NCBI GenBank assembly: GCA_963762255.1 | Contig: CAVXKA010000002.1 | Coordinates: 912,628 to 976,627, forward strand | Source: Candidatus Eiseniibacteriota bacterium | Lineage (GTDB): Bacteria > Eisenbacteria > RBG-16-71-46 > JABDJR01 | Length of the DNA: 64,000 bases | Direction of reading: 5' to 3' | Part shown: positions 1 to 64,000 of the stretch, piece by piece | Numbering within the stretch: position 1 is the first letter of the stretch | Layout of the letters: each line of letters begins with the position of its first letter | Position numbers and translations under genes: made by a program | The notes under the pieces: generated by a model | The model's input: the letters and a program-made list of their open reading frames with translations, nothing else | Database searches by the model: none | Told to the model about the DNA's origin: nothing

Positions 1-1946
1 GCGGACGGAATGGGCTCATCCCCCTCCACGCGAACCTGTGCGAACCCGGAGTTCTTCACGTAAAGCTCGATGTCCTCGTCGAAGCGCACCGAGCCCTCTC
101 GGCCGCGGACCATGAAGGCAGAGTCCACAACCCCGTTCACGACGATGAGAACACGTCTCACGTCGATCCAGGCCGGAGCGATTACCCGCACGTGGCCCCG
201 GGCCATGCCCGGTCCGCGCCGAAGGGTTCCGCCGATCTCAACTCCGTCCAGCGTGAACTCCACGAAAGGCCCGTTGGTGGAAACGGTCTTCCCCTCCTGC
301 AATGCTTCTTTCACTGCGGCCGAGTTCGATCCGTCCGCGCGGACATAGGTGCGCGCGTCCGTTCGCCCGGGGTCTGCCAGGGTAAGTTCGTGTGCCTCGG
401 CGGCGACATCGTCGAATCGCTCGTCCGCCGACCATGCGATGCCGTCGCAAACCAACGCCAATGCGCGGTCCGCCGAGGACACGGGACACGCGGGATGCGA
501 CCGGTCGAGCGCGCCGAGGTCCGCGGCGATCCACGAGTCGGGGATCCCGATCGACGCCAGCTCCGCGCGCAACACGGTGCGGCCGCCGGGCGCCAACGTC
601 ACATCCAGTTCCCACGCCTCGAACCCCGGACCCCGCGTCACCCGCACCCGGTACCGCCCCGGAGGAACGAACACGGTGTCTGCACCAGCCGGCGTGAAGA
701 GAAACTCCGCGGCGCCGGACGCGGAGTACCTTGGCCCGAACCACGGGTCCCGCGTTCCATTCACGCCAAGGAATCGCCATCGCGCAGGCGAGCGCGCACC
801 TCGCTCGTCCAACGCGCTCAATTCAACGGTCGCCGGCTCGAGGAGCCGCAGGGCGATCTTCCTCTTGCCGCCCGTCTCGATCGAGAACTCCGGAACCGGG
901 GCGATCCCGTACCGGGGATGTGACACGAGAAGCATGCACCGGCCCGAGGGCACGGAAAGCACGAGCGGACCGCGCGAGGACGTTTCCCCCCACGCCAGCG
1001 CGCGTCCCTCCGGCGTGCGGATTTCCACCCTCACCATCGCCACGTGCTCGCCGCCGTGATCGGCTTCCACGGTGACCCATCCGACGGGAATCCCCTCCGC
1101 GGCCCACACCGCGGACGCCGCGTCCGCGGCGGTGCCGCGTCGCACGGCAAGTCGGCGTTCGACGCGAAGCGAGTCCCCCGGCGCGAGCGACGCGGTCTTC
1201 GACACCGCGTGCGACCACGTCGGCCCGCCCGACACGTCGAGCGCGCTCCCCGGGCTCCACCATGCGTAGGCGGTGCCGCGAGCGGCCCCGGTGAGGAAAG
1301 GGACCGTGTGCGCAGCTTCGCCGAACTCGAACCCCGGGCCGGGCGCAAAGGGCTCCGCCTCCCCCCACAGGATGAGGTCCGCTGCGGGGAGGGCGACGGT
1401 GTCGAGGCCCCCGTTCACGAACCGCGTAGCGACGGAGAGGAGGTCCGATCCCGCCTCGAGCGAGTACCGGGTCTCGATGGCGACCTCGGGGAGTTCCCGG
1501 ACACGTCCACGGGCGATCAAGACGCGTTGCGTCCTGGCGACGCCGGCCGGGTCGGGAACGACCGTGACGTACGTCGCTTGCGGATCGGCCAAGGGTGCGG
1601 CTGCCGCGGCGACCCGAACCTCGCCCAGGACATCCTCCCCCGACGAGGGTGCGGCATCGAGGATCCTTCCCGCGCGCACGCGATCTCCCCCACCGACGCC
1701 GCCGATCACCACCGCCATGCGCTCGTTGCGCAACAGCCAGTCACCCGCGGTCCCATCGGCCATGTCTCCGCCAAACGGGGGCGGCCCGGAAAGGAGCGTG
1801 AGCTCGACGAAGGGCGGGGCGAGGGCGACGGTCTCGACACTCGGCCCCTCCGGTGAGGGCGCGCGCGCGCACCCGGCGGCCAGCATGAGCGCGGCTTCGA
1901 CAATCAGCAGAAGGCCGAGGAGGCGGGATCGTCGGGATAGGAGCAT
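1..1946 (-). CDS. Hypothetical lipoprotein, 3' end outside window (partial). It is not in the ORF track because no in-window stop exists.
   Basis: Reverse-strand translation from the ATG at 1944-1946 gives MLLSRRSRLLGLLLIVEAALMLAAGCARAPSPEGPSVETVALAPPFVELTLLSGPPPFGGDMADGTAGDWLLRNERMAVVIGG..., a signal peptide plus lipobox (LAAGC). The frame reads protein-like with no stop down to position 1. All listed ORFs in this region are Arg/Pro-rich junk. Confidence 0.45.
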   Translation of the reverse strand, partial: MLLSRRSRLLGLLLIVEAALMLAAGCARAPSPEGPSVETVALAPPFVELTLLSGPPPFGGDMADGTAGDWLLRNERMAVVIGGVGGGDRVRAGRILDAAPSSGEDVLGEVRVAAAAAPLADPQATYVTVVPDPAGVARTQRVLIARGRVRELPEVAIETRYSLEAGSDLLSVATRFVNGGLDTVALPAADLILWGEAEPFAPGPGFEFGEAAHTVPFLTGAARGTAYAWWSPGSALDVSGGPTWSHAVSKTASLAPGDSLRVERRLAVRRGTAADAASAVWAAEGIPVGWVTVEADHGGEHVAMVRVEIRTPEGRALAWGETSSRGPLVLSVPSGRCMLLVSHPRYGIAPVPEFSIETGGKRKIALRLLEPATVELSALDERGARSPARWRFLGVNGTRDPWFGPRYSASGAAEFLFTPAGADTVFVPPGRYRVRVTRGPGFEAWELDVTLAPGGRTVLRAELASIGIPDSWIAADLGALDRSHPACPVSSADRALALVCDGIAWSADERFDDVAAEAHELTLADPGRTDARTYVRADGSNSAAVKEALQEGKTVSTNGPFVEFTLDGVEIGGTLRRGPGMARGHVRVIAPAWIDVRRVLIVVNGVVDSAFMVRGREGSVRFDEDIELYVKNSGFAQVRVEGDEPIPS

Positions 1947-1995
1947 GCCGACCATGCTACCGGCCTCACGCGCGTCGCGCCATCCGTGCGCGCAG

Positions 1996-2027
1996 AAAAA
2001 AGAGGGGGTCGGTTGCCCGACCCCCTC
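1996..2027 (-). terminator. Rho-independent terminator downstream of the 2053..3969 gene
   Basis: Perfect 11-bp stem GAGGGGGTCGG / CCGACCCCCTC with a 4-nt loop. On the minus strand it is followed by a T7 run (plus strand GAAAAAAG). Confidence 0.7.
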
Positions 2028-2052
2028 TCGCGGAGCGTGATCCGCCGAGATT

Positions 2053-3969
2053 CTACTGCTCCAGGAACAGAAGTCGCCGCGTGAGGACCTGTCCGCCCGT
2101 CTCGAGGCGATAGAAATAGATGCCGCTGCCGGCGTTGCTCAGCGCGTCGCCGCTCAGCGAAATCACGTGATCGCCGGGGGTCTGGAGCCCTTCCACCAGT
2201 GTCTTCACCAGGCGGCCCCGGATATCGAAGACATTGATGGTCACAGGCACCATGTCACCGGCCTTGGCCCCCGCGGGCACCTGATAACGGATCTCCGTGG
2301 AACGGCCGAAGGGGTTCGGCGCATTCTGCAGGAGCTGGGCCATCGGACGCAGGTTGCGATCCTCGATGCCCGTGGTCGCCACGAACTCGATGTCGCTGGC
2401 GAAACGGGGAATCATCTGGTAGCCGGCCGTGAACGGGCTGGCCGAATCAAACTGCGAGGCGATGCCGATTACGTTCGCGTAGAGCGAAGTCGCGGCCATC
2501 CCGGGGATGTTGGTGTCCCCGTCCACGCGCAGGAGAAGCGTGTCCGCGTAGCAGTTGGTGACCTTGTAGTTGGTGTTCGCGCGCAGGGTGTCGGTCCCCA
2601 CGGGGAACTTCACCAGCATCATCCGGACCAGGTCGTTCTCGATCGCTTCGAACGAAGAGCAGGTCGTGGTGAGCGCCGCCGCGGGCACCGAGCCGGGACC
2701 GTTGATCTCGACCAGGAGCGTGTCGCAGGTCGCGCTGGTGGCGATCTCCACCTTACCGTTGTACTGGTCGATGATGCCCTCGACGGTCACATCGTCACCG
2801 AGGCCGGGCTGCACGGTGTGCGTCCCGTACTTGAAGACGTTGATCCCGCCGGTGGCGTCCTGGATGTTGTAGTCGGTGTTGAGAACCTGGATCACGCCAT
2901 AGGGCAGGGTCACATTGCCGGTCACCCGAGCGCCGTAGTACCGATAGATGTTCGCCCCGTTGGCGTCGTTCACGTACAGCTCACGGATGTTCTTGGTGCC
3001 GACGAAGTAGCCCTGGTTGTGGCCCTGCGTCGTATCCGGGTTCACGTTGTACGCGGTGACGTAGTACTCGACCAGATCCCCGTTGTTGCTCTGGGCGGGC
3101 AGCACGTACTCGAAGGTGGTCGTGTCGCCGGAAGTCGCGACCACGCCCATGGCCACCGTCGTCGCCGAACCACCGTTCACCCAGTAGTGGATGTCGGCAG
3201 ATACGGCGTTCAACACAACCGCTTGCGCGGCCGCAGTCTGGGCCGTAAACGGCACGCAAGGGGTGCGGGGCTCGCGCAGGAACTCGGGAGGCGGGTTCAA
3301 GCAGGTGGGATTGGTCGTGCCCGGCGAGTCGTCGATGTTGATCGCGAACTGGCCGATCACCCACGCGCCCGTGTCGCTGCAGCGATAGACGTGACCCGGA
3401 TGGTAGGTGCCATCCGGACCGAGGGTGGCCGACGGGTAGTAGGTGTACTCGACGGTCGTGCAGTTCACCGCAGCTCCGTTGGTCAGAGCCACGCCGTCGA
3501 TGATCGCGGTCCAGGGCGTGATGTCCAGGACGCCATCGTTGTTGGTGTCGAGATCCTGGGTGATGGTACCCGTCCAGCCGGAAACCAGCAGGTGGGTCAC
3601 GTTGTCCGTGTTCTCGAACGCGTACGCCGCGGAGTTGATGTCCGCATCGTAACCGGTAAGGACGTGCCCGGCCGCGTAGTACTTTGCCGCGGCGAAGAAG
3701 CCATCGGCCTGGATCGCGTACCCGGTCAACGGCACGACGCACTCGACGACGCCGCAGCCGCCCGTGCCGTCACCGATCACGATGTAGGTATACGAACTCA
3801 AGTCGGTCGAGGCCGGCCCCTGGAGCTCGAAGTACTCGTCGGTGTCGGTGCTGGTCATGTCGGTCCGGACCTCGGTGATCTGGATCTGTGCCCAGGCGCC
3901 GGCCGCGAAGGCGACCAGCCCGATCGAGAGAAGAAGTGCTAGCAGAAGCTTGTGCGTGGGAAGTCGCAT
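2053..3969 (-). CDS. Secreted protein with a C-terminal FlgD-Ig-like/T9SS-type sorting tail
   Basis: N-terminal signal peptide MRLPTHKLLLALLLSIGLVAFAAGAWA. Thr/Gly/Asn-rich beta-rich body. C-terminus ...GIYFYRLETGGQVLTRRLLFLEQ resembles FlgD Ig-like/por-secretion C-terminal domains. The same tail type recurs at 58961. Confidence 0.6.
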   Translation of the reverse strand: MRLPTHKLLLALLLSIGLVAFAAGAWAQIQITEVRTDMTSTDTDEYFELQGPASTDLSSYTYIVIGDGTGGCGVVECVVPLTGYAIQADGFFAAAKYYAAGHVLTGYDADINSAAYAFENTDNVTHLLVSGWTGTITQDLDTNNDGVLDITPWTAIIDGVALTNGAAVNCTTVEYTYYPSATLGPDGTYHPGHVYRCSDTGAWVIGQFAINIDDSPGTTNPTCLNPPPEFLREPRTPCVPFTAQTAAAQAVVLNAVSADIHYWVNGGSATTVAMGVVATSGDTTTFEYVLPAQSNNGDLVEYYVTAYNVNPDTTQGHNQGYFVGTKNIRELYVNDANGANIYRYYGARVTGNVTLPYGVIQVLNTDYNIQDATGGINVFKYGTHTVQPGLGDDVTVEGIIDQYNGKVEIATSATCDTLLVEINGPGSVPAAALTTTCSSFEAIENDLVRMMLVKFPVGTDTLRANTNYKVTNCYADTLLLRVDGDTNIPGMAATSLYANVIGIASQFDSASPFTAGYQMIPRFASDIEFVATTGIEDRNLRPMAQLLQNAPNPFGRSTEIRYQVPAGAKAGDMVPVTINVFDIRGRLVKTLVEGLQTPGDHVISLSGDALSNAGSGIYFYRLETGGQVLTRRLLFLEQ

Positions 3970-4116
3970 GTTGGCTGTACCCCCTAAGTGCAGTCTGGTC
4001 CACCCGAGGACACACGGTAGAGATAGAGGTGCCGGTGGACCAAGTCACCCCTCTATGGAAGCTAAGTCAGTGGGATGAGTCTAACCCGAATCCCCGGCGA
4101 TTTCAATGACAATTCC

Positions 4117-4134
4117 TTGACAGATGCGTGTCAA
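4117..4134. promoter_or_regulatory. Palindrome TTGACA-N6-TGTCAA in the intergenic region upstream of the 2053..3969 gene (candidate operator/-35)
   Basis: 18-nt inverted repeat about 150 nt upstream of the start at 3969. No convincing -10 was found. Confidence 0.2.
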
Positions 4135-4229
4135 CCGCAAGCTGTAACGACACTTGCGAATATGGCTTTCGAGACCTTCCAGAACCACGCTCCCCGCCCA
4201 GTCGGTTGGGGGCGGGCGATCACAACCTC

Positions 4230-5093
4230 TCAGGTTGCCGCGATTCGGGGGATGAGCGCCTCGATGAATCGGGTGAAGGTCTCCCGGAGACGCGAAGTCA
4301 CTTCCATAACCTCGCCGTGGGAAAGGGGCTCCAGCGAGAGGCCGGCGGCCCGGTTGGAGATGCAGGTGACACCCAACACCTCCATTCCCAGGTGCCTGGC
4401 CACGATGACCTCCGGCACGGTGGACATGCCCACGGCGTCTCCCCCGAGGCGACGCGCCATGGCGACCTCGGCCCGCGTCTCATAGGTGGGTCCGAGGTTC
4501 CCCCAGTAGGTGCCGGCCCGCAGCCCGCAGAGCCCTCGTTCCGCGGCAACCTCGAAGCCTATGGCCAGGAGGCGCTTCGAGAAGGGCTCGGCCAGATCCA
4601 CGAAACGATCCGCATCCACAAGAGGACCCCGGCCGCGCAGGGGGCTTCGAAACTGGAAGTTCACCTGGTCCTCGATGAGCATCAGGTCCCCGGGATTCAG
4701 GCGTGGGTCGACCCCGCCGGCGGCGTTCGTCACCACCAGCGCGCGCGCGCCGAGGGCATGCATGACGCGCAGCGGGAAGGTCACCTGGGCCGCCGAGTAC
4801 CCCTCGTACAGATGGAAGCGCCCCTGTTGGGCGGCGACGGGGACGCCGCCGGTCTGCCCGAGGACGAGCCTGCCCGCGTGCCCCTCCACCGTGGCAACAG
4901 GGAAGCCCGGCAGATCGCGGTAGTCCACAGCGACCGGCGCGGTGAGGGTGTCGGCGAACCCGCCGAGGCCGGAGCCCAGGATGAGCGCAACGCGTGGGAC
5001 GACTGGCGTGCGAGCGCGGATCACCTCCACGCACCGGGCGATGTCCGCCGGCGTGAATCCGATGCTGTCCGCATCGCGGAATCCGGCGCTCAT
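4230..5093 (-). CDS. Purine nucleoside phosphorylase (trimeric PNP/MTAP family)
   Basis: 287 aa. ...ALILGSGLGGFADTL...ATVEGHAGRLVLG...HLYEGY...STVPEVIVARHLGMEVLGVTCISN..., typical PNP-I/MTAP fold motifs. The stop overlaps the udk start by 4 nt. Confidence 0.8.
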   Translation of the reverse strand: MSAGFRDADSIGFTPADIARCVEVIRARTPVVPRVALILGSGLGGFADTLTAPVAVDYRDLPGFPVATVEGHAGRLVLGQTGGVPVAAQQGRFHLYEGYSAAQVTFPLRVMHALGARALVVTNAAGGVDPRLNPGDLMLIEDQVNFQFRSPLRGRGPLVDADRFVDLAEPFSKRLLAIGFEVAAERGLCGLRAGTYWGNLGPTYETRAEVAMARRLGGDAVGMSTVPEVIVARHLGMEVLGVTCISNRAAGLSLEPLSHGEVMEVTSRLRETFTRFIEALIPRIAAT

Positions 5094-5716
5094 CGCGCCT
5101 CCCGGAGCATGCTCCGCACTTTGGTCACAAGGAGATCGACGGCGACTCGGTTTCGCCCACCCTCGGGAATGATGATGTCGGCGTAGCGCTTGGAAGGTTC
5201 GATGAACTGGAGATGCATCGGGCGCACGCTCTCTTCGTACTGTTGGAGGATCGATTCCAGGCTTCTCCCCCGCTCCATCGTGTCCCGGCGGATGCGCCGG
5301 ATGAGCCGCACGTCGGGGTCGGTGTCGATGAACACCTTGATGTCCATGAGCTTTCGGAGCGCGGGATCCTCCAACACGAGGATCCCCTCCAGCATGATGA
5401 CGCGGTGCCCCTCCACGCGCACCGTCTCCGGCAGGCGGGAGTGGTGGGTGAAATCGTACGTGGGCTTCTCGATCGGCTGGCCGCGCAGGAGCGCCTCCAT
5501 GTGATCGAGGAGAAGCTCGCGGTCGAAAGCGTCGGGATGGTCGAAGTTGAGCTTCGCCCGCTCTTCTATGGTGAGGCCGGCGAAGTCCTTGTAGTAGGAA
5601 TCCTGCTCGATCATCACGACCTCTCGCGAACCCAGGTTCTCGATGAGGGTGGATGTGACGAGGGACTTCCCGGAAGCGGAGCCGCCGGCGATGCCGAGAA
5701 GAAGGGGCCCTTCCAT
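5090..5716 (-). CDS. udk: Uridine kinase
   Basis: 208 aa. P-loop GIAGGSASGKSLV and an ...IEQDSYYKD... uridine/cytidine kinase signature. Confidence 0.85.
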   Translation of the reverse strand: MEGPLLLGIAGGSASGKSLVTSTLIENLGSREVVMIEQDSYYKDFAGLTIEERAKLNFDHPDAFDRELLLDHMEALLRGQPIEKPTYDFTHHSRLPETVRVEGHRVIMLEGILVLEDPALRKLMDIKVFIDTDPDVRLIRRIRRDTMERGRSLESILQQYEESVRPMHLQFIEPSKRYADIIIPEGGRNRVAVDLLVTKVRSMLREAR

Positions 5717-5735
5717 GACGTCCTGTCCTGCTTTC

Positions 5736-6872
5736 CTAGAAATGATCCCGCGGCGGGACGAACTCCGGGCCGAAGGACCGGCCGATGAGTCCGTCCAGCT
5801 CGTCCAGGACCTGCGTAAGGAGCGCCACCTTGCGCCGCAGCGGAAGGAAGGCGCTCTTGAATCCGTTGAGCACGAGCTTGCGCACGTCCGCGACCCCCAG
5901 CCCGAACGCCTCGACGGCCTTGCGGTACTCGCGGGTAATGTCGGTGTCGCTCATGAGGGTGTTGTCCGTGTTGAGAGTCACCCGGAGCCCCGAATCGTAA
6001 TACAACCGGAACGGATGGTCCTCAAGGCGCTCCACCACCGCGGTCTGGAGATTGGAAGTGAGGCAGATCTCCAGAGGGATGCGGTGGTTGTTCACGTAGG
6101 CCATGAGGTCGGGATCCTCGTGCAGCCGCGTGCCGTGCCCTATGCGATGCGCCCCCAGCGCGTGCAGAGCCTGGTGGATGCTCGCCGGACCGTAGCCCTC
6201 TCCGGCGTGGCACGTGCAGTTGATGTTGTTCTTGAGGATCTTGTAGAAAGCGCTTCCGTGCTCCTTGGCCGGGTAGTTGAACTCGGCGCCGGCGAGATCG
6301 AACCCCACCACCCCGCTCTTCTTGTACTCGACGCATAGGTCGGCGAGGGCAAGGCTCTTGGCGGGAGACATGCTGCGGATGCTGCAGATGATGACGCCGG
6401 TCAGCACCCCCGTCGCCCGCGTTGCCTCATCGAGGCCGGCCAGCACCGAGTCCAGGATCTCCTGCATGGAGTGTCCCTTGAGTTCGTGAAGGATGGGCGA
6501 GAACCGCACCTCGATGTACCGCACGTTCTCCCGCGCGGCATCCTCCACCAGCTCGCGCGCCACGCGCCGCATGGCGCCCGGCTCCTGCAGCACGGAGAGC
6601 GTGTGCTGGAACGCGTCCAGGTACTCCTCCAACGACTCGCAGGCGTCCCCGCACACGAGGCGGCGGCGCAGCTCCGGCTCCGTCTCGCGGGCCAGGTCGA
6701 GGCTCTGGTCGCGGGCCAGCTCGCGAACGGTGTCGAGACGGACCGAGCCGTCGAGATGGATGTGAAGATCGGTCTTGGGGATCTCCCGAAGGAAGCTCGG
6801 GTGGGAGAGGATCATGGCGGTTTCGCGGCTCCGCTCCCCGGGACCGCTCCGCCCCAGCTCCGGCGCGCTCAT
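5736..6872 (-). CDS. add: Adenosine deaminase
   Basis: 378 aa. PKTDLHIHLDGS and metal-dependent hydrolase motifs (HAGE, SxNTDD-like LNTDNTL) typical of Add. Confidence 0.85.
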   Translation of the reverse strand: MSAPELGRSGPGERSRETAMILSHPSFLREIPKTDLHIHLDGSVRLDTVRELARDQSLDLARETEPELRRRLVCGDACESLEEYLDAFQHTLSVLQEPGAMRRVARELVEDAARENVRYIEVRFSPILHELKGHSMQEILDSVLAGLDEATRATGVLTGVIICSIRSMSPAKSLALADLCVEYKKSGVVGFDLAGAEFNYPAKEHGSAFYKILKNNINCTCHAGEGYGPASIHQALHALGAHRIGHGTRLHEDPDLMAYVNNHRIPLEICLTSNLQTAVVERLEDHPFRLYYDSGLRVTLNTDNTLMSDTDITREYRKAVEAFGLGVADVRKLVLNGFKSAFLPLRRKVALLTQVLDELDGLIGRSFGPEFVPPRDHF

Positions 6873-8171
6873 CTAGCGGATCTCCGCCCGCGAGAGAAGA
6901 TCGCGGATCGCTTGCGCTGGCCGCCGCAGGTATTCCTCGGGGTCGAGGTGTGGAAGGCGCCCGCTCGCGACACGGATCTCGCCGTCCACGACCACCCAGC
7001 GCACGGCGTCGCGCGCCGCGGCGTAGACGATCCGGTCGTAGACCGATACGCCGGGGCCGCCGAAGGTCTGCGGACGGTCGAGGTCGAGCACGACCACATC
7101 GCCGGCCTTTCCCGCCTCGAGGCTTCCGATCGCGTCATCCCATCCCACCGCCCGCGCGCCATCGATCGTGGCCATCTCGAGTGCGGCCATCGCGGAGAGA
7201 CTTCCCGGACCGCCCTTCAGGCCTTGCAACAGCGCGGCGAGGCGCATCTCCTCCAGCACGTCCATGTCGTTATTGCAGGGGGCGCCGTCGCAGCCGATGC
7301 CCACCGAGAGGTTGTCCTGCGCGCGCAGGAACGGCAGGTCGGCCACGCCGGATCCCAGCTTCAAGTTGGCCGTCGGGCAGTGCGCGATCTTGAGCGGTCG
7401 TCCGCCCAGCGTCTCCAACTCGGGCTCGCGAAGCCACACCGCGTGGGCGGCGCGCAAGTCAACGTCGAGCACGCCGGTCGTGCTCAGGAACTCCATCTGC
7501 CCCGTGCCCAGCGACGCCCGCACCGCCGCTTCCTCGGCTTCGCTCTCGAGAAGGTGCGTGTGTACGGGCGCGTCCAGCTCCGCGGCCAGGGCGGCGGTGC
7601 GCTCCCAGAGCGCGCGCGAGCAGGAAAGCACGAAGCGCGGGCAGAGGGCGCCGCGGATCCTTCCGTCGGCCTCTCCGTGCCAGCGGCGATACAGATCGCC
7701 CGCCTCCTCGATCGCCCGGTCCGGATCTTCGAGGAGCGCGCTCGGCGCGCCCTCGCCGGTATCCATCAGACACTTCCCCGCCACCGCGCGCAGGCCGGAG
7801 TCGCGGATCGCGCGAAAGATTCCCTCCATGCCGCGCACCAGGCCGAACTCCTGGATCGTGGTGGTGCCGGAGAGAAGACAGTCGGCCGCTCCAAGAAGCC
7901 CGGATGCGTACGCGGTGTCGTCGGTGTGCGCCGCCTCCAGCGGCCAGATGCGTTCGCGGAGCCAGCTCAGAAGCGGGCGGTCCTCGGCGAGGCCGCGAAA
8001 GAGGGCCTGACCGAGATGCACGTGCGCCTGGATGAACCCGGGCAGGACGAAGAGGCCCTGGGCCTCCAGGAGCCGCGTGGCAGGCGGCGGGACGATGCCG
8101 GGGCCGAGCGCAACGATGCGACCGTCGGTGATGAGGAGATCGCCTTCCAGCACGCGCCGCCCGGGGTCCAT
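6873..8171 (-). CDS. Amidohydrolase (COG0402-like nucleobase/nucleoside deaminase: guanine deaminase, MtaD or 8-oxoguanine deaminase-like)
   Basis: The homologous region starts ...LLIRGGTLVTMDPGRRVLEGDLLITDGRIVALG...LPGFIQAHVHLGQALFRG...HLLESEAE...HCPTANLKLGSG...GCDGAPCNNDMD.... The ATG at 8171 (MDPGRR) is the first Met. The true start is probably a non-ATG codon about 8198 (LLIRGG). The track ORF N-terminus up to 8957 is spurious and overlaps hpt. Confidence 0.7.
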   Translation of the reverse strand: MDPGRRVLEGDLLITDGRIVALGPGIVPPPATRLLEAQGLFVLPGFIQAHVHLGQALFRGLAEDRPLLSWLRERIWPLEAAHTDDTAYASGLLGAADCLLSGTTTIQEFGLVRGMEGIFRAIRDSGLRAVAGKCLMDTGEGAPSALLEDPDRAIEEAGDLYRRWHGEADGRIRGALCPRFVLSCSRALWERTAALAAELDAPVHTHLLESEAEEAAVRASLGTGQMEFLSTTGVLDVDLRAAHAVWLREPELETLGGRPLKIAHCPTANLKLGSGVADLPFLRAQDNLSVGIGCDGAPCNNDMDVLEEMRLAALLQGLKGGPGSLSAMAALEMATIDGARAVGWDDAIGSLEAGKAGDVVVLDLDRPQTFGGPGVSVYDRIVYAAARDAVRWVVVDGEIRVASGRLPHLDPEEYLRRPAQAIRDLLSRAEIR

Positions 8172-8224
8172 CGTGACCAGGGTGCCGCCGCGGATCAGGA
8201 GATGGCGATGGGACCGGGGCAGGG

Positions 8225-8755
8225 TCACGGCTGGCGGTAGACCTCTTCTTTGAGCACGCCGATGTAAGGCAGGTTCCGGTAGAGCTGGTTGTAGTCGAGC
8301 CCGTAGCCCACCACGAATTCGTTGGGACACTCGAAGCCGACGTACTTCACCGGCACTTCCTCGGCGCGAGCCTCGCGCTTGTCGAGCAGCGCGCAGATCT
8401 CCACCGACTTGGGATGGCGGGTGTAGAGGTTGTCGAGGAGATAGCGCGCGGTGAGGCCGGTGTCGATGATGTCCTCGACGATCAGGACGTGCCGTCCGTC
8501 GATGGGCTGGTTCAGATCCTTGAGGATGCGCACGACTCCCGAGGAGTGGGTGCCGCCGCCGTACGAGGAGACCGACATGAAGTCGACCTCGAGGTGGGTG
8601 TTCATCGAACGCACCAGGTCCGCCATGTAGGGAAAGCACCCGTTCAGGATGCCGACCATCAGAACGCGCCGGTCCGCGTAGTCGCGAGCGACCTCCGCAC
8701 CCATGGCCTGAACCTTGGCCCGGACTTGTTCCTCGCTGAAGAGAACCTCTCGCAT
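8225..8755 (-). CDS. hpt: Hypoxanthine-guanine phosphoribosyltransferase
   Basis: 176 aa from the internal Met (MREVLFSEEQVRAKVQ...). PRPP-binding VLIVEDIIDTGLT motif. The upstream 210 aa of the track ORF are Arg-rich junk. Confidence 0.85.
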   Translation of the reverse strand: MREVLFSEEQVRAKVQAMGAEVARDYADRRVLMVGILNGCFPYMADLVRSMNTHLEVDFMSVSSYGGGTHSSGVVRILKDLNQPIDGRHVLIVEDIIDTGLTARYLLDNLYTRHPKSVEICALLDKREARAEEVPVKYVGFECPNEFVVGYGLDYNQLYRNLPYIGVLKEEVYRQP

Positions 8756-8992
8756 GTCCGCACCGATACCGTTTTCCCAAGATTTCATGCTGTGGCGATT
8801 CCCCTCTCTCCCGCTGGTTATGGTGCTCCCGGTGGCTTGTCGAGATGCGCGAGGCCGGAGCCCGGGAGGTAGGACCGATCGGCGAGCATTCTGCCGCGTC
8901 CGCCCCCGGGAGGCAAGGCGCGAAACCGGGACACGCGGCGCCGCTCGGGGGTACCATGCGTGGAAGCTTCGGGCCGAAGGAGGGATGCGTTT

Positions 8993-9880
8993 ATGAGGTC
9001 TCGCGCGATCGCGTTGGTCTTGTTGTTGGCGGCTTGGATTCCCGGCGTTGCGGGGGCCTGGGAGTACCCCGTCACCCCCGGCGATCTCACTCCCCCGCTC
9101 GAGTTCGTGAAGATGACCATCGTCACGCCGGACTCCGCGAGGCTCGCCACCTGGTACGTGCCGGCGCAGGACAGCGCGGGGGCGGTGCTCCCCGGTCGCC
9201 ATCCCGGCGTGCTGGTCCTGCCCGGGGACCGCGACGTAATGGACGAGCGGCTGCACGTCGTTTCGGGACTCGCCCGCCGAGGCTTCTCGGTGCTCACCTT
9301 CGACCACCGCGGGCGCGGCGGCAGCAGCGACTTCTTCATCGACCGCCGCGCGCTCCTCTATCCGGAGTTTCTCGAGGACGCTCACTCCGCGCTCTTCATC
9401 CTGCGGCGCCAGGCCGAAGTGGATACGACGCAGCTCGCTCTCTACGGGGAATCGCGGGGCGCCTACCTCGCGCTGGCCCTGGCCGGCGAGCGACCGGAGA
9501 CGCGCGCGGTGGCCGCGATTTCACCCCCGTTCAGTTTCGCCACTTGGCTTCCGGTGCTGGAGCGCGAGGAGCCGGGCGAGACGTACTTCGTGCCCGACGG
9601 ATGGAAACGAAAGTGGGATGCCGACAAGGCGGTGGATCGCTTCAACGGCGCGATCCTGTTCGTTGCCGGCGATCGCGATCTCACGACGCCGGCCTGGATG
9701 GCCGAGGATCTCTTCAAGCGGTATCCGCGGAGCAAGGACCTCTGGATCGTGGAAGGCGCCGGGCACGCCGGGCCGCAGAGCCCGTCGCGCTTCGCGGGCG
9801 AACGCTTCTTCGGGCGCGTGAGCGAGTTCCTGCACCGCGAGCTGGAGCGCCCGCCCCATCGGGGGTGGCCGGAGCGGTGA
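8993..9880 (+). CDS. Secreted alpha/beta hydrolase (dienelactone hydrolase/S9-like)
   Basis: Signal peptide MRSRAIALVLLLAAWIPGVAGA. Nucleophile elbow YGESRGAY (GxSxG). Convergent with the BMC operon. Confidence 0.65.
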   Translation: MRSRAIALVLLLAAWIPGVAGAWEYPVTPGDLTPPLEFVKMTIVTPDSARLATWYVPAQDSAGAVLPGRHPGVLVLPGDRDVMDERLHVVSGLARRGFSVLTFDHRGRGGSSDFFIDRRALLYPEFLEDAHSALFILRRQAEVDTTQLALYGESRGAYLALALAGERPETRAVAAISPPFSFATWLPVLEREEPGETYFVPDGWKRKWDADKAVDRFNGAILFVAGDRDLTTPAWMAEDLFKRYPRSKDLWIVEGAGHAGPQSPSRFAGERFFGRVSEFLHRELERPPHRGWPER

Positions 9881-9929
9881 CGGAGCGCAGCCGGCCGAAA
9901 TCTTGGCCGGGCCTTCCCTGGATCCAGGG

Positions 9930-10397
9930 TCAGGGCGCGAGCAGGCGGCGAAGCAACCGAATCTGTCCGGCGTGGTAGGTCAGATGGGTCAGGAGCCGAA
10001 GGATGTAGGCCTGCACGGTGGCGCCGCCGGGCCATCCCTCCGCCGGCGCGGGCCCACCGAGGGCTCGCGGGTCCATCGTGAGGACCGCGGTCCGCGTCTC
10101 GACGCACGCTTCGTCCCACATCGCGAGCACATCCGCCTTCGACGCCCAGGGCTCGGCGGCGAACTCGCGATCGCGTTCGCGCGCGTAGTCGCTGCCGTAG
10201 AGAAGATGGCCGAAGAAGTGCCGGAGGTTGCCGACGAGATGGAGCGCGAGGTTGCCCGGCGAGACCGCGCCCGGCACCGGGCGCTCCCAGAGACGCGCCT
10301 CGGGGACCGCCTCCAGGTCCTCACGCACCGAGACGTGGTAGCGCTCCACCAGATCGGCGACGGTGTTGAGGAACTCCTGCTCCTGGCTCTCGACCAT
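9930..10397 (-). CDS. DinB/DUF664-family (DinB_2-like) four-helix-bundle protein, last gene of the BMC operon
   Basis: 155 aa from MVESQEQEFLNTVADLVERYH.... HxxxH-type DinB motifs (LALHLVGNLRHFFGHLL; THLTYHAGQI). The start lies 1 nt after the stop of the upstream BMC-P gene. Confidence 0.6.
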   Translation of the reverse strand: MVESQEQEFLNTVADLVERYHVSVREDLEAVPEARLWERPVPGAVSPGNLALHLVGNLRHFFGHLLYGSDYARERDREFAAEPWASKADVLAMWDEACVETRTAVLTMDPRALGGPAPAEGWPGGATVQAYILRLLTHLTYHAGQIRLLRRLLAP

Positions 10398-10398
10398 G

Positions 10399-10671
10399 TC
10401 AGATCCCCATGTGGACTTCGTCCACGACGCCAACGATGACGGCCCGCACCGGCGCGTTCGGGTCACCGACCACCTGGCGGGCGGAGTTGCCCTCGTCGAT
10501 CAGGAGCACCAGCTCGCCGGCGCCCGCGTCGACGGAGTCGAGCGCGATCACGTAGCGCCCGTCCGGCGCGAGCTTCTCGTCCAGGCGATCCACCAGCAGC
10601 ATGCGTCGCCCCTGATAGAACGGGTGCTGGATCGTGGAGACGACGGTGCCGGTTACTCTGCCGAGGAACAT
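10399..10671 (-). CDS. BMC vertex protein (BMC-P, EutN/CcmL/PduN family), copy 1
   Basis: 91 aa. MFLGRVTGTVVSTIQHPFYQGRRMLLVD...AGAGELVLLIDEGNSARQVVG...VRAVIVGVVDEVHMGI, a canonical EutN/CcmL fold sequence. Confidence 0.8.
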   Translation of the reverse strand: MFLGRVTGTVVSTIQHPFYQGRRMLLVDRLDEKLAPDGRYVIALDSVDAGAGELVLLIDEGNSARQVVGDPNAPVRAVIVGVVDEVHMGI

Positions 10672-10709
10672 CGCGAGGTCCCTCCGTCCGGCGACGCGAA
10701 CACGTTCAC

Positions 10710-10979
10710 CTACTGGTCGCTCACGTCGTCGGCGATGCCGACGATGGCGTGGTCCACGGGCACGAAGGTCTCGGGCAACGCCATCGCGGCCTCGCGCCCG
10801 CCGATGAAATAGACGAGCTCGCCGGGACCGGCCTGCCCGGTGGCGTCGGCGCACACCAGCGGATCGCCCGCGCTCTTCATCTTGCGGTCGAGCGGCTCCA
10901 CCATCAGGAGCTTCACCCCTTCGAGCCCTTCGCTCTTGACCGTCGCCACCAGCGTGCCGCGCACCCGCCCGAGTTGCAT
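10710..10979 (-). CDS. BMC vertex protein (BMC-P), copy 2
   Basis: 89 aa. MQLGRVRGTLVATVKSEGLEGVKLLMVEPLD...GELVYFIGGREAAMA.... Its ATG overlaps the stop of the upstream BMC-T (ATGA). Confidence 0.8.
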   Translation of the reverse strand: MQLGRVRGTLVATVKSEGLEGVKLLMVEPLDRKMKSAGDPLVCADATGQAGPGELVYFIGGREAAMALPETFVPVDHAIVGIADDVSDQ

Positions 10980-11605
10980 CAGCCTTCGCCCTGGTTCCAC
11001 TGGGCCGCGAAACGCGTCCCGCCGAAGATGTTCTCGGCCAGTTCGGTATGGAGCCGCGGAATCACAACTTTCTGCACGAGGTTGCCGCTCTCGATCGCGG
11101 AAACGCCGAATTCCACCGCGGCCTCCACGTCGGCCTGCTCGCCGGCAAAGAGCAGAAGCGCCTTCCCGCCCAGACCGTTGGCGAGACGAAGCTCCACCAG
11201 CGCCACCTGCGCCCCCTTCATACCGGCATCGGCGGCGCGGATCGCGCTCACCGTGGTGCGCGTCTCGATCACGCCGAGCGTGTCGATGGGATCCTTCGAG
11301 CGCTGACCGGCGATGGCGTTGCCCACTGCGGGGTGGATGTCGGGAAGGAACAGGCGATCGATGAGCGCGGGCGCGCCCGCCTCCACTCCGGCAGCGAGCG
11401 ATTCCTCGACGCTGGCCACGTCGCCGTCCACCAGCACCAGGTACTTGCCCGGATGAACGCTCCCCGCCACCAGCGCCCGCACCGGCGCCTTCTTCACCAT
11501 CGCGTCGGCCGCTCGCATGCCGAGCGCGATGCTCGAGAACTCGAGGAGTCCGAGCGCGGGCACAGTCACCCCGGGAGCGAGGTCGGCGGCTTCGATCGAG
11601 TCCAT
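10979..11605 (-). CDS. BMC-T shell protein (tandem BMC-domain pseudohexamer)
   Basis: 208 aa with two BMC domains (ALGLLEFSSIALGMRAADAMVKKAPV... and TLGVIETRTTVSAIRAADAGMKGAQVALVE...). Confidence 0.75.
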   Translation of the reverse strand: MDSIEAADLAPGVTVPALGLLEFSSIALGMRAADAMVKKAPVRALVAGSVHPGKYLVLVDGDVASVEESLAAGVEAGAPALIDRLFLPDIHPAVGNAIAGQRSKDPIDTLGVIETRTTVSAIRAADAGMKGAQVALVELRLANGLGGKALLLFAGEQADVEAAVEFGVSAIESGNLVQKVVIPRLHTELAENIFGGTRFAAQWNQGEG

Positions 11606-11615
11606 CGTCCCTTTC

Positions 11616-13052
11616 CTACACGATCCGGAAGCGGTCCACGAGGACGCACCGCCGCCAGCGGGTGAAACTGCGAGCGCGGGTCATTCCCTCGCCGGTGGGG
11701 CTCGCGATCGAGAACGAGGTGAACCCCTCGCCGCCCGCGCCCAGCCCGGCCAGCGACGAGCCGTTCTTGACGAAGATCGAGCAGTCCATGACCCGGGCCA
11801 TGCGGCTCAGGGCATCCACGTTCCGCGAGTGCATGACCGCGGTGTGGCGGAAGCCGTGCTCGGCGGCCTTGGCCAGATCGATAGCCGCGTTCACGTCGCG
11901 CACGCGCACCAGCGGCATGACCGGCATCATCTGCTCGGTCCAGACCAGCGGATGATCCTCGGGGACTTCCACCAGGATCATGCGCACGTCGTCGCCCACC
12001 GTGATCCCCATCTCCTTGAGAATGACGGCGGGGATCTTTCCGATGAAGTTCTTGTTGATCACGCCGTGCTGGCGCGGCCCGCGCATCTCGGTGAAGATCG
12101 TCTTCTCGAGCTTCCCGAGCTGCCAGGCGGTGAGTTCCACCGCGCCGGCGGCGATCATCGCCTTCTTCAGGCGATCCGCCACCGCGTCCACGCAGATCAC
12201 TTCCTTCTCCGTGGTGCAGACGATCTGGTTGTCGAAGGATCCGCCTTTGACGATGTCGCGACCGGCGCGCTCGAAGTCGGCGGTCTCGTCCACCACCACC
12301 GGCGGATTACCAGGGCCCGCGCAGATGGCGCGCTTGCCGCTGCCCATCGCCTCTTTCACCACGCCGGGACCGCCGGTGACGACCAGCAGGTTGACCAGCT
12401 TGTGGCGCATGAGTTCCTGCGCGCTCTCGATCGTGGGATTGGCCACACACGTGACGAGGTTGGGCGGCCCGCCCGCGGCGGTGATCGCCTGATTGATGAG
12501 CTGCACCGTCTTGGCCGAGCAGTTCTTGGCGTTGGGATGGGCGTTGAAGACGGCCGCGTTCCCCGCCGAGAGCATCCCGATCGCGTTGTTGATGATGGTG
12601 GCGGTGGGGTTGGTGGTCGGTGTGATCGCGCCCACCACGCCGAAGGGCGCAAGCTCCAGAAGCGTGAGCCCGTGGTCGCCGGTGGTGACCAGTGGTTCGA
12701 GATCCTCGGGCCCCGGGCTCTTGTTGATGACGAGAAGGTTCTTCTCGACCTTGTCCTCGTAGCGGCCGAGCCCGGTCTCCTCGCGCGCCATCCAGGAGAG
12801 CAGCTCCGCGTTGTGACGCAGCACGACCCGCATCTGGGCGATGATGTCGTAGCGCAGGGCGAGGCTCGACTCACAAAGCAAGCGCTGCGCTTCCTTGGCC
12901 GCGGTGACCGCGCTCTCCACGCCGGCGAAGATGCCGTCGCTCCCGGGCGCCGGGGGCGGCGGGAGCGGCTTCCCCTCGGGGGTGTGGCCCGACTTCATCG
13001 AGCCCAACACATCCTGCACCGTGCGGCTGATCTCCTCGCGGGAGATGCTCAT
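11616..13052 (-). CDS. CoA-acylating aldehyde dehydrogenase (PduP/EutE-like metabolosome signature enzyme) with an N-terminal encapsulation-peptide-like helix
   Basis: 478 aa. ALDH fold with a catalytic Cys region (...NQIVCTTEKEVI...) and PduP/EutE-like layout. The N-terminus ISREEISRTVQDVLGSM (amphipathic) is followed by a Pro-rich linker GKPLPPPPAPGSDG. Confidence 0.8.
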   Translation of the reverse strand: MSISREEISRTVQDVLGSMKSGHTPEGKPLPPPPAPGSDGIFAGVESAVTAAKEAQRLLCESSLALRYDIIAQMRVVLRHNAELLSWMAREETGLGRYEDKVEKNLLVINKSPGPEDLEPLVTTGDHGLTLLELAPFGVVGAITPTTNPTATIINNAIGMLSAGNAAVFNAHPNAKNCSAKTVQLINQAITAAGGPPNLVTCVANPTIESAQELMRHKLVNLLVVTGGPGVVKEAMGSGKRAICAGPGNPPVVVDETADFERAGRDIVKGGSFDNQIVCTTEKEVICVDAVADRLKKAMIAAGAVELTAWQLGKLEKTIFTEMRGPRQHGVINKNFIGKIPAVILKEMGITVGDDVRMILVEVPEDHPLVWTEQMMPVMPLVRVRDVNAAIDLAKAAEHGFRHTAVMHSRNVDALSRMARVMDCSIFVKNGSSLAGLGAGGEGFTSFSIASPTGEGMTRARSFTRWRRCVLVDRFRIV

Positions 13053-13067
13053 CCGCCTCTCCTTCCC

Positions 13068-13364
13068 TTACTCATTCGACTTGTCGTAGACACGGCGATC
13101 GTCCAGCTCCCAGGTGTCCACGATCGCCATCACGACGGCGTCGCAGGGACGGTCCTTGGTGGACTGGGTCTGGCGCGCACTGGAGCCGGTGGCGAAGAGG
13201 ACGACTTCGCCGACCCCCGCCCCCACTGCATCGCTCGCCACCACGAAGCTGCCGGTCTCCTTGGCTTCCGCGGTGAGCTGGCGCAGGAGCAGGAACTTGA
13301 GTCCCTCCATGCTCTCTTCCTTGCGCGAGGCCACCACGGTGCCGACCACCCGGGCCAGTAGCAT
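13068..13364 (-). CDS. BMC vertex protein (BMC-P), copy 3
   Basis: 98 aa. [30 protein letters not shown]...[14 protein letters not shown].... Confidence 0.8.
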
Positions 13365-13421
13365 GAGCTTTCCTCCGCGGACGGGGCCGGGACGCGTGCC
13401 CCGACCCCGTTCGGAAGTGCG

Positions 13422-13733
13422 TTACTTGCCGCCCATCTCGGCGCGGGCTTCCTTGCTCCGGCCGAGAGGCAGCGCGATGTCCACGTTGACGTGCGGCCGC
13501 GGAATGGTGTGCGTGCTCACCACCTCGCCCACCTTCTCCGCCCCACGCTTGCCGGCATCCACCGCCGCTTTCACCGCGGCCACGTCGCCGCGGACGATGA
13601 CCGTCACATAGCCCCCGCCGATCTTCTCGTAGGCGACCAACTCCACCTTCGCCGCCTTCACCATGGCGTCGGCGGCTTCCACCGTCGCGGCGAATCCGCG
13701 GGTTTCGATCATGCCCAGCGCTTCTGCCATCAC
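13422..13733 (-). CDS. BMC-H hexamer shell protein (PduA/EutM-like)
   Basis: 103 aa. [81 protein letters not shown], a near-canonical Pfam00936 sequence. Confidence 0.9.
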
Positions 13734-13824
13734 GTCCTCCGTTGCTTCGGGTTATGCGGCCGGGGAGGCGCCTTCGTCGGGCTTCACGGCCCGCGCGTGC
13801 CCCGTCCGGTCTTCTGAAATCGTT

Positions 13825-14454
13825 CTAGGACTCCCGCCCGGTCAACTCCGCGATCGCGGCCTCGGCGGCGCGGTACCCGACGTCGATGTCGCGCTCCTCA
13901 CCGCCGAGATAGATGCGGCCGAACGAACCGAACGCGCGCACATCGAGAATGTTGATGTGCGCCGCCTTCTCCGCCTCGTTGGCGGCGAGCGCCGCGTAGG
14001 CCGCGGGCTCCAGCTCCATGACGTATAGGCTATGCCCCGGCACCAGCATGTTGCCGTGGCGCATCCGGTTGATGAGCTGGGCCTGGAGCGGATCCACGAG
14101 GCGGATCACCTGGCTCGAGAGGACGCGCGGCTTGCGCCGGTCGCTCTCGGTGAGACCGCACGCATCGAGGATCGCCTGCCCCGCCTGGCGCACTTCGCCC
14201 TGCGATTCGGAGTGAACCTCGAGAAGGCCGTACAGGCGCTCGACGATCTGCATGCCGGGAAAAACGTTGGTGCTCTTCACCGCGATGTCGGTGATGCGGT
14301 TGATCTCGATGCCGGGTGAGATCTCCACGTACAGGCACGCTTGGCCGGGCAGCGGCAGGAACCCTCCCGCCACCGTGCCCAGGAACGCCGCGTGCTGCGG
14401 CTGCAAGCTGTCGAGAAACACGTAGGAGCGCAGGTCGATCTGCGTTTTCGCCAT
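13825..14454 (-). CDS. BMC-T shell protein, permuted tandem type (PduB/EutL-like)
   Basis: 209 aa from [31 protein letters not shown].... Two permuted BMC repeats. The ATG overlaps the deoC stop (ATGA). The track ORF N-terminus up to 15306 is Arg-rich junk. Confidence 0.7.
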
Positions 14455-15488
14455 CAGTAAGGACCTTTCGTTTGCGGGGAGTCGACGGCCTCGCCGCGCG
14501 ACTCCTTCACGATGCGCACCCCCGCCGAGGCGCCGATGCGGGTCGCCCCCGCCTCGATCATCCCCAGCGCATCGGCATAGCTCCGAATGCCGCCCGCGGC
14601 CTTCACCCCCATTTCGGGGCCCACCGTGGCGCGCATGATGGCCACGTCGCGGATGGTCGCCCCCCCTGAGGCGAATCCGGTGGAGGTCTTCACGAAATCC
14701 GCGCGCGCGCGCTTGGCGAGAAGGCAGGCCACGACCTTTTCCTCGTCGGTGAGGAGGGCGGCTTCGATGATCACCTTCACGATCACGTTCGATTCGTGGC
14801 AGGCGGCGGTGACCTCGGCGATGTCTTCCTCCACCAGATCGTAGTTCCCGCTCTTGAGCGCGCCCACGTTGATGACCATGTCCACCTCGCGCGCGCCCTC
14901 GCGGATCGCCTTGCGCGACTCGAAAGCCTTGGTGGCGGGAGTGGTGGCGCCGAGCGGGAAGCCGACCACGGTGCAGACCTTGGCGTCGCTCCCTCGCAAG
15001 AGCTGCGCGCAGAGTCGCACGAAGCTTGGGTTGACGCACACCGAGGCGAAGTGGTTGCGCGCCGCTTCCTCGCAGAGCTTCTGAATCTCCGCTTCGGTGG
15101 CGTCGGGCTTGAGCATGGTGTGGTCGATGTAGCTGGCGATGTCGTGGGCCACCGCGCCGCTTCCGCCGCCGGAGCCGATACGCGACGCGCCGGCGGCCAC
15201 AAAGCTTCGCACCGTCTCCGGGCTGCGCTGCGCGGGGTTCGTGCTGCGCGCGCGGTCTTCGGAGTCTGCGGAGCTGGCGTGACGGATGGCGGGTCGCTCG
15301 TAGCACGGCTCGTAGGAGCGGCGGTAGGCCTCGGTGACCGCGGGGCCCTTGGGTGCCGACCCGGCGGGCGAGGACGGCTTGCTTGCTGCAGGCGCTTCCG
15401 CCGTTGGCGGCGCCGCGGCGGCCGGCCCCTGCAGCCGGGCCAGCACCTCGCGGGTGATCCGCTCGATGAGGGCATCGCGCTCGTTCAT
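14454..15488 (-). CDS. deoC: Deoxyribose-phosphate aldolase with an N-terminal encapsulation peptide and long Ala/Pro/Ser linker
   Basis: 344 aa from [22 protein letters not shown] (amphipathic helix), then an ~80-aa low-complexity linker ([28 protein letters not shown]...). The DeoC TIM-barrel follows: ...[15 protein letters not shown]...VCVNPSFV...[10 protein letters not shown]...FVKTSTGF...[21 protein letters not shown]. The ATG overlaps the rpiB stop. Confidence 0.85.
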
Positions 15489-16045
15489 CGCGCTCCCGCT
15501 CCCGCCCCGTCCAGGGCGTCGATCTTGGCCACCCGCTTCAAGTGGCGCTCTTCCGTGCAGGCGGTCGCAAGAAAGGTCTTCACGATCGCGCGGGCGAGCA
15601 CGACGCCGATCAATCCCGCTCCCAGCGTGACCACGTTGGCGTTGTTGTGCTCGCGCGCGTTGGCGGCGGTGGAGAGGTCGTAGCAGAGCGCGGCCCGCGC
15701 GCCCGGAATCTTGTTGGCGGCCATGCAGGATCCGATGCCGGCGCCGTCGATCATGATCCCGAACTCGGCGCGCCCATCGACGACCGCGCGCGCGACCGCC
15801 GCCGCGAAGTCGGGATAGTCCACCGCGTCGGTGGAGTGCGTGCCGAGGTCGACCGGTTCCCACCCGATCGTCGGGAGGAATCGCTTGAGATCTTCCTTGA
15901 GCGGAAAGCCGCCGTGGTCGGCGCCGATCGCCACTCGGCGCGCCGCGACCGCACCGGGATTCGCGAGCGATGCGTCGACGACGCGCTCCACCACCGTGCG
16001 CACGAGATTCTCAAGCTCTCGATCGTGCAAGCCGCCGTCCTCCAT
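15485..16045 (-). CDS. rpiB: Ribose-5-phosphate isomerase B with an N-terminal encapsulation-peptide-like extension
   Basis: 186 aa. About 35-aa extension ([20 protein letters not shown]) before the RpiB/LacAB core [16 protein letters not shown]...[23 protein letters not shown].... Confidence 0.8.
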
Positions 16046-16060
16046 TCGCTTCGAGCCGCC

Positions 16061-16089
16061 TTGCCTCGAAGTCGGGGCGCGATGATACT
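16061..16089 (+). promoter_or_regulatory. Candidate sigma70-like promoter for tag in the 79-nt divergent intergenic region (TTGCCT-N17-GATACT). The BMC operon promoter must also lie in this gap.
   Basis: It is the only intergenic gap between the divergently transcribed rpiB (BMC operon) and tag. A GGAGGAA RBS lies 2-3 nt before the tag ATG. Confidence 0.25.
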
Positions 16090-16124
16090 ACGGGCCCCCG
16101 GAGGCGTCCACACACGGAGGAAGC

Positions 16125-16697
16125 ATGGCCGACAAGACGCGCTGCGCATGGGCGGGCACCGATCCCCTCTACGTGGCTTACCACGATCACGAGTGGGGCG
16201 TGCCCGAGCACGACGATCGCGCGCTCTTCGAGAAGCTCCTGCTGGACGGGTTCCAGGCCGGCCTGGCCTGGATCACGATCCTGCGCAAGCGCGAGAACTT
16301 TCGGCGGGCCTTCGACGGGTTCGACCCGGAGAAGATCGCCCGCTACCGCGCGGCGAAGATCGAATCGCTGCTCGCGGATCCCGGTATCGTGCGCAACCGG
16401 CAGAAGGTAGCGGCCTCGGTGGGCAATGCGCGGGCCTACATCGAGCTGAGGAAGGAAGCCGGGAGTTTCGACCGGTATCTGTGGAGCTTCGTGGGGGGGA
16501 AGCCGATAATGAACGCGTACCGGACGATGGCGGAATTGCCGGCGCGGTCGGCGGAATCCGAAGCGATGAGCCGCGATCTCGTGCGTCGGGGGTTTCGATT
16601 CGTGGGCCCCACCATCTGCTACGCGTTCATGCAGGCGGTGGGGATGACGCACGATCACCTCGTCGACTGCTTCCGGTACGGAAAGCTCAAGCCATGA
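16125..16697 (+). CDS. tag: DNA-3-methyladenine glycosylase I
   Basis: 190 aa. ...DPLYVAYHDHEWGVPEHDDRALFEKLLLDGFQAGLAW...VGPTICYAFMQAVGM..., Zn-finger Tag signature residues. Confidence 0.85.
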   Translation: MADKTRCAWAGTDPLYVAYHDHEWGVPEHDDRALFEKLLLDGFQAGLAWITILRKRENFRRAFDGFDPEKIARYRAAKIESLLADPGIVRNRQKVAASVGNARAYIELRKEAGSFDRYLWSFVGGKPIMNAYRTMAELPARSAESEAMSRDLVRRGFRFVGPTICYAFMQAVGMTHDHLVDCFRYGKLKP

Positions 16698-17098
16698 CCT
16701 CGTTGCGCCGCAACAAGAACTGGATCCTCGTCGCCGTCGCGGTGGCGGTGCCCGTGCTCGTGATCGTGGGGCTGCGGGTGGCCGCCCGCGTCGAGGAGTG
16801 GCCCGTCTCCCTCGGCGCCAACACCGTAGAGCAGGTCAAGGGACAACCGCTGACGCTCTACTCCTGCGACAACATCCCCAAGCTCTCGGGCACGCCGTGT
16901 CATGAACAGGGCAGCGCCGACTTCATGATGGTGGTGCTCCACGACAAGCCTGCGGGCGCGGCGTCGGTGCGCGTCCCCGACCCCGGCGCCGGCATCCCCG
17001 CGCGCACGCTCGAGCTTCGTTTCATCGGCGGAACGGTCTGGGTCAAGGTCGAGGCGAGCGATCTGCAAGGATGGATCGAGCGCGGCTACACGCGCTGA
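16694..17098 (+). CDS. Hypothetical membrane-anchored protein
   Basis: 134 aa. MTSLRRNKNWILVAVAVAVPVLVIVGLRV... has a single N-terminal TM helix. It overlaps the tag stop by 4 nt. Confidence 0.45.
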   Translation: MTSLRRNKNWILVAVAVAVPVLVIVGLRVAARVEEWPVSLGANTVEQVKGQPLTLYSCDNIPKLSGTPCHEQGSADFMMVVLHDKPAGAASVRVPDPGAGIPARTLELRFIGGTVWVKVEASDLQGWIERGYTR

Positions 17099-17154
17099 AT
17101 CGCGCGGCAACAACCGCCGCGTGACATCCGCCCGCTTCGGTTCCGTCGCCCCCG

Positions 17155-17823
17155 CTACTCGGCCTTCACGAACCTCACCATCCCGGTCTTCAGGTCTTCG
17201 CTGGCGGGGCTCGGGCCGAACCAGATGGCGAAGAGGGCCCGCGCGAACGCAGGATCGGCGATGGGCGCGCAGGGGCGACCCGGCATCATCACGTAGAGCC
17301 CCATGCCCGGCATCCAGGTGATCTCGATCGTCTGACCGTCCTTGACGCCGGCGTCGGTGAAGAAGCCGAGGAAGGCCGCCTTCGCTTTCTCCAGGTCCGG
17401 CGTCATCGCATCCGCGGGAAGAGTCTTTGCGAACCCCTCCTCATAGGTCTCGCGGATCTTTCCGCCGTCCACGTCCCGCAGGAAGTGCATCTCGACCCGC
17501 TTCGCGAAGTTTCCGTTGATCAACGCGGCAAAGGGATCGGCACCGAGCGGCGCGTTCTCGTCCGCATAGAGCACACCCTCGTACACCTTGAACATGAGCT
17601 TCTTGCGCAGGCCGGAACCGAGCGCCTTCAAGGTGACCGTCTCCCCCGCCGCCTTGATCGCGATCTTCTCGGGGAACTTCTTATCCGTGCCCTTTCCCTT
17701 GAAGGTCTCCGTGCCCGCGGGGGACACGTTGAGGATCTGCGGGATCGCGCCTTGGGCGCGCACGAGGACCGCAGCGAAGATCGTGAGGACCAGGGCGAGG
17801 AGAGCCATGCGGGCGAGCTTCAT
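17155..17823 (-). CDS. Secreted chalcone-isomerase-like (Chalcone_3 family) protein
   Basis: 222 aa. Signal peptide MKLARMALLALVLTIFAAVLVRAQG. Chalcone-isomerase-like fold features (FKVYEGVLYADE..., LFAIWFG). Confidence 0.5.
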   Translation of the reverse strand: MKLARMALLALVLTIFAAVLVRAQGAIPQILNVSPAGTETFKGKGTDKKFPEKIAIKAAGETVTLKALGSGLRKKLMFKVYEGVLYADENAPLGADPFAALINGNFAKRVEMHFLRDVDGGKIRETYEEGFAKTLPADAMTPDLEKAKAAFLGFFTDAGVKDGQTIEITWMPGMGLYVMMPGRPCAPIADPAFARALFAIWFGPSPASEDLKTGMVRFVKAE

Positions 17824-17839
17824 CGTTCACCTCCGGAGG

Positions 17840-19975
17840 TCAGGGCCGGATATCGAGCCTGATACGGGCGTCGACCGCCACGCATCCCTTGCCAACTGAT
17901 AGCACCTTTACAGGGTTCAGGTCCATCTCCGCGATCTCGGGATGATTCCCCACCAGAACGGACACACGCAGGATCGCTTCCTCCAGGGCCGGGACATCGG
18001 CCGGAGGCGCGCCGCGATAGCCGTTGAGGAGTGCATACCCCCGAACCCCCCGAACCATTTCGTCGGCGTCGCGGTCGGTGAGCGGGTGGATGCGGAAGGT
18101 CACGTCCTTCATCACTTCGACCTGCACCCCGCCGAGGCCGAACGCCACGAGCGGGCCGAACTTGGGATCCTGGGTCACGCCGACCAGAACCTCGACCCCT
18201 TCCTTCACCAGGGGCTGCACGGTGAAGCCGTGCGCCGCGCCCTCCAGGCCGCGGGTGCGCAGCGCGGCGCAGATCTCGTTCACCGCGCTCTCGACCTCCG
18301 CTTCCGTGCGCAGGTCGAGCCGCACACCGCCCACGTCGCTCTTGTGCGAGATGGAATCGGAGTGGAGCTTCACGACCACGGGGAAACCGAGGGAGCGCGC
18401 GGCGGCCGCCGCCTCCTTGGGGGTCGCGGCGAAGAGCACGGGCGGGGTGCGGATGCCGTACGCGGCCAGGACGCGGTCGACTTCGTCGGCGTTGAGCCAG
18501 CCGCCTTCATCGCCCATGCGCTCGCGCGCGGCCGCAAACACCGCGGCGGCGTCCGCCGCGCGCACGTCGTCAAAGGCGATCTCGCGACCGGGGGCCTTCG
18601 CCATCCACTGGCCGTGGCGCACCGCGCGCCCGAGCACGCGCACCGCGCTCTCGGGAAACGCATACGAGGGGATGTTTCCCTCCTTGAGCGAGCGCAGTCC
18701 TTCCGGCACGCCGTGCTTGCCGAGGAAGCAGGTGAGCACCGGCTTCTCGGTGCCTTCGGAGCCGTTCACGATCCCCCGCGCCACCTCGCGGGGCTCCGTC
18801 ACGATCGGCGGCACGAAGAGCGCGATCAAGGCGTCGATCTTCGGGTCCGCGAGCAGCGCCCGCGTGGCACGCTCGTAGTTCTGCGCGGTGGCCGAAGCGA
18901 TCATGTCCACCGGGTTGCGCACGCTCGCTTCCGGGGGAAGGAACTCGTGCAGGCGCGCCGTGGTGCTCTCGCTCAGGTCGGACACCTCCAGCCCGTGCGC
19001 CTCGCAGGCATCGGTCGCGAGGATCCCGGGACCGCCGGCGTTGGTCAGGATGGCCACGCGGCTCCCCTTCGGGATCGGCTGATACGCGAGGAACGCGGCC
19101 ATGTCGAAGAGTTCTTCCACGGTGTCGACGCGGATGATGCCGGTCTGCGCGAAGAGCGCGTCCACCGCCACGTCGGCGCCTGCCAGGGCGCCGGTGTGGC
19201 TCGTGGCCGCGGTCATGCCTCGGCGCGTGCGCCCGCTCTTTACGGCGACGATCGGCTTGCGCCGCGTGATCTCACGAGCGAGCCGCGTGAACTTGCGGGG
19301 GTTACCGAACGATTCCAGGTACAAGAGCATGACCTTGGTGCGCGGGTCGGCGTCCCACCACTGCACGAGGTCGTTGCTGGAAACGTCGGCCTTGTTCCCG
19401 ATGGAGACGAAGTCGCTGACCCCGATGTTGAAGCTGCGCGTGTAGTCGAGGATGGCCACCCCGAGCGCGCCGCTCTGGCTGGCGATGGCCACGTTGCCTT
19501 CCGGCGGATAGGTCGGGGCAAAGGTCGCGTCGAGGCGCACGTCGGGTGCGGTGCTGAGCACACCGAGGCAATTCGGCCCCACCAGGCGCATGCCGTGCGC
19601 GCGAACGATCTCCTTCAAGCGCGCTTCGCGGGCCGCGCCTTCTTCGTTGACTTCCTTGAACCCGGCCGAGATCACGACCACCCCGCGCACACCCTTCGCG
19701 GCGCAGGCTTCGACCATGGCGACGACGACCTTGGCCGGCACCACGACCACCGCGAGGTCGACCGGGCCCGGGATATCGGCGATGCTCGCGTAAGCCTTCA
19801 CCGACTGCACGAAGTCGGACTTGAGGTTGACCGGGTACACCGGCCCCTGGAAACCGTTCAAGAGCAGGTTGCGGAAGATCTCGCCGCCGATCGACCCGCG
19901 CTCGGTGGAAGCGCCGATCACCGCCACCGATCGCGGGCGCAAGAGACCCGAGAGATCCACGGCGCTCCCGCTCAC
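17840..19975 (-). CDS. Acetyl-CoA synthetase (ADP-forming) / NDP-forming acyl-CoA synthetase, fused alpha-beta
   Basis: About 711 aa from the GTG at 19975 (overlapping the usp stop). CoA-binding domain (SVAVIGASTERGSIGGEIFRNLL), succinyl-CoA-synthetase-like His region and C-terminal ATP-grasp. The upstream 197 aa of the track ORF are junk. Confidence 0.75.
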   Translation of the reverse strand: MSGSAVDLSGLLRPRSVAVIGASTERGSIGGEIFRNLLLNGFQGPVYPVNLKSDFVQSVKAYASIADIPGPVDLAVVVVPAKVVVAMVEACAAKGVRGVVVISAGFKEVNEEGAAREARLKEIVRAHGMRLVGPNCLGVLSTAPDVRLDATFAPTYPPEGNVAIASQSGALGVAILDYTRSFNIGVSDFVSIGNKADVSSNDLVQWWDADPRTKVMLLYLESFGNPRKFTRLAREITRRKPIVAVKSGRTRRGMTAATSHTGALAGADVAVDALFAQTGIIRVDTVEELFDMAAFLAYQPIPKGSRVAILTNAGGPGILATDACEAHGLEVSDLSESTTARLHEFLPPEASVRNPVDMIASATAQNYERATRALLADPKIDALIALFVPPIVTEPREVARGIVNGSEGTEKPVLTCFLGKHGVPEGLRSLKEGNIPSYAFPESAVRVLGRAVRHGQWMAKAPGREIAFDDVRAADAAAVFAAARERMGDEGGWLNADEVDRVLAAYGIRTPPVLFAATPKEAAAAARSLGFPVVVKLHSDSISHKSDVGGVRLDLRTEAEVESAVNEICAALRTRGLEGAAHGFTVQPLVKEGVEVLVGVTQDPKFGPLVAFGLGGVQVEVMKDVTFRIHPLTDRDADEMVRGVRGYALLNGYRGAPPADVPALEEAILRVSVLVGNHPEIAEMDLNPVKVLSVGKGCVAVDARIRLDIRP

Positions 19976-20436
19976 GGGTTCTCCATCTCGCCGTCTGGTC
20001 GATGCACGACGAGAACCGGACAGGGCGAGGTCCGCACGACCTTCTCGGTCACGCTTCCCAGCAGCATATGTTTGAGGCCGGTACGGCCATGAGTGCCCAT
20101 GACGATCAAGTCGGTCTTCTCCTCTTCCGCAAGGCGAACGATCCCCGCGAAGGGCGCGCCGTGCAGGACGCGCGTGTCGAGCCGCACGCCCTCGGGCAAC
20201 GCCTTCGGCACGAACGCCTCCATCTCCCGAGCCGCCTCTGCGGACAGTCGCTGGGTCAGCTCGGGGGGCGGCACCGCGATCCCCACGTAGCCGTAGGTAA
20301 GCGGGATGTCGTCCACCACGTGGCAGACCAGGAGCGTGCCGCCGGGCGAAACGAGGTCGAGAGCGTAGTCGAGGGTGGCCCGCGAGGTCTCGGAGAAATC
20401 GATAGGAGCGAGCACTTTCGTGAACTGCTTGGCCAT
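19972..20436 (-). CDS. Universal stress protein (UspA family)
   Basis: 154 aa. ...ILAPIDFSETS...LLVCHVVD...DLIVMGTHGRTGLKHMLLGSVTEKVVRTSPCPVLVV. Confidence 0.8.
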   Translation of the reverse strand: MAKQFTKVLAPIDFSETSRATLDYALDLVSPGGTLLVCHVVDDIPLTYGYVGIAVPPPELTQRLSAEAAREMEAFVPKALPEGVRLDTRVLHGAPFAGIVRLAEEEKTDLIVMGTHGRTGLKHMLLGSVTEKVVRTSPCPVLVVHRPDGEMENP

Positions 20437-20589
20437 GCTCCACCTTCCTCTCCGCCCCGGATCCGTGCGGCGCGCGCGGCCTCCGGATCTGTTCGAGGCG
20501 CGCGGCCATCGCGTCCGCGCCCGGGGCTGTTGCTATCAGTATAGCCCGCGCCGCTTGCGCCGGCACCGCGCATTCCCCACACTCTGGCC

Positions 20590-21724
20590 ATGGTCCGGCA
20601 ACGTCCGCTTCGCATCCCCGATCCCCCCGGCGTCCCCCGGCTGCGCGCCGCGCTCAACGCGTGGTACCGCCGGCATCGCCGCGCGTTGCCGTGGCGCGAC
20701 GTGGACGATCCGTATCGCGTGCTCGTCTCCGAGTTCATGCTGCAGCAAACCCAGGTCGCCACCGTGCTCCCCTACTTCGACGCGTTCTTGCGGCGCTTCC
20801 CCGACCCTGCGCGCGCTCGCCCAGGCTCCGGAGATCACCGTCCGCGCGGCGTGGTCCGGCCTGGGCTACTACCGCCGCGCGCGGAACCTCCAGGCCACGG
20901 CGCGGGTGGTGGTGCGCGATCACGGCGGCGCGCTACCGGGTTCCTACGAAGCGCTGCGCGCCTTGCCCGGCGTGGGCGACTACACGGCCGCGGCGTTGGG
21001 GAGTCTGGTGCACGGGTTGCCGCGCGCTGTCGTGGACGGGAACGTGATCCGCGTGCTGACACGGCTGGTCGCGTACCGAGAGGTCGTCTCGCGCGCGCCG
21101 GCGCGGCGAGCGTTGCAGGAGCTGGCCGATGCGCTGCTCGATCCCCGACGACCGGGCGACTGGAACCAGGCGATGATGGAGTTGGGGGCGACGGTGTGCC
21201 TCCCTCGCAATCCGCGATGCACGGCGTGCCCCTGGCGGAGCGCATGCCGGGCTTGCGCCGCCGGCGAGCCGGAGCGATACCCCCTGAAGGACGCGGCGCG
21301 AGCGAGCGTGAACGTGACGCGGGCGGTCGCGGTGCTTCGTCGCGGTGGCGCGGTCTATCTCGTCCGCCGGTCGGATCCCCGATTGCTTGACGGCACCTGG
21401 GAACTTCCCGGCCTGGACGTCTCCGGCAGCGGCGATCCACGAGACGCGTTGGCCGAGCATCTGGAGACAATCCTGGGGCGGCGCGAGCGCGCAGGGCTGA
21501 AGGCGGCGCGCGTGGGCGCGGAGCTTGCGCGCGTGAAGCACACGATCACGCATCGGCGGTTAACGGTGAGCGCCTACGCGGTACAAACGCAGCCGCTTCC
21601 TCGCGCGCGCAAGGACAGGGCGGCATGGGTCGCGTTGGATGATGCGACCGACTACCCGATGTCCTCGATGACGGCCAAGCTCCTCAAGGAGCTTGCGAAG
21701 CTTCCCCCGCCATCAAGGCCCTGA
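20590..21724 (+). pseudogene. mutY: A/G-specific adenine glycosylase MutY, interrupted by a +1 frameshift at about 20799-20803 (true pseudogene or homopolymer assembly error)
   Basis: The N-terminus (ALNAWYRRHRRALPWRDVDDPYRVLVSEFMLQQTQVATVLPYFDAFLRRFP) is in the frame of ORF 20590..21390. The remainder (TLRALAQAPEITVRAAWSGLGYYRRARNL...GVGDYTAAA...C-terminal NUDIX-like domain) is in the frame of ORF 20375..21724. Deleting one C from the CCCC run restores ...RRFPTLRALAQ.... Confidence 0.7.
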
Positions 21725-22256
21725 TCTCCTCGCCGCTCCAGGGCTTGGCGCGCCCCGAAGTCTCCGCGCGCACGCGCGCCACATCGGCGGCCGTCACAGG
21801 CGTGCCCACGTTCCCCCACGATGCGCGCAGGTAGCTCAGGATCGCTGCGAGCTTCTCGTCGGGGAGCTGCCCGCCTTGCGGCGGCATCTTGTTCATGAAG
21901 CGCACGCCGTCGACGGTGATCTCGCCTTCGAGGCCGTGGAGCACGATGCGGATCGCCACGGTCGGATCCGCGTTCACCCACGATCCGCCGCGCAAGGGCG
22001 GATAGAGCTCTCCCATCCCGCGCCCCTCGCGTCCGTGACACGGGGCACAGGTGAAGCGGTAGTACGAGCGCCCGTTCATATGAGCCGGATCGGCGTCGGC
22101 CGCGTCGGGCTCGGCCTGCTTCCCGCCTCCACCGCAGCCGGTTGTTCCCACGAGAACGGCAACGGCTAGTGCGCATATCCACGCCCGGCGGCCGAGGAAC
22201 AGGCTCAGCGCGGCGAGGCCGCGGTCGGTTCGAAGAGGAAGTCGCGTCCTGCGCAT
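21684..22256 (-). CDS. Cytochrome c family lipoprotein
   Basis: Signal/lipobox (LVGTTGCGGG) and heme-binding CAPCHG. Start taken at MRRTRLPL.... Confidence 0.6.
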   Translation of the reverse strand: MRRTRLPLRTDRGLAALSLFLGRRAWICALAVAVLVGTTGCGGGGKQAEPDAADADPAHMNGRSYYRFTCAPCHGREGRGMGELYPPLRGGSWVNADPTVAIRIVLHGLEGEITVDGVRFMNKMPPQGGQLPDEKLAAILSYLRASWGNVGTPVTAADVARVRAETSGRAKPWSGEEIRALMAGEASQAP

Positions 22257-22381
22257 GAAGGCATCATACACGGGTGACCGTTCGTTTTCCTCCGCGTCTC
22301 TCCGGGTGTAGGCTTGGGTCCTTATCAGCCCCCGGCGCGCGCCGGGTCGACGCAAACAATCGATCGCGGAGGACTGGAACG

Positions 22382-22783
22382 ATGATGAACCTCGACTACG
22401 CCTTCACCCGCAACTTTCCGGGGGTCACCCCCGAGGCCGCCCGCACCCGCATCGAGGCGTCGCTCAAGGAGGAGGGCTTCGGCATCCTCACCGAAATCGA
22501 CGTCAAGGCCACGCTGAAGAAGAAGCTCGACGTGGAGTTCCGCAAGTACTGGATCCTCGGCGCGTGCAACCCGAGAGTGGCGCACGAGGCGCTGACCATG
22601 GAGCCGGGAATCGGACTGCTCCTTCCGTGCAACGTCGTGGTGACAGAGGACGACGCGGGGAACGCGGTGGTCTCGATCATGGATCCGCACGCGATGGTGC
22701 GCGCGATCCCGAACAACGAGCACCTGAACCGACCCATGGAGCAGGTGCGCGAGATGTTGAAGCGAGCGTTGGAGAAGGCGTAG
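22382..22783 (+). CDS. DUF302 domain protein
   Basis: About 133 aa from MMNLDYAFT...GFGILTEIDVKATLKKKLDVEFRKYWILGACNP..., characteristic DUF302 sequence. Confidence 0.6.
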   Translation: MMNLDYAFTRNFPGVTPEAARTRIEASLKEEGFGILTEIDVKATLKKKLDVEFRKYWILGACNPRVAHEALTMEPGIGLLLPCNVVVTEDDAGNAVVSIMDPHAMVRAIPNNEHLNRPMEQVREMLKRALEKA

Positions 22784-22812
22784 CGCGCGCGCATCCATCT
22801 ACGCGTTTTTTT
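22778..22812 (+). terminator. Candidate intrinsic terminator after the DUF302 gene
   Basis: GC-rich hairpin (GCGTAG...CTACGC) followed by a T7 run. The loop is long (about 15 nt), so the structure is uncertain. Confidence 0.4.
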
Positions 22813-22832
22813 ACGAATCCATCACTTTTTTA

Positions 22833-22861
22833 TTGACGTATCTGTGGCGTCGCGATAGATT
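22833..22861 (+). promoter_or_regulatory. Candidate sigma70 promoter for the HNH endonuclease gene (TTGACG-N17-TAGATT)
   Basis: Located in an unusually AT-rich stretch about 55 nt upstream of the start at 22915. Confidence 0.35.
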
Positions 22862-22914
22862 CTCTGTGCCCGCCCACTTCCCCCGTCCTTCCACCCGTCC
22901 ACGGAGGGACCGCC

Positions 22915-24225
22915 ATGTCCGCTGAAACCACTGCACTTCACACTGACACCGCCGTGTTGCTTGAGGGGGCCGTGCTCACCCGGGTGAGCACCGGGGTCGT
23001 AGGTCGATCGCCGGCCTTGAGTCCGGCTAATTCCGCATCCGCGCGCCCACTTCCCGCCGCGGAGGTCGAAGCTCGTCTGGTCGCCGCGTTGGGGGACCTG
23101 GACGCCGCGCGGAAGAACGCGGTGATCTGGTTCGGAGAGATCCTCGCCCGCAAGCTCTACTTGGAGTTCGGGTGCTCGAGCATCCACCACTATGCGCGAG
23201 AGAGACTGGGGTTCTCTCGGGCGAGGACCGCGTACTTCCTGCGACTGTGTCGGTCCTTCGAAGCACTGCCGGCGTTGAAGGAGTCGATCGCTACCGGGAT
23301 GGTGCCGTGGACGAAGGCACGGGAGGTGGTGAAGGTGGCCACGCCGGAGACGGAGTCGTTCTGGGTCGAGCAGGCTCGGACCACCGGCCGGCGCGAGTTG
23401 GAGCAGCGGGTGGCGGCGACACAGGGGGCGGCGCGCTCCCGGCGGCGGGCACCAGGGCAAGGGGAACTGCTGGCGGCGAATGGCGTGGATGGCCCGGCGA
23501 ATGGGCGGGCGGCCGGAACCCATGATGCGGTGGACGGCGCAGCCGGCACGGTCGTGAGCCCGGTGACGGAAGTCCCGGTCACGGTATCGTTCCAACTTTC
23601 GCCGGAGCAGTACGCGCGGTATGAAGCGATCCTGGAGCAGGCGCGCAAGACCGGTGCGCGTGGATCTCGCGAAGAGTTGTTCCTCGCCGCGTGGGAAATG
23701 CTCACCCGGGGCAACTTCGGCAGTGCACCGCCCGCGCGGAGCGGGCGGAACCCGGACGTGATCACCCGGGGCAACATACCGGCGGCGAATGCGACTCCCG
23801 TGTCATCCGCGCCCCGCTACCAGATCGTCATTCGCCAGTGTGAGACCTGCGGCCGAGCTGAGATCGCGACGGGGCGGGGGGCGATGCCCATCGCGCCCAG
23901 GACGTTGGAGACCGCGCTCTGCGATGCGCGCGTGCATCGAAAGGGTCAACCCAACCGCGCGACCATCCCTCCGTCGGTGCGGCGCGAGGTGCTCGCACGT
24001 GACGGTCATCGCTGCCGGACGGCGGGATGCGGCGGTGTGCGGTTCCTGGACGTGCACCACATCGTGCCGCGCGAACACGGTGGCAGCAACGATCCTGACA
24101 ACCTCATCACCCTGTGTTGTGCCTGTCACCGGATGATCCACGAGCGCAGCAACGCGGTTGATGCGTGGCCGCTGCGGCGGGGTTCCGGGATCGATGCTCA
24201 CCCGGGTGGCACCTCCGCGGCGTAG
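22915..24225 (+). CDS. DUF222-HNH endonuclease domain protein
   Basis: 436 aa. C-terminal HNH motif ...RFLDVHHIVPREHGGSNDPDNLITLCCACHRMIHE. The N-terminal region resembles DUF222 (13E12-repeat-family-like) proteins. Confidence 0.7.
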   Translation: MSAETTALHTDTAVLLEGAVLTRVSTGVVGRSPALSPANSASARPLPAAEVEARLVAALGDLDAARKNAVIWFGEILARKLYLEFGCSSIHHYARERLGFSRARTAYFLRLCRSFEALPALKESIATGMVPWTKAREVVKVATPETESFWVEQARTTGRRELEQRVAATQGAARSRRRAPGQGELLAANGVDGPANGRAAGTHDAVDGAAGTVVSPVTEVPVTVSFQLSPEQYARYEAILEQARKTGARGSREELFLAAWEMLTRGNFGSAPPARSGRNPDVITRGNIPAANATPVSSAPRYQIVIRQCETCGRAEIATGRGAMPIAPRTLETALCDARVHRKGQPNRATIPPSVRREVLARDGHRCRTAGCGGVRFLDVHHIVPREHGGSNDPDNLITLCCACHRMIHERSNAVDAWPLRRGSGIDAHPGGTSAA

Positions 24226-24235
24226 CGTGGCGCCC

Positions 24236-24299
24236 GTCGACCGCAGTCCGACGGGCCGCGAAGCGGGGGACCCGTCGGCGAGGACGACGGGCGCACGCG
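24236..24299. repeat. Roughly 64-nt hairpin-containing repeat, copy 1 (inverted partner at 36405..36470), followed by palindrome GCGCTCACCCGGGTGAGCG at 24340-24358
   Basis: The reverse complement of 36405-36470 aligns at about 88% (e.g. GCAGTCCGA(C/A)GGGCCGCGAAGCGGGGG(A/C)CCC(G/T)TCGGCGAGGACGAC). It has an internal 8-bp stem CCGACGGG/CCCGTCGG. It lies in a convergent intergenic region. Confidence 0.6.
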
Positions 24300-24366
24300 A
24301 AGCCGCGGGCGTGGGCGAGCCGGGTGGGGGCCGCACCGGGCGCTCACCCGGGTGAGCGTGACGCCC

Positions 24367-25599
24367 CTACGTCCCCACCTTGAACATCTGCCGCGCCTTC
24401 TCCAGCGCGCGCACCAGCGCGTCCACTTCCTCGGGCGTGTTGTAGAGGTAGAACGACGCGCGCGTCGTCGCCGGCACGCCGAGCACGCGCATGAGCGGCT
24501 GCGCGCAGTGATGACCGGCCCGCACCGCCACCCCTTCGTTGTCGACGATGGTGGCCAGATCGTGCGGGTGGATGTCGCCCAGGCCGAATGAGATCGCCCC
24601 ACCCCGCTCGGTGCGCGGCCCGTAGATGCGCAACCCCGGAACCGCGCTCAACGCCTCCAGCGCGTACGCGGTGATCTCCTGCTCGTGACGCCGCACATTC
24701 TCCATCCCCAGCGCGGTCAGGTAGTCGACGGCCGCCGCCATCCCTACCGCACCGGCGATGTTGGGCGTGCCCGCTTCGAACTTGTGCGGCGCCTTCTTGT
24801 AGGTGGAGCGCTCGAGCCGCACCTCCAGAATCATCTCTCCTCCGCCGTGGAACGGGGTCATCGCGTCCAGCAGATCCGCCTTGGCGTAGAGCGCACCAAC
24901 GCCCGTCGGCGCGAGCATCTTGTGCCCGCTGAACGCGAAGAAGTCGACGTCCAGCGCCGCCACGTTCACCGGCATGTGCGGCGCCGACTGCGCGCCGTCC
25001 ACGAGCACCTTCGCGCCGACCGCGTGCGCGGCCTCCACAAGCCGCCGCACCGGGTTGATCGTCCCGAGCGCATTCGACATCTGGTTGAAGGCGACAAGCT
25101 TCGTCCGCCGGGTGAGCAACTCGTCCAGCTTGCTCAGGTCGAGCGTGTAGTCCTGAGTCAACGGGATGAACCGCAGGACGGCCCCGGTGTCTTGCGCGAC
25201 CATCTGCCACGGCACCAGGTTCGAGTGGTGCTCCATCACGGTGAGAAGGATCTCGTCGCCCGGCTTGAGCGTGCGCCGCGCCCACGCGTACGCGACGAGG
25301 TTGATGCTCTCGGTGGTGCCGCGCGTCCAGATCAGTTGATCCGGCGACGGCGCCCCGATGAACGCCGCCACGGTCGCACGCGCGTCCTCGAAAGCCTGGG
25401 TCGCACGCTCCGCCAGCGCGTACACCCCGCGGTGCACGTTGGCGTTGTCGTGCTCGTAGTAGGCGCGCACGCGGTCGAGCACCTGCCGAGGCTTCTGCGA
25501 GGTGGCCGCGTTGTCGAGGTAAACCAGGGGCTTGCCGTGCACGCTCTGGTGCAGGGCCGGGAAATCGGCGCGGATCGTGTTCACGTCGTACATGGGCAT
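24367..25599 (-). CDS. sufS: Cysteine desulfurase (SufS/Csd class-II aminotransferase)
   Basis: 410 aa from MPMYDVNTIRADFPALHQ...LDNAATSQKP...FSGHKMLAPTGVGALY...RAGHHCAQPL.... The upstream 310 aa of the track ORF are Gly/Glu/His-rich junk. Confidence 0.8.
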   Translation of the reverse strand: MPMYDVNTIRADFPALHQSVHGKPLVYLDNAATSQKPRQVLDRVRAYYEHDNANVHRGVYALAERATQAFEDARATVAAFIGAPSPDQLIWTRGTTESINLVAYAWARRTLKPGDEILLTVMEHHSNLVPWQMVAQDTGAVLRFIPLTQDYTLDLSKLDELLTRRTKLVAFNQMSNALGTINPVRRLVEAAHAVGAKVLVDGAQSAPHMPVNVAALDVDFFAFSGHKMLAPTGVGALYAKADLLDAMTPFHGGGEMILEVRLERSTYKKAPHKFEAGTPNIAGAVGMAAAVDYLTALGMENVRRHEQEITAYALEALSAVPGLRIYGPRTERGGAISFGLGDIHPHDLATIVDNEGVAVRAGHHCAQPLMRVLGVPATTRASFYLYNTPEEVDALVRALEKARQMFKVGT

Positions 25600-25647
25600 C
25601 GAGTATAGCGCTCGCCCGAAAGGCTCCCAACTCGCTATTCTCCCCCC

Positions 25648-26877
25648 ATGCCTCTCCACATCCGGCCGCACCCGCACGAGGATCGCCCGGACTTCACGCC
25701 GAGCGAACGCTCGGTGGTGGGCGGCCTCACCGCGCTCCTCACCCTGCGCATGCTGGGGTTCTACCTGGTGCTGCCGATCCTTGCTCCCTACGTGCGCGGG
25801 CTCGCGGGAAGCACCCCGCTCCTGGTTGGGATGTCGGTGGGCGTGTACGGCCTCGCCCAGGCCCTCCTCCAGGTTCCGTTCGGAGCATGGGGCGATCGAT
25901 GGGGCCGACGCCCCGTGCTCACGGTAGGGCTCCTTTCGTTCGCGCTGGGCTCGGTCGTGTGCGCGATCGCGCACGACGCGCGGCTCATGGTGCTCGGCCG
26001 TCTTGTGCAGGGGGTGGGCGCGATCTCCTCCACCCTGGTCGCCATGCTGGCCGATCATACGCGCGACCGGGTGCGCACACGCGCGATGGCCATGATCGGA
26101 GTGGCGGTGGGCGGCTCGTTCGCGGCCGGGCTTCTCTTCGGTCCCGCTGCCGCCGCGCGCTTCGGCATCCCCGCCCTCTTCTGGCTCACCGCCGTTCTCA
26201 GCGTCCTTGCCGTGGTGTGGTTGTGGTGGAAGATCCCCGACCCGCCGCTCTCGATCCATCACGAAGAGATCGAGTACTCGCGAGGCCATTTCCTCGAGGT
26301 CCTCCTCGACCGAAACCTCCTTCGCCTGGACCTCGGGGCGTTCAACCTCCACGTCGTGCTCACCGCGATCTTCGTCACCGTGCCGTTCCTGTTGCGGCAT
26401 CTCCTCGCCGAGCAGTATCAGTGGCGGTTCTTTCTCCCCGTCCTCGCCGTGGGCCTCGCCGCCCTGATTCTCGCCCCGCCCCTGAGCGAGAAGCGGGGGC
26501 GACCGAAGAAAGTCGCCGTCGCCGGGCAACTGGTGCTCGCGGCATCCCTAGTCGTGCTTGCGTTGGGGGTTCCGGCCAGCGTGCGGGAGCCGCGGGTCGG
26601 GCTCACCACGCTCATCGCGGGGCTCCTCCTCTTCGTGATCGCGTTCGCCGTCTTGGAGCCGCTCTTCCCCGCTCTCATCACGCGGTTCTGCCCATCCTCG
26701 ACGCGCGGCACCGCCCTCGGCGTATTCAACATGAGCATGTTCAGCGGGGCGTTCGTGGGGGGAATCGTCTCGGGACTCCTGATCGAGTCGAACGTCGAGG
26801 CGCTCTTCTGGATCCTCACCGGCACGACGTTGTCGTGGATCGCGCTCGGGTCGACGCTCAACGATCCGGAGAGGTAG
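25648..26877 (+). CDS. MFS transporter
   Basis: 409 aa, about 12 TM segments. MFS motif region ...FGAWGDRWGRRPVL.... Confidence 0.7.
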   Translation: MPLHIRPHPHEDRPDFTPSERSVVGGLTALLTLRMLGFYLVLPILAPYVRGLAGSTPLLVGMSVGVYGLAQALLQVPFGAWGDRWGRRPVLTVGLLSFALGSVVCAIAHDARLMVLGRLVQGVGAISSTLVAMLADHTRDRVRTRAMAMIGVAVGGSFAAGLLFGPAAAARFGIPALFWLTAVLSVLAVVWLWWKIPDPPLSIHHEEIEYSRGHFLEVLLDRNLLRLDLGAFNLHVVLTAIFVTVPFLLRHLLAEQYQWRFFLPVLAVGLAALILAPPLSEKRGRPKKVAVAGQLVLAASLVVLALGVPASVREPRVGLTTLIAGLLLFVIAFAVLEPLFPALITRFCPSSTRGTALGVFNMSMFSGAFVGGIVSGLLIESNVEALFWILTGTTLSWIALGSTLNDPER

Positions 26878-27772
26878 CACCCCGGGCGACCGCGTCGGGC
26901 TCCGCGTAGGCGCCGGCGCGCCGAAGCGCCTCGGTGGCGCGCGCGCCGGGAAAGCTCACGAGGATCGCCAGCGCCGCTCCGGCCAGCGCGTCGATCGCGT
27001 AGTGATATCCCCCGTAGACCGCTCCTACCGCCAGCGCGGGGACGATGAGCGCGAAGACTCGCGCGAGCCGCACGTGATAGCGCATCGCCATGATCCATGC
27101 CGTCACCGCCACCGCCACGTGGCTGGAGGGAAAGGCGGCGCCCACCGCGGAGCCTCGATCCAACACGGATCGCACGAGCCCCGGCAACAGGTAGCCCACC
27201 GTGGCGGGATCGCTGCGTGGAAAGGCGTGGTAGGGGCCCACGACCGGATAAAGCACGAAGATCGCGAAGCAGGAGTAAGTAGAGAGCGCGACCGTTCCGA
27301 TCGCGATTTCGAACTCGCGGCGCGGGCGTCGCAGCCACAAAACCGCGGCCAGCGTTGGCGTGAGGAAGTAGTACGCGAAGTAGCCCAGGTGCAGGTACTC
27401 GCCGAGCAGCCGCCATGGCCAGAGCAGGTGAAGCTCGCGCGCGGGCTGAAACCCGAAGACGATCTGCTCCAGGTCCTGGATCGCCGCATCGTGGAAGACC
27501 CCGGCGTGCACCGCCTTCACGAGCAGGCCCACTTCGGAATAGAAGAGCGCGAACGCCACGATCGGATAGAAGCCGAGAACGACCGCGCCCACTTTCCATC
27601 GGTGGACACGATACGCGCGCGCGAGCACGATGGCGGCGATCGCGGCGACGTGAAGCACGATGAGCAACGCGGCGTTCGGCGGCCGGTGCGGCGCGAGAAG
27701 GAGCATCACGAGCCCGAAGACGAGGTAGGCCAGGGTGTACAGATCCGCCGGCCGCAGACGCCTCACAAGCAT
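26858..27772 (-). CDS. PAP2-superfamily membrane phosphatase-like protein
   Basis: 304 aa from MLVRRLRP.... Multi-TM. PAP2 motifs (PSSHV; YGGYHYAIDALAG). The start overlaps the upstream gene stop by about 10 nt. Confidence 0.6.
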   Translation of the reverse strand: MLVRRLRPADLYTLAYLVFGLVMLLLAPHRPPNAALLIVLHVAAIAAIVLARAYRVHRWKVGAVVLGFYPIVAFALFYSEVGLLVKAVHAGVFHDAAIQDLEQIVFGFQPARELHLLWPWRLLGEYLHLGYFAYYFLTPTLAAVLWLRRPRREFEIAIGTVALSTYSCFAIFVLYPVVGPYHAFPRSDPATVGYLLPGLVRSVLDRGSAVGAAFPSSHVAVAVTAWIMAMRYHVRLARVFALIVPALAVGAVYGGYHYAIDALAGAALAILVSFPGARATEALRRAGAYAEPDAVARGATSPDR

Positions 27773-28740
27773 CCCTCCCGACGGTACCAATCGACGGTCT
27801 CCGCAAAGCCCGTCACCGCATCGATGCGCGCACGAAAACCGAAGTCGGTCTCGGCGCGCGCCCCACTGCAGACCCAGCCCGGAGCGAGCAGATCCGCAAG
27901 CCGATCCGGAGGAAGCCCATTGGGACGCCCGCTCATCGCCGCTGCGATGCCGGCGATCCGGCCCACCGCGGGGATCCCCCGCCGCGGGATCCGCAGACGC
28001 CTCACGCGACGGCCGAGCCGAGCCGCGATCAGCCGACCGAGCGATTCCCAATCGGTGATCTCCGGGTGTGCGACGTAGTACGTGCGGCCGATCGTGCGGT
28101 CGGACTCCGATGCCGCGACGATCGCCTCGGCCAAGTCGCGCGCATGGATGAGGCTCACGTGCTGCGCGACACGTCCTATCGCGGGCACCCATCCCCGCGC
28201 CGCGAGCCGCGCGAGCAGCAGAAACGAAACGTCGCGCGGGCCGTAGACCGCGGGCGGACGGAGGATCGTCCAGGCCGTACTTCCCGCCTCCGACTTGAGC
28301 AGGGTCTCTCCACGGAGCTTGCTACGGCCGTAGGAATTGCATGGCGTGTCGGGATCATCCTCGGTGCGTGCTCGCCCGGCGACGCTGGGACCGCCGGCGG
28401 CGAGGCTGCTCACCAACACCAAACGGCGCGCGCCTTCCGCGGCTGCGGCGCGAGCCACATGTGCGCACCCGCCGGCATTGACGCGGTCGTATTCCTCTGG
28501 ATCGGTGGCACGAGTGATCCCCGCGACGTGGTAGATCACCTCGATCCCGCGCGCGGCCTCGGCGAGCGCTTGCGGCTCGGTAACCTCGCCGTAGACCAAC
28601 TCCACGCGATCCACCGGGAGCCACGCCAGCTTGCTGGTGCGCCGCACCAGACACCTAACGCGATGCCCGCGAGCAAGCAGCGCGTCGGCAAGATGACTCC
28701 CCACGAACCCGCTCGCTCCGGTGACCAGCGCCAGGGTCAA
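27763..28740 (-). CDS. NAD(P)-dependent epimerase/dehydratase-family protein (candidate ceramide/3-ketosphinganine reductase-like)
   Basis: 325 aa from a TTG start (LTLALVTGASGFVGSHLADALLARGHRV...). Rossmann GxxGxxG and a YxxxK-type SDR-extended layout. The TTG overlaps the upstream stop (TTGA). Confidence 0.65.
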   Translation of the reverse strand: MTLALVTGASGFVGSHLADALLARGHRVRCLVRRTSKLAWLPVDRVELVYGEVTEPQALAEAARGIEVIYHVAGITRATDPEEYDRVNAGGCAHVARAAAAEGARRLVLVSSLAAGGPSVAGRARTEDDPDTPCNSYGRSKLRGETLLKSEAGSTAWTILRPPAVYGPRDVSFLLLARLAARGWVPAIGRVAQHVSLIHARDLAEAIVAASESDRTIGRTYYVAHPEITDWESLGRLIAARLGRRVRRLRIPRRGIPAVGRIAGIAAAMSGRPNGLPPDRLADLLAPGWVCSGARAETDFGFRARIDAVTGFAETVDWYRREGCL

Positions 28741-29870
28741 GGGGCCGTCGCTCCCTCGGAGCGGCCCTCGTAGATACGGTAGGTCTTGTAGGGCCTCCCC
28801 CCGAAGTTCTCGAGCGGCTTGCGTATGGCGAGGTTGTCCTCGAGCAGCCAGGAGAACTCGCCCCAGGTGTAGCCCTTCTTCACGCCGTGGCGGAAGTAGT
28901 CGCGGTACATGATCACGTCGATGCCGGTGTGCCGATACTCCTGGAGAAGTCCCAGCACCAGCACCCGCGCGCGGTTGATATGGCGCGCGTGCCAGAGGAT
29001 CTTGAGCAGCCCGAACGGAAAGAGGTGCCCGTTGGCGTGCTTGACCGCCTGGTTGAGATCGGGGAGCCCGAGCGCGAAGCCCACCGCCTTCCCCTCGAGT
29101 TCGGCGATGAGGATGAGCCCGGGGTCGATGACCGGCTTCAACTGCTTGGCCATGTGATCGATCTCGGCGTCGGTCATGGGCACGAAACCCCAGTTCTTCT
29201 CCCACGCCGAGTTGTACACGATCCGGAACTTCTCCACGTCCTCCTGGAACCGCTTCTTGTCCAGGCGACGAACGACAACCCCCGGATTGCGCTCCTGGGC
29301 GATCGCACCTCCCCGCTCCAGCCTCTCCGGGACTCCCACGTTCGGCATGCAATAGGCGAAGAGATCCTTGGCCTTCACGAGCCCGCAGGCTTCCACCAGC
29401 CGCCCGTAGTACGGCAGCGCGTGCGTCATCATGACCGCGGGGGGCGTGTCGAAGCCCTCCACCAGGAGCCCGCACTCCTCGTTCGTGCTCGGGTTCATGG
29501 GACCGATGAACCGCGGCAGCCCCTGTTCGCGGTGGTAGGCGCGCACCGCATCGAAGAGCGCCCGCGCGGCCTCGGTGTCGTCCTCGCACTCGAAGAACCC
29601 GAAGAATCCCATCGCCTCGTCGTGGAACGACTCGTGGTTGCGGTTGCGGATCGCCGCAATGCGCCCGACGACTCGCCCGTCGCGCAGCGCCAGCATCGGA
29701 CGGATGTCGCCGTGCTCGAAGAAGGGGTTCTTGGCCGGGTTGAAGAGCGCCTTCACGTCGCCGATCAGAGGCGGGATCCAGTGCGGATCGTCGCGATAGA
29801 GGCGCCAGGGAAGCGTCACGAAGACGTGCAGTTCGCGGCCCGAGCGGACCGGTTCCACCGTGATCGACAT
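28737..29870 (-). CDS. GNAT-like N-acyltransferase of unknown specificity (candidate bacterial ceramide synthase-like)
   Basis: 377 aa, MSITVEPVRSGRELHVFVTLPWRLYRDDPHWIPPL.... Reads as an acyl-CoA N-acyltransferase fold with FemAB/GNAT-like duplication. No closer assignment is possible by eye. Confidence 0.5.
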   Translation of the reverse strand: MSITVEPVRSGRELHVFVTLPWRLYRDDPHWIPPLIGDVKALFNPAKNPFFEHGDIRPMLALRDGRVVGRIAAIRNRNHESFHDEAMGFFGFFECEDDTEAARALFDAVRAYHREQGLPRFIGPMNPSTNEECGLLVEGFDTPPAVMMTHALPYYGRLVEACGLVKAKDLFAYCMPNVGVPERLERGGAIAQERNPGVVVRRLDKKRFQEDVEKFRIVYNSAWEKNWGFVPMTDAEIDHMAKQLKPVIDPGLILIAELEGKAVGFALGLPDLNQAVKHANGHLFPFGLLKILWHARHINRARVLVLGLLQEYRHTGIDVIMYRDYFRHGVKKGYTWGEFSWLLEDNLAIRKPLENFGGRPYKTYRIYEGRSEGATAP

Positions 29871-29899
29871 GGGCTAAGCCCCCCGAAGTTCCTACGCGG

Positions 29900-31147
29900 T
29901 CAAGAGATGATGCCGAGCTCGCGCCCGACCTTGCGGAAGACCTCGAGCATCCGGTCGATGTTCTCTTCGGTGTGGGTGGCCATGTACGAGGTCCGGATCC
30001 GGCACGAAGTCTCGGGTACCGCCGGCGGCACCACCGGGTTCGTGAAGACGCCCTCCTCGAACAGGCGCTTCCAGAACACGAACGTGTGCTCGAGGGTACC
30101 GATGATGACCGGGACGATGGGTGTCTCCGACGTCGTGGTGTCGTAGCCCATGCGCTGGAATTCCCGGCGCATGCGGTCCGAGATCTCGTTCACGCGCTGC
30201 CGCCGCCAGGGCTCTTCCTTGATCAGGTCGAGGCACTTCTGCACCGTCGCCACCGCATAGGGAGGCATGCTGGCGCTGAAGATGAGGGCGCGCGCGTGAT
30301 GACGCATGTAGTGGATGACCGATTCCTCGGCGGCCACGTAGCCGCCGATGGACGCGAAGGACTTGGAGAACGTACCGGCGATCAAGTCCACATCGCCCAC
30401 GACCCCCTTCACTTCGCTGGCGCCGATCCCCTTCTTCCCCAGAATCCCCACGGAATGTGCCTCGTCCACCATGAGCCGCGCGCCGTGGGCGCGGCATGCC
30501 TTGACGATCTCCGGAAGCGGCGCGATGTCCCCCTCCATCGAGAACACGCCGTCCACGACCACCAGCCGCCCGCGCTTGGAATCGATGCGCCCCAGGATCC
30601 GCTCGAGGTCGCCGATTTCGTTGTGCCGGAAGCGGCGGGTCTCGCCGTAGGAGAGCCGGCAGCCGTCCACGATGCTGGCGTGGTCGAACTTGTCCATGAT
30701 GACCACGTCGTCGCGGCCCACCATGCTGGAGATCGTGCCGAGGTTCGTCTGGAAACCGGTGGAGAAGATGAGGCAGGATTCCTTCTCGCAGAACTCCGCG
30801 AGGTCGTGCTCCAGCTTCTCGTGAATGTCGAGGGTGCCGTTCAGGAACCGGCTCCCGGTGCAGCCGGTGCCGTACTTGCGCGCCGCGGCCTCGGCCGCTT
30901 CCATCACCCGCGGGTCGTGCGTGTAGCCCAGGTAGTTGTTGGAGCCCGCCATGATCAGCGACCGGCCGTCGATGATGACTTCGTTCGCCGACGAATCGGC
31001 GATCGGGATGAAGTAGGGATAGTAGCCCGACGCCTGCGCCTCGCGGGCGCGCGTGAAGGTGTAGGCCTTCTTGAAGATGTCGGCGATTTCCTGAGCCTCG
31101 TGGGCCGGAGTCGCCATCGGATTCGGATCCATCCTGCCTCCGCACAT
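29900..31147 (-). CDS. PLP-dependent alpha-oxoamine synthase (serine palmitoyltransferase / 8-amino-7-oxononanoate synthase family)
   Basis: 415 aa. ...NNYLGYTHDPRV...CTGSRFLNGT...IFSTGFQTNLG...VVDGVFSMEGD...DEAHSVGILGKKG...GTFSKSFASIGGY..., PLP-Lys in the TFSKS motif. AONS/Spt family. Confidence 0.8.
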   Translation of the reverse strand: MCGGRMDPNPMATPAHEAQEIADIFKKAYTFTRAREAQASGYYPYFIPIADSSANEVIIDGRSLIMAGSNNYLGYTHDPRVMEAAEAAARKYGTGCTGSRFLNGTLDIHEKLEHDLAEFCEKESCLIFSTGFQTNLGTISSMVGRDDVVIMDKFDHASIVDGCRLSYGETRRFRHNEIGDLERILGRIDSKRGRLVVVDGVFSMEGDIAPLPEIVKACRAHGARLMVDEAHSVGILGKKGIGASEVKGVVGDVDLIAGTFSKSFASIGGYVAAEESVIHYMRHHARALIFSASMPPYAVATVQKCLDLIKEEPWRRQRVNEISDRMRREFQRMGYDTTTSETPIVPVIIGTLEHTFVFWKRLFEEGVFTNPVVPPAVPETSCRIRTSYMATHTEENIDRMLEVFRKVGRELGIIS

Positions 31148-31380
31148 GGTGATTCACACGGTGTCTCCCACGAGCTGGGGGCGGTCGGGAGACGGGCCGG
31201 GAACGCAATAGCCTAACCGGAAGGCGTAGTCATTCCAAGGGCTTTCCCGTTTCGCGCGCGCGGTCGGGGGCGCGGTGCCTCGGTGCGTGCCGCGGATAAC
31301 GGATGCGGCGCCTCGGCACGCGCCATGAAGAAAGCGGTACGGTTGGCCGTGTCCCGTGGATCGGGTAGAATCGCCCGCTT

Positions 31381-33489
31381 ATGACCCCCACAAGCAATCG
31401 CACTCCGTCGTCATCGCTCGATCGGGACCAGCTCGTCGCGATCTACCGCAACATGGTCCTCTCGCGTCGCATGGACGACGCGGAGATCAAGCTCAAGCGT
31501 CGCAACCAGTACTTCTTCCAGATCAGCGGCGCGGGGCACGAAGCGGTCCTGACCGTGGCGGGGATGCTCCTCCACTCCGGCCACGACTGGTTCTTCCCCT
31601 ACTATCGCGACCGCGCGCTGTGCTTGCAGCTCGGAGTGACCCCGCGCGAGATGCTGTTGCAGGGGGTGGCCGCCGAGGACGACCCGGCGAGCGCCGGGCG
31701 CCAGATGCCGAGCCACTGGGGTCACGCGAAGCACAATATCGTCTCTCAATCGAGCCCGACCGGCACCCAGTGTCTGCATGCGGTGGGTTGCGCCGAGGCG
31801 GGGATGCATTTCGAGCGCCATCCGGATCTGCCCGGCAAGCCGCGCTTCGAAAGCGACGAGGTCGCCTACACCTCGGTCGGCGACGGCACCACGAGCGAGG
31901 GCGAGTTCTGGGAGGCGCTCTCCGCCGCCACCGTGAACAAGCTTCCGGTGCTGTTCATGGTCGAAGACAACGGCTACGCGATCAGCGTGCCGACCAGCGT
32001 GCAGACCCCGGGTGGGAAGATCAGCAAGGCGGTGGAGGGGTTCACCGGGCTCCTCGTGGAGGAGTTCGACGGCACCGACGCGGTCGCTTCCTATGAGGCC
32101 CTCGCGCGGCTCGTCCAGTATTGCCGCGAGCGCAAGGGACCGGCGCTGGCGCACGCACATGTGGTGCGCCCCTATAGCCACTCCATGTCGGACGATCATC
32201 GCGCGTACCGCACCGAGGCCGAGTTGGCCGACGAGGCAAAGCGCGATCCGGTCGACAAGCTGCGGAAGCGGCTGCTGGAGGAAGGTGTCTTGACGGACGC
32301 CAGGCTGGACGCTCTCCACGCCGAGGTGGACGAAGAGATCGAGGCGGCGGTGGCGGCGGCGCTGGAATCGTCCATGCCTCCGCTCGAGAGCGCGGGACTC
32401 TACGTCTACTCCCCCGACGTCGATCCCACCTCGGGGGCGTTCGCCACGGAACCGGCGCCAGGAGGCGCCGACGCGTCCGTGGTGGAACTCATCAACGCCT
32501 GCCTCGTCGACGAGATGGAGCGCGATCCTCGCATCGTGGTCTTCGGCGAGGACGTGGCCGACGCCACCAAGGAGGAAGCGCTCCGCGAGACCAAGGGGAA
32601 GGGCGGGGTGTTCAAGGTCACGAGCGGACTGCAGCGCCGCTTCGGCAGCGATCGCGTGTCGAACTCACCCCTGGCCGAGGCCAACATCGTGGGACGGGCG
32701 GTCGGCATGGCCTTGCGGGGACTCAAGCCTGTCGTGGAGATCCAGTTCTTCGACTACATCTGGCCCGCGTACCACCAGATCCGCAACGAGCTCGCGATGA
32801 TGCGCTGGCGGAGCGGCAATCACTGGAAGTGCCCGCTCGTCATCCGGGTGCCGATCGGCGGCTACCTCGGCGGCGGCGCGGTCTATCACAGCCAGTGCGG
32901 CGAGGTGCTCTTCACCCACAACCCGGGATTGCGCGTGGTCATGCCCTCCAACGCGCTCGACGCGAACGGGCTCCTGCGCACCGCGATCCGCTGTGACGAT
33001 CCGGTGATCTTCCTCGAGCACAAGCACCTCTACCGCCAGCCGTACGCCAAGGGACCGCGCCCGGGCCCGGACTACATGATCCCCTTCGGCAAGGCGCGCA
33101 TCGCGCGCGAGGGGAAGGACGCCACGCTCGTGACCTACGGCGCCACCGTGCGCCGCGCGGAAATGGCGGCCAAGGATCTCGAGAAGGACGGGGCCTCGAT
33201 CGAGGTCATCGACCTCCGCTCGCTCTCGCCGTGGGATCAGGATGCGGTGGCGCAGAGCGTGCGCAAGACCGGTCGCGCGCTGGTGGTCTACGAGGATAAC
33301 CGCTCGTGGGGTTACGGCGCCGAGATCGCGGCGTGGATCGCCGACGAGCTCTTCGAGCACCTCGACGCGCCGGTGCGCCGTTTCGCGGGGATGGACAACC
33401 CGGTCGCCTACGCACCCAACCTCGAAGACGTCATCCTGCCGCAGACGGAGACGATCGCGCGCGCGATGCGGGAGCTGCTCGCGTACTGA
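31381..33489 (+). CDS. 2-oxo-acid dehydrogenase E1 component, fused alpha-beta (TPP-dependent; pyruvate/branched-chain type)
   Basis: 702 aa. N-terminal E1-alpha ([34 protein letters not shown]...) and C-terminal E1-beta (transketolase-like, ...VFGEDVAD...GGVFKVT...). No E2/E3 genes are adjacent. Confidence 0.75.
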
Positions 33490-33552
33490 CGTGCCGGCGG
33501 CTGACGCGTTGCCGGCTGATGCATCCTCCCGGCGACGGCGGAGTGAGCCGTT

Positions 33553-34579
33553 CTAGTCGATGAGGAGGAGCCGGAACAGGTAGTAGCTCCCGGCCCCGAT
33601 CAGAGCGGCCGCGGGGATGGTCAAGAGCCAGGCCCAGATGATGCGGCCCGCGACGCCCCACTTGACCGCGGACGCGTTGGTGGTCGCGCCGACTCCCACG
33701 ATTGCTCCCGTAATGGTATGCGTCGTCGACACGGGAATACCGGCATGGGTCGCCATCCACAGGGTGAACGCCCCCGAGGTCTCGGCGGCGAATCCACCCA
33801 CCGGCTTCAGCTTCGTGATCTTCATCCCCATCGTCTTGACGATGCGCCAGCCGCCGAAGGCCGTGCCGATGGCCATCGCGAGGTGGCAGGAGAGGATGAT
33901 CCAGAGCGTGTGCGGGTCGGTGAGTGAGAGTTGGACGTCGGGGCTCATGTAGACCCGCCGCGACAAGCAGCGCCACGATCACGCCCATCGTCTTCTGGGC
34001 GTCGTTGCCCCCGTGGCCCAGCGAGTAGAGCGCCGCCGACAAGAGCTGCCCGCGCCGGAAGACGCGGTCGACGGTGGCCGGACGCCACTTCCGAAAGATC
34101 CAGAAGACGGCATGCATCACGATGAAGCCGAGAACCATGCCGATCACCGGCGCGAGCGGGATGTACTCGACCACCTTCATGACCTTGTCCCAGCGGAGAA
34201 TGTCCCAACCCGCGTAAGCGATGCCGGCCCCGCCGATGCCTCCGATGAGCGCGTGCGAGGAGCTGGTGGGAAGCGCCCACCACCAGGTCAGCAGATCCCA
34301 CACGATCGCGCCGATCAGCCCGGCCAGGACCACGTAGACGAACGTTGGTTCATCCGGAGTGATCTTCACGATCTTCGAAATCGTGTCGGCCACTTTGGGG
34401 GCAAAGATGAACATGGCCACGAAGTTGAAGAAAGCAGCCCACAGCACCGCCATGCCGGGGCGCAGGACTCGCGTCGAGACCACCGTGGCGATGGAGTTGG
34501 CCGAGTCATGGAAGCCATTGATGACGTCGAACAGGAGCGCGAGGATGATCGTGAAGACGACGACGACGGTGATCGACAT
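33553..34579 (-). pseudogene. pit: Inorganic phosphate transporter PiT family, interrupted by a -1 frameshift at about 33945-33952 (pseudogene or assembly error)
   Basis: The N-terminal half (MSITVVVVFTIILALLFDVINGFHDSANSIATVVSTRVL...GNDAQKTMGVIVALLVAAGL) is in the ORF 33431..34777 frame. The C-terminal half (...WIILSCHLAMAIGTAFGGWRIVKTMG...GIPVSTTHTITGAIVGVG...) is in the ORF 33553..33966 frame. The junction lies next to a GGGG run. Confidence 0.7.
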
Positions 34580-34581
34580 GG

Positions 34582-35208
34582 TCAATCGTGCTCGAGGACC
34601 ACGCCTTCGATGATGTTGGCCACGTCCTCGCAGCGGTCGGTGGCCTTCTCCAGGATCTCGTAGATCTCCTTCCACTTGATCACCATGATCGGATCCTTCT
34701 CGGTCAGGAACAGATTGGCGATGGCCTCCCGGAGAACGGCGTCGGCGTCGTTCTCCAGCCGGTTCACCTCGATGCACTTCTGGCGGATGACGTCGGCGTG
34801 GCGAAGGTCGCGCAGCCCGTTCACCGCGTGCTGAACCTCGACTGCGGATTGGGCGAGGATGCCGGCCAGGGACTTGATCTCCGGCGTCATCTCGGTGAGC
34901 CGATACAGGTGCAGCCGTCCGGCCACACCGTCCACCGAGTCCATCACGTCGTCCATCTTGCTGATGAGGCGATGGATGTCGTTGCGATCGAGCGGGGTGA
35001 TGAACGTCTTGTGCAGGGCTTCCATGCAGCGGTGCGTGATGACGTCCGCCTCGTGCTCGATCTCCTTGATGCGCCTCGCCCGGAGGCTCACGTTACCCCC
35101 GGAGGTGACGAGCTCGACAAGTTCCGTCGTCCCGGACACGGTGAGCGCGATGTGCTGATCGAAAAATCCGAAGAAGCTCACCTCGCGGGGCAAGAGACGC
35201 GGGAACAT
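34582..35208 (-). CDS. DUF47/PhoU-like phosphate transport regulator (Pit accessory protein)
   Basis: 208 aa from MFPRLLPREVSFFGFFDQHIALTVSGTTELVEL.... It is 2 nt upstream of pit. This is the typical TIGR00153-type pairing with PiT. Confidence 0.65.
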   Translation of the reverse strand: MFPRLLPREVSFFGFFDQHIALTVSGTTELVELVTSGGNVSLRARRIKEIEHEADVITHRCMEALHKTFITPLDRNDIHRLISKMDDVMDSVDGVAGRLHLYRLTEMTPEIKSLAGILAQSAVEVQHAVNGLRDLRHADVIRQKCIEVNRLENDADAVLREAIANLFLTEKDPIMVIKWKEIYEILEKATDRCEDVANIIEGVVLEHD

Positions 35209-35411
35209 GCGGATCCTCCCTTCGTGGAGGGGCACTCCGTGGAGAGCCGCCTCGACACCCATCCGGCCTCACTCGCGGACGGGCAGTCTACAACAAGTGC
35301 CACCGTCCTGCCCTCCCCCTGCAAGAGCGAGCGTGCTGGCGCGAGCCCAGACTCTATCTTCTTATATCTACAAGGGTTGCGGGTGCGATTGGGGGCACGC
35401 GTTCGCGACTG

Positions 35412-36017
35412 TCAGGGCCGCGTCTCGACGGGTTCCGCGTCCGAGGCGATGTCGGGTGAGATGAGCATGCGTTCCAGGCGACGCGCCCACCGATGCGCCT
35501 CCCACGCTCCGCCGTCGACTTCGCTTGCGACGACGACCAGGCCGTGGCAGAGCGCGGCGATGATGCGATTACGCCACCAGCGGCGGTCGAGCGATTCGGC
35601 CGACTCGTTGGGGAAAGGGCTTAGCAGGAGTCCGCCGCTCTCGACGATCCTGCGGGCCAGCTTCCCCTGTGTGGAAGCCAGAAGGGCGTTGATGCCGGAT
35701 CCCGGCACCACGATGGCCTTGAGCCCGGCCTTCATCGCCGCTTCGTGGGCGGCGGCGTCCACGCCCGGCGAGATCCCGCTCACGATCACCATCGCGAACT
35801 CGGAGGCCACCTCGACGATACGCGCGGTATCGCGCTCGATCTCCGGGGTCGGTGTGCGCGTCCCGACCACCGCCAGCGCGGGGCCCTCGCCGAGGAGCTT
35901 GAGATCTCCCAGGCTGCGCATCACGCGCGGACGGCCGGGCAGCTCCAGCACGCGCTGCGGATACTCAGGCAGGTTGGGCCTGAGTTCGCGAATCTCGAGC
36001 TTGTCGGTCTTGGTCAT
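35412..36017 (-). CDS. DprA/Smf-family Rossmann-fold protein (short form)
   Basis: 201 aa. ...ALAVVGTRTPTPEIERDTARIVEVASEFAMVIVSGISPGVDAAAHEAAMKAGLKAIVVPGSGIN...RRWWRNRIIAALCHGLVVVASEVDGG... matches the DprA Rossmann domain consensus. It has no C-terminal DML1 or winged-helix extension. Confidence 0.55.
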   Translation of the reverse strand: MTKTDKLEIRELRPNLPEYPQRVLELPGRPRVMRSLGDLKLLGEGPALAVVGTRTPTPEIERDTARIVEVASEFAMVIVSGISPGVDAAAHEAAMKAGLKAIVVPGSGINALLASTQGKLARRIVESGGLLLSPFPNESAESLDRRWWRNRIIAALCHGLVVVASEVDGGAWEAHRWARRLERMLISPDIASDAEPVETRP

Positions 36018-36150
36018 CGCTTCCCCGCTTCGCGGTACGCGCCCCGCAGGCGCCCGCGTTCGCCGTGATGATCGCAGCTTCGGGGCGCGATGGCTAGGGG
36101 AGGCAGATCATGCGCCGATCCGCGCGCGACGGCTCTGCTATCCTCTCCGC

Positions 36151-36372
36151 ATGGCAATGACATGCAACATCGATGCCCGCGGTCGCCTTCTGCGAGCGCT
36201 TATCGGACTCGTATTCATCGTGGCGGCACTCGTCCTCGTGTTCGCACTGCCGCCCACCGGCTGGCGTCGCGCGCTGGTCGTGGTTCTCACGCTGGGCGGC
36301 ATCTTCTGCCTGTTCGAAGCGCGGGCCGGCTGGTGCGCGGTGCGGGCGATGGGGATCAAGACGCGGATCTAG
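36151..36372 (+). CDS. DUF2892 (YgaP-like) small inner-membrane protein
   Basis: 73 aa. MAMTCNIDARGRLLRALIGLVFIVAALVLVFALPPTGWRRALVVVLTLGGIFCLFEARAGWCAVRAMGIKTRI has two TM helices and the conserved GWC motif. Confidence 0.6.
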   Translation: MAMTCNIDARGRLLRALIGLVFIVAALVLVFALPPTGWRRALVVVLTLGGIFCLFEARAGWCAVRAMGIKTRI

Positions 36373-36404
36373 CGGACGGGCGGGCGCGGCTCTCCGCGTG
36401 TCGC

Positions 36405-36470
36405 GGGTCGTCCTCGCCGAAGGGGCCCCCGCTTCGCGGCCCTTCGGACTGCGGCCGACCCGCGAACCCG
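36405..36470. repeat. Roughly 64-nt hairpin-containing repeat, copy 2 (inverted relative to 24236..24299), followed by palindrome TCACCCGGGTGA at 36527-36538
   Basis: See copy 1. It is in the convergent intergenic region between the DUF2892 gene and dapD. Internal stem CCGAAGGGGCC/GGCCCTTCGG. Confidence 0.6.
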
Positions 36471-36600
36471 CTACGCGCCGCGCCCACACCGCACGATCAC
36501 TCCATATCACGATTCGTGCGGAGTGCTCACCCGGGTGATCATCCTGCGTCGCATGAGTCCAGCCGGATGGACTGGTGGGTACGCGGGCGCGGCGCGGCCG

Positions 36601-37410
36601 CTACCCCGGAACCCCGAACTCCCGCAGCGCCTCGTTCAATGACGTCTTCCGATCGGTGGACTCTCGCCGGCGTCCGATGATGAGCGCGCACGGCACCGCA
36701 TAGTTCCCGGCGGGAAAGGCCTTGGGCCGCGTGCCAGGGATGACCACGGACCGCGCCGGCACTCGCCCGTGCGACACGACCGGCGATGGGCCGGTCACGT
36801 CCACGATCGGCGTGCTCGCGGTGAGCACCACGCCCGCACCGAGCACCGCTTCCTCTTCGATCAAGACGCCCTCCACCACGATGCAGCGCGAGCCGATGAA
36901 CGCGCCGTCCTCGACGATGACCGGCGACGCCTGCACCGGCTCCAGCACGCCGCCGATGCCCACGCCTCCCGAGAGGTGCACGCCCTTGCCGATCTGCGCG
37001 CACGAGCCGACCGTGGCCCAGGTGTCCACCATCGTTCCCGCCCCGACGTGAGCGCCGATGTTCACGTACGACGGCATGAGCACCGCGTCCGCCCCGATGA
37101 ATGCGCCGTAGCGCACGGTCGCGGGCGGCACCACGCGCACCGACGCGGCCGCGAAGCCCCGCTTCAGCGGGATCTTGTCCCGATACTCGAAGGGCCCGAC
37201 CTCACGCACCTCCGCCTTGCGCAGCGTGAAGTAGAGGAGCACCGCTTCCTTCAACCACGCATGGGTCACCCACGCGCCGTCGAGCTTCTCGGCCACGCGC
37301 AACTCGCCCGCGTCCAGCGCCGCCACCGCGCGTTCGACCGCCGCCGCCACGTCCGCTGCAGCCGCGCCGCGCCGGATCGGCCCAGGCCGCCTCGATGAGC
37401 GCGGCGTCAT
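36601..37410 (-). CDS. dapD: 2,3,4,5-tetrahydropyridine-2,6-dicarboxylate N-succinyltransferase
   Basis: 269 aa. Left-handed beta-helix hexapeptide repeats (...GAFIGADAVLMPSYVNIGAHVGAGTMVDTWATVGSCAQIGKGVHLSGGVGIGGVLEP...). Confidence 0.8.
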   Translation of the reverse strand: MTPRSSRRPGPIRRGAAAADVAAAVERAVAALDAGELRVAEKLDGAWVTHAWLKEAVLLYFTLRKAEVREVGPFEYRDKIPLKRGFAAASVRVVPPATVRYGAFIGADAVLMPSYVNIGAHVGAGTMVDTWATVGSCAQIGKGVHLSGGVGIGGVLEPVQASPVIVEDGAFIGSRCIVVEGVLIEEEAVLGAGVVLTASTPIVDVTGPSPVVSHGRVPARSVVIPGTRPKAFPAGNYAVPCALIIGRRRESTDRKTSLNEALREFGVPG

Positions 37411-37440
37411 CCTTCCATCGTTTCTCGTCCATGCCCTCTC

Positions 37441-38604
37441 CTACGGCGTCGCGCGGGCGAGCCGATCCATCGCATCGCGCAGCGTTTCCTCGTTCGAGGT
37501 GAGCGCCAATCGCACGTAGCCTTCGCCTTGCGCGCCCAGCGCGTTTCCGGGCAGCACCACGACTCCCGCTTCCAGCCAGCGCGTCGCAAGCTGATCGGAG
37601 GTCATGCCGCTTGGAACCGGGAGCCATATGTAGAACGTCGACGGCGGCGGGGTCACCGCGAATCCCATCCGATTGAGCGCGGCCACGACAAGATCGCGCC
37701 GCCTGCGGAAGCGCTCGCGAATGCCTTCGACATGGGCATCGTCGGCCCACGCCGCATGCGCCGCCGCCTGGATGAAATCCGGCGTGGCCACACCGAGGCC
37801 CGGCCGCACACGCTTGAGCGCCTCGATGAGCCGCGCGTCGCCCGCCATGATGCCGCTGCGATAGCCCGCCATCCCCGAGCGCTTCGAGAGCGAGTAGAGC
37901 GCCAGGATGTTCTCGGTCCCCCACTGCAGCGGCGAAGGCGGCGGGTCGTCGAAATAGGTCTCGCTGTAGGCCTCGTCGCTCACCAGGAGCACGCCGTGCC
38001 GGCGCGCCAGGACCACCGCCTCGGCGAGGAACGACGCCGGCGCCACCGCACCCGTGGGGTTGTTCGGGTAATTGATCCAGAGGATCGACGCGCGCCGCCA
38101 TACCTCGTCGGGAATTGCGCGCAGATCGGGAAGAAATCCATGATCGGCGCGAAGCGGCATCGGATAGACCTCGCCGCCGAACGCTCGCGTGCCGAGCGCG
38201 TAGACCGGGTATGCGGGGTCGGGCACGAGCGTGAGCGGGCGCTCGGCGGGGTCCAGCACCGCAAGCGGCAGGTTGAAGATCGCCTCCTTCGAGCCGTTCA
38301 CCGGCAGCACTTCGCGCTCCGGATCGACGCGGGCGCCGAACCGGCGCGCGAGCCACACCGCGGCAGCCTCGCGCAACCCGGGGAGACCGGTCACGCGCGG
38401 ATAGGTCGACTCCTCCGGGATCGCCTCGGTCATCGCGAGCTTCACGAAGTCCGGGGTGGGCTCGTGGGGATCCCCCATCCCCAGGTCGATGACGCGGATG
38501 CCGCGCGCTTCCACCTCGGCGCGCAGCGCGTCGAGGCGCGCGAACGGATACGGCGGGAGATCGCGCAAGTAGCGGCTGGTGGGAAGGGACGCCGGCAGGG
38601 ACAT
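37441..38604 (-). CDS. Class-I/II PLP aminotransferase (succinyldiaminopimelate aminotransferase DapC-like)
   Basis: 387 aa. ...VIDLGMGDPHEPTP...NYPNNPTGAVA...SLSKRSGMAGYRSG... (PLP-Lys). Located between dapD and dapE. Confidence 0.7.
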   Translation of the reverse strand: MSLPASLPTSRYLRDLPPYPFARLDALRAEVEARGIRVIDLGMGDPHEPTPDFVKLAMTEAIPEESTYPRVTGLPGLREAAAVWLARRFGARVDPEREVLPVNGSKEAIFNLPLAVLDPAERPLTLVPDPAYPVYALGTRAFGGEVYPMPLRADHGFLPDLRAIPDEVWRRASILWINYPNNPTGAVAPASFLAEAVVLARRHGVLLVSDEAYSETYFDDPPPSPLQWGTENILALYSLSKRSGMAGYRSGIMAGDARLIEALKRVRPGLGVATPDFIQAAAHAAWADDAHVEGIRERFRRRRDLVVAALNRMGFAVTPPPSTFYIWLPVPSGMTSDQLATRWLEAGVVVLPGNALGAQGEGYVRLALTSNEETLRDAMDRLARATP

Positions 38605-38606
38605 GC

Positions 38607-39701
38607 TTACCTCCCGTCGAGAAACGCGGCGAGCGCATCGTGCGCGCGGACCAGGTTGACGATCGGCACGCGCTCTTCACGCGTGTGGGCGAGTTCGGAA
38701 AGACCGGGCCCGAAGTTGGCGGCGGGAACGCCGTGTTGCGCGAACTGGGCCACGTCGGTCCATGCCTGCTTGGCCCGCGTGTCCAGGGCGTTCGACTCGA
38801 TGAACCGGCGCAGGAGCGGCGCGTCCGCACGCGCGGGGGCCGCGGGAGCGAGATCGACGATCTCCACCGTCGAGCCTGCTGGGGCGAGCGAGCGCACATG
38901 GGCGGCGGCATCCTCAGGCGAGCGGTCGGGGGCGAAGCGAAAGTTGAGGTTCACGGTGAAGCGATCGGGCACCACGTTGCGCGCCGAACCGCCCTCGGCG
39001 AGCGTGGCGGAGAGGACTTCGCGAAAGATCACCGATCCTGCGCCATGCTCGCGCGGCGGCATTTCCGCGATCCTGGTCAGAAACGGACCCGCCTTGTGGA
39101 TCGCGTTCTCCCCCTGCCAAGGCCGCGCGCTGTGGGCAGCCCGACCGTGGAAGGTCACGCGCGCGTGCAGCGTCCCGAGGCAGCCCAGTTCCGCCGCGTT
39201 TCCGGTGGGCTCGAGCATGAGCGCCAGCTCCGCGCGGGTGAGCCACGGCTCCAGCGCGAAGAGAGAACGCAGGCCGTTGCGCTCGAAGGGCCCCTCCTCG
39301 CGGTCGTAGAACACGAGGGCGAACGGCGTCATCGCGCGCGACGCCGCGCGCTCGGCCAGCGCCAGCATCACCGCGAGTGCACCCTTCATGTCGGTGGCGC
39401 CAAGACCGTGGACGTCGCCGCCGTCGATCGCGGGCTCGAGGTTCCCATTGGCGGGCACGGTGTCCAAGTGCCCGGCCAGCACAACCACGGGTTCCAACGC
39501 GCCGAACCCGGCCACGACCGCGTTCCCGTGCCGGCGCAGAAAGGCCGGGCGCGTGCGCTCGCGCAGAACGCTCTCCACGAAGCCGGCGATCGCGACTTCG
39601 TCGCCGGTCACGCTCGGGATGCGCACGAGGTCGAGGGTGCATCGGGCAAGAGTCTGGTCGAGGGAGGCGGGATCCGCGGGCGTCAACATGCGCGCAAGCA
39701 T
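38607..39701 (-). CDS. dapE: Succinyl-diaminopimelate desuccinylase (M20 family)
   Basis: 364 aa. M20 metal ligands (...LAGHLDTVP...DMKGALA...) within the dapD-dapC-dapE context. Confidence 0.75.
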   Translation of the reverse strand: MLARMLTPADPASLDQTLARCTLDLVRIPSVTGDEVAIAGFVESVLRERTRPAFLRRHGNAVVAGFGALEPVVVLAGHLDTVPANGNLEPAIDGGDVHGLGATDMKGALAVMLALAERAASRAMTPFALVFYDREEGPFERNGLRSLFALEPWLTRAELALMLEPTGNAAELGCLGTLHARVTFHGRAAHSARPWQGENAIHKAGPFLTRIAEMPPREHGAGSVIFREVLSATLAEGGSARNVVPDRFTVNLNFRFAPDRSPEDAAAHVRSLAPAGSTVEIVDLAPAAPARADAPLLRRFIESNALDTRAKQAWTDVAQFAQHGVPAANFGPGLSELAHTREERVPIVNLVRAHDALAAFLDGR

Positions 39702-39767
39702 ACGGGTTTTCGGCCGGATCGCCAGCCGGTCACTCGAACTTCGTGCAGAAGCCGGATCGCCGGCCGG

Positions 39768-40145
39768 TCACTCCCACTCCCCCGTGCGGCGCTCCTCCTT
39801 GGTCTTGCCACGGCGTTTCTTCTCGACCAGCCGCTTCTCGCGCGCGGACGCGGTCGGCTTGGTGGCCCGCCGCTTCTTGGGCGGCACCAGCATCCGCGCC
39901 AGCCGCTCCCGCAGCCGGTTCAGCGCGTCGGTTAGGTTTCGCCGCTGGGAACGCTCACGCCGCCCGATCACCACGACGCCGCTCGGACGGTGGTGGAGTC
40001 GGATCGAAGAGAGCGTCACGTTGCGGTGCTGCCCGCCCGGTCCCGAAGACTTGAACGCGGTGACGTCGCACTCGGCGAGCAGCTCCTCGTCCGTCCCCGG
40101 CAACTGATACGAAGCGCGCAACGCCTCCGGTGTCGGCCGGTCCAC
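39768..40145 (-). CDS. arfB: Peptidyl-tRNA hydrolase ArfB (alternative ribosome-rescue factor, RF-1 domain)
   Basis: 125 aa. GGQ motif SGPGGQHRNVT plus a basic C-terminal tail (KKRRATKPTASAREKRLVEKKRRGKTKEERR). Confidence 0.8.
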   Translation of the reverse strand: MDRPTPEALRASYQLPGTDEELLAECDVTAFKSSGPGGQHRNVTLSSIRLHHRPSGVVVIGRRERSQRRNLTDALNRLRERLARMLVPPKKRRATKPTASAREKRLVEKKRRGKTKEERRTGEWE

Positions 40146-40146
40146 G

Positions 40147-41142
40147 CTACGCCGCCGGAGCGGAACCGCCGGCGACGGACTGCGCGGCCTCGGCGGGGCC
40201 CGCGCCGCTTCGATTGAGCGCGCGGATCCGCGCGATGCGATCGTCCAACGGCGGATGGGTGGACAAGAGCCCCTGCGCCCGCTTCTCGAAGGACTTGAAC
40301 GGATTCACGATGTAGAGGTGCTGCGTGGCGCGGTTGGCCACTTCGAGCACCTCTTTGTCGTTGCCGAGTTTCTCGAGTGCGGAGGCGAGCCCGTCCGGAT
40401 TGCGGGTCAACTCCACCGCCGACGCGTCGGCCAGGTACTCGCGCTGCCGCGACGCTCCGAGTTGGATGAGCTTGGCCAGGATCGGCGCCACGATGGACAG
40501 CACGATGGCGAGCACAGCGACGATCGCCATCGCCGGCCCCGCGCCGCCGCTGTTGTCACGCGACGAGCGCCGCCGTCCGCCGCCCCACCACATCCAGCGA
40601 CGGAATACGTCCGCGGCCAGCACGAGGAAGCCGACCATCACCGCCAGGAGCATGGCGAAGCGGATGTCGTAGTTGCGCACGTGGCTCAGCTCGTGGGCCA
40701 GCACCCCTTGCAGCTCGTCGCGGGTGAGCTGCGAGCGCAGCCCGCGCGTGATCGCCACCGAGGCGTGAGCGGGATCCCGCCCGGTGGCGAACGCGTTGAG
40801 CGCGGTGTCGTCGATCGCGTAGACGCGGGGCATCGGCGTGCCCGCCGCGATGGAGAGTTCCTCCACGACGTTCCATAGCTGCGGATCGTCGTCCCGGCGA
40901 ATCTCCTTCGCCCCGCTCATGGTGAGGATCGCGCTCGCTCCACCGTAGTAGCTGAGGAGCGCGACCACCAGAGCCGCCCCCACCGCGATCGCCGCGGGCA
41001 CGATCGCGGTGCGGGGGTCGTCGCCCAGGAGGGTGATCGCAAACACGTAGACGGTCACCATCAGGAGCAGGACGAAGAGGAACACCAGCCCCGCCGACTT
41101 GCGGCGGTTCTCGGCCATGAGATCCCGAAACGTCTTGGGCAT
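40147..41142 (-). CDS. htpX: M48 zinc metalloprotease HtpX
   Basis: 331 aa. N-terminal TMs and HEXXH (VLAHELSHV). Confidence 0.8.
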   Translation of the reverse strand: MPKTFRDLMAENRRKSAGLVFLFVLLLMVTVYVFAITLLGDDPRTAIVPAAIAVGAALVVALLSYYGGASAILTMSGAKEIRRDDDPQLWNVVEELSIAAGTPMPRVYAIDDTALNAFATGRDPAHASVAITRGLRSQLTRDELQGVLAHELSHVRNYDIRFAMLLAVMVGFLVLAADVFRRWMWWGGGRRRSSRDNSGGAGPAMAIVAVLAIVLSIVAPILAKLIQLGASRQREYLADASAVELTRNPDGLASALEKLGNDKEVLEVANRATQHLYIVNPFKSFEKRAQGLLSTHPPLDDRIARIRALNRSGAGPAEAAQSVAGGSAPAA

Positions 41143-41151
41143 CGCGGCGGG

Positions 41152-41709
41152 TTAGAACTTCACCTGGGGCGCCTGACGCTGTGCCGCATCTTCCATCTCG
41201 AAGAACTCCTCGAGCTTGAAGCCCATGGTGTTCGCGATGATGTTGGCCGGGAACGACTGCACCCGCGTGTTGTACTGCGCGGTGATGTCGTTGTAGTGCT
41301 GCCGCGAGAAGGCGATCCGGTTCTCGGTGCCGGCCAGCTCTTCCTGCAGCGCGAGGAAGTTCTGGTTGGCCTTCAGATCCGGGTAGCTCTCGGAGAGCGC
41401 GAACAGTTGCCGGAGGGCGCCGGTCAGCATGTTCTCGGCCTGGGCCTGTTGCTGCACGCCGGTGGCCGCCATGGCGGCGTTGCGGGCCTGCACCACGCTC
41501 TCGAACGTCCCCTTCTCGTGCGCGGCGTAACCCTTGACCGTCTCCACCAGATTGGGGATCAGGTCGTACCGGCGCTTGAGCTGGACGTCGATCTGGCTCC
41601 AGGCATTCTTCACCTGCTGCCGCAAGCCGACCAGGCTGTTGTAGAGGCCGATCGCCCACATGACGATCGCCGCGATCAAGATCAGGGGCAAGAGAAAGAA
41701 CATGCCCAT
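41152..41709 (-). CDS. lemA: LemA family protein
   Basis: 185 aa from [61 protein letters not shown], a canonical LemA sequence. Confidence 0.75.
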
Positions 41710-41822
41710 CGAAACCTCCTGCGTTCGTTCCCTCGGGCGCCGGTCTGCGACCACGCCGGTCGTTCCGTGCGCCCGTCCCCGGAAAGCGGCCGGGTGGCCG
41801 ATCCCGACATGAAACTACCCGT

Positions 41823-42755
41823 TCAGGGCCACTCGTGCAGCATTTCTTCCGCGGTCTGGAGGTGGATCTCCACCGTTTCTTCGGGATCCTCTGCGTAACC
41901 TCCGGCGAGCAATACGACGACCGACGCTCCGCTGTTGCGGCAAACGGACAGGACCCGGCGATCGCGCTCGCGAAGCCCTTCCAGGGTGAGTCCCAGGCCG
42001 CCGAGCTTGTCCAGGCGGTACGGATCCGCGCCTGCCAGATAGTAGACGAGTTCGGGGCGGCGGGCGGTCACGGCGATCTCCAGGCCGCGCTGGAGCTCCG
42101 CCAGGTAGGTGGCGTCGTCGACGCCGTCCGGGAGGCCGATATCGAGGTCACTGCGCTGTTTCAGGGGGTAGTTGTTCTCCTGGTGCATCGAAAACGTGAA
42201 CACGCGCGCGTCGTCCTCGAAGATCCGCGCGGTGCCGTTCCCCTGGTGCACGTCGAGGTCCACGACGCTCACCTTCGTCACCTCGCGCCCGGCGGCGTCA
42301 CCGAGCGGCGTCCCGTCGTCGTCGCCCAGCGCCCAGCGGGCGCCGATGGCGGTGTCGTTGAGGTAGCAGAACCCCTCGGCGTGGTCGGCGAATGCGTGAT
42401 GGAACCCCCCACCGATGTGCATGGCCGCGCCGCGCGCCAGCGCCAGTTCGGTAGCGGTGGCCGTGCCGTAGGCCGCCAGCTCGAACCAGCGGGCGATTTC
42501 CATGGTGAGCGGAAGCTCCGAGGAAACCGTGGCAAAGGTCTGCCGCAGGGTGAACAGATCGGCGAGGTAGGTCTCGGTGTGGGCCAGCCTGAGGATCGCG
42601 CGATCCCGCGCCCGGGGCTCGACAAACGCATCCGCCGAGGCGAGCCCCGTCTCGAGGATCCGCTCCTTCACGCGGCGGTACTTGAAGGTCGGAAAGACGT
42701 GCGGTCCGATGTCGGCCTCGTAGGCGGGGCTGAAGACGAAAGCGGGAACGCTCAT
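41823..42755 (-). CDS. Histone deacetylase-family (arginase/deacetylase fold) protein, AcuC/HDAC-like
   Basis: 310 aa. ...GGGFHHAFADHAEGFCYLND...VVDLDVHQGNGT... zinc-binding signature. Confidence 0.7.
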   Translation of the reverse strand: MSVPAFVFSPAYEADIGPHVFPTFKYRRVKERILETGLASADAFVEPRARDRAILRLAHTETYLADLFTLRQTFATVSSELPLTMEIARWFELAAYGTATATELALARGAAMHIGGGFHHAFADHAEGFCYLNDTAIGARWALGDDDGTPLGDAAGREVTKVSVVDLDVHQGNGTARIFEDDARVFTFSMHQENNYPLKQRSDLDIGLPDGVDDATYLAELQRGLEIAVTARRPELVYYLAGADPYRLDKLGGLGLTLEGLRERDRRVLSVCRNSGASVVVLLAGGYAEDPEETVEIHLQTAEEMLHEWP

Positions 42756-42804
42756 GACGACAGACTCCCGGAACTACGAGACCGACTCGACGCCGCTGCC
42801 CGCC

Positions 42805-43470
42805 CTAGCGGGTTTCGAACGTGATGGTGTCCATCGTCACAGGCGTGTTCGGCTTGCCCTGCGGGCTCTTCGGCACCTTGACGATGGCGTTCACCACGTC
42901 CATTCCTTCGACCACCTCGCCAAAGATGGTGTGGTGACCGGTGAGGTGCTTGCTGTGTTCGCCATCCAGCGTGATGAAGAACTGGCTCGAGTTGGTGCCC
43001 GGGCCGGCGTTGGCCATCGCGAGGAGCCCCGCCCGGTCGAACTTCAACTCGGGGGAGAACTCGTCGGCGAACTTGGCGCCCCAGAGGCTCTTCCCGCCGC
43101 TGCCGGTGCCGGTAGGATCGCCGCCCTGAATCATGAAGTTCTCGATGAGGCGATGAAAGCCCACGCCCTTGTAGTAGCCCGTCGCGGCCAGACCCTTGAA
43201 GTTGGCCACCGCGAGGGGCGCCTGCTTGGGGAAGAACCGGAGAACGACCGTCCCCATGCTGGTCTTCACGACCGCGTACTCGTTCGAGGGGCCGGGATCC
43301 TTCTTCATCGAGCGCTCGAGAACCATCGTGTCCGCCACCTTCTTTGCCGTCACAACCTTGGCCTTCTCGGCCGTCTTCACCGGTTCGGCCGCGTTGGCCG
43401 AGCCGATCGTCACGGCGGCCAGAAAACCGGCCGACGCTGCAATGAGAACCAAAGACCTGGTAGATTTCAT
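42805..43470 (-). CDS. Secreted cyclophilin-type peptidyl-prolyl cis-trans isomerase
   Basis: 221 aa. Signal peptide. ...GYYKGVGFHRLIENFMIQGGDPTGTGSGG...SQFFITL... cyclophilin motifs. Confidence 0.8.
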   Translation of the reverse strand: MKSTRSLVLIAASAGFLAAVTIGSANAAEPVKTAEKAKVVTAKKVADTMVLERSMKKDPGPSNEYAVVKTSMGTVVLRFFPKQAPLAVANFKGLAATGYYKGVGFHRLIENFMIQGGDPTGTGSGGKSLWGAKFADEFSPELKFDRAGLLAMANAGPGTNSSQFFITLDGEHSKHLTGHHTIFGEVVEGMDVVNAIVKVPKSPQGKPNTPVTMDTITFETR

Positions 43471-43635
43471 GAAACGCTTCCTCCTCGGTGATGCCGAATC
43501 CCCGGCCGCTCAGGGCCGGACGGTACGCATGGCCTGCGGGTTGGGGTATTCTAGGGCCCTCATCGACCCTGGGGCAACCGGTCCGCCGGGGCCCAATACA
43601 ATCAGCCCGCTCGTCCGAGTCCCCGGCGCGTTCAT

Positions 43636-43664
43636 TTGACGGACTTTCCGGCTTGGGTGAGAAT
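43636..43664 (+). promoter_or_regulatory. Candidate sigma70 promoter for fabI (TTGACG-N17-GAGAAT)
   Basis: Located in the divergent intergenic region between the cyclophilin gene and fabI. Confidence 0.25.
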
Positions 43665-43690
43665 CCCGCGATTCAGCACATGGGGGATGA

Positions 43691-44467
43691 ATGCTGCCGA
43701 TCGACCTCTCCGGCAAATACGGCCTCGTTTTCGGGGTCGCCAACAAGCGAAGCCTGGCGCTGGCCATCGCCGAGTACCTGCACCGCGCAGGAGCGCGGCT
43801 GGCCTTCGCGTATCAGGGGGAGCGGTTCCGGGAGTCGGTCGAGGAGTTGGTCCGGGACATGCGCGATCCGGTGCTCATCGAATGTGACGTGAGCCGCGAG
43901 GAGGATCTGGAGCGCACGTTCGAGACGGTGAAGCTGGAGTTCGGCGCGCTCGACTACCTGGTGCACAGCGTCGCCTTCGCCCCCCGCGAGGAACTCGAAG
44001 GGAACTTTCGCGACACCACGCGTGAGGGATTCCGCATCGCGCTCGACATCTCCGCCTACTCGCTCATCCCGATGGCGCGGCTCGCCGCCCCGCTCATGGA
44101 AGGGCGCGCCGGATCGCTTCTGGCCCTCTCCTACATCGGCGCCGAGCGCGCGGTGCCGGGCTACAACGTGATGGGAACGGCCAAGGCCGCGCTCGAGCAA
44201 GCGGTGCGTCAGCTCGCCTTCGACCTGGGCTCCCTCGGCATCCGCGCCAACGCGATCTCCGCCGGGCCGGTGAACACGCTCTCCGCTCGCGGGGTGAGCG
44301 GCTTCACCGACATCCTCAAGATCTACCCCGAGCGCGCGCCGCTCCATCGCAACATCGATCAGGAGGACGTGGGCAAGGCCGCGCTGTTCCTGTTGAGTGA
44401 CCTGGCCAGCGGGGTCACCGGCGAGGTGCTCCACGTGGACGCCGGCTTCCACATCACGGCGTTTTGA
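43691..44467 (+). CDS. fabI: Enoyl-[acyl-carrier-protein] reductase (NADH)
   Basis: 258 aa. ...GKYGLVFGVANKRSLA...YxxxxxxK layout (SYIGAERAVPGYNVMGTAKAALE) typical of FabI. Confidence 0.85.
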   Translation: MLPIDLSGKYGLVFGVANKRSLALAIAEYLHRAGARLAFAYQGERFRESVEELVRDMRDPVLIECDVSREEDLERTFETVKLEFGALDYLVHSVAFAPREELEGNFRDTTREGFRIALDISAYSLIPMARLAAPLMEGRAGSLLALSYIGAERAVPGYNVMGTAKAALEQAVRQLAFDLGSLGIRANAISAGPVNTLSARGVSGFTDILKIYPERAPLHRNIDQEDVGKAALFLLSDLASGVTGEVLHVDAGFHITAF

Positions 44468-45143
44468 CGGGCCACAGATCTCCCTGATCGCACTCCATCA
44501 CCCACGCGGTGTTGCGGCGGTGGATGGGGCACGGGCCGAGGCGCCGCAGTGCCTCGTGGTGCTCCGGCGTGGGGTAGCCCATGTGACGCGCGAACCCGTA
44601 ACCCGGGTGGCGTCGGTCCATCCGCCGCATGAGCGCATCGCGGAACGCCTTGGCCACCAGGCTCGCGCACGCGATCTGATAGAAGGTGGCGTCCCCCTTC
44701 GTGTGCGCCTCCTGCGGGAGATCGATGCCGGGTATCGTGCGCGCGTCGACTAGCACGAGTTCGGGCGACGGGTCGAGGCGCCGCACCGCGCGCGCCATCG
44801 CGCGCAGCCCCGCGTGGTAGACGTTGACGCGTTCGATCTCGCGCGCGCTCGCCACGCCGATCCCGGCCGCGATCGCCTCGGCGAGGATCTCGCGCGCCAG
44901 ACGCTCGCGCTCGTCCGGAGAGAGCACCTTCTTGGAATCGTCCACGCCGCGAATCGCCGAATCCTCGGGCATGATCACCGCCGCCGCCACGAGCGGGCCG
45001 GCCAGCGGTCCCACCCCCACCTCATCCACGCCGGCGAGCAGGCGGATCCCGCGTTTGCGATAGGGCTGCTCCCTGCGGCGAAGTCGCCACATCACCGGGA
45101 CCACACGCTTCTTGGTCGCCTTCGCGCTTGCCACCGTCGTCAT
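44454..45143 (-). CDS. rnhB: Ribonuclease HII
   Basis: ...LAGVDEVGVGPLAGPLVAAAVIM...DDSKKL-like (VDDSKKVLSPDERERL)...FYQIACASLVAKAFRD.... The start is ambiguous (MTTV... or MWRL...). Confidence 0.8.
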   Translation of the reverse strand: MTTVASAKATKKRVVPVMWRLRRREQPYRKRGIRLLAGVDEVGVGPLAGPLVAAAVIMPEDSAIRGVDDSKKVLSPDERERLAREILAEAIAAGIGVASAREIERVNVYHAGLRAMARAVRRLDPSPELVLVDARTIPGIDLPQEAHTKGDATFYQIACASLVAKAFRDALMRRMDRRHPGYGFARHMGYPTPEHHEALRRLGPCPIHRRNTAWVMECDQGDLWPVKTP

Positions 45144-45211
45144 GGGCCATCATCCTAGTGCGCGGTCGGGCGGCCCACAACCCGCCCCCGCGAGAAAGGA
45201 CGCAGCGCGAG

Positions 45212-45814
45212 GTGAAGATCTACACACGGTCGGGAGATCGCGGCGAGACCGCGCTGTTCGGCGGCGGCCGCGTGATGAAGGACAACGATCGCATCGAGGC
45301 CTACGGCACGACGGACGAGCTGACCGCCTATCTTGGGTGGATTCGCAGCTGCACTCCGCACCGTGATCTCGAGGAGATCCTGCGCGAGGCGCAGAAGGCG
45401 CTCTTCGACATCGGCGCGCACCTCGCTACGCCGCCGGAAGCGCTGAAGGCGTGCGCGGTGCTCCCGCCACTCCGCCCGGAGCGAGTGGCCGAGCTGGAAG
45501 CTGCCATCGACAAGCTGGAAGGCGAGCTCGAGCCGCTCACTTCGTTCATCCTGCCGGGCGGCACCGAGGAGAGCGCGCTCTTCCACGTCGCGCGCTCGGT
45601 GTGTCGGCGCGCGGAACGGGTGGTCGTGGCGATGCGCATCGACGAGATGCTTCCGCTCCCCGAACCCGGCCTCGCCTACCTCAATCGCCTCTCCGATCTC
45701 CTTTTCGTCATGGCCCGCGTGGTGAACCGGCGGGCGGGAGCGGCCGACGAGCTCTGGATCCCGGAGCGGCCGGACGGTGCCGAGACGCCCCCGCTCCCGG
45801 GCGGGGGCGTGTAA
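45212..45814 (+). CDS. PduO-type ATP:cob(I)alamin adenosyltransferase
   Basis: GTG start. VKIYTRSGDRGETALFGG...DELTAYLGW..., a canonical PduO/MMAB N-terminus. Confidence 0.7.
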   Translation: MKIYTRSGDRGETALFGGGRVMKDNDRIEAYGTTDELTAYLGWIRSCTPHRDLEEILREAQKALFDIGAHLATPPEALKACAVLPPLRPERVAELEAAIDKLEGELEPLTSFILPGGTEESALFHVARSVCRRAERVVVAMRIDEMLPLPEPGLAYLNRLSDLLFVMARVVNRRAGAADELWIPERPDGAETPPLPGGGV

Positions 45815-45820
45815 TCGATC

Positions 45821-46837
45821 ATGCGTGAGTTCTATCCCCTGCCGCAGATCATGCAACGCGCGGTACTCGAGCGAAACGGCCGCTTCCGCCTGGAGACGGT
45901 GCCGCTGCCCGAGCTTGAATCGGGCGATCTCCTCTTTCGATTGCTGTCCGCCGGCATTGGCCCAGCCGACCTCGACCTCACGCTCAACGTCGGACGCACG
46001 CCTTCGGCGCTGCCGGTGACGGAGATCGCTGCGGCGGGCGAAGGCGTCTCCGGGTGGAATCCGCTCGATCGCGCGCTTCTGCTCGCGCCGCTGCTTGCGG
46101 TCGGCGGTGCGCCCTTCGAAGGCCTGGCGGAATTTGTACGAGTGCCGGCAGGAGCAGTGCACGGCGGCGGCGTCATCAAGCTTCCTATGGAGATCCCCGC
46201 CGACGATGCGACGCTCATCCCCGCGGCGGCGATGGCCGCGCGGGTGCTGCACGAGACGCGCTCGTCGAATGCAGCGGGGCTCCTGGTGCTGGGGCTCGGG
46301 CTCGCGGGCCAGGCGCTCATCCGCATGGCGCGCCATCAGGGCGTGCGTGCGGTGGTGGCCGTGGACACGTCGGCCACGCTTCGCGAGCGCGCGTCGTGGA
46401 GCGGCGCGACGCATGTCGTGCGCGTCCCCGAGGAACAGGTGCGCGCGGCGGTGATGGATGCGACGGGCGGAGCAGGAGTCCAGGCGGCGGTGATCCTCAC
46501 CGGGGATCCGTCGTACGCGCCGGAGGCGCTGCAGTCCCTGGCGCCGCGCGGCACACTGATCCTCGGTGCGCCCTTCCCGGCGTCCTTCCTCTTCGCGGTG
46601 CCGGGCACGCTCGTGCAGCGTCGCGAGCTGCGCATCATCGGGGTGAGCGGCTTCGAGACACGCGACGTGCGTGACGCGATGCAGGCGTTGCGGCTGGGGA
46701 TCGTCAACGCGGAGACGCTCGTCTCCAAGCATGTCGCGTGGTCGGAACTCCCCTCGATGGAGCTGGAGCCCGGCTACTGGTCGCACGGCACTCACGTCGT
46801 GGTGGAAGGCCCCGAGGACCTGGCGCCGGAGAGCTAG
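45821..46837 (+). CDS. Medium-chain dehydrogenase/reductase (zinc-type ADH-like) family oxidoreductase
   Basis: 338 aa. Rossmann GLGLAGQALIRMARHQG. The catalytic-zinc ligands look degenerate. Confidence 0.5.
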   Translation: MREFYPLPQIMQRAVLERNGRFRLETVPLPELESGDLLFRLLSAGIGPADLDLTLNVGRTPSALPVTEIAAAGEGVSGWNPLDRALLLAPLLAVGGAPFEGLAEFVRVPAGAVHGGGVIKLPMEIPADDATLIPAAAMAARVLHETRSSNAAGLLVLGLGLAGQALIRMARHQGVRAVVAVDTSATLRERASWSGATHVVRVPEEQVRAAVMDATGGAGVQAAVILTGDPSYAPEALQSLAPRGTLILGAPFPASFLFAVPGTLVQRRELRIIGVSGFETRDVRDAMQALRLGIVNAETLVSKHVAWSELPSMELEPGYWSHGTHVVVEGPEDLAPES

Positions 46838-46925
46838 CCACCCGCCCCGCCGCTGCAGCACCTGACCAATAGTGTCATGTGTAGGGTGATTCCTCCCAAC
46901 ACGGCTTCCCGAACGAAATGCGCCT

Positions 46926-46955
46926 TTGACTTTGCCTACTGATTGGGCATAAAGT
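46926..46955 (+). promoter_or_regulatory. Candidate promoter (TTGACT-N17/18-(A)TAAAGT) in the AT-richer intergenic region upstream of the lipoprotein gene
   Basis: Followed by a strong SD GAAGGAGG 5 nt before the ATG at 47000. Confidence 0.3.
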
Positions 46956-46999
46956 AATTGTAAGTCCTCCCCTCGACTGGCGCCTGAAGGAGGTTGCCG

Positions 47000-49027
47000 A
47001 TGTCGAGAACCCTCGGTCCGGCCGCGCGGTCGTTCGCGATTGCGTCTCTGGTGTTTCTTGCCCTCTTCGGTTTCGGCTGCGGCTCCGGCCATGGCCCACG
47101 AGGCGAAAACCAGCTCCCCACGGCACAACTCACCGCCGGCCCCGTCGAAGGCGATACTACGAGCTACGAGGTGCGCCTGTTCTGGACGGGCAACGATCCG
47201 GACGGGTTCGTCAGCGCCTACGAGATCGCGGTCGACCCTCCGGATGAGCTTTCAACCGCGGAATGGGAGCGGACGACCGAGTTCAGCCGACTCTTCCGGT
47301 TCTCCACCTCTGAGGCCGAGTCCGCGGGAAGCGTGACGTCGAAGCTGGCCACCGGCCGTTTCCTCGGCATGCACGCGGTCTATGTGCGCGCGGTCGACGA
47401 CGAGGGCGCGGTCTCCGCGCCCGCCCACATAGCGGTCACCGCACGAAGCATAGCCCCGGTCACGACCATCACCGGGCCGAACATCCAATCCACCATCCTC
47501 CGTATCGGGCCCGCGCTTCGAGTGTCCTGGCGCGGCGAAGACCTGGATCCTGCCGGGGCGGGCCCTCTTCGGTACGAGTACAAGCTCATCGACCTGACCG
47601 AGCTCGTGCCGCGGGTCCACCTCCTTAGTGTCGTGGATCCGTACATGATCTTGTTGCGTGCAGTGGGCCTGCCCTGGGTTTCGGTGGACGACTCCCTCTC
47701 GGTGCGCTTGAGACTCGTCGTCCCCTCTCAGTACGTCTTCGCCGTGCGGGCCATCAACGCGGCGGGCGCGACCGAGCCGTTCTTCGATTGGGGCCGAAAC
47801 GCCTTCAAGTTCGAGACGCTTTCCGGTGCGGGCTCGCCGCGGCTTACCGTCACGAGCGAGTTGGGCACGTACACGTGGGACGGCTCGATGACGCATTACG
47901 TGACCTATGAAATGTTCCTGGACGCACCGATCCACTTCGTGGTGAGCGCGACGGCTGAAGCGTACGGAGAGGACATTGCCGGCTGGCGATGGGGTGTCGA
48001 TCTGGCCGACGTCGAGAGCGAGGAGGGATGGTCCCCTTGGACCACCGACCCGGACCTGTCCCTTCCCTCCTTCGCTCACCCGGGCGTCCACGCCCTCTAC
48101 ATTGAGGCTCGTGATGCCGTCGGCGGGGTGACCCTGGCCACCCTGATCCTCAATGTGATCGAAGCCACGATGGATCGCCCCGTCCTCTGGGTGGACGATG
48201 CCCGGGACACGACGTTCCCGATCGACGCGCAGCAGGATGCGTTCTGGCTGTCCCTGTTTCAGGACTCCGGTCGGTTCAACATGGAGACCGAGTTCTTCAA
48301 GTTCGAGGTCTACGGTGCGGGCGACGTCTTCAGCCCGACACCGATGCCTCCCACGCTGGAGCAGTTGGGGCGCTACAAGACGATCGTCTGGGAATGCACT
48401 GGGGGTGGCTACGACAGCCAGAGCGGGCTCCTCTACGTCTCGACTTTGAATCGGCAGCTTGGCGTCTACCTGCTGGCGGGCGGACAACTCTGGGTGGACG
48501 GCACGCTCACGGTTCCGGCGATGCTGCCATCGCAGGTCTCCATCCATTCCGACTTCAACTACCCCAAGAACGTGGCAGCCGAACCGAGCAGCTTCGCCTA
48601 TCACTTCATGAAGCTGGCTTCGAGCCGCATCATGAACGCCAAGGGCGCGGTTCCGAACGACAACATGATTGGGGTGAAACCCTTCCCGGGCAGCACCGCC
48701 ATCTACCCGCAGATGGACCAGGACTCGAACAAGATCAACCCCTTCAAGGCCTCGATCAGCCACTGCGACGCCATTTACGACCCGATCTACCTCCAGGACT
48801 CCGGGCTCGCGGGCGTCCTCGACTCGCTCTACGTCTATCAGGCCAAGAGCGCGATCAGTTCCTATCAGAACAAGCTCAACGCAGTCCGCTGGCACGATCC
48901 CGATCCGGCGCGCGAGCACGGCCGCACCCAGTGGTTCGGCTTCCCCCTCTACTACATGAAGAAGGACCAGGCCCAGGAGACCTTCAACCGGGCGATCGAC
49001 TGGTTCCGGGAGGAGATGAGGCCTTAG
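47000..49027 (+). CDS. Large hypothetical lipoprotein (paralog A)
   Basis: About 675 aa from the ATG at 47000 (the track shows the TTG at 46994). Signal plus lipobox (LALFGFGCGSG). Shares an N-terminal motif (VRLFWTGNDPDGFVSAYEIAVDPP) and C-terminal motif (RWHDPDPAREHGRTQWFGFPLYYMKK...IDWFREE) with the next gene. Confidence 0.65.
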   Translation: MSRTLGPAARSFAIASLVFLALFGFGCGSGHGPRGENQLPTAQLTAGPVEGDTTSYEVRLFWTGNDPDGFVSAYEIAVDPPDELSTAEWERTTEFSRLFRFSTSEAESAGSVTSKLATGRFLGMHAVYVRAVDDEGAVSAPAHIAVTARSIAPVTTITGPNIQSTILRIGPALRVSWRGEDLDPAGAGPLRYEYKLIDLTELVPRVHLLSVVDPYMILLRAVGLPWVSVDDSLSVRLRLVVPSQYVFAVRAINAAGATEPFFDWGRNAFKFETLSGAGSPRLTVTSELGTYTWDGSMTHYVTYEMFLDAPIHFVVSATAEAYGEDIAGWRWGVDLADVESEEGWSPWTTDPDLSLPSFAHPGVHALYIEARDAVGGVTLATLILNVIEATMDRPVLWVDDARDTTFPIDAQQDAFWLSLFQDSGRFNMETEFFKFEVYGAGDVFSPTPMPPTLEQLGRYKTIVWECTGGGYDSQSGLLYVSTLNRQLGVYLLAGGQLWVDGTLTVPAMLPSQVSIHSDFNYPKNVAAEPSSFAYHFMKLASSRIMNAKGAVPNDNMIGVKPFPGSTAIYPQMDQDSNKINPFKASISHCDAIYDPIYLQDSGLAGVLDSLYVYQAKSAISSYQNKLNAVRWHDPDPAREHGRTQWFGFPLYYMKKDQAQETFNRAIDWFREEMRP

Positions 49028-49209
49028 AGACGCGCAGGCCCCACACGAGCGGCGCGCGATTCCCCCTCCCGGCCCGGCCTGCTAGACTCCTTGCACTCCG
49101 CGCAGGGCCGGGCCTTGGACCCCCTGGGCCCGCGGGGTATCGATCCACCAGGGCTTGCCGGAATTGCATGAACTTCGTCCTCAGATCCCAACGATCCCCG
49201 GGCCGCTCC

Positions 49210-51384
49210 ATGCGTGCCTTGCGAGCGCTGCTCGCCGGACTCCTGCTGACCTCGATCGCCGGATGCAGCGACCACCCGGAGGACCACCCCACCGCCAACC
49301 AGCTTCCCTTGGTGCGCATCACCGGCGGGCCGCTCGAGGGCACGAAGGCCGCCTACACCGCAAGGGTCTACTGGACGGGTTGGGACAACGACGGCGTCGT
49401 CACGAACTATGAATACGCCATCGATCCCCCTCAGGCCTTTACGTTAGAGGAGATCAGCCACCCGGAGCTGTTCCCCGACATCAAGATCAGGATGATTCCC
49501 GGTCCGGCGCTTGGGCTCGACACGCTGCGCGTGTCCAAGACGGTGGACGGAACCGTCCATTCCTTCCGTTGGATCCAGACCACAGCCTACAGTCGCTCCT
49601 TCGAATTCATGACCCCCGACGCGGATTCCTTGAGCGCCGGTTCGAAGAGGGTCCCCGACACATCGTTCTCGGGCTTCCACGTGGTCTACGTGCGCGCACG
49701 CGACGACGACGGCGATTACGCAGCCCAGGCCGAGCTCCTGGCGTACATCGCGAAGACGTTCGTGCCCGAGTCGCTCATCACACGGCCGCTCATCAGCGCC
49801 AACGTCCTTCCGGTCGGAAGCACGATCACCGTGCACTGGGACGGGCTCGACGCCGACTCGCCCGATCCGAACAAGAAGCCTGTCGGCTATATCCATCGAC
49901 TGCTCAACCTCGAAAGTCTTCAACCGACGCCATCCCTGCTGCACGTGCAGGCCTCGGTGCTCTTCAACCCGGCGGGCCGAGAGAGCACCTGGACCTATCA
50001 GAGCGCGGACACGTTGAGCCGCACCTTCTACCTGAACACCAAGGACCGCTATGTGTTCGGGGTGCGCGCGGTGGATGTGGCCGGAGCGATCGAGCCGTTC
50101 CTCGACTACGGGCGAAACGCGTTCAAGTTCCAGTCGTTCGCGGGAGGCGGAAACCCGCGCCTGACGGTCACCGAACCCTCGTTGGGGACCTTCGAGTTTC
50201 GCGGCTCCGGAACCGCCTACGACGTAGAGGTTCCATTTGGCGCGTCGCTCCGCTTCACGTGGAGCGCCTCCGCCGAGGACTACGGCGGCACCATCGAGGG
50301 GTTCAGCTACGGGGTGGACATCCCCGACCTCGACCGCGAGGGACCCACCTCGGGCTGGAGCGGGTGGGGATTGTTCTACGCCAACTTCCAGCCCATCGTG
50401 TTCCGCACATCCGGCGTGCACGTGTTCTACGTGAGGGCGCGGGACGTGTCGGGAAGCGTCACGCTGGGCATCCTCGTCATCAACGTGCTGGAGTTCCCAT
50501 TGGACCGGGAGATCCTCATGGTGGACGACTCTCTCGACCGGACCCATCCGGACGATGTGGAGCATGACGCCTTCTGGACCTCGCTCTTCGACGACTCGGG
50601 TCGGTTCGGGGAAACGGGGCACTTCGATCACGCCGTGCACGGAGCCAACGATACGTACTCGGCGGCCCCCATCCCGCCCCGACTGAGCGACCTGGGCCGC
50701 TACCAGACCGTCATCTGGGCCTGCACCGGGAGCGGTTACAACGGCCAGAGCGGCCTCTTCTCCACGACCGTGTTCAAGAAGCACCTCGGCGCGTATCTGC
50801 GGGCGGGAGGCAAGCTGTGGCTGACCGGCACGATGACCGTCGCCGCATCGATGCCCTCCGTCACCGGGACCAACGCCGACCTGGTGTACCCCAAATCCCC
50901 CGATCGCGGCACGTTCCCGTTCGACTTCCTCAAGCTGTATTCCACCAAGATCGACAACGACAGGGGCACGCGCAAGAACAACAACTTGATCGGCGTGAGC
51001 CCGTTCCCCGGGAAACCGGAGATCTACCCCCCGATGGATTCGGACGGGGTGAAGGTCGGGACATACAAGAGCGGAATCAGTCACAGCGACGCAGTATTCG
51101 ACCCCATCTACGGCCAGGACCAAGACGACTTCAGCGGCAAGATCGACTCGCTCTACGTCTACCTGTCCTATGTGCCCAACACGACATACAACAGGAAGCT
51201 CAACGCCATCCGGTGGCACGACCCCGATCCGGCGCGCAGACAGGGGCGCACGCAATGGTTCGGGTTCCCTCTATACTTTATGAAGAAGGAACAAGCGCAG
51301 ATCGTCTTCAATCGGTCGATCGACTGGTTCCGCGAGGAGCAGCGATTCGAGCCTAACGAGATGCCGGCGTCGCCGTCTCGTTAG
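49210..51384 (+). CDS. Large hypothetical lipoprotein (paralog B, tandem duplicate of 47000..49027)
   Basis: About 724 aa from MRALRALLAGLLLTSIAGCSD (lipobox). VYWTGWDNDGVVTNYEYAIDPP ... RWHDPDPARRQGRTQWFGFPLYFMKKEQAQIVFNRSIDWFREE. An alternative ATG lies at 49168. Confidence 0.65.
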   Translation: MRALRALLAGLLLTSIAGCSDHPEDHPTANQLPLVRITGGPLEGTKAAYTARVYWTGWDNDGVVTNYEYAIDPPQAFTLEEISHPELFPDIKIRMIPGPALGLDTLRVSKTVDGTVHSFRWIQTTAYSRSFEFMTPDADSLSAGSKRVPDTSFSGFHVVYVRARDDDGDYAAQAELLAYIAKTFVPESLITRPLISANVLPVGSTITVHWDGLDADSPDPNKKPVGYIHRLLNLESLQPTPSLLHVQASVLFNPAGRESTWTYQSADTLSRTFYLNTKDRYVFGVRAVDVAGAIEPFLDYGRNAFKFQSFAGGGNPRLTVTEPSLGTFEFRGSGTAYDVEVPFGASLRFTWSASAEDYGGTIEGFSYGVDIPDLDREGPTSGWSGWGLFYANFQPIVFRTSGVHVFYVRARDVSGSVTLGILVINVLEFPLDREILMVDDSLDRTHPDDVEHDAFWTSLFDDSGRFGETGHFDHAVHGANDTYSAAPIPPRLSDLGRYQTVIWACTGSGYNGQSGLFSTTVFKKHLGAYLRAGGKLWLTGTMTVAASMPSVTGTNADLVYPKSPDRGTFPFDFLKLYSTKIDNDRGTRKNNNLIGVSPFPGKPEIYPPMDSDGVKVGTYKSGISHSDAVFDPIYGQDQDDFSGKIDSLYVYLSYVPNTTYNRKLNAIRWHDPDPARRQGRTQWFGFPLYFMKKEQAQIVFNRSIDWFREEQRFEPNEMPASPSR

Positions 51385-53360
51385 GCTCGCAGATACTTCT
51401 CCAGCCACCCGAGTACATTGTCCCACCACACCCGGCGGTTCTTGGGCTTCAGAACCCAGTGCCCCTCGTCGGGGAAGTAGAGGAATCGCGAGGGCACTCC
51501 GCGGCGCTGAAGCGCGGTAAACATGGTGAGCCCCTCGCTCACAGGGCAACGGAAGTCCTGTTCGCCCTGCACGACCAGGGTCGGGGTGCGCATGCTCCCC
51601 ACGTGCAGATGCGGCGACCACTTGCGGTACTCCTCGGGTCGCTCCCACGGCGCGCCGAAGAACTCCCACTCCGTGAACCAGAGCTCGTCGGTCGCGTAGT
51701 CCATCATCTCGGTGTTGAAGATGCCGTCGTGGCTGATCAGGCAGCGGAAGCGGTCGGTGTGGCCGGCGATCCAATTCACCATGTACCCGCCGAAGCTCCC
51801 GCCGGCGGCGGCGGTCCGCTCTCCGTCGCAGTAATCGTAGGACGCGAGGACGTGGTTGAATCCGCGCTCGAGGTCCTCGTAGCAGGCCCCGCCCCATTCG
51901 CCGCGGATGGCGTCGGTGAAGGCCTGTCCGTAGCTGGTGCTCCCGCGGAAGTTGATCATCACCACGACATAGCCGGGAGAGGCGAAGAGCTGGGAGTTCC
52001 ACCGCTCGTGGAAGTCGAGCCCGAACATCCCCTGAGGACCGCCGTGGATCAGGAAGACCACGGGGTACTTGAGTCCCTTTTCGAATCCCGGGGGCTTGAT
52101 CAGGAAGCCGTGTACGCGGGCCCCTTGTGCCCCCTCGAACCAGAAGTCCTCAGCGGGCCCGAGATCGAGTTCGGACAGAAGTTCGCGGTTGAGCGCCGTG
52201 AGTGCGACGGCGTCGCCCCCGCGGGCGGCTACCCGGTGGATCTCGGGAGGGCCGTCGGCCCCTTCGCGGCCGAACACGAGCCAGGCCCCGTCCGGGCTGA
52301 TCGCGGGATCGTGATCCGTGGGTCCGTCGGTGAGGGGTCGCGGCGCTCCTCCGTCCGCATCCACCGCGAAGAGCCGGGTGCGGCCATCGTCCTGTGCGGA
52401 GAAGTAAAGGTGCTTTCCGTCGGGACTCCAGACCGTCGGCCCCGCCGAGCGGTCGAAGTCGGGCGCCACCTCGCGCACCTTCCCCGTGCGCCGATCGAAG
52501 ACGAGGATCTCGCGCTTGTCCGCCTCGTAGCCGGCCCGGCGCATGCCGAGGTAGGCGATCTGCGCTCCGTCGGGCGAGTAGACCGGAAACGCGTTGCCGC
52601 CATCCCACGGGCTGATCCGCTTCGGCTCGCCACCGGAGACCGGGATGGTCCACAGGTGAGCGCTGGTCGACAGTGCCTGCGCGTCGTCGCGAAGCGAGAC
52701 GAAGCAGATCTCCTTGCCGTCCGGTGACACGGCGTAGTCCGGTTCGCCGGTCAACGAGCGCGGCGGCACCGGGTAGGGCCCGGGGGTAAGATCCCGCGCC
52801 GCGCCGGTCCCGAGATCGACCGCGAACAGGTGATCGATCTTTCCCTCGCCCCAGGAATCCCAGTGGCGAAACATGAGCGCGTCGATCTCGCGCGGCCGGA
52901 CTTTCTCCTTCTCGGCCGCCGCTTCCCGCTTGGCGATTTCATCGGGGTCGTTGGTGTCGGCGTAGACGGAGGAGATCACCAGCAACCGCTTCCCATCGGG
53001 GAACCACATCGGACGCTGCGCACCGAGCTTGATATCTGTGACTTTGCGGGCCTCGCCACCCTCGGTGGGAAGAACCCACACCTGCGACGTGCCGCTCCGG
53101 TTCGATGTGAAGGCGATCCACCGGCCATCGGGCGAGAACGCGTGGTCGCCGTTCGAAGTGCCCTGCCGCGTGAGCTGCACCGGCTCCCCGCCGGCCAGCG
53201 GCATCCGGTGGAGGTGACTCACGTTCCGGTTCTCTTCCAGGCTCGGCTTCGAAACGACGAACACCACCGACGTCCCGTCCGGAGATACCCGTGGCCGGCT
53301 CGCACGGTGCATCGACAAGAGATCCGCGACCTGCATCGGCCGCTTGCGGTTTGCGTTCAC
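51381..53360 (-). CDS. S9-family serine peptidase (prolyl oligopeptidase/acylaminoacyl-peptidase-like with N-terminal beta-propeller)
   Basis: 659 aa. Repeated SPDG propeller motifs. Catalytic GGSFGGYM (GxSxG) plus C-terminal D/H. Confidence 0.8.
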   Translation of the reverse strand: MNANRKRPMQVADLLSMHRASRPRVSPDGTSVVFVVSKPSLEENRNVSHLHRMPLAGGEPVQLTRQGTSNGDHAFSPDGRWIAFTSNRSGTSQVWVLPTEGGEARKVTDIKLGAQRPMWFPDGKRLLVISSVYADTNDPDEIAKREAAAEKEKVRPREIDALMFRHWDSWGEGKIDHLFAVDLGTGAARDLTPGPYPVPPRSLTGEPDYAVSPDGKEICFVSLRDDAQALSTSAHLWTIPVSGGEPKRISPWDGGNAFPVYSPDGAQIAYLGMRRAGYEADKREILVFDRRTGKVREVAPDFDRSAGPTVWSPDGKHLYFSAQDDGRTRLFAVDADGGAPRPLTDGPTDHDPAISPDGAWLVFGREGADGPPEIHRVAARGGDAVALTALNRELLSELDLGPAEDFWFEGAQGARVHGFLIKPPGFEKGLKYPVVFLIHGGPQGMFGLDFHERWNSQLFASPGYVVVMINFRGSTSYGQAFTDAIRGEWGGACYEDLERGFNHVLASYDYCDGERTAAAGGSFGGYMVNWIAGHTDRFRCLISHDGIFNTEMMDYATDELWFTEWEFFGAPWERPEEYRKWSPHLHVGSMRTPTLVVQGEQDFRCPVSEGLTMFTALQRRGVPSRFLYFPDEGHWVLKPKNRRVWWDNVLGWLEKYLRA

Positions 53361-53387
53361 GTCATACTCCCGCCGGTTTCCCGGCTC

Positions 53388-54448
<1,061 letters not shown>

Positions 54449-54452
<4 letters not shown>

Positions 54453-56317
54453 GAGCGCCCGGTCTCCGTGAGTTGCTGAATCCTCTCGATGATCTCATCC
54501 ACCGTGAACGGCTTCCCCTGCACCTTGCCGAAGGCGATCGCGTCCACGAGGTACTTTCCGCGCAGCAGGAAGGCGAGCTGACCGGTGTTCATCTCCGGCA
54601 CGAGCACCGTGCGAAAACGACCGAGCGCTTCCCCGAGATCGCGGGGAAGCGGGTTCAGGTACCGCAAGTGAAGGTGACCCACCGAGAGTCCGCGCGAGAC
54701 CGCCTCCTCCGCCGCGCCGCGCAGCGCGCCGAAGGTGCCGCCCCACCCTACCATCAGCACCTCTCCGCTCTGCTCGCCGTAGATCTCCACCGGCGGGATC
54801 TCTTCCGCCACGCGCTCCACCTTCTCCGCCCGCAGACGGATCATATGCTCGTGGTTCTCGGCGTCGTAGGAGATGGTGCCGGTTCCGTCCTGCTTCTCCA
54901 GCCCGCCGATCCGATGCTCCAACCCCGCGGTTCCGGGTCGAGCCCAGTTGCGCGCCAGGGTCCCGGGGTCGCGGCCGTAGGGCAGGAACGGCTCTCCATC
55001 CGTGGGCGGCGCCGCGAACCTCACCTTGATCTCGGGCAAATCCTCCGCACGGGGAATGCGGAACGGCTCCGAGCCGGTGGCGATGTATCCGTCGGTGAGC
55101 AGCACGACCGGGGTCATGTACTTGAGTGCGATACGCGCGGCCTCGAACGCCATCCAGAAGCAGTCCCCGGCGGTGGCGGCGGCGAGCACCGGGAGCGGGG
55201 ACTCGCCGTGCCGTCCGTAGAGTGCCTGGAAGAGGTCGGCCTGCTCCGGCTTCGTCGGGAGCCCCGTCGAAGGCCCACCTCGCTGGATGTTGACGACAAC
55301 GAGCGGCAGCTCGGTCATGACCGCAAGGCCGAGCGCTTCGCCCTTGAGCGCCATGCCGGGACCGCTGGTCGTGGTCACCGCCAGCGCTCCCGCGAAGGCG
55401 GCGCCGATCGACGAGGTGATCGCCGCGATCTCGTCCTCGGCCTGAAACGTCACCACCTCGTAGTTCTTGTAACGGCTCAGTTCGTGCAGCACGTCGCTGG
55501 CCGGGGTGATCGGGTAGGAGCCCTGGAACAGGGTGAGCCCCGCGCGCTGCGCCGCGCAGATGAGGCCCAGCGCCAGCGCTCCGTTCCCGGAGATGCTCCG
55601 GTACCAGCCTGGATCGAGCGGGGCCGGCGGCACCTCGTAGGTGGACTGGAAGAGTTCGGAGGCCCGCGCGAACTCGGTGCCCCCCTTCAGCGCGAGCAGG
55701 TTTGCTTCCACCAGATCGGGACGCGCCGCGAACTTGCTCTCGATCCACTTCACCGTGGTCTCCGGCGAGCGGCTGTAGAGCCAGTACATGATCCCCAGTG
55801 CGAAGAAGTTCTTGCAGCGATCCTTCTCCTTGGGCGTGAGCTGCGTGCTCTCCAGCGACTTGCGGGTCAGCTCGGTGAGCGGCGCGGCCACCACGCGGAA
55901 GGCGTCGAGCGTGTGATCCTCGAGCGGGTTCGTCGTGTAGCCCACGCGCTCGAGATTGCGCTGCGTGAAGGCATCGAGGTTGAGGATCAGGATCCCGTTC
56001 GGGCGCAACTCCGCGATGTTCAAGCGCAGCGCGGCGGGGTTCATGGCCACCAGCACGTCGGGGCGCCCCCCCGGCGTGTGGATATCGTGGCTCGAAAAGC
56101 GGATCTGGAAACCGGAGACGCCGGGAAGCGTCCCCGCCGGGGCGCGAATCTCGGCGGGAAAATCGGGCAGCGTGGCGAGATCGTTGCCGGCAATGGCGGT
56201 GGTGGTCGAGAACTGGCTCCCGGTGAGCTGCATGCCGTCGCCGGAATCCCCGGCGAAGCGGATGACCACGTCGTCCAGTCGCTCCGGCTTCACGGCGTTT
56301 CGAGCTTTCGCGTCCAT
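54449..56317 (-). CDS. korA: 2-oxoacid:ferredoxin oxidoreductase alpha subunit (KorA-like; gamma-alpha fusion)
   Basis: 622 aa from MDAKARNAVKPERLDDVVIRFAGDSGDGMQLTG.... The stop overlaps the korB ATG (ATGA). The upstream 158 aa of the track ORF are junk. Confidence 0.8.
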
Positions 56318-56343
56318 GCAGGTGGTCCGTGGGTGGTTGGGGT

Positions 56344-57156
56344 TCAGCCGGCCAGGATGCGTTCGAGACGGCGGGCGTGGGCGCGCACCGAGGGATCGCC
56401 GTGCCCCGCGTAGTCCCGAACCACACGCAGGAGCCCGCGCTTCTGGCGCGCGGAACCGTGGCCGGAGTCGAACCACAACTCTACCTGATGCTCGATCTGG
56501 CGTGCCACCGGCCGCGCCGCCGAGGCGCCGTCGTTGAGCCAGCGCGCCATCTCGTCCAGCGCGTATTCGGGGTGGCTCAGGTAGAGACCCTGGCCAAGGA
56601 CATGACCGAGGAGCCGCCGCACGCGCACGTGCCGTTCGCCCCGCAGCACGCGCAGCACCTTGAGCGTGGAGCGAGGGTCGGTTCGCGCGGGCACCTCGAG
56701 GCCGTGCAGCGCGGCCCAGCGGCGCCAGGGATCCCGGTGGGCCAGCCAGGGCGACATCAGCCGGAACATGTCGCGGGGAGCGCGGCCCCACATCCAGTAG
56801 AGCTCCTCCATGATCGCGACCCAGGGGCGGCGCCCCGGGAGGGACGCTACGCGTCCCATTTCACGCACGAACGCGCGGGGGTCGTCGTCGTAAAGATAGG
56901 CCCGGGCATAGAGGACGGCGGTCCGCACTCCGAGCCGCCGGTCGTTCTCGTGATCGGCGATGAACTCGTCGGCTGCGGCTCGTCGGGACCGGCCGCATCG
57001 GGCGAGGGCGTAGCCGACGTCGTCAAGATGATCGAGATCCTCGCTCATGCAGAGACCCAACAGCCACCGCTTCGTTTCGGCTCGAGGCCAATCATCGAGA
57101 CATTTCCAGACGGCGGTCTTGAGCGTCTTGCTTTCCGGACGGGCGCTCCTGCTCAC
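56344..57156 (-). CDS. DNA alkylation repair enzyme (AlkC/AlkD-like HEAT-repeat glycosylase family)
   Basis: 270 aa, all-alpha with Trp/Arg-rich HEAT-like repeats (…WLAHRDPWRRWAALHGLEV…) as in the DNA_alkylation family. The assignment is by overall pattern and should be treated as moderate. Confidence 0.45.
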   Translation of the reverse strand: MSRSARPESKTLKTAVWKCLDDWPRAETKRWLLGLCMSEDLDHLDDVGYALARCGRSRRAAADEFIADHENDRRLGVRTAVLYARAYLYDDDPRAFVREMGRVASLPGRRPWVAIMEELYWMWGRAPRDMFRLMSPWLAHRDPWRRWAALHGLEVPARTDPRSTLKVLRVLRGERHVRVRRLLGHVLGQGLYLSHPEYALDEMARWLNDGASAARPVARQIEHQVELWFDSGHGSARQKRGLLRVVRDYAGHGDPSVRAHARRLERILAG

Positions 57157-57281
57157 ACCCTTACTCCTTTGCGCGACACAAGGGGCCGCGCACGACCTTG
57201 GGCATGATAGAAAATGACCGCCGGGTGCGCCAGAGTATTTTGTGGTGCGGCGCGTGCTTGCCTTCGGTCGCGGACTCGGCC

Positions 57282-57325
57282 GGAAAAGCCGGGGCCCCTT
57301 CCGCCTGTTGTTGGAAGGGGCCCCG
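57282..57325 (-). terminator. Rho-independent terminator after the 58733→57360 two-gene unit
   Basis: 13-bp perfect stem CGGGGCCCCTTCC/GGAAGGGGCCCCG with a 10-nt loop. The minus strand then reads GGCTTTTCC. Confidence 0.5.
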
Positions 57326-57359
57326 CGAAACAGAAACGCCTGTGGTCGACGTGATCTAG

Positions 57360-58055
57360 CTAGTACAGGCTCTTGATCCGTCCCCAGGTGGAGGACTCGG
57401 TCGCGACTGGAGGCTGCACGTCGAGCTTGGTGTCCGACATCCCGAAGTAGCCCAGATTGGCCACAGGAACAACTTCCGGATCCACGCTGAAGCCCCCGGT
57501 GTCCTTCCCGATGAACCCCATACCGGACTGGCTCACGCGGCTGAACAGCGATCCACCCGTGAACTGGAAGTCGGAGTTCTGGCTTCCGGTCGTCTTGATC
57601 GTAGAAGTGTGGAATCCGGAGAACGAACCTTCCAGGATCATCGTCCCGTCCTGGAACGTGGCGATGTTTCCGAAGTCGGCATTGGGCGAGGCGTCTTCAT
57701 AGATCCGAAACGTGCCGCCGCTGTAGTTCGTCACGTACTGTGGGTACTGCGGGATGGGGGGAGGCAGGCTCCCCAGCGACACCATGCCGGTCATGATGTA
57801 GGTGTACTCCACCCCCGCGGCGTTCGGGTTCAGGTCCGCGAATGGATCGTTGAAATCCACGACCTTCCCCACGATGGTGAGCACGTCGCCCGCGATCGAG
57901 GTATGGGTGCCGACCACCCGCGTCCCTTCCCGCGCGTAGCTGGCGGCCCCGAATTCCACCACCGGGTTCACGATCGCCGCCCCCACCCCCGAGAACGCCA
58001 TGACCAGGGCGGTCGAAAGCGTCGCAGTCAGCATGAAGCGATAGCGATTGCGCAT
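57360..58055 (-). CDS. Secreted hypothetical protein (paralog 1) with a conserved C-terminal ...TWGRIKSLY tail
   Basis: 231 aa. Signal peptide MRNRYRFMLTATLSTALVMAFSGVGAA. Gly/Thr-rich beta protein. Its start lies 4 nt from the stop of the upstream paralog. Confidence 0.55.
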   Translation of the reverse strand: MRNRYRFMLTATLSTALVMAFSGVGAAIVNPVVEFGAASYAREGTRVVGTHTSIAGDVLTIVGKVVDFNDPFADLNPNAAGVEYTYIMTGMVSLGSLPPPIPQYPQYVTNYSGGTFRIYEDASPNADFGNIATFQDGTMILEGSFSGFHTSTIKTTGSQNSDFQFTGGSLFSRVSQSGMGFIGKDTGGFSVDPEVVPVANLGYFGMSDTKLDVQPPVATESSTWGRIKSLY

Positions 58056-58058
58056 GGT

Positions 58059-58733
58059 TTATTCCTCCCCCAGGTACTTGTGCTTGAGACTTCCCCAGGT
58101 GCTCGGCGTGGTGCCGATCGTATCCTCGATGTAGAGCGCCCCGTCGATCTGCCAACTGTACCCGATGGGGACCGGGCTACCCGGCGTCGGGAATGCCCGA
58201 AGCCCGGCCAGGGTCCAACCCGTCCTCTGGTAAGTAGGGACGTTTGCGAGCTGGGTTCCGCGGACGAGGTCCATCGTCCCCTCCAGGCTCCCTTCCCCGG
58301 TGGACAGATCGAAGTACACGGTGAGGCCCGTGAAGTCGGCGCCGATCACGCACTCCCCGTCGGTAAACGTGCTCGGAGAGACGGCGTTGGGAGGATTGGT
58401 CCCGTAGTCCGCCGCCGTTCCGCCCATCAAGGGGTCACCGTACACGTCGAAGGTCCCCCCGGTGAACGAGATGACGACGAAGGTCCCGAAGGTATCCGCC
58501 TGAGCGATGCACGCCCCGGTGGCGTAGAACGTGTACTCGTTGGTGGCGTAGTCGAAGTTCAGATAGGTGGGCTCGACAGCGGGAACGTAGCCGACCGCGT
58601 TGTAACAGCCGGCCGGATTCCAGTAGTCGTAACCGTAAAAGTCGAGGAAGAGTTCGGCGGCTCCGGCCGCCACGGCGAACAGCACGATCACAGCAAAGGC
58701 CAAAACCGCTCCCCGATATCTCAAGTTCTTCAT
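58059..58733 (-). CDS. Secreted hypothetical protein (paralog 2) with a C-terminal ...TWGSLKHKYLGEE tail
   Basis: About 224 aa from MKNLRYRGAVLAFAVIVLFAVAAGAA. Shares YGDP..GG..ADYG and C-terminal (S/T)TWG(R/S)(I/L)K motifs with paralog 1. Confidence 0.55.
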   Translation of the reverse strand: MKNLRYRGAVLAFAVIVLFAVAAGAAELFLDFYGYDYWNPAGCYNAVGYVPAVEPTYLNFDYATNEYTFYATGACIAQADTFGTFVVISFTGGTFDVYGDPLMGGTAADYGTNPPNAVSPSTFTDGECVIGADFTGLTVYFDLSTGEGSLEGTMDLVRGTQLANVPTYQRTGWTLAGLRAFPTPGSPVPIGYSWQIDGALYIEDTIGTTPSTWGSLKHKYLGEE

Positions 58734-58902
58734 GCGGACCTCCTTTGGCGCGCAGAGCAGTGCGCCCGTCGACGCGAAGCAGCACACGCGCGGTCAGGGG
58801 GAGGATCCCCACCGCGGAGAGTCAAGCAACATCTCGAGTCTGTAGCCCCGTATCTGCCAGACTACCCGATGGTGCCGGTTCTTTCAAGATAGGAGATGGT
58901 TC

Positions 58903-58940
58903 TTGTAATTCTTTATAGTCTCTGTAATTCAGTATAGATT
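58903..58940. promoter_or_regulatory. AT-rich island with two tandem imperfect 19-bp direct repeats (TTGTAATTCTTTATAGTCT / CTGTAATTCAGTATAGATT) upstream of the secreted-paralog operon
   Basis: Local AT content is far above the roughly 30% AT background. It contains the sub-repeats TGTAATTC x2, TATAG x2 and ATTCAGTA x2. It sits 170-210 nt upstream of the start at 58733 on the minus strand. Confidence 0.4.
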
Positions 58941-58960
58941 CAGTACGGTTTGCGGGCGTG

Positions 58961-61464
58961 TCACCTCAATAGAAGCAGTCGGCTGCTGACGGAGCGGCCG
59001 GGGGTGTCGAGCCGCGCGAAGTAGGTCCCCCGCGGGAGCGACCGCCCATCCGCCCCGCGGCCATCCCATACGATCTCCTTCTCCCCCATCTCGGAGTATC
59101 CCTGGCTCAAGATCCGAACCACGCGTCCAGCCGCATCGAACAGTGCGAGGCGATAGGATGATGGGCGGTCCATAGAGAAACGGATCCGACTTTCCGCGCT
59201 GAACGGGTTGGGGAACGCCCGAAGCGGGCGCGAGAAACCGGGCGTCTCGGGGAGATCCGATCCGGCGGAGAGAGCCGATGCGGGCGGATAGGCCAGAACG
59301 ACGATATCGTCGATCAACCACCCCGGCATTTCGACTCCCGAATCGCTTCGCAGCCGGAAGCGCAAGCTCAGGGCACTGGCTCCAGCGTGGTCGGACAGAT
59401 CGATCTCCTCATCCACCCACAGGCGCCTATCTCCATCGTAGCCGGGAAGACCGAGGGCTTGGGTTCCACCGGCGTAGCCGCCCGTCGTGCCATGGCCGGG
59501 CCGCGTCCACCGCCCGTGCCGGGGTGTCCAGGTCGCTCCGGAATCCGCGCTCACCTCGACGGTGGCGAAATCGAAGCCTGTCTCGACGTCCCACCGGGCG
59601 CGGAATCGCAACACCGCACCGGCCGCTCCGCTCAGATCGAGGAATCCCGCAAGCGTGAGCCGGGACATCGGCGCCCGCTGCATAGTCCGCGATGGGCGAA
59701 TCGGAGAACGCCGAGTCTCCATCCACCGCCTCCAGGCCCCACCCTCCCGAGGCGGTCCAGTGATCGAGAGAAATGTTGCCGCTGTCGACGAATACCTCGG
59801 TGGGCTCGCCCAACCGAAACGTCAACGTGTCGCGTCCGACGTATCCGGCGGCGTCCACGATCTCCAGGTAGAGCGGGACGATCTCTCCGGGGACGGCGTC
59901 CGCGTCCGCGTGCACCACGAGCGATCCGTTCGTGACCGGCCACGATCCCCCTCCGGGAGAAAGATCGGGGAAGTTCGCCTCACCGTCGACGAGGGTGACT
60001 GCGGGGTGGCCTGAGACCGCGTGGACGGTGATGCCCCCCGAGGTCTGGCTCGTGATGCCCATGTGCCGGAGGTAGAAACGCACATCGCGCGTCTCACCGG
60101 GGCGCAGCACCCCGACGGAATCCTCGACTTGCTAGGCTCTCCGCGACCGCGTAGACCCCGGCGGCGTAGGCCGTGGCAACGTGCGAGGGAAGCGTCAGCT
60201 CGGCCAGCGGGAGGATCCGCGACGGCGGCGGCCAGAACCCGTCGTCCTGGTTGCCGATTTCGGTCGTGTAGGCCAGGGCCCTGGGCTTCGACGTGTCGCC
60301 GTACATCCAATCGTTGGCGTCACCGTTCACCGGATAGAGGATTTGACCCGACCGTCCATGGGCGTAATGGTCGACCTCGGTCTTGGCGTCCCCGAGCCGG
60401 ACGAACGCCGCCGAGTCGGGCGTGTCGGCGGCGATGTACCCCCATGGATAGAGGCTCGCTTCGTAGTAGGTGTGCAGGTTGTCGGCGGTGCGAAACGCGT
60501 GGCTCGCGCAGAAATCGCGCACTGCCTGGGTCTCGGGCTCCGAGAACGCAGCCGGCCCACGATACAGATCGCTGGACGGATTCGGAGACGATCCGATGTT
60601 GTCGTAGCCCCACTGATACCCGAAGTTGCGATTGAGATCCACGCCCTCGCGGGCCTCGACGACGCCGTCCCCATCGTTGTCCCGGGCGTTCTTGCGCCAG
60701 AAACCGAACGCGCCCCCCGAGACCCAGGTGGACTCGTTGATCGCATACCCGTCCGGATTGACGACCGGGATGAACCAGATCTCGCGTTCATCCACGAGAT
60801 ACGTGAGCTCGGGATCGGTGCCGTAGCCGTCGATGAGAGCGATCAGAAAGTGGAGCGCCGACTGCATGCTCTCCGGCTCGCGGGCGTGGGTGAGGGAAGT
60901 GAACAGGACTTCGGGGCGGGTACCCAGAGACTTTCCGGGTCCGGCCACCCCGATGGCGAGGATCGGGCGCCCCTGCCTGCTGGTCCCAATCGTGTCCACC
61001 TCTGTGAGGATGTTTTGCATGTCCGCGGCTGCGAGCGAGTCCAGCAGCGCGGCCACCTCATCGTAGGTCCAGAACCCGCCGAGCGAGCCTTGGCCGAAGC
61101 CGGGCACCGAGGCGGATTGAGCGGATGCCCCGGCAAGGGTTCCCGGACCGCGCGGCGCAACGCCGTTCGCGCGGGCCAGATGGGCACCGTAGTCGGCGAC
61201 CACCTCAAGCGGACATAGACCGGCGTCCTCGAGGGCCTCGCGTGCGCCCGGCCAGCCCAGAACCAACGCGCGATAGCCGGGGCGAACCGAGATCAGGTCC
61301 ACGTCGACTCCGACCAGCCGAGCCCAGGCATCCGGGCCCGTGAGATCGACTTCGTAGAGCGGAAGCGGCCCGAGAACGGAGGACGGCCGGCCCGCCCCCC
61401 CCAACACGACTGCGGCCAGGAAGATGGGGAGTATCAGAGATAGAGAGCGAGGGAATATCCGCAT
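58961..61464 (-). pseudogene. M14 zinc carboxypeptidase with C-terminal MAM/choice-of-anchor-like domain and FlgD/T9SS-like sorting tail, split over three frames by two 1-nt frameshifts (about 60095-60125 and about 59660-59668)
   Basis: Segment 1 (60094..61464): signal peptide MRIFPRSLSLILPIFLAAVVLG, M14 motifs HAREPES (HxxE) and NPDGY. Segment 2 (track ORF 59427..60110; sense portion ~59660..60110): ...GETRDVRFYLRHMGITSQ...DSPIADYAAGAD. Segment 3 (58961..59667): ...SRLTLAGFLDLSGAAGAVLRFRARWDVETGFDFATVEVSADSGATWT...GTYFARLDTPGRSVSSRLLLLR. Both junctions sit next to 3-4-nt G/C homopolymers. Confidence 0.65.
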
Positions 61465-61560
61465 GCTCAGAATCATACCAGCCTCGGAAGGAGCGCTCGG
61501 CCGGGCCTCCCCCGCCATCGGGTTTGGCGGGACATGGTCCACCCGCTACAATCCCCACCC

Positions 61561-62244
61561 ATGAAAATCACGCTTCCTTGGCGCAGCATACTCGTGCTCG
61601 TGGTGGTGGGCGCCGCCATGGGACTCGCCTTCAACCTACTTCGCCCCGATCCTCTCCCCTGGGTGGCCCAGGCCAAAGCCACCGTGAACTTGGAGGATCT
61701 CACGATCCCCGCGCCGGACACCGGCAGGGTAGAACCGGCGCGCGAGACCCCGGCGGTCACGACCCCGGTTTCCGCCGACCCATCGCCCGTGACCCCGGCC
61801 ACCCATGACACGCCACCCGCCAACTCCATCCCCGTCCCGCCCGCTGCCGAAGCCCGGCCGCCGGCAGACAGGGATCTCTATCCCGATATCCCGGAGGCCG
61901 TCCTTCCGATCAGTATTTCGCTGGAGCAAGCCAAGGGCTTCTACGATCGGCGAGGGCTCCTCGTTCTGGACGCGCGCGAGATGGAGGAATTCGGGGAGGG
62001 CCACATCAAGGGTGCGGAGGCGGCCCCGTACGACGACAAGGTCGCGGACAGCGATTGGATGGAGAAGACGGCCGCAGATCCGCGGCCGATCCTCGTCTAC
62101 TGCACCGGAGGAGAGTGCGAGCTGTCCCACGATCTCGCCGACGAGATCCTGCGCACCGGGCACAAGCGGGTGATGATCCTGACCGCGGGGTACGAGGACT
62201 GGAAGAAAGCGGGCTATCCGACCGCAACGGGGGTGACACCATGA
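61561..62244 (+). CDS. Membrane-anchored rhodanese-domain protein
   Basis: TM helix (ILVLVVVGAAMGLAF), Pro/Thr-rich linker, C-terminal rhodanese fold with CTGGEC active-site-loop-like motif (VYCTGGECELS). Confidence 0.6.
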   Translation: MKITLPWRSILVLVVVGAAMGLAFNLLRPDPLPWVAQAKATVNLEDLTIPAPDTGRVEPARETPAVTTPVSADPSPVTPATHDTPPANSIPVPPAAEARPPADRDLYPDIPEAVLPISISLEQAKGFYDRRGLLVLDAREMEEFGEGHIKGAEAAPYDDKVADSDWMEKTAADPRPILVYCTGGECELSHDLADEILRTGHKRVMILTAGYEDWKKAGYPTATGVTP

Positions 62245-62693
62245 TCGAGCGATCTGCGTGGGGGTGGCGGTATGCGCCTCGCTTCTTGCTAGGAGCGCTC
62301 TTCCTCTGGGCATCGCTGGCCAAGATCGGCAACATCGATGGCTTCGCGACGGATCTTCACCATTACCGGATCCTTCCCCTTGCACTCGAAAACATCCTCG
62401 CGATGATGTTGCCTTGGATCGAGGTTCTGGCCGGGCTCGCTCTGGTGCTGAACTTCGCGCCCCGAGCGGGCAGCGTGATCCTGGGTGTCATGCTCGTCGT
62501 GTTCATCGCCGCGATCTTGAGCGCGATGGCGCGCGACCTCGACATCGCGTGCGGCTGCTTCGGCACGGCCGACGCCACGCGCACCGGATGGATCGCCCTC
62601 CTGCGCGACCTTGGCTTCCTGGCTCTCGCGTGGGTCGGCTATCCGCGCGAGCGCGTCACGAGCCCACTTCACACGACGCACGCGCACGCGTAG
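62241..62693 (+). CDS. MauE/DoxX-family membrane protein
   Basis: 150 aa from MIERSAWGWRYAPRFLLGALFLWASLAKIGNIDGF.... About 4 TMs and a CGCFG motif typical of MauE. The ATG overlaps the rhodanese gene stop. Confidence 0.55.
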   Translation: MIERSAWGWRYAPRFLLGALFLWASLAKIGNIDGFATDLHHYRILPLALENILAMMLPWIEVLAGLALVLNFAPRAGSVILGVMLVVFIAAILSAMARDLDIACGCFGTADATRTGWIALLRDLGFLALAWVGYPRERVTSPLHTTHAHA

Positions 62694-62702
62694 TCTCCCC
62701 GC

Positions 62703-63464
62703 GTGCACGAGCTGGTTCTTGGCCTCATCCTTGTGGGCGGGTTCGTCGCCGGCATCCTCAACACGCTGGCCGGCGGCGGATCTCTCATCACCCTCCCCCT
62801 TCTGATCTTCTCCGGTCTTCCCGCCGGGGTCGCCAACGGCACCAACCGGGTGGCGATCGTGCTGCAGAACGTCGGGGGGCTGGCCGGCTTCCGCAAGCAC
62901 GGCCTGGGCGTGGGCCGGGACGCGTGGATCCTCCTCATCCCCTCGATGGCGGGGGCGATCCTCGGGGCCAAGCTCGCCGTCGACCTGGACGAGGCGATGA
63001 TGCGCCGAGCGATCGCGGTGCTCCTCGTCATCATGCTCGTCCCGATCCTGCGCTCCACGAGACCCGCCGTGAAGAAGGCTCCGGTCTCGCTCTCCTTCCC
63101 GTGGTGGGTCTGGCCCGCCTACTTCGTGGTCGGGGTCTACGGGGGATTCCTGCAGGCGGGGGTGGGGTTCCTATACCTCGCACTCCTCGCCGGCGCGCAG
63201 GGGCTCGACCTCTTGCGCGCGAACGTGATCAAGGTGTTCCTGATCCTCGCCTACAGCGTGGTCGCGTTGGCGATGTTCGCCGCCGAGGGGAAGGTGGCCC
63301 CGGTGCAGGGGTTGGTGCTCGCCGTCGGCAACATGGCGGGTGGGTGGGTCGGCGCGCACATGGCGGTGCGCAGGGGAGAGCGCCTCATCCGCGTGATTCT
63401 GGTGGTCGCGGTTCTCGCTTCCGCCGCGAAGCTCACCGGTCTCCTCGATCTCCTGTTTCGCTGA
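62703..63464 (+). CDS. Sulfite exporter TauE/SafE (DUF81) family membrane protein
   Basis: 253 aa. GFVAGILNTLAGGGSLITLPLLIF and the duplicated 4-TM architecture of TauE/SafE. Confidence 0.65.
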   Translation: MHELVLGLILVGGFVAGILNTLAGGGSLITLPLLIFSGLPAGVANGTNRVAIVLQNVGGLAGFRKHGLGVGRDAWILLIPSMAGAILGAKLAVDLDEAMMRRAIAVLLVIMLVPILRSTRPAVKKAPVSLSFPWWVWPAYFVVGVYGGFLQAGVGFLYLALLAGAQGLDLLRANVIKVFLILAYSVVALAMFAAEGKVAPVQGLVLAVGNMAGGWVGAHMAVRRGERLIRVILVVAVLASAAKLTGLLDLLFR

Positions 63465-63520
63465 TCGGTCCCGGGGGGAGGCCGCTTCCGTCGGCAGCCG
63501 TGCGGCGCTAGAATCCCCGC

Positions 63521-63982
63521 ATGGACCTCCAGGCCACCTATCACGAAGGCCATCTCATCGTGGCCGCGATCCGCATCCTCAAGCATCGCCACGGCGGTCG
63601 ACCTCCCACGGTGGAAGAAGTCGCGGAGCACATCGGGCTCTCGCGCGAGTGGATCGGCGTCATGGCCGCCGCGATGGGGCGTGCCGGCGTGCTCGACGAG
63701 CTCACCGGCCCCTTCGAGACGCGCATCGAGATCCGCGACCATCTCGCACTGGAAGATCTGCCGCGCGCCGACGCCACCGCGGGCGTGGACGAGGAGTTGC
63801 GCGAGTTCTCGGCGAAGAAGCGCGAGGAGGAAGAGGGGCTTCGCAAGCTCTTCGCTTCAGGCGACGCGCTCAAGAAGCAGCAGTCCAAGATGGGCAAGCT
63901 CGCCGACGACCTCAAGCGCTACAAGCCCAAGGGGCCGACCGCGACTCCCCTCTTCAAGGACGCCCCCCCCGAGGACGACTAG
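63521..63982 (+). CDS. Hypothetical protein
   Basis: 153 aa, acidic/charged C-terminal half. Coding-like composition. No recognisable family. Confidence 0.35.
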   Translation: MDLQATYHEGHLIVAAIRILKHRHGGRPPTVEEVAEHIGLSREWIGVMAAAMGRAGVLDELTGPFETRIEIRDHLALEDLPRADATAGVDEELREFSAKKREEEEGLRKLFASGDALKKQQSKMGKLADDLKRYKPKGPTATPLFKDAPPEDD

Positions 63983-64000
63983 CGAGGACGACCCACGGCA

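Follow-up and report, generated by a model that had tools for sequence, protein, structure and literature searches.

A five-gene nucleoside-processing operon adjoins an SPU microcompartment locus in all seven operon-bearing genomes of an Eisenbacteria-like clade, and this operon is probably the conserved downstream partner, and the proposed feeder, of the SPU3-type locus in that lineage. One of the seven genomes is the source of the 64-kb stretch of DNA analyzed here (the window). Because the pairing recurs in related genomes, it supports an organelle fed by scavenged DNA building blocks. In the published model, SPU microcompartments break down deoxyribose-5-phosphate derived from DNA, and deoB acts upstream of them (PMC11585597, PMC8217296, PMC12747264). 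Our results are comparative support for that hypothesis and do not describe a new kind of system.

The operon occupies the minus strand from 8755 to 4230. Its genes, in the order of transcription, are as follows.

8225..8755, minus strand: hypoxanthine(-guanine) phosphoribosyltransferase, hpt; 176 aa; TIGR01203, 215 bits (cutoff, 150)
6873..8228, minus strand: COG0402 amidohydrolase, an MtaD/DadD-like deaminase; 451 aa, GTG start; Pfam Amidohydro_1, E = 1.5e-60
5736..6872, minus strand: adenosine deaminase, add; 378 aa counted from the first ATG; TIGR01430, 298.8 bits (cutoff, 216.55); Pfam A_deaminase, E = 1.3e-90
5090..5716, minus strand: uridine kinase, udk; 208 aa; TIGR00235, 275.7 bits (cutoff, 220.3); Pfam PRK, E = 1.3e-42
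4230..5093, minus strand: purine nucleoside phosphorylase (PNP), trimeric PunA/PNPH type; 287 aa; NCBIfam PRK08202, 326.9 bits (cutoff, 218); TIGR01697, 284 bits; Pfam PNP_UDP_1, E = 2.7e-51

These are the identities that the first-pass annotation had proposed, and the NCBIfam and Pfam scores bore out all five at the same coordinates and strand; four of the five genes reached curated cutoffs. The structures closest to the PNP are trimeric PNPs, including human PNP. As an MTAP or MTI phosphorylase the same protein scored only 64 to 79 bits against cutoffs of 223 to 275. A protein identical to the 451-aa GTG-start amidohydrolase is present in a public collection, and add has a second possible ATG at 6815. 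Hpt and Udk serve anabolic salvage, not catabolism, and spend PRPP and ATP in making nucleotides.

The genes are packed as in an operon, as had been claimed. The hpt stop and amidohydrolase start overlap (GTGA), as do the udk stop and PNP start (ATGA); the amidohydrolase stop abuts the add start (TAGATG), and the 19-nt spacer between add and udk contains AGGA. The region beyond hpt contains the following features.

8756..8959, no strand: divergent intergenic region of 204 bp between hpt and the opposite-strand hydrolase
8960..9880, plus strand: alpha/beta hydrolase (Pfam Hydrolase_4 and Peptidase_S9)
9930..10466, minus strand: DinB/MST-like protein, encoded at the end of the microcompartment operon (Pfam MST, DUF1572, and DinB_2); its ATG is likely near 10397
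10399..10671, minus strand: BMC-P (pentamer) shell protein, third copy; EutN/CcmL-like translation, with tblastn orthologues in relatives
10710..10979, minus strand: BMC-P shell protein, second copy; 89 aa, like the L087 EutN_CcmL gene to which its translation aligns
10979..11605, minus strand: BMC-Ts (tandem BMC-domain) shell protein; orthologous to the 208- to 214-aa PF00936 genes of L001, L002, and L088
11616..13052, minus strand: AldDh; PF00171 is present in homologues, which bear the name EutE
13068..13364, minus strand: BMC-P shell protein, first copy, 98 aa (from the translation); orthologous to relatives' 98-aa EutN_CcmL genes
13422..13733, minus strand: BMC-H shell protein (from the translation); 82 to 91% identical to relatives' PF00936 genes
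13825..14454, minus strand: BMC-Tdp (CsoS1D-like) shell protein; orthologous to 209-aa PF27545 CsoS1D_N genes
14454..15488, minus strand: DeoC/DERA deoxyribose-phosphate aldolase; TIGR00126, 279.9 bits (cutoff, 117.3), over residues 121 to 331
15485..16045, minus strand: RpiB-type sugar-phosphate isomerase; TIGR01120, 147 bits (cutoff, 138.65); Pfam LacAB_rpiB, E = 4.6e-50
17840..19975, minus strand: ADP-forming acetyl-CoA synthetase-like enzyme (Pfam CoA_binding_2, Succ_CoA_lig, Ligase_CoA_2, and ATP-grasp_5); start approximate

The microcompartment locus reported beside the operon is thus real, with RpiB, DeoC, BMC-Tdp, BMC-H, three BMC-P proteins, BMC-Ts, and AldDh. A Candidatus Eisenbacteria protein shares 73% identity with AldDh. 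DeoC has an N-terminal extension of ∼120 aa that opens with an amphipathic helix, and RpiB has one of 36 aa. The acetyl-CoA synthetase-like enzyme (TIGR02717, 553 bits, slightly below the cutoff of 567) is probably the outlet for microcompartment acetyl-CoA; its gene is kept next to the BMC genes in L001 and L002. L085, L088, and L089 likewise have the DinB/MST-like gene behind their BMC-P pair.

The first-pass annotation had called the two loci immediately adjacent and had placed DeoC about 1 kb away. Between the start of hpt (8755) and the last shell gene (10399) there is indeed only 1.6 kb, but two genes, for the alpha/beta hydrolase and the DinB/MST-like protein, intervene; the 1.6 kb holds for the microcompartment locus, whereas DeoC itself is 5.7 kb from the operon. 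The alpha/beta hydrolase gene stands between the operon and the microcompartment locus and has no part in either pathway; L085, L086, and L089 have its orthologues in their variable spacers. Because this gene is on the opposite strand, the operon and microcompartment genes of the window cannot be cotranscribed, and the operon is a separate transcription unit that diverges from it. The operon's own predicted promoter must lie in the 204-bp region; a scan of 8756..8959 for the sigma-70 consensus gave no match. The equivalent slot before hpt is taken by NupC or an HD-domain gene in L085, L086, L087, L089, L090, and L091.

Synteny with SPU loci in relatives had been set as the test that could refute the link between the two loci, and it was conserved throughout (the window, L087/L002, L089, L085/L001, L086/L088, L090, and L091). 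The distance between operon and SPU locus is 1.6 kb in the window, 3.6 kb in L087/L002, 7.2 kb in L089, 7.7 kb in L085/L001, and ∼10 kb in L086/L088, which are on the same contig. The contents of the spacer change among relatives (PAS kinase, M14 peptidase, PAP2, MFS, and hydrolase genes), and the two blocks remain neighbors. Homologous loci without the microcompartment (L092, L093, and L172) retain just hpt and the amidohydrolase gene, which also favors the link. Synteny in the four closest relatives extends over the entire region, mutY/ACD through the T9SS and LTD proteins, so their adjacency is not independent evidence. In the divergent clade members L090 and L091, NupC and then the operon directly follow the shell genes on the same strand, with gaps of 6 to 63 nt; only 19 nt separate the last BMC-P gene from NupC in L090, and RpiB through PNP form a run of 17 codirectional genes in L091.

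A similar arrangement was found in other lineages. In L084 (Lentisphaerae) and L066 (Verrucomicrobiota), the genes deoB, pdp, punA, and cdd come immediately after BMC-P and share its strand; the BMC-P and deoB genes of L084 overlap by 4 nt, and deoB through cdd all exceed NCBIfam cutoffs there. In L064, a fragment, deoB comes straight after BMC-P. The SPU loci of the PVC group recruited deoB-pdp-punA-cdd independently of the window's clade. In addition, homologues of the amidohydrolase (39 to 46% identity) end deoC-deoB-pdp-punA-cdd operons in L139 and L145, which ties the amidohydrolase family to nucleoside catabolism. Conserved synteny, together with the parallel in Verrucomicrobiota and Lentisphaerae, supports the first-pass reading, made from colocalization, that scavenged (deoxy)nucleosides feed the microcompartment; the functional coupling we infer.

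The window also lacks deoB and thymidine phosphorylase (deoA), as had been claimed: six-frame tblastn of the 64 kb and a Pfam search of 40 additional open reading frames (ORFs) detected neither these nor NupC, which most relatives carry. The best E values across the window were 1.0, 3.3, and 7 for E. coli DeoB, DeoA, and DeoD, respectively, and 0.15 for a relative's NupC. The 40 ORFs gave no match to the Metalloenzyme, PGM_PMM, PfkB, Glycos_transf_3, Nucleos_tra2, or nucleoside hydrolase families. Phosphopentomutases of both known types were missing from the 64 kb and from the loci retrieved for six relatives. The operon is accompanied by neither a cytidine deaminase nor a pyrimidine nucleoside phosphorylase; consequently, only purine deoxynucleosides could yield deoxyribose-1-phosphate.

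From these gene contents we infer the following substrates and flux from operon to shell. Nucleosides would be taken up, in relatives by NupC, and adenine nucleosides would be deaminated, adenosine and deoxyadenosine by Add and adenosine-type substrates, such as MTA or 5'-deoxyadenosine, by the COG0402 enzyme. This deamination would be required because the trimeric PNP is expected to take only 6-oxopurine nucleosides. PNP would then convert (deoxy)inosine and (deoxy)guanosine to the base and (deoxy)ribose-1-phosphate. Hpt would return the nitrogen-rich base to IMP or GMP, and Udk would salvage uridine and cytidine. A putative phosphopentomutase encoded elsewhere would move the phosphate of the pentose-1-phosphate to the 5-position; deoxyribose-5-phosphate would enter the shell, AldDh would produce acetyl-CoA, and the neighboring ADP-forming acetyl-CoA synthetase might yield ATP from it.

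Alternatively, the operon may serve housekeeping purine and pyrimidine salvage and owe its place beside the microcompartment to inherited gene order, with no metabolic coupling: Add and PNP would supply hypoxanthine to Hpt, Udk would recycle uridine and cytidine, and the pentose phosphate would go to central metabolism. The anabolic roles of Hpt and Udk, the separate transcription unit in the window, and the synteny of the whole region among close relatives agree with this, as does the presence of the hpt-amidohydrolase pair alone, with no microcompartment nearby, in L092, L093, and L172 (59 to 63% amidohydrolase identity to the window). Among 61 SPU loci of other phyla, moreover, 59 lack nucleoside genes in the 10 kb around AldDh, which also weighs against the feeder reading, and when these 61 loci were clustered without bias, every accessory family occurred in at most 9. 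However, the same-strand continuity in L090 and L091, the failure of repeated spacer turnover to part the two blocks, and the independent recruitment in the PVC group make plain salvage a possible but unlikely explanation.

Methylthioadenosine can be broken down by a deaminase plus a phosphorylase. It is conceivable, but quite improbable, that the operon chiefly recycles by-products of S-adenosylmethionine, linked to the microcompartment through acetaldehyde from a 5-deoxyribose shunt or not at all; the COG0402 enzyme would deaminate MTA or 5'-deoxyadenosine, PNP would act as a methylthioinosine/5'-deoxyinosine phosphorylase, and Hpt would recover the freed hypoxanthine. COG0402 MTA/SAH/5'-deoxyadenosine deaminases are the amidohydrolase's top sequence matches: the best equivalog is PRK07228 (5'-deoxyadenosine deaminase), the closest solved structures are 4dzh, 3lnp, 4f0r (an MTA/SAH deaminase), and Tm0936 (PDB 1j6p/2plm), and the JGI label on close homologues is 5-methylthioadenosine/S-adenosylhomocysteine deaminase. 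The tight pairing with hpt is also kept across phyla. However, the PRK07228 score (436 bits) is below the cutoff of 522, and the PNP, above its own cutoff and far below those for MTAP and MTI phosphorylase, is predicted to be of the inosine/guanosine type. In addition, Pfam found no MtnA-type isomerase or class II aldolase among the window's ORFs, and add, udk, and NupC would be left unexplained.

deoB is frequently unlinked to punA, and the mechanism of RpiB requires a 2-hydroxyl. Both facts count against a third and highly improbable reading, that the module feeds the microcompartment without a canonical phosphopentomutase, either because an unrecognized enzyme of the locus shifts the phosphate from 1 to 5 or because deoxyribose-5-phosphate arises via, for example, a deoxynucleotide N-glycosidase or deoxyribokinase. 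In its favor, the window and the six relatives' loci have no DeoB/PGM-type gene where PVC-group loci have deoB inside, and RpiB accompanies DeoC in every SPU locus with no clear part in deoxyribose cleavage (PMC11585597). Against it, too, the search covered ∼64 kb, whereas the contig spans at least 1.44 Mb, and Pfam found no PfkB kinase, Nuc_deoxyrib_tr, or nucleoside hydrolase in the window.

The window's locus resembles the SPU3-type loci described by Sutter et al. in 2021 (PMC8217296, Supplementary Data 2) and Dwyer et al. in 2024 (PMC11585597) in having AldDh, PF01791 DeoC, and PF02502 RpiB; encapsulation-peptide-like N termini on AldDh and DeoC; a shell of one BMC-H, a BMC-P triplet, BMC-Tdp, and BMC-Ts; neither PduS nor PTAC; and deoxyribose-5-phosphate from DNA breakdown as the proposed substrate. 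The published locus descriptions, in contrast, are without a nucleoside transporter, deaminase, phosphorylase, or kinase (PMC8217296, PMC11585597), whereas the window's clade has the five-gene module as a conserved neighbor, with NupC in relatives, continuous with the shell genes in L090 and L091. Like the window, L066, L084, and L064 have nucleoside-cleaving genes after the SPU locus on the same strand, with a PunA-type PNP 40% identical to the window's; they encode a phosphopentomutase, a cytidine deaminase, and a pyrimidine nucleoside phosphorylase but lack salvage enzymes, whereas in the window's clade the mutase is missing and the genes are hpt, udk, NupC, and those for two purine deaminases.

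Classical deo operons include dra-nupC-pdp and drm-pupG, the nucleoside catabolic operons of B. subtilis, and we fetched E. coli deoCABD (L004) for comparison. Shared features are the linkage of PNP to DeoC, NupC-family uptake (in relatives), and the route from nucleoside to pentose-1-phosphate to DeoC. The window differs in having no deoB or deoA/pdp, a trimeric PunA-type PNP instead of DeoD, a predicted encapsulated DeoC in another transcription unit, and a mixed salvage and catabolic content from the addition of Hpt, Udk, and two deaminases. Finally, an SPU-like reconstruction for Hodarchaeales (preprint, PMC12747264) also runs from deoxynucleoside phosphorolysis through phosphodeoxyribomutase to DERA within the compartment, but with genes scattered across the genome and a uridine phosphorylase, whereas the window presents a gene neighborhood and a predicted purine-specific route.

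The window (G+C content, ~67%) carries five co-directional nucleoside genes linked to a sugar-phosphate-utilisation (SPU) bacterial microcompartment (BMC) locus. The genes are listed here with their profile scores against the model cutoffs; hpt, add, and udk passed equivalog cutoffs, and the purine nucleoside phosphorylase (PNP) gene passed its curated family cutoffs.

Genes of the nucleoside operon in the window
8755-8225, minus strand: hpt (TIGR01203, 215 bits vs 150)
8228-6873, minus strand: COG0402-type amidohydrolase, 451 aa (Amidohydro_1, E=1.5e-60)
6872-5736, minus strand: add, adenosine deaminase (TIGR01430, 298.8 vs 216.55)
5716-5090, minus strand: udk, uridine kinase (TIGR00235, 275.7 vs 220.3; PRK05480, 305.6 vs 180)
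5093-4230, minus strand: PNP (PRK08202, 326.9 vs 218; TIGR01697, 284.1 vs 197.1)

Read from the sequence, the hpt stop and the amidohydrolase start share GTGA, and the following junctions are TAGATG, a 19-nt spacer containing AGGA, and ATGA. The GTG-start form of the amidohydrolase exactly matches a protein in a public collection. The first-pass annotation had given these coordinates and gene names and had described the stop and start codons as overlapping or abutting; the profile scores and junction sequences agree with it on all counts. Taken singly, none of the operon genes is unusual, and the organelle belongs to a known type.

Features around the operon in the window
3-2138, minus strand: CarboxypepD_reg-like protein
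2053-3969, minus strand: secreted protein with a C-terminal T9SS tail, after PNP
8960-9880, plus strand: alpha/beta hydrolase
9930-10466, minus strand: DinB/mycothiol-S-transferase (MST)-like gene
16045-10399, minus strand: SPU locus, with RpiB, DeoC, BMC-Tdp, BMC-H, BMC-P, AldDh, BMC-Ts, and two more BMC-P
16125-16697, plus strand: tag, divergent from rpiB by 80 bp
17840-19975, minus strand: ADP-forming acetyl-CoA synthetase-like gene, 1.8 kb beyond RpiB
20369-21721, plus strand: mutY

DeoC scored 279.9 with TIGR00126 (cutoff, 117.3) and RpiB matched LacAB_rpiB (E=4.6e-50); their genes overlap by 4 nt. Shell genes were assigned from translations and from orthology to Pfam-labelled genes in relatives. 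The BMC-Tdp is CsoS1D-like, and AldDh, a CoA-acylating aldehyde dehydrogenase, is 73% identical to a Candidatus Eisenbacteria AldDh. DeoC has an N-terminal extension of ~120 residues with an amphipathic helix at its start. On inspection, AldDh, DeoC, and RpiB have encapsulation-peptide-like termini, and none of the five operon proteins does. Pfam scans of the window's ORFs revealed no PduS or PTAC families. The DNA glycosylase genes tag and mutY flank the microcompartment and keep their positions in two loci from relatives (L001 and L002); tag is also found in a third (L088).

From shell to operon, the order is the last BMC-P, the DinB/MST-like gene, the plus-strand hydrolase, a 204-bp divergent spacer, and hpt. 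The operon had been called immediately adjacent to the BMC locus; it is indeed linked, but with 1.6 kb to the nearest shell gene and 5.7 kb to DeoC the wording is a little generous. The two blocks are not a single transcription unit in the window because the plus-strand hydrolase intervenes, and, given that gene and the divergent spacer, the operon must have its own promoter in this genome. A scan of 3900-10700 for promoter and terminator consensus sequences gave one promoter-like site, with 0.6 expected, and none upstream of hpt.

Six related genomes were reached via homologues of DeoC, AldDh, and the amidohydrolase, and the clade comparison comprised seven context look-ups. In all seven operon-bearing genomes of the clade, the window included, the operon lies beside the SPU locus with the same five genes in the same order. 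The first-pass annotation had made its model depend on conserved synteny with SPU loci in relatives, and this adjacency has been kept.

Arrangement of operon and SPU locus in the six relatives (loci named by handle; paired handles are one genome)
L087/L002: 3.6 kb apart, with a DinB-like gene and an M14 peptidase between
L089: 7.2 kb apart
L085/L001: 7.7 kb apart
L086/L088: ~10 kb apart on one 909-kb contig
L090: NupC starts 19 nt past the last BMC-P, followed by hpt-amidohydrolase-add-udk-PNP on the same strand
L091: one co-directional run of 17 genes, RpiB to PNP, in which three genes (flavin reductase-like, HD-domain, and NupC) separate the shell genes from hpt

In L090 and L091, the microcompartment genes and operon are co-directional with no opposite-strand gene between them. 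The variable content of the spacer (PAS kinase, M14 peptidase, PAP2, MFS, hydrolase) indicates that the two blocks were kept together through repeated insertions. A NupC-family transporter gene directly precedes hpt in five of the six relatives (L085:8061-9374, L087:8039-9346, L089:8029-9339, L090:8068-9372, and L091:7995-9320). L086 has an HD-domain gene there, and the window has neither at the corresponding position, 8756-8959. The HD/HD_assoc_2 protein of L086 and L091 matched no NCBIfam model. Downstream of PNP, the T9SS-tail protein, the CarboxypepD_reg-like protein, and then a giant LTD/Big_5 protein keep their order in six of six relatives; synteny thus reaches well past both metabolic blocks.

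Two further genes were seen at the microcompartment operon itself. The apparent start of the DinB/MST-like gene is ~1 nt past the last BMC-P stop, and the gene, which keeps its place at the operon tail in L085, L088, and L089, could be a so far unrecognised accessory component of the SPU variant seen here. In L090, a 1043-aa ORF with no Pfam match (4275-7406) lies between BMC-Ts and the BMC-P pair.

An AldDh alignment scan of species-representative genomes gave 80 loci from many phyla among the matches listed, 61 of them with DeoC and shell genes (median length, 18 kb; 39 are at least 15 kb). The matches listed in the genome and metagenome scans included no close relative: identity peaked at 66% for AldDh and was mostly 40-51% for the amidohydrolase. 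The SPU loci were probed with PNP, DeoD, Udk, Add, amidohydrolase, Hpt, Pdp, DeoB, Cdd, NupC, and the HD protein. Among these matches, nucleoside genes occurred in 2 of the 61 SPU loci plus one short fragment (L064:2308-3900), all from the PVC group. Adjacency is therefore not general across SPU-bearing phyla; the linkage is real but lineage-specific. Unbiased clustering of all ORFs from these 61 loci placed every accessory family in nine loci at most. In the Lentisphaerae locus (L084:9029-13323), the last BMC-P (9295-9567) overlaps deoB, the phosphopentomutase gene (9564-10739), by 4 nt, and the same strand continues from deoB with genes for a thymidine/pyrimidine nucleoside phosphorylase, a PNP of the PunA type, and a cytidine deaminase, all above NCBIfam cutoffs. 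The order is identical in the Verrucomicrobiota locus (L066:11815-15950), with an 8-nt gap. Recruitment of nucleoside genes has happened at least twice, each time with another gene set.

The first-pass annotation proposed that scavenged (deoxy)nucleosides feed the microcompartment. The conserved neighbourhood, the contiguity in L090 and L091, and the independent PVC-group case support this model, with caveats, and we consider functional coupling of operon and microcompartment somewhat probable. Alternatively, this could be a housekeeping salvage operon that has simply inherited its position: Hpt and Udk are anabolic, the operon is a separate transcription unit in the window, and in the closest relatives the entire region is widely syntenic. 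That reading fits poorly with the contiguous L090 and L091 arrangement and with the PVC-group loci, and we regard it as rather unlikely.

The enzymes themselves were compared with more specific models. On its sequence, the window PNP is classed in the trimeric PunA/PNPH/XapA family; among solved structures, trimeric PNPs, the human enzyme included, are the closest to it. It scored 282.8 with the inosine/guanosine-specific equivalog TIGR01700, just under the cutoff of 293.35, and with the models for methylthioadenosine and methylthioinosine phosphorylases it fell far short of the cutoffs. Its YETRAE and CISN motifs presumably correspond to Glu201 and Asn243 of human PNP, the pair specifying 6-oxopurines, as judged by eye rather than from a computed alignment. 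Trimeric PNPs are not known to accept 6-aminopurine nucleosides, so that two adenine-moiety deaminases and Hpt, recovering hypoxanthine or guanine, make a coherent set beside PNP.

For the amidohydrolase, the superfamily assignment (Amidohydro_1) alone is secure. The best model was 5'-deoxyadenosine deaminase (PRK07228), at 436 bits under an equivalog cutoff of 522; PRK15493 (191 vs 779) and guanine deaminase TIGR02967 (204 vs 375) also failed. The nearest solved structures are of the COG0402 group, including MTA/SAH deaminases and Tm0936. Because of the subcutoff score and these structures, we name the protein MtaD/DadD-like only and assign no substrate. The best match would suit an operon that recycles by-products of SAM. 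The PNP classification and the presence of add, udk, and NupC do not fit such a role, which makes it quite improbable.

Homologues elsewhere support a role of the amidohydrolase family in nucleoside catabolism, since they stand at the ends of nucleoside operons. In two loci (L139:5354-11305 and L145:5075-11254), homologues with 39-46% identity end deoC-deoB-pdp-punA-cdd operons that have no shell genes, and may be the purine nucleoside deaminases of those operons; in two others (L099 and L149), homologues come after punA-cdd. The hpt-amidohydrolase pair occurs alone in L092:9387-11317, L093:9276-11296, and L172:9462-11326 (a Nannocystaceae locus), with amidohydrolases 59-63% identical to that of the window and no add, udk, PNP, NupC, or microcompartment within 10 kb of the pair. 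In L172, hpt and the amidohydrolase have one boundary base in common. These pairs suggest an old two-gene module with a function tied to Hpt. A neighbor-joining tree of the amidohydrolases placed L091 outside a group that also holds the microcompartment-less pairs; as the tree has no support values, we did not infer the ancestral arrangement from it.

The step from deoxyribose-1-phosphate to deoxyribose-5-phosphate (dR5P) had been noted as unaccounted for in the window, and this stands: six-frame tblastn across the 64 kb found no match to Escherichia coli DeoB, DeoA, or DeoD (best E values, 1.0, 3.3, and 7), and a relative's NupC is likewise absent (best E, 0.15). Pfam searches of 40 further ORFs from the rest of the window found no Metalloenzyme (DeoB) or PGM/PMM (alternative mutase type) domain, no Glycos_transf_3 (DeoA/Pdp), no CNT transporter family, and no PfkB kinase, nucleoside hydrolase, or deoxyribosyltransferase-like N-glycosidase. 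The cluster has neither the phosphopentomutase nor the thymidine/pyrimidine nucleoside phosphorylase of a deo-type operon. Phosphopentomutase (deoB/drm) was also not found in the loci from the six relatives. The 5-deoxyribose (DHAP) shunt was dropped as an acetaldehyde source, as the window has no MtnA-type isomerase or class II aldolase.

If the operon does feed the microcompartment, nucleoside uptake, deamination, phosphorolysis, and base salvage would take place in the cytosol, and a mutase encoded elsewhere would make the 5-phosphates. AldDh would convert acetaldehyde to acetyl-CoA, which the ADP-forming acetyl-CoA synthetase-like enzyme could turn into ATP. That enzyme, whose gene keeps its position in L001 and L002, is a plausible ATP-yielding outlet for acetyl-CoA and fits a locus without phosphotransacetylase or acetate kinase. 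The gene identities and their linkage are established here; we infer the substrates, the operon-to-shell flux, and the mutase alike. In this clade deoxyribose could come from purine deoxynucleosides alone, as a pyrimidine nucleoside phosphorylase is lacking. The gene set suggests that labour is divided, with the base retained and the sugar burned.

A route that bypasses the canonical mutase is a very slim chance, our view being of 64 kb of the genome. That the clade's microcompartment and nucleoside module work without a canonical phosphopentomutase anywhere in the genome is likewise a long shot. An unrecognised enzyme would then shift the phosphate from position 1 to 5, with the RpiB-like partner of DeoC or conserved unannotated neighbours as candidates, or the shell might admit deoxyribose-1-phosphate. 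The role of RpiB in SPU compartments is unexplained (PMC11585597).

Other genes in the window also drew attention. A PHO4 phosphate-transporter ORF (33556-33978, minus strand) matches only model positions 243-350 of 350; either the gene is truncated or frameshifted, or its upstream part is in another frame. A DUF47/PhoU-like gene follows (34585-35268). Two tandem paralogues (46988-49024 and 49027-51381, plus strand; ~680-785 aa) have no Pfam match, signal-peptide-like N termini, and a common C-terminal WFGFPLY..DWFREE motif.

Few bacterial organelles are as widespread as SPU microcompartments; their feed in vivo has never been shown, and the idea of DNA scavenging depends on what a single enzyme, DeoC, is. 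SPU loci have been proposed to break down DNA-derived dR5P, with deoB acting upstream (PMC11585597, PMC8217296, PMC4207490). For archaeal SPU-like compartments, a preprint reconstructed the nucleoside-to-dR5P route genome-wide (PMC12747264), and an earlier Izimaplasma proposal is cited in a DNA-foraging study. As catabolism of DNA-derived dR5P has already been proposed, the first-pass model is a published hypothesis, to which we add neighbourhood evidence. The SPU texts and supplements searched do not mention nucleoside genes as SPU-locus neighbours, searches of supplements of SPU papers for PF01048 and PF01676 gave nothing relevant, and the SPU descriptions searched do not mention a complete deoxynucleoside-to-dR5P gene set within an SPU locus, such as the Lentisphaerae and Verrucomicrobiota loci carry. 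Compared by written description, the window's content (BMC-Tdp, BMC-Ts, and putative N-terminal encapsulation peptides on AldDh and DeoC) agrees with the SPU3 subtype, and a conserved nucleoside module attached to an SPU3-type locus is a variant without description in the literature searched. Two independent lineages join genes for nucleoside uptake or cleavage to shell genes, one with NupC, deaminases, PNP, and Hpt and the other with deoB, pdp, punA, and cdd, which gives DNA scavenging gene-neighbourhood support and, for this clade, narrows the gap to a single missing step, the mutase. The two sets also point to specific substrates for tests, namely purine deoxynucleosides in this clade and every deoxynucleoside in the PVC-group loci.

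What the first reader, a model, noticed from the sequence alone, without database searches (positions are those of the whole stretch)
9930..16045. Complete, tightly packed SPU-like (sugar-phosphate utilisation) bacterial microcompartment operon
Ten co-directional genes read rpiB - deoC - BMC-T (permuted) - BMC-H - BMC-P - CoA-acylating aldehyde dehydrogenase - BMC-T (tandem) - BMC-P - BMC-P - DinB-like. Shell stoichiometry is 1 BMC-H, 2 BMC-T and 3 BMC-P. The cargo (DeoC plus RpiB plus a PduP-like dehydrogenase) matches the SPU class defined bioinformatically (Axen 2014; Sutter 2021), whose substrate and physiology remain experimentally uncharacterised. The predicted reaction is 2-deoxyribose-5-P to glyceraldehyde-3-P plus acetaldehyde (DeoC), then acetaldehyde plus CoA plus NAD+ to acetyl-CoA (the dehydrogenase). 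That is, a metabolosome confining acetaldehyde generated from the deoxyribose of DNA or nucleosides.
Basis: partly seen in the sequence, partly recalled or inferred. Interest (0 to 1): 0.85.

Follow-up and report, generated by a model that had tools for sequence, protein, structure and literature searches.

The report
Deoxyribose-phosphate microcompartment operon (SPU type)
This is an intact ten-gene operon for a protein-shelled bacterial organelle that most likely breaks down the deoxyribose of DNA or nucleosides while trapping toxic acetaldehyde; it is real, but it belongs to a widespread type that has been catalogued and partly characterised.

Summary
Window 9930-16045 (minus strand) holds ten tightly packed genes: RpiB-like, DeoC (DERA), CcmP-like BMC-Tdp, BMC-H, BMC-P, CoA-acylating aldehyde dehydrogenase, PduT-like BMC-Ts, BMC-P, BMC-P and a DinB/MST-like gene. 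DERA's three catalytic residues and the dehydrogenase's catalytic Cys are present. All three cargo proteins carry conserved N-terminal amphipathic helices that look like encapsulation peptides.

The first nine genes occur in the same order in at least 20 genomes from about seven phyla. The closest is a Candidatus Eisenbacteria MAG (70-91% amino-acid identity). The features fit SPU subtype 2 or 3.

Dwyer, Sutter and Kerfeld (2024) showed that an SPU6 DERA cleaves deoxyribose-5-phosphate. They also showed that the RpiB-like partner, with Cys66 replaced by Asp as here, binds DERA but does not isomerise ribose-5-phosphate.

New context found here:
- A five-gene purine and nucleoside operon (hpt, deaminases, udk, PNP) lies 1.2 kb downstream.
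- An ADP-forming acetyl-CoA synthetase lies upstream.
- No PduL, PduS, alcohol dehydrogenase or phosphopentomutase is encoded anywhere in the 64 kb.

DinB is specific to this lineage. Verdict: a new member of a known kind, of modest interest.

The parts
16082..16110 (-). Sigma-70-like promoter match (TGGACG-17-TATCAT), 37 nt upstream of the rpiB ATG
   Evidence: It is the only promoter-like hit in 8700-17200, where 0.5 are expected by chance. The evidence is weak but the position is right.
15485..16045 (-). RpiB-like protein (186 aa). It has an N-terminal amphipathic helix ([15 protein letters not shown]) and an unusually short linker. Cys66 is Asp and Thr68 is Ala.
   Evidence: PF02502 4.6e-50. 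PDB alignments show D in place of the catalytic C, with His99 kept. 74 of 74 homologues have Asp. The EP block is conserved across loci. The hydrophobic moment is at the 99.5th percentile.
14454..15488 (-). Deoxyribose-phosphate aldolase (DERA, 344 aa), the signature enzyme. It has a roughly 115-aa N-terminal extension: an EP helix ([16 protein letters not shown]), a long Pro/Ala linker with a lineage-specific insert, and a conserved pre-barrel segment.
   Evidence: TIGR00126 deoC, 280 bits against a 117 cut-off. PDB 5DBU E=2.2e-84 over residues 118-331, with [13 protein letters not shown] and FVKTSTGF conserved. N-terminal alignment.
13825..14454 (-). BMC-Tdp, CcmP-like tandem permuted shell trimer (209 aa)
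   Evidence: CcmP 4HT5 E=7.8e-86 over the full length. The motif that aligns with CcmP's 'IERLYG' reads VERLYG here. Pfam BMC gives only 20 bits, below the cut-off.
13422..13733 (-). BMC-H shell hexamer (103 aa)
   Evidence: PF00936 1.7e-31. Best solved relative is H. ochraceum HO-5815, E=5.8e-42, about 78% identical by count of the printed alignment.
13365..13421 (-). GC-rich 13-bp hairpin in the BMC-H/BMC-P1 spacer
   Evidence: dG -37.7 kcal/mol, z -4.0, 0 of 200 shuffles fold as well. L002 has a hairpin of different sequence at the same position. It is not universal across loci.
13068..13364 (-). BMC-P1 shell pentamer (98 aa)
   Evidence: PF03319 6e-29. 37-39% identical to P2 and P3.
11616..13052 (-). 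CoA-acylating aldehyde dehydrogenase (478 aa) with an N-terminal EP (REEISRTVQDVLGSM) and a PPPPAP linker
   Evidence: NF011927, 644 bits against a 403 cut-off. R. palustris BMC AldDH 5JFL E=1.1e-128, with the catalytic Cys aligned. EP conserved. Hydrophobic moment at the 98th percentile.
10979..11605 (-). BMC-Ts, PduT-like tandem shell trimer (208 aa). His occupies the position of the PduT Fe-S Cys38.
   Evidence: Two BMC domains, 1.8e-37. 3NWG and PduT at E about 1e-37, with 'svHpgky' aligned to 'pvCpgky'. His or Gln at this site in 22 of the 23 non-PduT sequences compared.
10710..10979 (-). BMC-P2 shell pentamer (89 aa). Its start overlaps the Ts stop.
   Evidence: PF03319 6.4e-23, with the match starting at residue 8 of the longer ORF. 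Sequence read.
10399..10671 (-). BMC-P3 shell pentamer (90 aa)
   Evidence: PF03319 1.5e-25.
9930..10397 (-). DinB/MST-like protein (155 aa). It has no linker-separated EP and starts one base after the P3 stop. It is a lineage-specific passenger of the operon.
   Evidence: PF04978 2e-14, DUF1572 and DinB_2. No NCBIfam hit. No close solved structure. A homologue is found only in L002, at 62% identity.
4230..8755 (-). Neighbouring five-gene nucleoside and purine operon. hpt 8225-8755; 5'-deoxyadenosine-deaminase-like amidohydrolase 6873-8228; adenosine deaminase 5736-6872; uridine kinase 5090-5716; purine-nucleoside phosphorylase 4230-5093.
   Evidence: Pfam. NCBIfam above the cut-off for PNP, udk, add and HGPRTase. 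Overlapping or abutting starts and stops.
17840..19975 (-). ADP-forming acetyl-CoA synthetase (NDP-forming acyl-CoA synthetase, 711 aa) with no EP; proposed cytosolic sink for acetyl-CoA
   Evidence: CoA_binding_2, Succ_CoA_lig, Ligase_CoA_2 and ATP-grasp_5 domains. TIGR02717 553 bits. The same neighbour is found in L002 (76% identity) and next to the SPU6 locus L051 (42%).

Best explanation
This is a functional operon for a sugar-phosphate-utilising (SPU) metabolosome of the nine-gene SPU2/SPU3-like architecture, probably in a Candidatus Eisenbacteria-related genome.

**Shell.** One BMC-H, a PduT-like BMC-Ts, a CcmP-like gated BMC-Tdp and three BMC-P paralogues build a shell closely related to the Haliangium ochraceum model shell.

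**Cargo.** DERA, its RpiB-like partner and a CoA-acylating aldehyde dehydrogenase are each drawn in by an N-terminal amphipathic encapsulation peptide.

**Chemistry.** 2-deoxyribose-5-phosphate enters the shell. DERA splits it into glyceraldehyde-3-phosphate, which leaves for glycolysis, and acetaldehyde. The dehydrogenase converts the acetaldehyde to acetyl-CoA plus NADH before it can escape.

**Cofactors.** No phosphotransacylase, alcohol dehydrogenase or PduS is encoded. Acetyl-CoA/CoA and NADH/NAD+ must therefore exchange with the cytosol, most plausibly through the large gated Tdp pore.

**Surrounding pathway.**
- Upstream supply probably comes from the adjacent hpt, deaminase, udk and PNP operon (nucleoside to pentose-1-P plus base).
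- A phosphopentomutase must be encoded elsewhere.
- Downstream, the neighbouring ADP-forming acetyl-CoA synthetase can turn acetyl-CoA into acetate plus ATP.

**Shown versus inferred.**
- Shown here: gene identities, catalytic residues, EP-like helices, synteny.
- Shown by others for an SPU6 homologue: DERA activity on dR5P, and the DERA-RPI complex.
- Inferred: encapsulation, fluxes, pore routes, and the link to the flanking genes.
For: **Domain and family assignments.**

**Enzymes.**
- DERA is a strong match (E=2.2e-84) to solved DERAs, and the motifs that hold the catalytic Asp and two Lys residues are kept.
- AldDH matches a BMC-associated acylating AldDH (5JFL) at E=1e-128, with the catalytic Cys aligned.

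**Shell.**
- Tdp matches CcmP at 7.8e-86.
- Ts matches PduT-class proteins at about 1e-37.
- BMC-H is about 78% identical to HO-5815.

**Encapsulation peptides.** Helix blocks are conserved across about 20 orthologous loci for RpiB, DERA and AldDH. Their hydrophobic moments lie at the 97th-99.5th percentile.

**Synteny.** The order RpiB-DERA-Tdp-H-P1-AldDH-Ts-P2-P3 recurs in Acidimicrobiia, Actinomycetota, Chloroflexota, Gemmatimonadota, Verrucomicrobiota, Acidobacteriota and Eisenbacteria.

**Operon integrity.** The ORFs are intact with a coding GC3 signature and overlapping stops and starts. The single promoter-like site lies 37 nt upstream of rpiB.

**Nucleoside context.**
- A PNP, udk, add, amidohydrolase and hpt operon lies 1.2 kb away.
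- hpt lies next to RPI/DERA pairs that have no shell gene within 10 kb in 21 acidobacterial loci, and 5'-nucleotidase genes lie there in 13-16 of them; the one pair read in full (L007) carries EPs.
- ADP-forming acetyl-CoA synthetase lies next to SPU loci in two phyla.

**Literature.** PMC11585597 for the DERA assay, the RPI Cys-to-Asp change, the complex and the subtype features. PMC8217296 for CcmP-like Tdp in SPU2/SPU3.
Against: - No phosphopentomutase or deoxyribokinase is found in the 64 kb, so the step that makes dR5P is missing locally.
- No enzyme for internal NAD+ or CoA recycling is encoded. This is unusual for classical metabolosomes and leaves cofactor handling hypothetical.
- The catalytic role of the RpiB-like protein is unknown.
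- The PNP, add and udk neighbours are not seen next to any of the other 80 loci. The comparable stretch of the one close relative (L002) is not covered by the fetched locus.
- No SPU2/3-type organelle has been purified or imaged.
- Nothing here shows expression.
Confidence: 0.85

Rival explanations
1. This is the same organelle, but the RpiB-like protein is a working enzyme or ligand-binding subunit rather than a dead scaffold. The true pathway would then start from, or also process, another sugar phosphate, or RPI would prepare or hand over dR5P (for example by furanose ring opening) for DERA.
For: - Conserved site: in 74 of 74 DERA-linked homologues from many phyla, D9, H10, Y43, H99, N100, R133 and R137 (E. 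coli numbering) are invariant.
- Uniform substitutions: the replacements are themselves invariant, with C66 to D in 74 of 74 and T68 to A in 73 of 74. Only 41 of 138 columns are this conserved, so the site is under purifying selection.
- Family precedent: RpiB-family enzymes act on other sugar phosphates, as in the NCBIfam hit to erythrulose-4-P isomerase.
- Partnership with DERA: RPI-DERA fusions and a 1:1 complex are reported in PMC11585597.
Against: - PMC11585597 found negligible R5P isomerase activity and no kinetic benefit of the complex for DERA.
- SPU5 loci lack RPI altogether.
- A 2-deoxy aldose cannot undergo enediol isomerisation.
- Conserved residues could instead serve the DERA interface or protein stability.
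Confidence: 0.2
2. The shell mainly serves a different aldehyde-generating pathway (for example ethanolamine or another acetaldehyde source encoded elsewhere), and DERA is an accessory rather than the signature enzyme.
For: - Sutter 2021 (PMC8217296) reports EUT-like satellite modules for some SPU3 and SPU6 genomes.
- The shell proteins are very close to the HO shell, whose function is unknown.
- The AldDH class also serves EUT BMCs.
Against: - DERA is the second gene of the operon and is EP-tagged.
- It is present in every related locus, in a fixed position.
- No EutBC, class-II aldolase, glycyl-radical enzyme or diol dehydratase is found in the 64 kb.
Confidence: 0.05
3. The operon is a silent or decaying horizontally acquired island with no current function.
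For: - SPU loci are spread across phyla by horizontal transfer (PMC8217296).
- In relative L002 the AldDH match is split into three pieces, which suggests frameshifts or assembly errors there.
Against: - In this window all ten ORFs are intact, with host-like GC (about 0.68) and GC3.
- Starts and stops are coupled.
- Catalytic residues are intact.
- Local synteny (USP, ACD, CHI, Tag, SPU, DinB) is shared with L002 at 59-91% identity, which indicates vertical retention.
Confidence: 0.03

Closest known systems
SPU2/SPU3 sugar-phosphate-utilising BMC loci (Sutter et al. 2021, PMC8217296; Dwyer et al. 2024, PMC11585597)
   Same: - DERA plus RpiB-like plus acylating AldDH with an N-terminal EP.
- One basal BMC-H and a BMC-P triplet.
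- A BMC-Ts plus a CcmP-like BMC-Tdp.
- No PTAC.
- The nine-gene order is identical to at least 20 loci from other phyla.
   Different: - Exact subtype (2 or 3) could not be assigned without the authors' HMM/colour catalogue.
- RPI and DERA are separate genes, not the fusion seen in 20 SPU3 loci.
- This lineage has a very short RPI linker and an extra insert of about 60 aa in the DERA linker.
- It also has a terminal DinB/MST-like gene.
- No PduS homologue is nearby.
SPU6 BMC of Chloroflexi bacterium GWB2_54_36, the only SPU enzymes tested (PMC11585597)
   Same: - DERA carries an N-terminal extension and the same catalytic triad.
- RPI has Cys66 replaced by Asp and His99 kept.
- Three BMC-P, one BMC-H and one Tdp.
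   Different: - SPU6 gene order is RpiB-DERA-P-AldDH-H-Tdp-P-P.
- Its AldDH is only about 31-34% identical to this one and carries a C-terminal EP.
- It has no BMC-Ts.
- It has a GntR/UTRA regulator upstream. None of these applies here.
Haliangium ochraceum HO BMC shell (PDB 5V74, 5DJB, 5DIH)
   Same: - BMC-H is about 78% identical.
- Tdp scores 243 bits against HO-5816.
- Ts scores 99 bits against the HO BMC-T of 5DIH.
- Both have a BMC-P triplet. The solved 6.5-MDa shell is therefore a good structural template.
   Different: - HO has three BMC-T (one Ts, two Tdp).
- Its main locus lacks DERA and RPI.
- Its function is unknown.
EUT and PDU metabolosomes
   Same: They share the logic: a signature enzyme makes a volatile, toxic aldehyde inside a shell, and an EP-tagged EutE/PduP-class acylating dehydrogenase consumes it.
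   Different: - EUT and PDU encode internal cofactor recycling (PduL/EutD, PduQ/EutG, PduS); none is encoded here.
- The substrate is a phosphorylated sugar, so one product (GAP) is also a sugar phosphate.
- A carboxysome-type gated Tdp is present.
Beta-carboxysome shell protein CcmP
   Same: The Tdp aligns over its full length with CcmP (E=7.8e-86). It keeps the ERLYG motif at the position where CcmP reads IERLYG. That this motif carries the Glu/Arg gating residues comes from my own knowledge of CcmP and CsoS1D and was not tested here.
   Different: It sits in a catabolic operon rather than a CO2-fixing one. Which metabolites pass through it is unknown.

Membership tests
SPU BMC (all subtypes) | Locus encodes a DeoC-type aldolase (pfam01791) with the DERA catalytic Asp, Lys and Lys | tested here: met
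   PF01791 1.1e-17. TIGR00126, 280 bits against a 117 cut-off. [13 protein letters not shown] and FVKTSTGF align with solved DERAs.
SPU BMC (all subtypes) | DERA carries an N-terminal extension with an amphipathic helix that is absent from non-BMC DERA | tested here: met
   About 115 residues precede the barrel; solved DERAs align only from residue 113-118 onward. The helix block is conserved in about 20 loci. Hydrophobic moment at the 97th percentile. The 3D arrangement (helix plus two strands) was not modelled.
SPU BMC (all subtypes) | CoA-acylating aldehyde dehydrogenase in the locus | tested here: met
   NF011927, 644 bits against a 403 cut-off. 5JFL E=1e-128, catalytic Cys aligned.
SPU BMC (all subtypes) | RpiB-type pfam02502 protein with the catalytic Cys replaced by Asp and His99 kept (all SPU RPIs, per PMC11585597) | tested here: met
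   '[10 protein letters not shown]' aligns with 'ILVCGSGIGM', and 'EHNNAN' with 'QHNDAN'. 74 of 74 homologues have Asp.
SPU BMC (all subtypes) | At least a triplet of divergent BMC-P genes, plus BMC-H and at least one BMC-Ts | tested here: met
   Three PF03319 proteins that are 37-39% identical to one another. One BMC-H. One PduT-like Ts.
SPU BMC (all subtypes) | Placement by the locus-type HMM and shell colour catalogue of Sutter et al. 2021 | not testable with these tools
   The catalogue HMMs and Supplementary Data are not available here, and the supplements of PMC11585597 are not held.
SPU BMC (all subtypes) | Cargo is physically encapsulated, and DERA cleaves dR5P | not testable with these tools
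   This needs expression, shell purification and an enzyme assay. Only an SPU6 homologue has been assayed (PMC11585597).
SPU2/SPU3 subtypes | CcmP-like BMC-Tdp present, N-terminal EP on AldDH, PTAC absent | tested here: met
   Tdp's best hit is CcmP, 7.8e-86 against 2.3e-58 for CsoS1D. N-terminal EP. No PF06130 anywhere in the window.
SPU6 subtype | C-terminal EP on AldDH, an EUT3-like AldDH, and no BMC-Ts | tested here: not met
   The AldDH EP is N-terminal. SPU6-order loci have an AldDH only 31-34% identical to this one. A Ts is present.
SPU5 subtype | RPI absent; CsoS1D-like Tdp | tested here: not met
   RPI is present. The Tdp is closer to CcmP than to CsoS1D.
SPU1/SPU4/SPU7 subtypes | PTAC (pfam06130) present; no BMC-Tdp | tested here: not met
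   No PTAC in 64 kb. A Tdp is present.
   No class-II aldolase domain appears in any of the roughly 60 predicted proteins of the window.

The most novel reading that the evidence does not exclude
The RpiB-like protein of SPU organelles may not be a decayed scaffold. It may be an Asp-type, ligand-binding (possibly catalytic) subunit that works with DERA, for example by binding and ring-opening the furanose form of deoxyribose-5-phosphate, or by acting on an unidentified sugar phosphate.

The support is that its whole sugar-phosphate-binding site is invariant across phyla, while the two isomerisation residues are uniformly replaced (Cys66 to Asp, Thr68 to Ala).

Together with the flanking PNP/deaminase/hpt operon and the ADP-forming acetyl-CoA synthetase, the locus would then encode a self-contained route from deoxynucleoside to ATP.
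Probability: 0.2. Interest if true: 0.6.

Novelty: new member of a known kind. Interest (0 to 1): 0.3.

Why it matters
SPU organelles are thought to let soil and sediment bacteria live on the deoxyribose of extracellular DNA, but no native SPU organelle has been studied. This locus adds a compact, intact example from a poorly known candidate phylum.

Three points of context bear on that idea:
- The organelle genes sit beside purine and nucleoside catabolism genes and an ATP-yielding acetyl-CoA synthetase. This supports the DNA-scavenging idea with genomic evidence that the published work does not mention.
- The nine-gene form encodes no cofactor-recycling enzyme, which raises the question of how NAD+ and CoA cross the shell.
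- The RpiB-like partner's binding site is strictly conserved, which questions the view that it is only a scaffold.

None of this changes the classification. The finding confirms existing knowledge more than it extends it.

Tried and rejected
- **Source contig.** An exact-sequence look-up of the AldDH found nothing on record.
- **DinB as a general SPU accessory.** Rejected. tblastn finds a homologue in only 1 of 80 related loci (L002), where a PAS-HisKA-REC hybrid kinase sits between P3 and DinB. Its amphipathic N-terminal helix is helix 1 of the DinB fold, with no linker, so it is not an EP.
- **Universal flanking accessory genes.** I clustered ORFs within 4 kb of 35 complete loci. Only lineage-specific neighbours recur: a GntR gene in SPU6, an HTH protein and a membrane protein, neither checked against Pfam, in Acidimicrobiia, and TPI in 3 loci.
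- **Satellite BMC genes and missing enzymes.** I scanned all roughly 60 predicted proteins of the window for PduL, PduS, Fe-ADH, TPI, class-II aldolase and phosphopentomutase. None was found.
- **'No-shell' RpiB/DERA pairs in Acidobacteriota as non-BMC controls.** Rejected as controls for the RpiB Asp variant. In the one locus read in full (L007) both proteins carry EPs, so these pairs are probably satellites of shells encoded elsewhere.
- **PduT-like Ts as an Fe-S electron conduit for NAD+ recycling.** Unlikely. The cluster-ligand Cys is His here, and His or Gln in 22 of the 23 non-PduT sequences compared.
- **Post-BMC-H hairpin as a universal stoichiometry element.** It is only sporadic.
- **Terminator scan.** No convincing intrinsic terminator follows DinB.
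- **Searches not run.** The large protein-database searches and structure prediction were skipped because their results could not change the verdict.

Full report
**1. Is it there?**

Yes. The region lies in a genome of about 67% GC. A GC3-based gene call recovers exactly ten co-directional minus-strand ORFs between 9930 and 16045.

Pfam assigns them as follows:

| Gene | Family | Score |
|---|---|---|
| RpiB | PF02502 | 4.6e-50 |
| DeoC | PF01791 | 1.1e-17 |
| BMC-H | PF00936 | 1.7e-31 |
| EutN/CcmL BMC-P (three genes) | PF03319 | 6e-29, 6.4e-23, 1.5e-25 |
| Aldehyde dehydrogenase | PF00171 | 5e-32 |
| Two-domain BMC protein | PF00936 | 1.8e-37 |
| MST/DUF1572/DinB_2 protein | PF04978 | 2e-14 |

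The third gene reaches only 20 bits on the Pfam BMC model, below the 24.5-bit cut-off. It aligns end to end with the beta-carboxysome shell protein CcmP (4HT5, E=7.8e-86), with HO-5816 (1.7e-71) and with CsoS1D (2.3e-58). It is therefore a genuine tandem, permuted BMC-Tdp.

Reading the sequence refines the starts:
- DERA begins at 15488, overlapping the rpiB stop (ATGA).
- Tdp begins at 14454.
- BMC-P2 begins at 10979.
- BMC-P3 begins at 10671.
- DinB begins at 10397, one base after the P3 stop.

The genes are mostly overlapping or separated by less than 40 nt. The two exceptions are the spacers that flank BMC-H.

**2. What the parts are**

*DERA.* Residues 118-331 align with solved deoxyribose-phosphate aldolases (5DBU, E=2.2e-84). 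The three catalytic positions are conserved: the Asp in EVDMVIN, the Schiff-base Lys in VKVIIE and the Lys in FVKTSTGF. NCBIfam calls it deoC at 280 bits against a 117-bit cut-off.

*Aldehyde dehydrogenase.* It matches the BMC-associated CoA-acylating enzyme of Rhodopseudomonas palustris (5JFL) at E=1e-128, with the catalytic Cys aligned. It scores 644 bits against a 403-bit cut-off on the EutE/PduP-class model.

*RpiB-like protein.* It has Asp where RpiB enzymes have the catalytic Cys, and it keeps the His of the EHN motif.

*Shell proteins.*
- The second BMC-T is PduT-like (E about 1e-37), but His replaces the Fe-S-ligand Cys.
- BMC-H is about 78% identical to the H. ochraceum shell hexamer.
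- The three BMC-P are only 37-39% identical to each other, the 'triplet' pattern.

*DinB-like protein.* It has no NCBIfam hit and no close solved structure.

**3. Encapsulation signals**

I aligned the stop-to-stop ORFs of about 20 orthologous loci. They show conserved N-terminal helix blocks, each followed by a variable linker, on three proteins:
- RpiB: here [15 protein letters not shown].
- DERA: here [16 protein letters not shown].
- AldDH: here REEISRTVQDVLGSM, followed by PPPPAP.

Their helical hydrophobic moments lie at the 97th-99.5th percentile of all 15-mers in these proteins.

This matches the published description of SPU cargo: DERA and RPI carry N-terminal extensions, and the AldDH EP is N-terminal in every subtype but SPU6 (PMC11585597). 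In this lineage the RPI linker is unusually short, and the DERA linker carries an extra conserved insert of about 60 residues.

**4. Relatives and subtype**

A scan of one genome per species found more than 589 DERA relatives, and the best 80 were fetched.

The order RpiB-DERA-Tdp-H-P1-AldDH-Ts-P2-P3 recurs in at least 20 of them. These come from Acidimicrobiia, other Actinomycetota, Chloroflexota, Gemmatimonadota, Akkermansiaceae, Holophagae, Thermoanaerobaculales and Candidatus Eisenbacteria.

The closest relatives are:
- L001, a short contig, at 80-94% identity.
- L002, a 1.9-Mb Eisenbacteria contig, at 70-91% identity. It shares the wider synteny USP, ADP-forming acetyl-CoA synthetase, chalcone-isomerase-like protein, Tag, SPU and DinB.

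The window therefore probably comes from an Eisenbacteria-related organism. This is an inference.

A second architecture, RpiB-DERA-P-AldDH-H-Tdp-P-P, has an AldDH only about 31-34% identical and a GntR gene upstream. It corresponds to the published SPU6.

Sutter et al. 2021 place CcmP-like Tdp in SPU2 and SPU3 (PMC8217296). Dwyer et al. 2024 state that PTAC marks SPU1/4/7, that RPI is absent in SPU5, and that a C-terminal AldDH EP marks SPU6 (PMC11585597). By elimination this locus is SPU2- or SPU3-like. I could not run the authors' catalogue.

**5. Literature status**

Dwyer, Sutter and Kerfeld 2024 reported four things:
- They curated 206 SPU loci.
- They showed that a truncated SPU6 DERA cleaves dR5P.
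- They showed that the RPI, with Cys66 replaced by Asp in all SPU RPIs, has negligible R5P isomerase activity.

In-vivo physiology, native organelles and every non-SPU6 subtype remain untested. No paper in the held library links Eisenbacteria to BMCs.

**6. Surroundings**

*Downstream.* One convergent alpha/beta-hydrolase gene follows the operon. Beyond it lies a tightly packed five-gene operon on the same strand as the SPU genes:

| Gene | Coordinates |
|---|---|
| hpt | 8225-8755 |
| 5'-deoxyadenosine-deaminase-like amidohydrolase | 6873-8228 |
| Adenosine deaminase | 5736-6872 |
| Uridine kinase | 5090-5716 |
| Purine-nucleoside phosphorylase | 4230-5093 |

*Upstream.*
- A divergent DNA-3-methyladenine glycosylase I gene (tag), also present in L001 and L002.
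- An ADP-forming acetyl-CoA synthetase (17840-19975) with no terminal extension.
- A homologous synthetase also sits about 1 kb upstream of the SPU6 locus L051, in Anaerolineales.

*Acidobacteriota.* Here RPI and DERA pairs occur with no shell gene within 10 kb. hpt lies beside them in 21 loci, and split 5'-nucleotidase genes in 13-16 loci. In the one such locus read in full (L007) both proteins carry EPs.

These contexts support a nucleotide and nucleoside scavenging role. Dwyer et al. mention none of these neighbours.

*Missing genes.* The remaining predicted proteins of the 64 kb include no PduL, PduS, iron alcohol dehydrogenase, TPI, class-II aldolase, phosphopentomutase or further shell genes.

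**7. Mechanism**

The best-supported reading has five steps.
1. Nucleosides are deaminated and phosphorolysed (add, amidohydrolase, PNP), and the bases are salvaged by Hpt.
2. A phosphopentomutase encoded elsewhere gives dR5P.
3. dR5P enters the shell, where the EP-anchored DERA/RPI complex splits it into GAP and acetaldehyde.
4. The EP-anchored AldDH makes acetyl-CoA and NADH.
5. With no internal recycling enzymes, cofactors must exchange through the shell. The gated Tdp pore is the proposed route for PTAC-less SPU subtypes (PMC11585597). The cytosolic ADP-forming synthetase can then yield acetate plus ATP.

Only the identities, residues and synteny are shown here. The fluxes are inferred.

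**8. The RpiB question**

Across 74 DERA-linked RpiB-like sequences:
- Asp replaces Cys66 in 74 of 74.
- Ala replaces Thr68 in 73 of 74.
- D9, H10, Y43, H99, N100, R133 and R137 (E. coli numbering) are invariant. I assign these roles from my own knowledge of the RpiB literature.
- Only 41 of 138 columns are this conserved.

This pattern points to purifying selection on a ligand-binding site rather than decay. It leaves room for a real, unidentified function beside the scaffold role that has been proposed. Against this, the published complex gave no kinetic benefit, and SPU5 lacks RPI.

**9. DinB**

The terminal DinB/MST-like gene is translationally coupled to P3. It has a homologue at the locus end only in L002, where a hybrid PAS-histidine kinase-receiver gene is inserted before it. 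It has no linker-separated EP. It is a lineage-specific passenger whose role is unknown; a thiol-dependent detoxification role is only a guess.

**10. Verdict**

This is a new member of a known, catalogued and partly characterised kind (SPU2/3-like), found in a candidate phylum that the papers I read do not mention for BMCs. Interest is modest at 0.3. The most novel reading the evidence allows concerns the conserved Asp-type RpiB partner and the flanking route from nucleoside to ATP.

Noticed in passing
window 13365-13421 (-); L002 12111-12182: A perfect 13-bp GC hairpin (dG -37.7 kcal/mol, z -4.0) sits directly after the BMC-H stop. The Eisenbacteria relative has a hairpin of different sequence at the same place. 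Several other phyla also have one, while Acidimicrobiia, with short spacers, do not. It may be an mRNA-stabilising or attenuating element that sets the ratio of BMC-H to downstream genes.
   Followed up: partly
window 15485-16045 (-) and RpiB-like genes of L001-L080: All 74 DERA-linked RpiB-like proteins have Cys66 replaced by Asp, and 73 of 74 have Thr68 replaced by Ala. They keep D9, H10, Y43, H99, N100, R133 and R137 invariant, so the binding site looks selected rather than decayed.
   Followed up: yes
window 4230-8755 (-): A tightly packed operon of hpt, a 5'-deoxyadenosine-deaminase-like amidohydrolase, adenosine deaminase, uridine kinase and purine-nucleoside phosphorylase lies 1.2 kb from the SPU operon. 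The SPU literature I read does not mention this neighbourhood.
   Followed up: partly
L004-L079 (Pyrinomonadaceae, Blastocatellia and other Acidobacteriota), e.g. L007 5410-10774: RPI and DERA genes occur with no shell gene within 10 kb, preceded by hpt (21 loci) and split 5'-nucleotidase genes (13-16 loci). In L007, the only such locus read in full, both proteins carry EPs. These look like satellite cargo loci for a shell encoded elsewhere. In L007 a Uma2-family endonuclease gene is inserted between RPI and DERA.
   Followed up: partly
window 10979-11605 (-): The PduT-like BMC-Ts has His at the position of the PduT 4Fe-4S ligand Cys38. Across related loci the residue is His (13) or Gln (9), and Cys only in a Bacillota locus. 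An Fe-S cluster at the pore is therefore unlikely.
   Followed up: yes
window 14454-15488 (-), residues about 45-100; L001, L002: The three Eisenbacteria-type DERAs share an extra conserved insert of about 60 residues in the EP linker (AYRRSYEPC...ADSEDRAR...RSPETVR) that is absent from other phyla. Their RPI linker is unusually short (about 10 aa, against 40-110 elsewhere).
   Followed up: no
L036, L037, L038, L049, L055, L069, L007 (RpiB-like N-terminal regions): In several other lineages the RPI linker contains a small conserved domain (LVT..DV..VP.GG...V..GALITPLARQ.A.ER.V) between the EP and the isomerase fold. Pfam does not recognise it, and it is absent from the window's RPI.
   Followed up: partly
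L002 12495-13927: The AldDH of the Eisenbacteria relative matches in three consecutive pieces with shifted coordinates. This suggests frameshifts or long-read assembly errors in that MAG.
   Followed up: no
L002 15125-16732: A hybrid PAS-HisKA-HATPase-receiver kinase sits between BMC-P3 and the DinB-like gene in the relative. It is absent from the window and may be a lineage-specific regulator of the operon.
   Followed up: partly
window 16125-16697 (+): A DNA-3-methyladenine glycosylase I gene (tag) is transcribed divergently from rpiB. This adjacency is kept in L001 and, more loosely, in L002. It may simply be inherited synteny.
   Followed up: partly
window 17155-17823 (-), 16694-17098 (+), 2053-3969 (-), 28737-29870 (-), 47171-51384 (+), 56344-58787 (-): A secreted chalcone-isomerase-like protein lies between the SPU operon and the acetyl-CoA synthetase. 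Several sizeable ORFs with good coding signal have no Pfam match.
   Followed up: no
window 23089-24225 (+), 35412-36017 (-), 53388-56293 (-): Elsewhere in the window there are an HNH endonuclease gene, a DprA (DNA-processing protein A) gene, and a two-subunit 2-oxoacid:ferredoxin oxidoreductase. The last suggests an anaerobic or microaerobic lifestyle.
   Followed up: no

Follow-up and report, generated by a model that had tools for sequence, protein, structure and literature searches.

BMCs of the PDU and EUT types contain a complete core comprising a signature enzyme that generates an aldehyde, a CoA-acylating aldehyde dehydrogenase (AldDH) of the EutE/PduP family, PduL or EutD and an alcohol dehydrogenase (ADH). 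The SPU3 subtype (Axen 2014; Sutter et al. 2021, Nat Commun 12:3809, Suppl. Data 2; Dwyer, Sutter & Kerfeld 2024, Commun Biol 7:1562) is defined with AldDh, pfam01791 and pfam02502 as its sole enzymes (Sutter 2021 Suppl. Data 2). PTAC is restricted to SPU1, SPU4 and SPU7, and SPU types that lack it typically encode a BMC-Tdp, through the pore of which acetyl-CoA has been proposed to leave (Dwyer 2024).

Genes were called by codon-position GC in the window, i.e. the whole 64 kb stretch analysed here, and all of the resulting ~60 genes were scanned against Pfam. The scan delineates a minus-strand metabolosome operon of ~5.65 kb running from 16045 to 10399 in the order RpiB-like protein, DERA, BMC-Tdp, BMC-H, BMC-P, AldDH, BMC-Ts, BMC-P and BMC-P (Table 1). 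The cluster is a typical representative of the published SPU3 class of deoxyribose phosphate-degrading BMCs, and its core does not differ from the SPU3 description: AldDH, pfam02502 and pfam01791 are the only enzymes, with pfam02502 preceding pfam01791; AldDH and DERA bear N-terminal encapsulation peptides (EPs); RpiB lacks its catalytic cysteine; and the shell comprises a single BMC-H of the standard kind, a triplet of BMC-P proteins, two of whose genes are adjacent, a CcmP-like BMC-Tdp and a cysteine-free BMC-Ts without PduS. Neither PTAC nor ADH is present. Twenty loci spread over Acidimicrobiia, Chloroflexota, Gemmatimonadota and Planctomycetota show the same gene order, and their AldDH proteins are 53–63% identical to that of the window. 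Particular to the window are an EP-like helix on RpiB as well, a neighbouring purine-nucleoside salvage cluster and a position flanked by tag and dinB, within a backbone that is also found without the cassette.

Table 1. Features of the BMC locus and its surroundings in the window.
Feature	Position	Strand	Length (aa)	Assignment and remarks
Purine nucleoside phosphorylase (PNP)	5093-4230	-		Pfam; NCBIfam cut-off met
Uridine kinase (Udk)	5716-5090	-		Pfam; NCBIfam cut-off met
Adenosine deaminase (Ada)	6872-5736	-		Pfam; NCBIfam cut-off met
Amidohydrolase/deaminase	8228-6873	-		Pfam; nucleoside-salvage cluster
HGPRT	8755-8225	-		Pfam; NCBIfam cut-off met; nucleoside-salvage cluster
DinB/MST-like protein	9930..10397	-		Pfam PF04978/PF12867; abuts BMC-P3
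BMC-P pentamer protein 3	10399..10671	-	90	Pfam PF03319, 1.5e-25
BMC-P pentamer protein 2	10710..10979	-	89	Pfam PF03319, 4.9e-23
BMC-Ts tandem-domain protein	10979..11605	-	208	Pfam PF00936, two stretches, 1.8e-37
CoA-acylating AldDH, EutE/PduP family	11616..13052	-	478	Pfam PF00171
BMC-P pentamer protein 1	13068..13364	-	98	Pfam PF03319, 6e-29
BMC-H hexamer protein	13422..13733	-	103	Pfam PF00936, 1.7e-31
BMC-Tdp, CcmP-like tandem-domain protein	13825..14454	-	209	PDB 4ht5 CcmP, E=7.8e-86
DERA, signature enzyme	14454..15488	-	344	Pfam PF01791
RpiB-like protein	15485..16045	-	186	Pfam PF02502, 4.6e-50; first operon gene
Sigma-70-like promoter match	16082..16110	-		37 nt upstream of RpiB ATG; Tag/RpiB divergent intergenic region
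3-Methyladenine DNA glycosylase I (Tag)	16125..16697	+		Pfam PF03352, 2.3e-83; divergent from BMC operon
Chalcone-isomerase-like protein	17155..17823	-		Pfam PF16036; N-terminal signal peptide; downstream of ACD
Fused alpha-beta ADP(NDP)-forming acyl-CoA synthetase (ACD)	17840..19975	-	711	Pfam, NCBIfam, PDB
Universal stress protein (Usp)	19972..20436	-	154	Pfam PF00582, 1.4e-35

The RpiB-like protein passes the NCBIfam RpiB subfamily cut-offs and begins with an amphipathic, EP-like helix (hydrophobic moment 0.74). Its catalytic cysteine is replaced by aspartate (IMIDGAGIG), a substitution matching that of the inactive SPU RPI (Dwyer 2024), and the protein is probably a packaging partner of DERA. 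The DERA start codon (ATG) overlaps the RpiB stop. DERA scores 280 bits against TIGR00126 deoC (cut-off 117), and its EP-like N-terminal helix, which is followed by a linker of ~95 residues, is kept in 16 homologues with the consensus RxxLVExITRxVLxxL. AldDH scores 643.7 bits against NF011927 (cut-off 403) and likewise starts with an EP-like helix, EEISRTVQDVLGSM (hydrophobic moment 0.60), ahead of a proline-rich linker. The locus shares with PDU and EUT an aldehyde-generating signature enzyme, an AldDH of the same family, EP-mediated packaging and a shell of BMC-H, BMC-T and BMC-P proteins.

BMC-Tdp aligns without gaps with CcmP (PDB 4ht5), its E72/R73 pair aligning with E69/R70, a Glu-Arg pair with a gating role in CcmP. 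It scores 339.9 against the NCBIfam CcmP model (cut-off 340), and its homologue in relatives matches PF27545 CsoS1D_N; a double-stacking trimer of this kind is absent from PDU and EUT1/2 shells. BMC-H has the standard KAA and PRPH motifs, and the third protein of the BMC-P triplet is encoded by the last gene of the cassette. BMC-Ts contains no cysteine and therefore lacks a PduT-type Fe-S pore; its score against the PduT model (110 bits) lies under the cut-off of 250. The other subtypes that lack PTAC or have it only rarely, SPU6 (Chloroflexi) and SPU2, share the DERA/RpiB/AldDH core, BMC-Tdp and BMC-P triplet with the window. In SPU6, however, the AldDH belongs to another clade (31–34% identity) and bears its EP at the C-terminus, the genes are ordered differently and BMC-Ts is missing, whereas SPU2 loci frequently encode a PduT-type Ts with a cysteine in its pore and sometimes also PduS.

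Unlike PDU and EUT, the locus encodes no lumenal phosphotransacylase or alcohol dehydrogenase. The Pfam scan of the ~60 genes in the 64 kb window produced no match to PF06130 (PduL), PF00465 (Fe-ADH), PF01515 (Pta), PF00871 (AckA), PF01512 (PduS) or PF00121 (TPI), in agreement with the initial annotation, which had noted neither PduL nor ADH in or near the operon. The only protein of the MDR 'Zn-ADH' superfamily in the window is encoded 30 kb away (45821-46837); it matches ADH_zinc_N only, falls below every NCBIfam cut-off and has no EP-plus-linker N-terminus. The initial annotation left lumenal NAD+ and CoA regeneration as an open question, but the gap is a recognized one: since SPU3 is defined by AldDH, DERA and RpiB alone (Sutter 2021), the missing PTAC and ADH have already been described, and an exit of acetyl-CoA through Tdp has been proposed (Dwyer 2024).

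The core could instead be completed by a satellite locus outside the window encoding an EP-bearing PduL, an alcohol dehydrogenase or PduS/MNdh. Several BMC types commonly have such loci (Sutter 2021), and the contig, at least 1.4 Mb long, was scanned over 64 kb. The cassette also varies in accessory content, since an SDR gene adjoins RpiB in sister genomes, but this SDR lacks an EP and the window contains no homologue of it. In addition, BMC-Ts is entirely cysteine-free, and the 21-kb loci of four relatives (~10 kb on each side) contain no PduL, ADH, Pta, AckA or PduS. On the evidence of the 64 kb window and these loci, a satellite locus appears very improbable.

An ACD preceded by Usp lies close to the operon, as initially annotated, with 1.8 kb and three intervening genes between the RpiB start (16045) and the ACD stop (17840). 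The GTG start of ACD overlaps the TGA stop of Usp as GTGA (19972-19975). ACD comprises CoA_binding, Succ_CoA_lig, Ligase_CoA_2 and ATP-grasp_5 domains and shares a five-domain architecture with known ACDs, such as Chloroflexus aurantiacus ACD I, the Candidatus Korarchaeum ACD (PDB 4xyl) and the Nitrosopumilus 4-hydroxybutyrate-CoA ligase (PDB 8wzu), its alpha/beta fusion being ordered as in 8wzu (E=7e-166). An SHTGA segment, assigned by eye, is presumably the phosphohistidine site. The domains run from residue 15, where CoA-binding starts, to residue 707 of 711, where ATP-grasp ends, leaving no terminal extension, and no encapsulation peptide was found in the sequence, as the initial annotation had stated. 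Its description as a fused ADP-forming acetyl-CoA synthetase stands as far as a fused ADP-forming acyl-CoA synthetase is concerned. Acetyl-CoA specificity does not follow, as all NCBIfam cut-offs are missed: the protein scores 553 bits against TIGR02717 (cut-off 567), and among full-length models a 4-hydroxybutyrate-CoA ligase matches best (644 versus a cut-off of 1300). Unlike the known ACDs, it is coupled to a Usp gene and its substrate is not assignable.

The initial annotation proposed ACD as an ATP-yielding, fermentative outlet for acetyl-CoA from the BMC. In this reading it would replace PduL and acetate kinase, converting exported acetyl-CoA in the cytosol to acetate, ATP and CoA under co-regulation with Usp. 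The reaction of the family (acyl-CoA + ADP + Pi to acid + ATP + CoA, from PDB and NCBIfam names) would suit this role, and at a locus without PTAC some cytosolic enzyme must free CoA. However, Tag and orf134, two of the three intervening genes, run on the opposite strand, placing ACD outside the BMC operon as a separate transcription unit. The only sigma-70-like site between 9.7 and 20.8 kb precedes RpiB; as 0.7 would be expected by chance, it provides weak support, but together with the strand arrangement it argues against co-transcription of ACD with the BMC genes. The window also encodes a cytochrome c, which suggests a respiring host in which acetyl-CoA could enter the TCA cycle.

Comparison with relatives places ACD in the surrounding chromosome. 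The conserved backbone reads MutY-Usp-ACD-Tag / DinB-...-HGPRT-deaminases, with the cassette lying between the divergent tag and dinB genes; the left edge initially drawn at 9930 is the end of the DinB/MST-like gene directly after the last BMC-P. Tag adjoins the BMC in L001, L003–L005 and L007, the last being the closest GTDB representative (DERA identity 87%). In L088 and L089 the gene tables show no BMC genes at this site and Tag directly abuts its divergent neighbour DinB, in the order AT12-orf377-epimerase-PAP2-AT5-MutY-Usp-ACD-Tag-DinB-hydrolase-HGPRT-amidohydrolase-Ada, with backbone proteins 41–76% identical to those of the window. These BMC-less genomes retain the identical 4-nt Usp/ACD overlap, and ACD orthologues of 706–722 residues occupy the matching position with or without the organelle genes. 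The salvage and catabolism cluster (4230..8755) is likewise backbone, HGPRT, amidohydrolase and Ada being present in both BMC-less relatives. The host belongs to a high-GC lineage, and the cassette does not differ from its flanks in GC or GC3.

In each of the five BMC-containing genomes of the lineage ACD lies within 4–11 kb of the BMC, the ~11 kb in L087 and L001 being due to other genes inserted between them. In other lineages, 36 shell-containing DERA loci were surveyed (363 kb of flanks, 10 kb limit), and a single one of the 36 has an ACD; it is not among the 20 that are SPU3-like. The exception (L042, Anaerolineales) is an independent SPU6-like locus with ACD directly upstream, ordered ACD-GntR-RpiB-DERA on one strand; against a rough chance expectation of ~0.16 this single case is not significant. 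The literature searched contained no link between ACD and BMCs. The proximity within the lineage and the L042 arrangement may reflect a loose functional relation, but with ACD held in place in BMC-less relatives and absent at 35 of the 36 loci, a dedicated outlet is unlikely. Usp-ACD is best seen as a backbone module of its own, coupled in translation, that happens to lie near the cassette, and not as a dedicated BMC partner.

We therefore consider it highly probable that the locus is a standard SPU3 operon cassette between tag and dinB that exchanges cofactors with the cytosol, Usp-ACD being independent of it. According to the SPU model as published, deoxyribose 5-phosphate would enter the shell and be cleaved by EP-tagged DERA into glyceraldehyde 3-phosphate plus acetaldehyde, the latter of which EP-tagged AldDH would convert with CoA and NAD+ to acetyl-CoA and NADH. 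With no enzyme in the lumen to regenerate CoA or NAD+, these cofactors must pass between the shell interior and the cytosol; the most plausible route is the CcmP-like BMC-Tdp with its gated pore, as hypothesized in the literature. Acetyl-CoA and NADH would then feed general cytosolic metabolism, where ACD, like any cytosolic acetyl-CoA user, may consume part of the acetyl-CoA derived from the BMC.

The microcompartment operon in the window is an SPU3 BMC. The sugar-phosphate-utilizing (SPU) BMCs are recognized by two signature enzymes, pfam01791 (DERA) and pfam02502 (RpiB) (Sutter 2021; Dwyer 2024). In the SPU3 type AldDh, pfam02502 and pfam01791 are the only enzymes, with pfam02502 first, and the locus has N-terminal encapsulation peptides (EPs) on AldDh and DERA, a single standard BMC-H, a BMC-P triplet of which two genes are always adjacent, a CcmP-like BMC-Tdp and a BMC-Ts with neither a pore cysteine nor a PduS partner (Sutter 2021 Suppl. 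Data 2). All of these features are present at the locus in the window.

Features of the window and of the related loci (strand and remarks where recorded)
Feature	Locus	Coordinates	Strand	Remarks
RpiB-like	window	16045-15485	minus	Pfam; first gene of operon
DERA/DeoC	window	15488-14454	minus	Pfam; start overlaps RpiB stop
Tandem-domain shell protein (BMC-Tdp)	window	14454-13825	minus	barely detected by Pfam
BMC-H	window	13733-13422	minus	only single-domain PF00936 gene; KAAK and PRPH motifs
BMC-P	window	13364-13068	minus	PF03319
Aldehyde dehydrogenase (AldDH)	window	13052-11616	minus	Pfam
Tandem BMC protein (BMC-Ts)	window	11605-10979	minus	Pfam
BMC-P pair, adjacent	window	10979-10710 and 10671-10399	minus	PF03319
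DinB/MST-like	window	10397-9930	minus
ADP-forming acyl-CoA synthetase (ACD)	window	19975-17840	minus	711 aa
Universal stress protein (Usp)	window	20436-19972	minus
Chalcone-isomerase-like (CHI)	window	17155-17823	minus	downstream of ACD
PduO-type cobalamin adenosyltransferase, then directly MDR dehydrogenase	window	45158-46837	plus	PF01923
MDR dehydrogenase	window	45821-46837	plus	matches ADH_zinc_N only
Purine nucleoside phosphorylase (PNP)	window	4230-5093		about 5 kb from cassette
PHO4-like ORF	window	33553-33966	minus	137 aa
HNH endonuclease	window	22915-24225	plus
Two large secreted-type proteins	window	2053-3969 and 3-1955	minus
SDR (adh_short)	L001	8567-9331	minus
SDR (adh_short)	L003	8508-9272
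SDR (adh_short)	L004	8481-9245
SDR (adh_short)	L005	8602-9339
Hybrid kinase	L003	15125-16732
Hybrid kinase	L004	15265-16830
ACD, regulator, RpiB, DERA	L042	5828-9480		all on one strand
PNP homologue	L015	~7802
PNP homologue	L043	~17759
PNP homologue	L070	~16993

RpiB immediately precedes DERA, the single-domain PF00936 gene carries standard interface motifs, and the last two of the three PF03319 genes are adjacent. AldDH belongs to the EutE/PduP family (NF011927, 643.7 bits against a cut-off of 403) and begins with a predicted amphipathic helix (EEISRTVQDVLGSM) followed by a PPPPAPG linker, an arrangement that is EP-like by sequence. DERA, which is recognized by TIGR00126, likewise has an EP-like N-terminal helix followed by a long Ala/Pro-rich linker, as described for SPU3, and this N-terminal motif is conserved across 16 homologues. 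BMC-Ts contains no Cys and no PF01512 (PduS) protein was found in the window. The best PDB match of BMC-Tdp is CcmP (4ht5; E = 7.8e-86, gap-free alignment), with CsoS1D behind it at 2.3e-58, and its score against the NCBIfam CcmP model is 339.9 for a cut-off of 340. A Glu-Arg pair is kept at the position of CcmP E69/R70, to which a gating role is ascribed in CcmP. In RpiB an Asp replaces the catalytic Cys (IMIDGAGIG), in agreement with the SPU RPI, an inactive, DERA-binding protein without the catalytic Cys (Dwyer 2024). Twenty loci, belonging to Acidimicrobiia, Chloroflexota, Gemmatimonadota and Planctomycetota, share this gene order, and their AldDH is 53-63% identical. According to the BMC catalogue (Sutter 2021), the PVM-like type relies on a class II aldolase together with a phosphotransacylase (PTAC) and the main locus of the HO type lacks DERA and RpiB; both assignments were rejected.

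The GC content is 64-70% across the whole window and raw ORF lists are consequently dominated by shadow frames. Genes were called using a codon-position GC score and approximately 60 products were scanned against Pfam. An ORF at 10363-10812 (+) was discarded as spurious, having no Pfam match and lying where two minus-strand BMC-P genes are preferred. The scan found no PduL (PF06130), Fe-ADH (PF00465), Pta (PF01515), acetate kinase, PduS or triosephosphate isomerase in the 64 kb, confirming for the window the initial annotation that PduL and an alcohol dehydrogenase (ADH) are absent from the vicinity of the operon. PF06130 and PF00465 are likewise absent from the 21-kb loci of four BMC-containing relatives (L001 and L003-L005), and tblastn with an unvalidated PduL probe sequence gave no significant match anywhere, a weak negative result. 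Of a complete PDU/EUT-like core, the window therefore contains neither a BMC-associated phosphotransacylase (PduL or EutD) nor an encapsulated ADH or PduS/MNdh for NAD+ recycling, and AldDH, DERA and RpiB make up the entire enzyme set of the locus.

The sole protein of the MDR 'zinc ADH' superfamily in the window lies 30 kb from the BMC, has no EP and scores below all NCBIfam cut-offs; no B12-dependent enzyme was seen in the window to accompany the cobalamin adenosyltransferase gene that directly precedes it. A short-chain dehydrogenase (SDR; 245-254 aa), divergent from the operon, is located between the 3-methyladenine DNA glycosylase I gene (tag) and RpiB in L001 and L003-L005. The window, the BMC-containing relative L007 and the BMC-less relatives L088 and L089 all lack it, a distribution which suggests that in some lineages the gene moves together with the cassette. 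The SDR was rejected as a hidden NAD+-recycling ADH, being missing from the window, without an EP, generically FabG/glucose-dehydrogenase-like and below every NCBIfam cut-off.

Since all of the SPU3 features are present, the 'missing' PTAC and ADH are part of the published definition of the subtype. PTAC is present in SPU1, SPU4 and SPU7, while the PTAC-less SPU types typically encode a BMC-Tdp, the larger pore of which could let acetyl-CoA out (Dwyer 2024). The regeneration of lumenal NAD+ and CoA, which the initial annotation left as an open question, is thus a real problem but one that has already been described for SPU3, with a published hypothesis attached. The recycling enzymes could alternatively be supplied from elsewhere in the genome; SPU3 seldom has satellite loci (Sutter 2021 Suppl. 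Data 2), and it is considered very unlikely that a PTAC, ADH or PduS is encoded in one outside the window.

From the neighbouring ACD gene the initial annotation had also suggested an ATP-yielding, fermentative outlet for BMC-derived acetyl-CoA. The genes for the fused ACD and for Usp are real by Pfam, and the GTG start of the former does overlap the stop of the latter (GTGA at 19972-19975). ACD has the five-domain architecture of NDP-forming acyl-CoA synthetases (PF13380/PF02629, PF13607, PF19045 and PF13549) and matches PDB entries 8wzu and 4xyl. Its scores are 553.2 bits with TIGR02717 (cut-off 567.15), 547 with NF045494 (Archaeoglobus ACS; cut-off 1200) and 644 with the best full-length model, that of 4-hydroxybutyrate-CoA ligase (cut-off 1300); all lie below the NCBIfam cut-offs, so that specificity for acetyl-CoA is not established by the models, which weighs against the outlet proposal. 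Nor does the protein resemble BMC cargo. With catalytic domains occupying residues 15-707 of its 711, it has no terminal extension, its N-terminal hydrophobic moment peaks at 0.42 compared with 0.59-0.74 in AldDH, DERA and RpiB, and the length is the same in BMC-less relatives; the check for an EP-like extension suggested by the initial annotation accordingly found no EP and linker.

The arrangement of the intervening genes also argues against a dedicated outlet. ACD is separated from the operon by the CHI-like gene on the same strand and then, in opposite orientation, by orf134 and tag. The sole sigma-70-like match in 11 kb lies just upstream of the RpiB start but is weak evidence, with 0.7 sites expected by chance. 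A terminator scan was likewise uninformative, its count equalling the shuffle mean. The CHI-like protein, which is missing from L088 and L089, has a predicted N-terminal signal peptide (MKLARMALLALVLTIFAAVLVRAQG); Usp, ACD and CHI would not form a coherent cytosolic pathway because the last of these is probably exported.

The decisive result on the partnership of ACD comes from a comparison of relatives with and without the BMC. In L003, L004 and L005, long contigs with DERA identities of 66-71%, the order is MutY-Usp-ACD-CHI...Tag-(SDR)-RpiB...BMC-P-P-(kinase)-DinB, while in L001/L087 inserted genes (PEPCK and others) place ACD about 11 kb away. ACD orthologues with 66-67% identity occur in L088 (a 263-kb contig) and L089 (a 136-kb contig) within the same chromosomal backbone as in the window: aminotransferase, orf377, epimerase, PAP2, class-V aminotransferase, MutY, Usp, ACD, Tag and DinB, followed by a hydrolase, HGPRT, an amidohydrolase and adenosine deaminase. 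The backbone proteins of these contigs are 41-76% identical to those of the window and the Usp/ACD overlap is the same 4 nt, but neither contig contains any BMC genes and Tag directly adjoins DinB. The 5.65 kb BMC cassette is therefore an indel between tag and dinB, and Usp-ACD and the nucleoside-salvage genes belong to the backbone. The cassette has neither flanking repeats, direct or inverted, nor a GC or GC3 anomaly; such repeat families as occur reflect paralogy among BMC domains. In L003 and L004 a hybrid PAS-HisKA-HATPase-receiver kinase, absent from the window, is encoded between the last BMC-P and DinB and might regulate the cassette.

Other lineages speak against a link as well. Among 36 of their DERA loci with shell genes, whose flanks total 363 kb, a single one has an ACD gene within 10 kb; among the 20 SPU3-like loci there is none. 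The one case, the SPU6-like locus L042 of Anaerolineales, combines on one strand an EP-less ACD (698 aa, 41% identity), a GntR/UTRA regulator, and RpiB and DERA, both EP-bearing; it is the only other ACD-SPU adjacency and is not significant, the estimated chance expectation being about 0.16. None of the papers searched links ADP-forming acetyl-CoA synthetases with microcompartments. With the same backbone persisting in BMC-less relatives and no ACD near other SPU3-like loci, the proposal that ACD is a dedicated outlet for BMC acetyl-CoA is not borne out and is judged unlikely.

Several further features of the window were recorded. The match of the PHO4-like ORF to the phosphate-transporter profile is confined to the C-terminal third (positions 243-350); the ORF adjoins a PhoU_div gene and is next to an uncalled gap (33966-34582), and either the transporter is frameshifted or truncated or the gene call may be incomplete. 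DUF302/cytochrome c on one side and the class-V aminotransferase on the other bound the variable stretch that holds the HNH endonuclease gene; near MutY-Usp, HNH genes are likewise present on the margins of L003 and L004, and not in L088 or L089. The two large secreted-type proteins give weak matches to a T9SS C-terminal sorting domain, FlgD_ig, CBM_56 and CarboxypepD_reg, a hint of an FCB-group-like lineage such as Gemmatimonadota or Eisenbacteria.

In three unrelated lineages (L015, L043 and L070) an SPU3-like operon is followed after 2-3 kb by a PNP homologue (44-47% identity), which fits a nucleoside origin of the deoxyribose phosphate. In the lineage of the window, however, the flanking HGPRT-amidohydrolase-Ada genes are backbone, as they are present in L088 and L089, and the compared range of these contigs stopped short of PNP. 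RpiB and DERA also occur next to an HGPRT-like phosphoribosyltransferase in a group of mostly Pyrinomonadaceae (Acidobacteriota) loci (L011, L017, L024, L029, L032, L039, L040, L044, L048, L060, L065, L066, L074 and L084), in which DERA is 59-66% identical to the BMC DERA. The match begins only at about residue 87, indicating that EP and linker are lacking, and no shell genes were found in the DNA examined around these loci, which look like an unencapsulated RpiB-DERA pair tied to purine salvage.

Guided by the published SPU model and by the layout of this locus, we infer that the encapsulated AldDH would produce acetyl-CoA and NADH. Because the lumen has no recycling enzyme, CoA/acetyl-CoA and NAD+/NADH would have to cross the shell, with the pore of the CcmP-like Tdp as the most plausible route. 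Cytosolic metabolism would then use the exported products, and a cytochrome c gene in the window points to respiration. Like any cytosolic consumer, ACD may use some of the acetyl-CoA, but the evidence does not mark it out as a dedicated BMC outlet. It is improbable that a cytosolic Usp-coupled ACD is the main physiological sink for acetyl-CoA exported through the Tdp of a PTAC-less SPU microcompartment, both in the present lineage and, as an independent case, in one or more lineages of Anaerolineales (L042); if true, CoA would be released and substrate-level phosphorylation carried out beyond the shell and not via lumenal PduL plus acetate kinase.

How CoA and NAD+ are supplied to an encapsulated AldDH without PduL, ADH or PduS is a genuine open question in metabolosomes, and it has already been posed explicitly for SPU2, SPU3, SPU5 and SPU6, where the pore of BMC-Tdp serves as the working hypothesis. 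The locus in the window adds one further SPU3 example, from a high-GC lineage, and opens no new line on the cofactor problem. Its main value is as a caution against deducing function from adjacency: the comparison of loci with and without the cassette removes the adjacency argument for ACD and places both this gene and the neighbouring nucleoside-salvage genes outside the gene set of the organelle.
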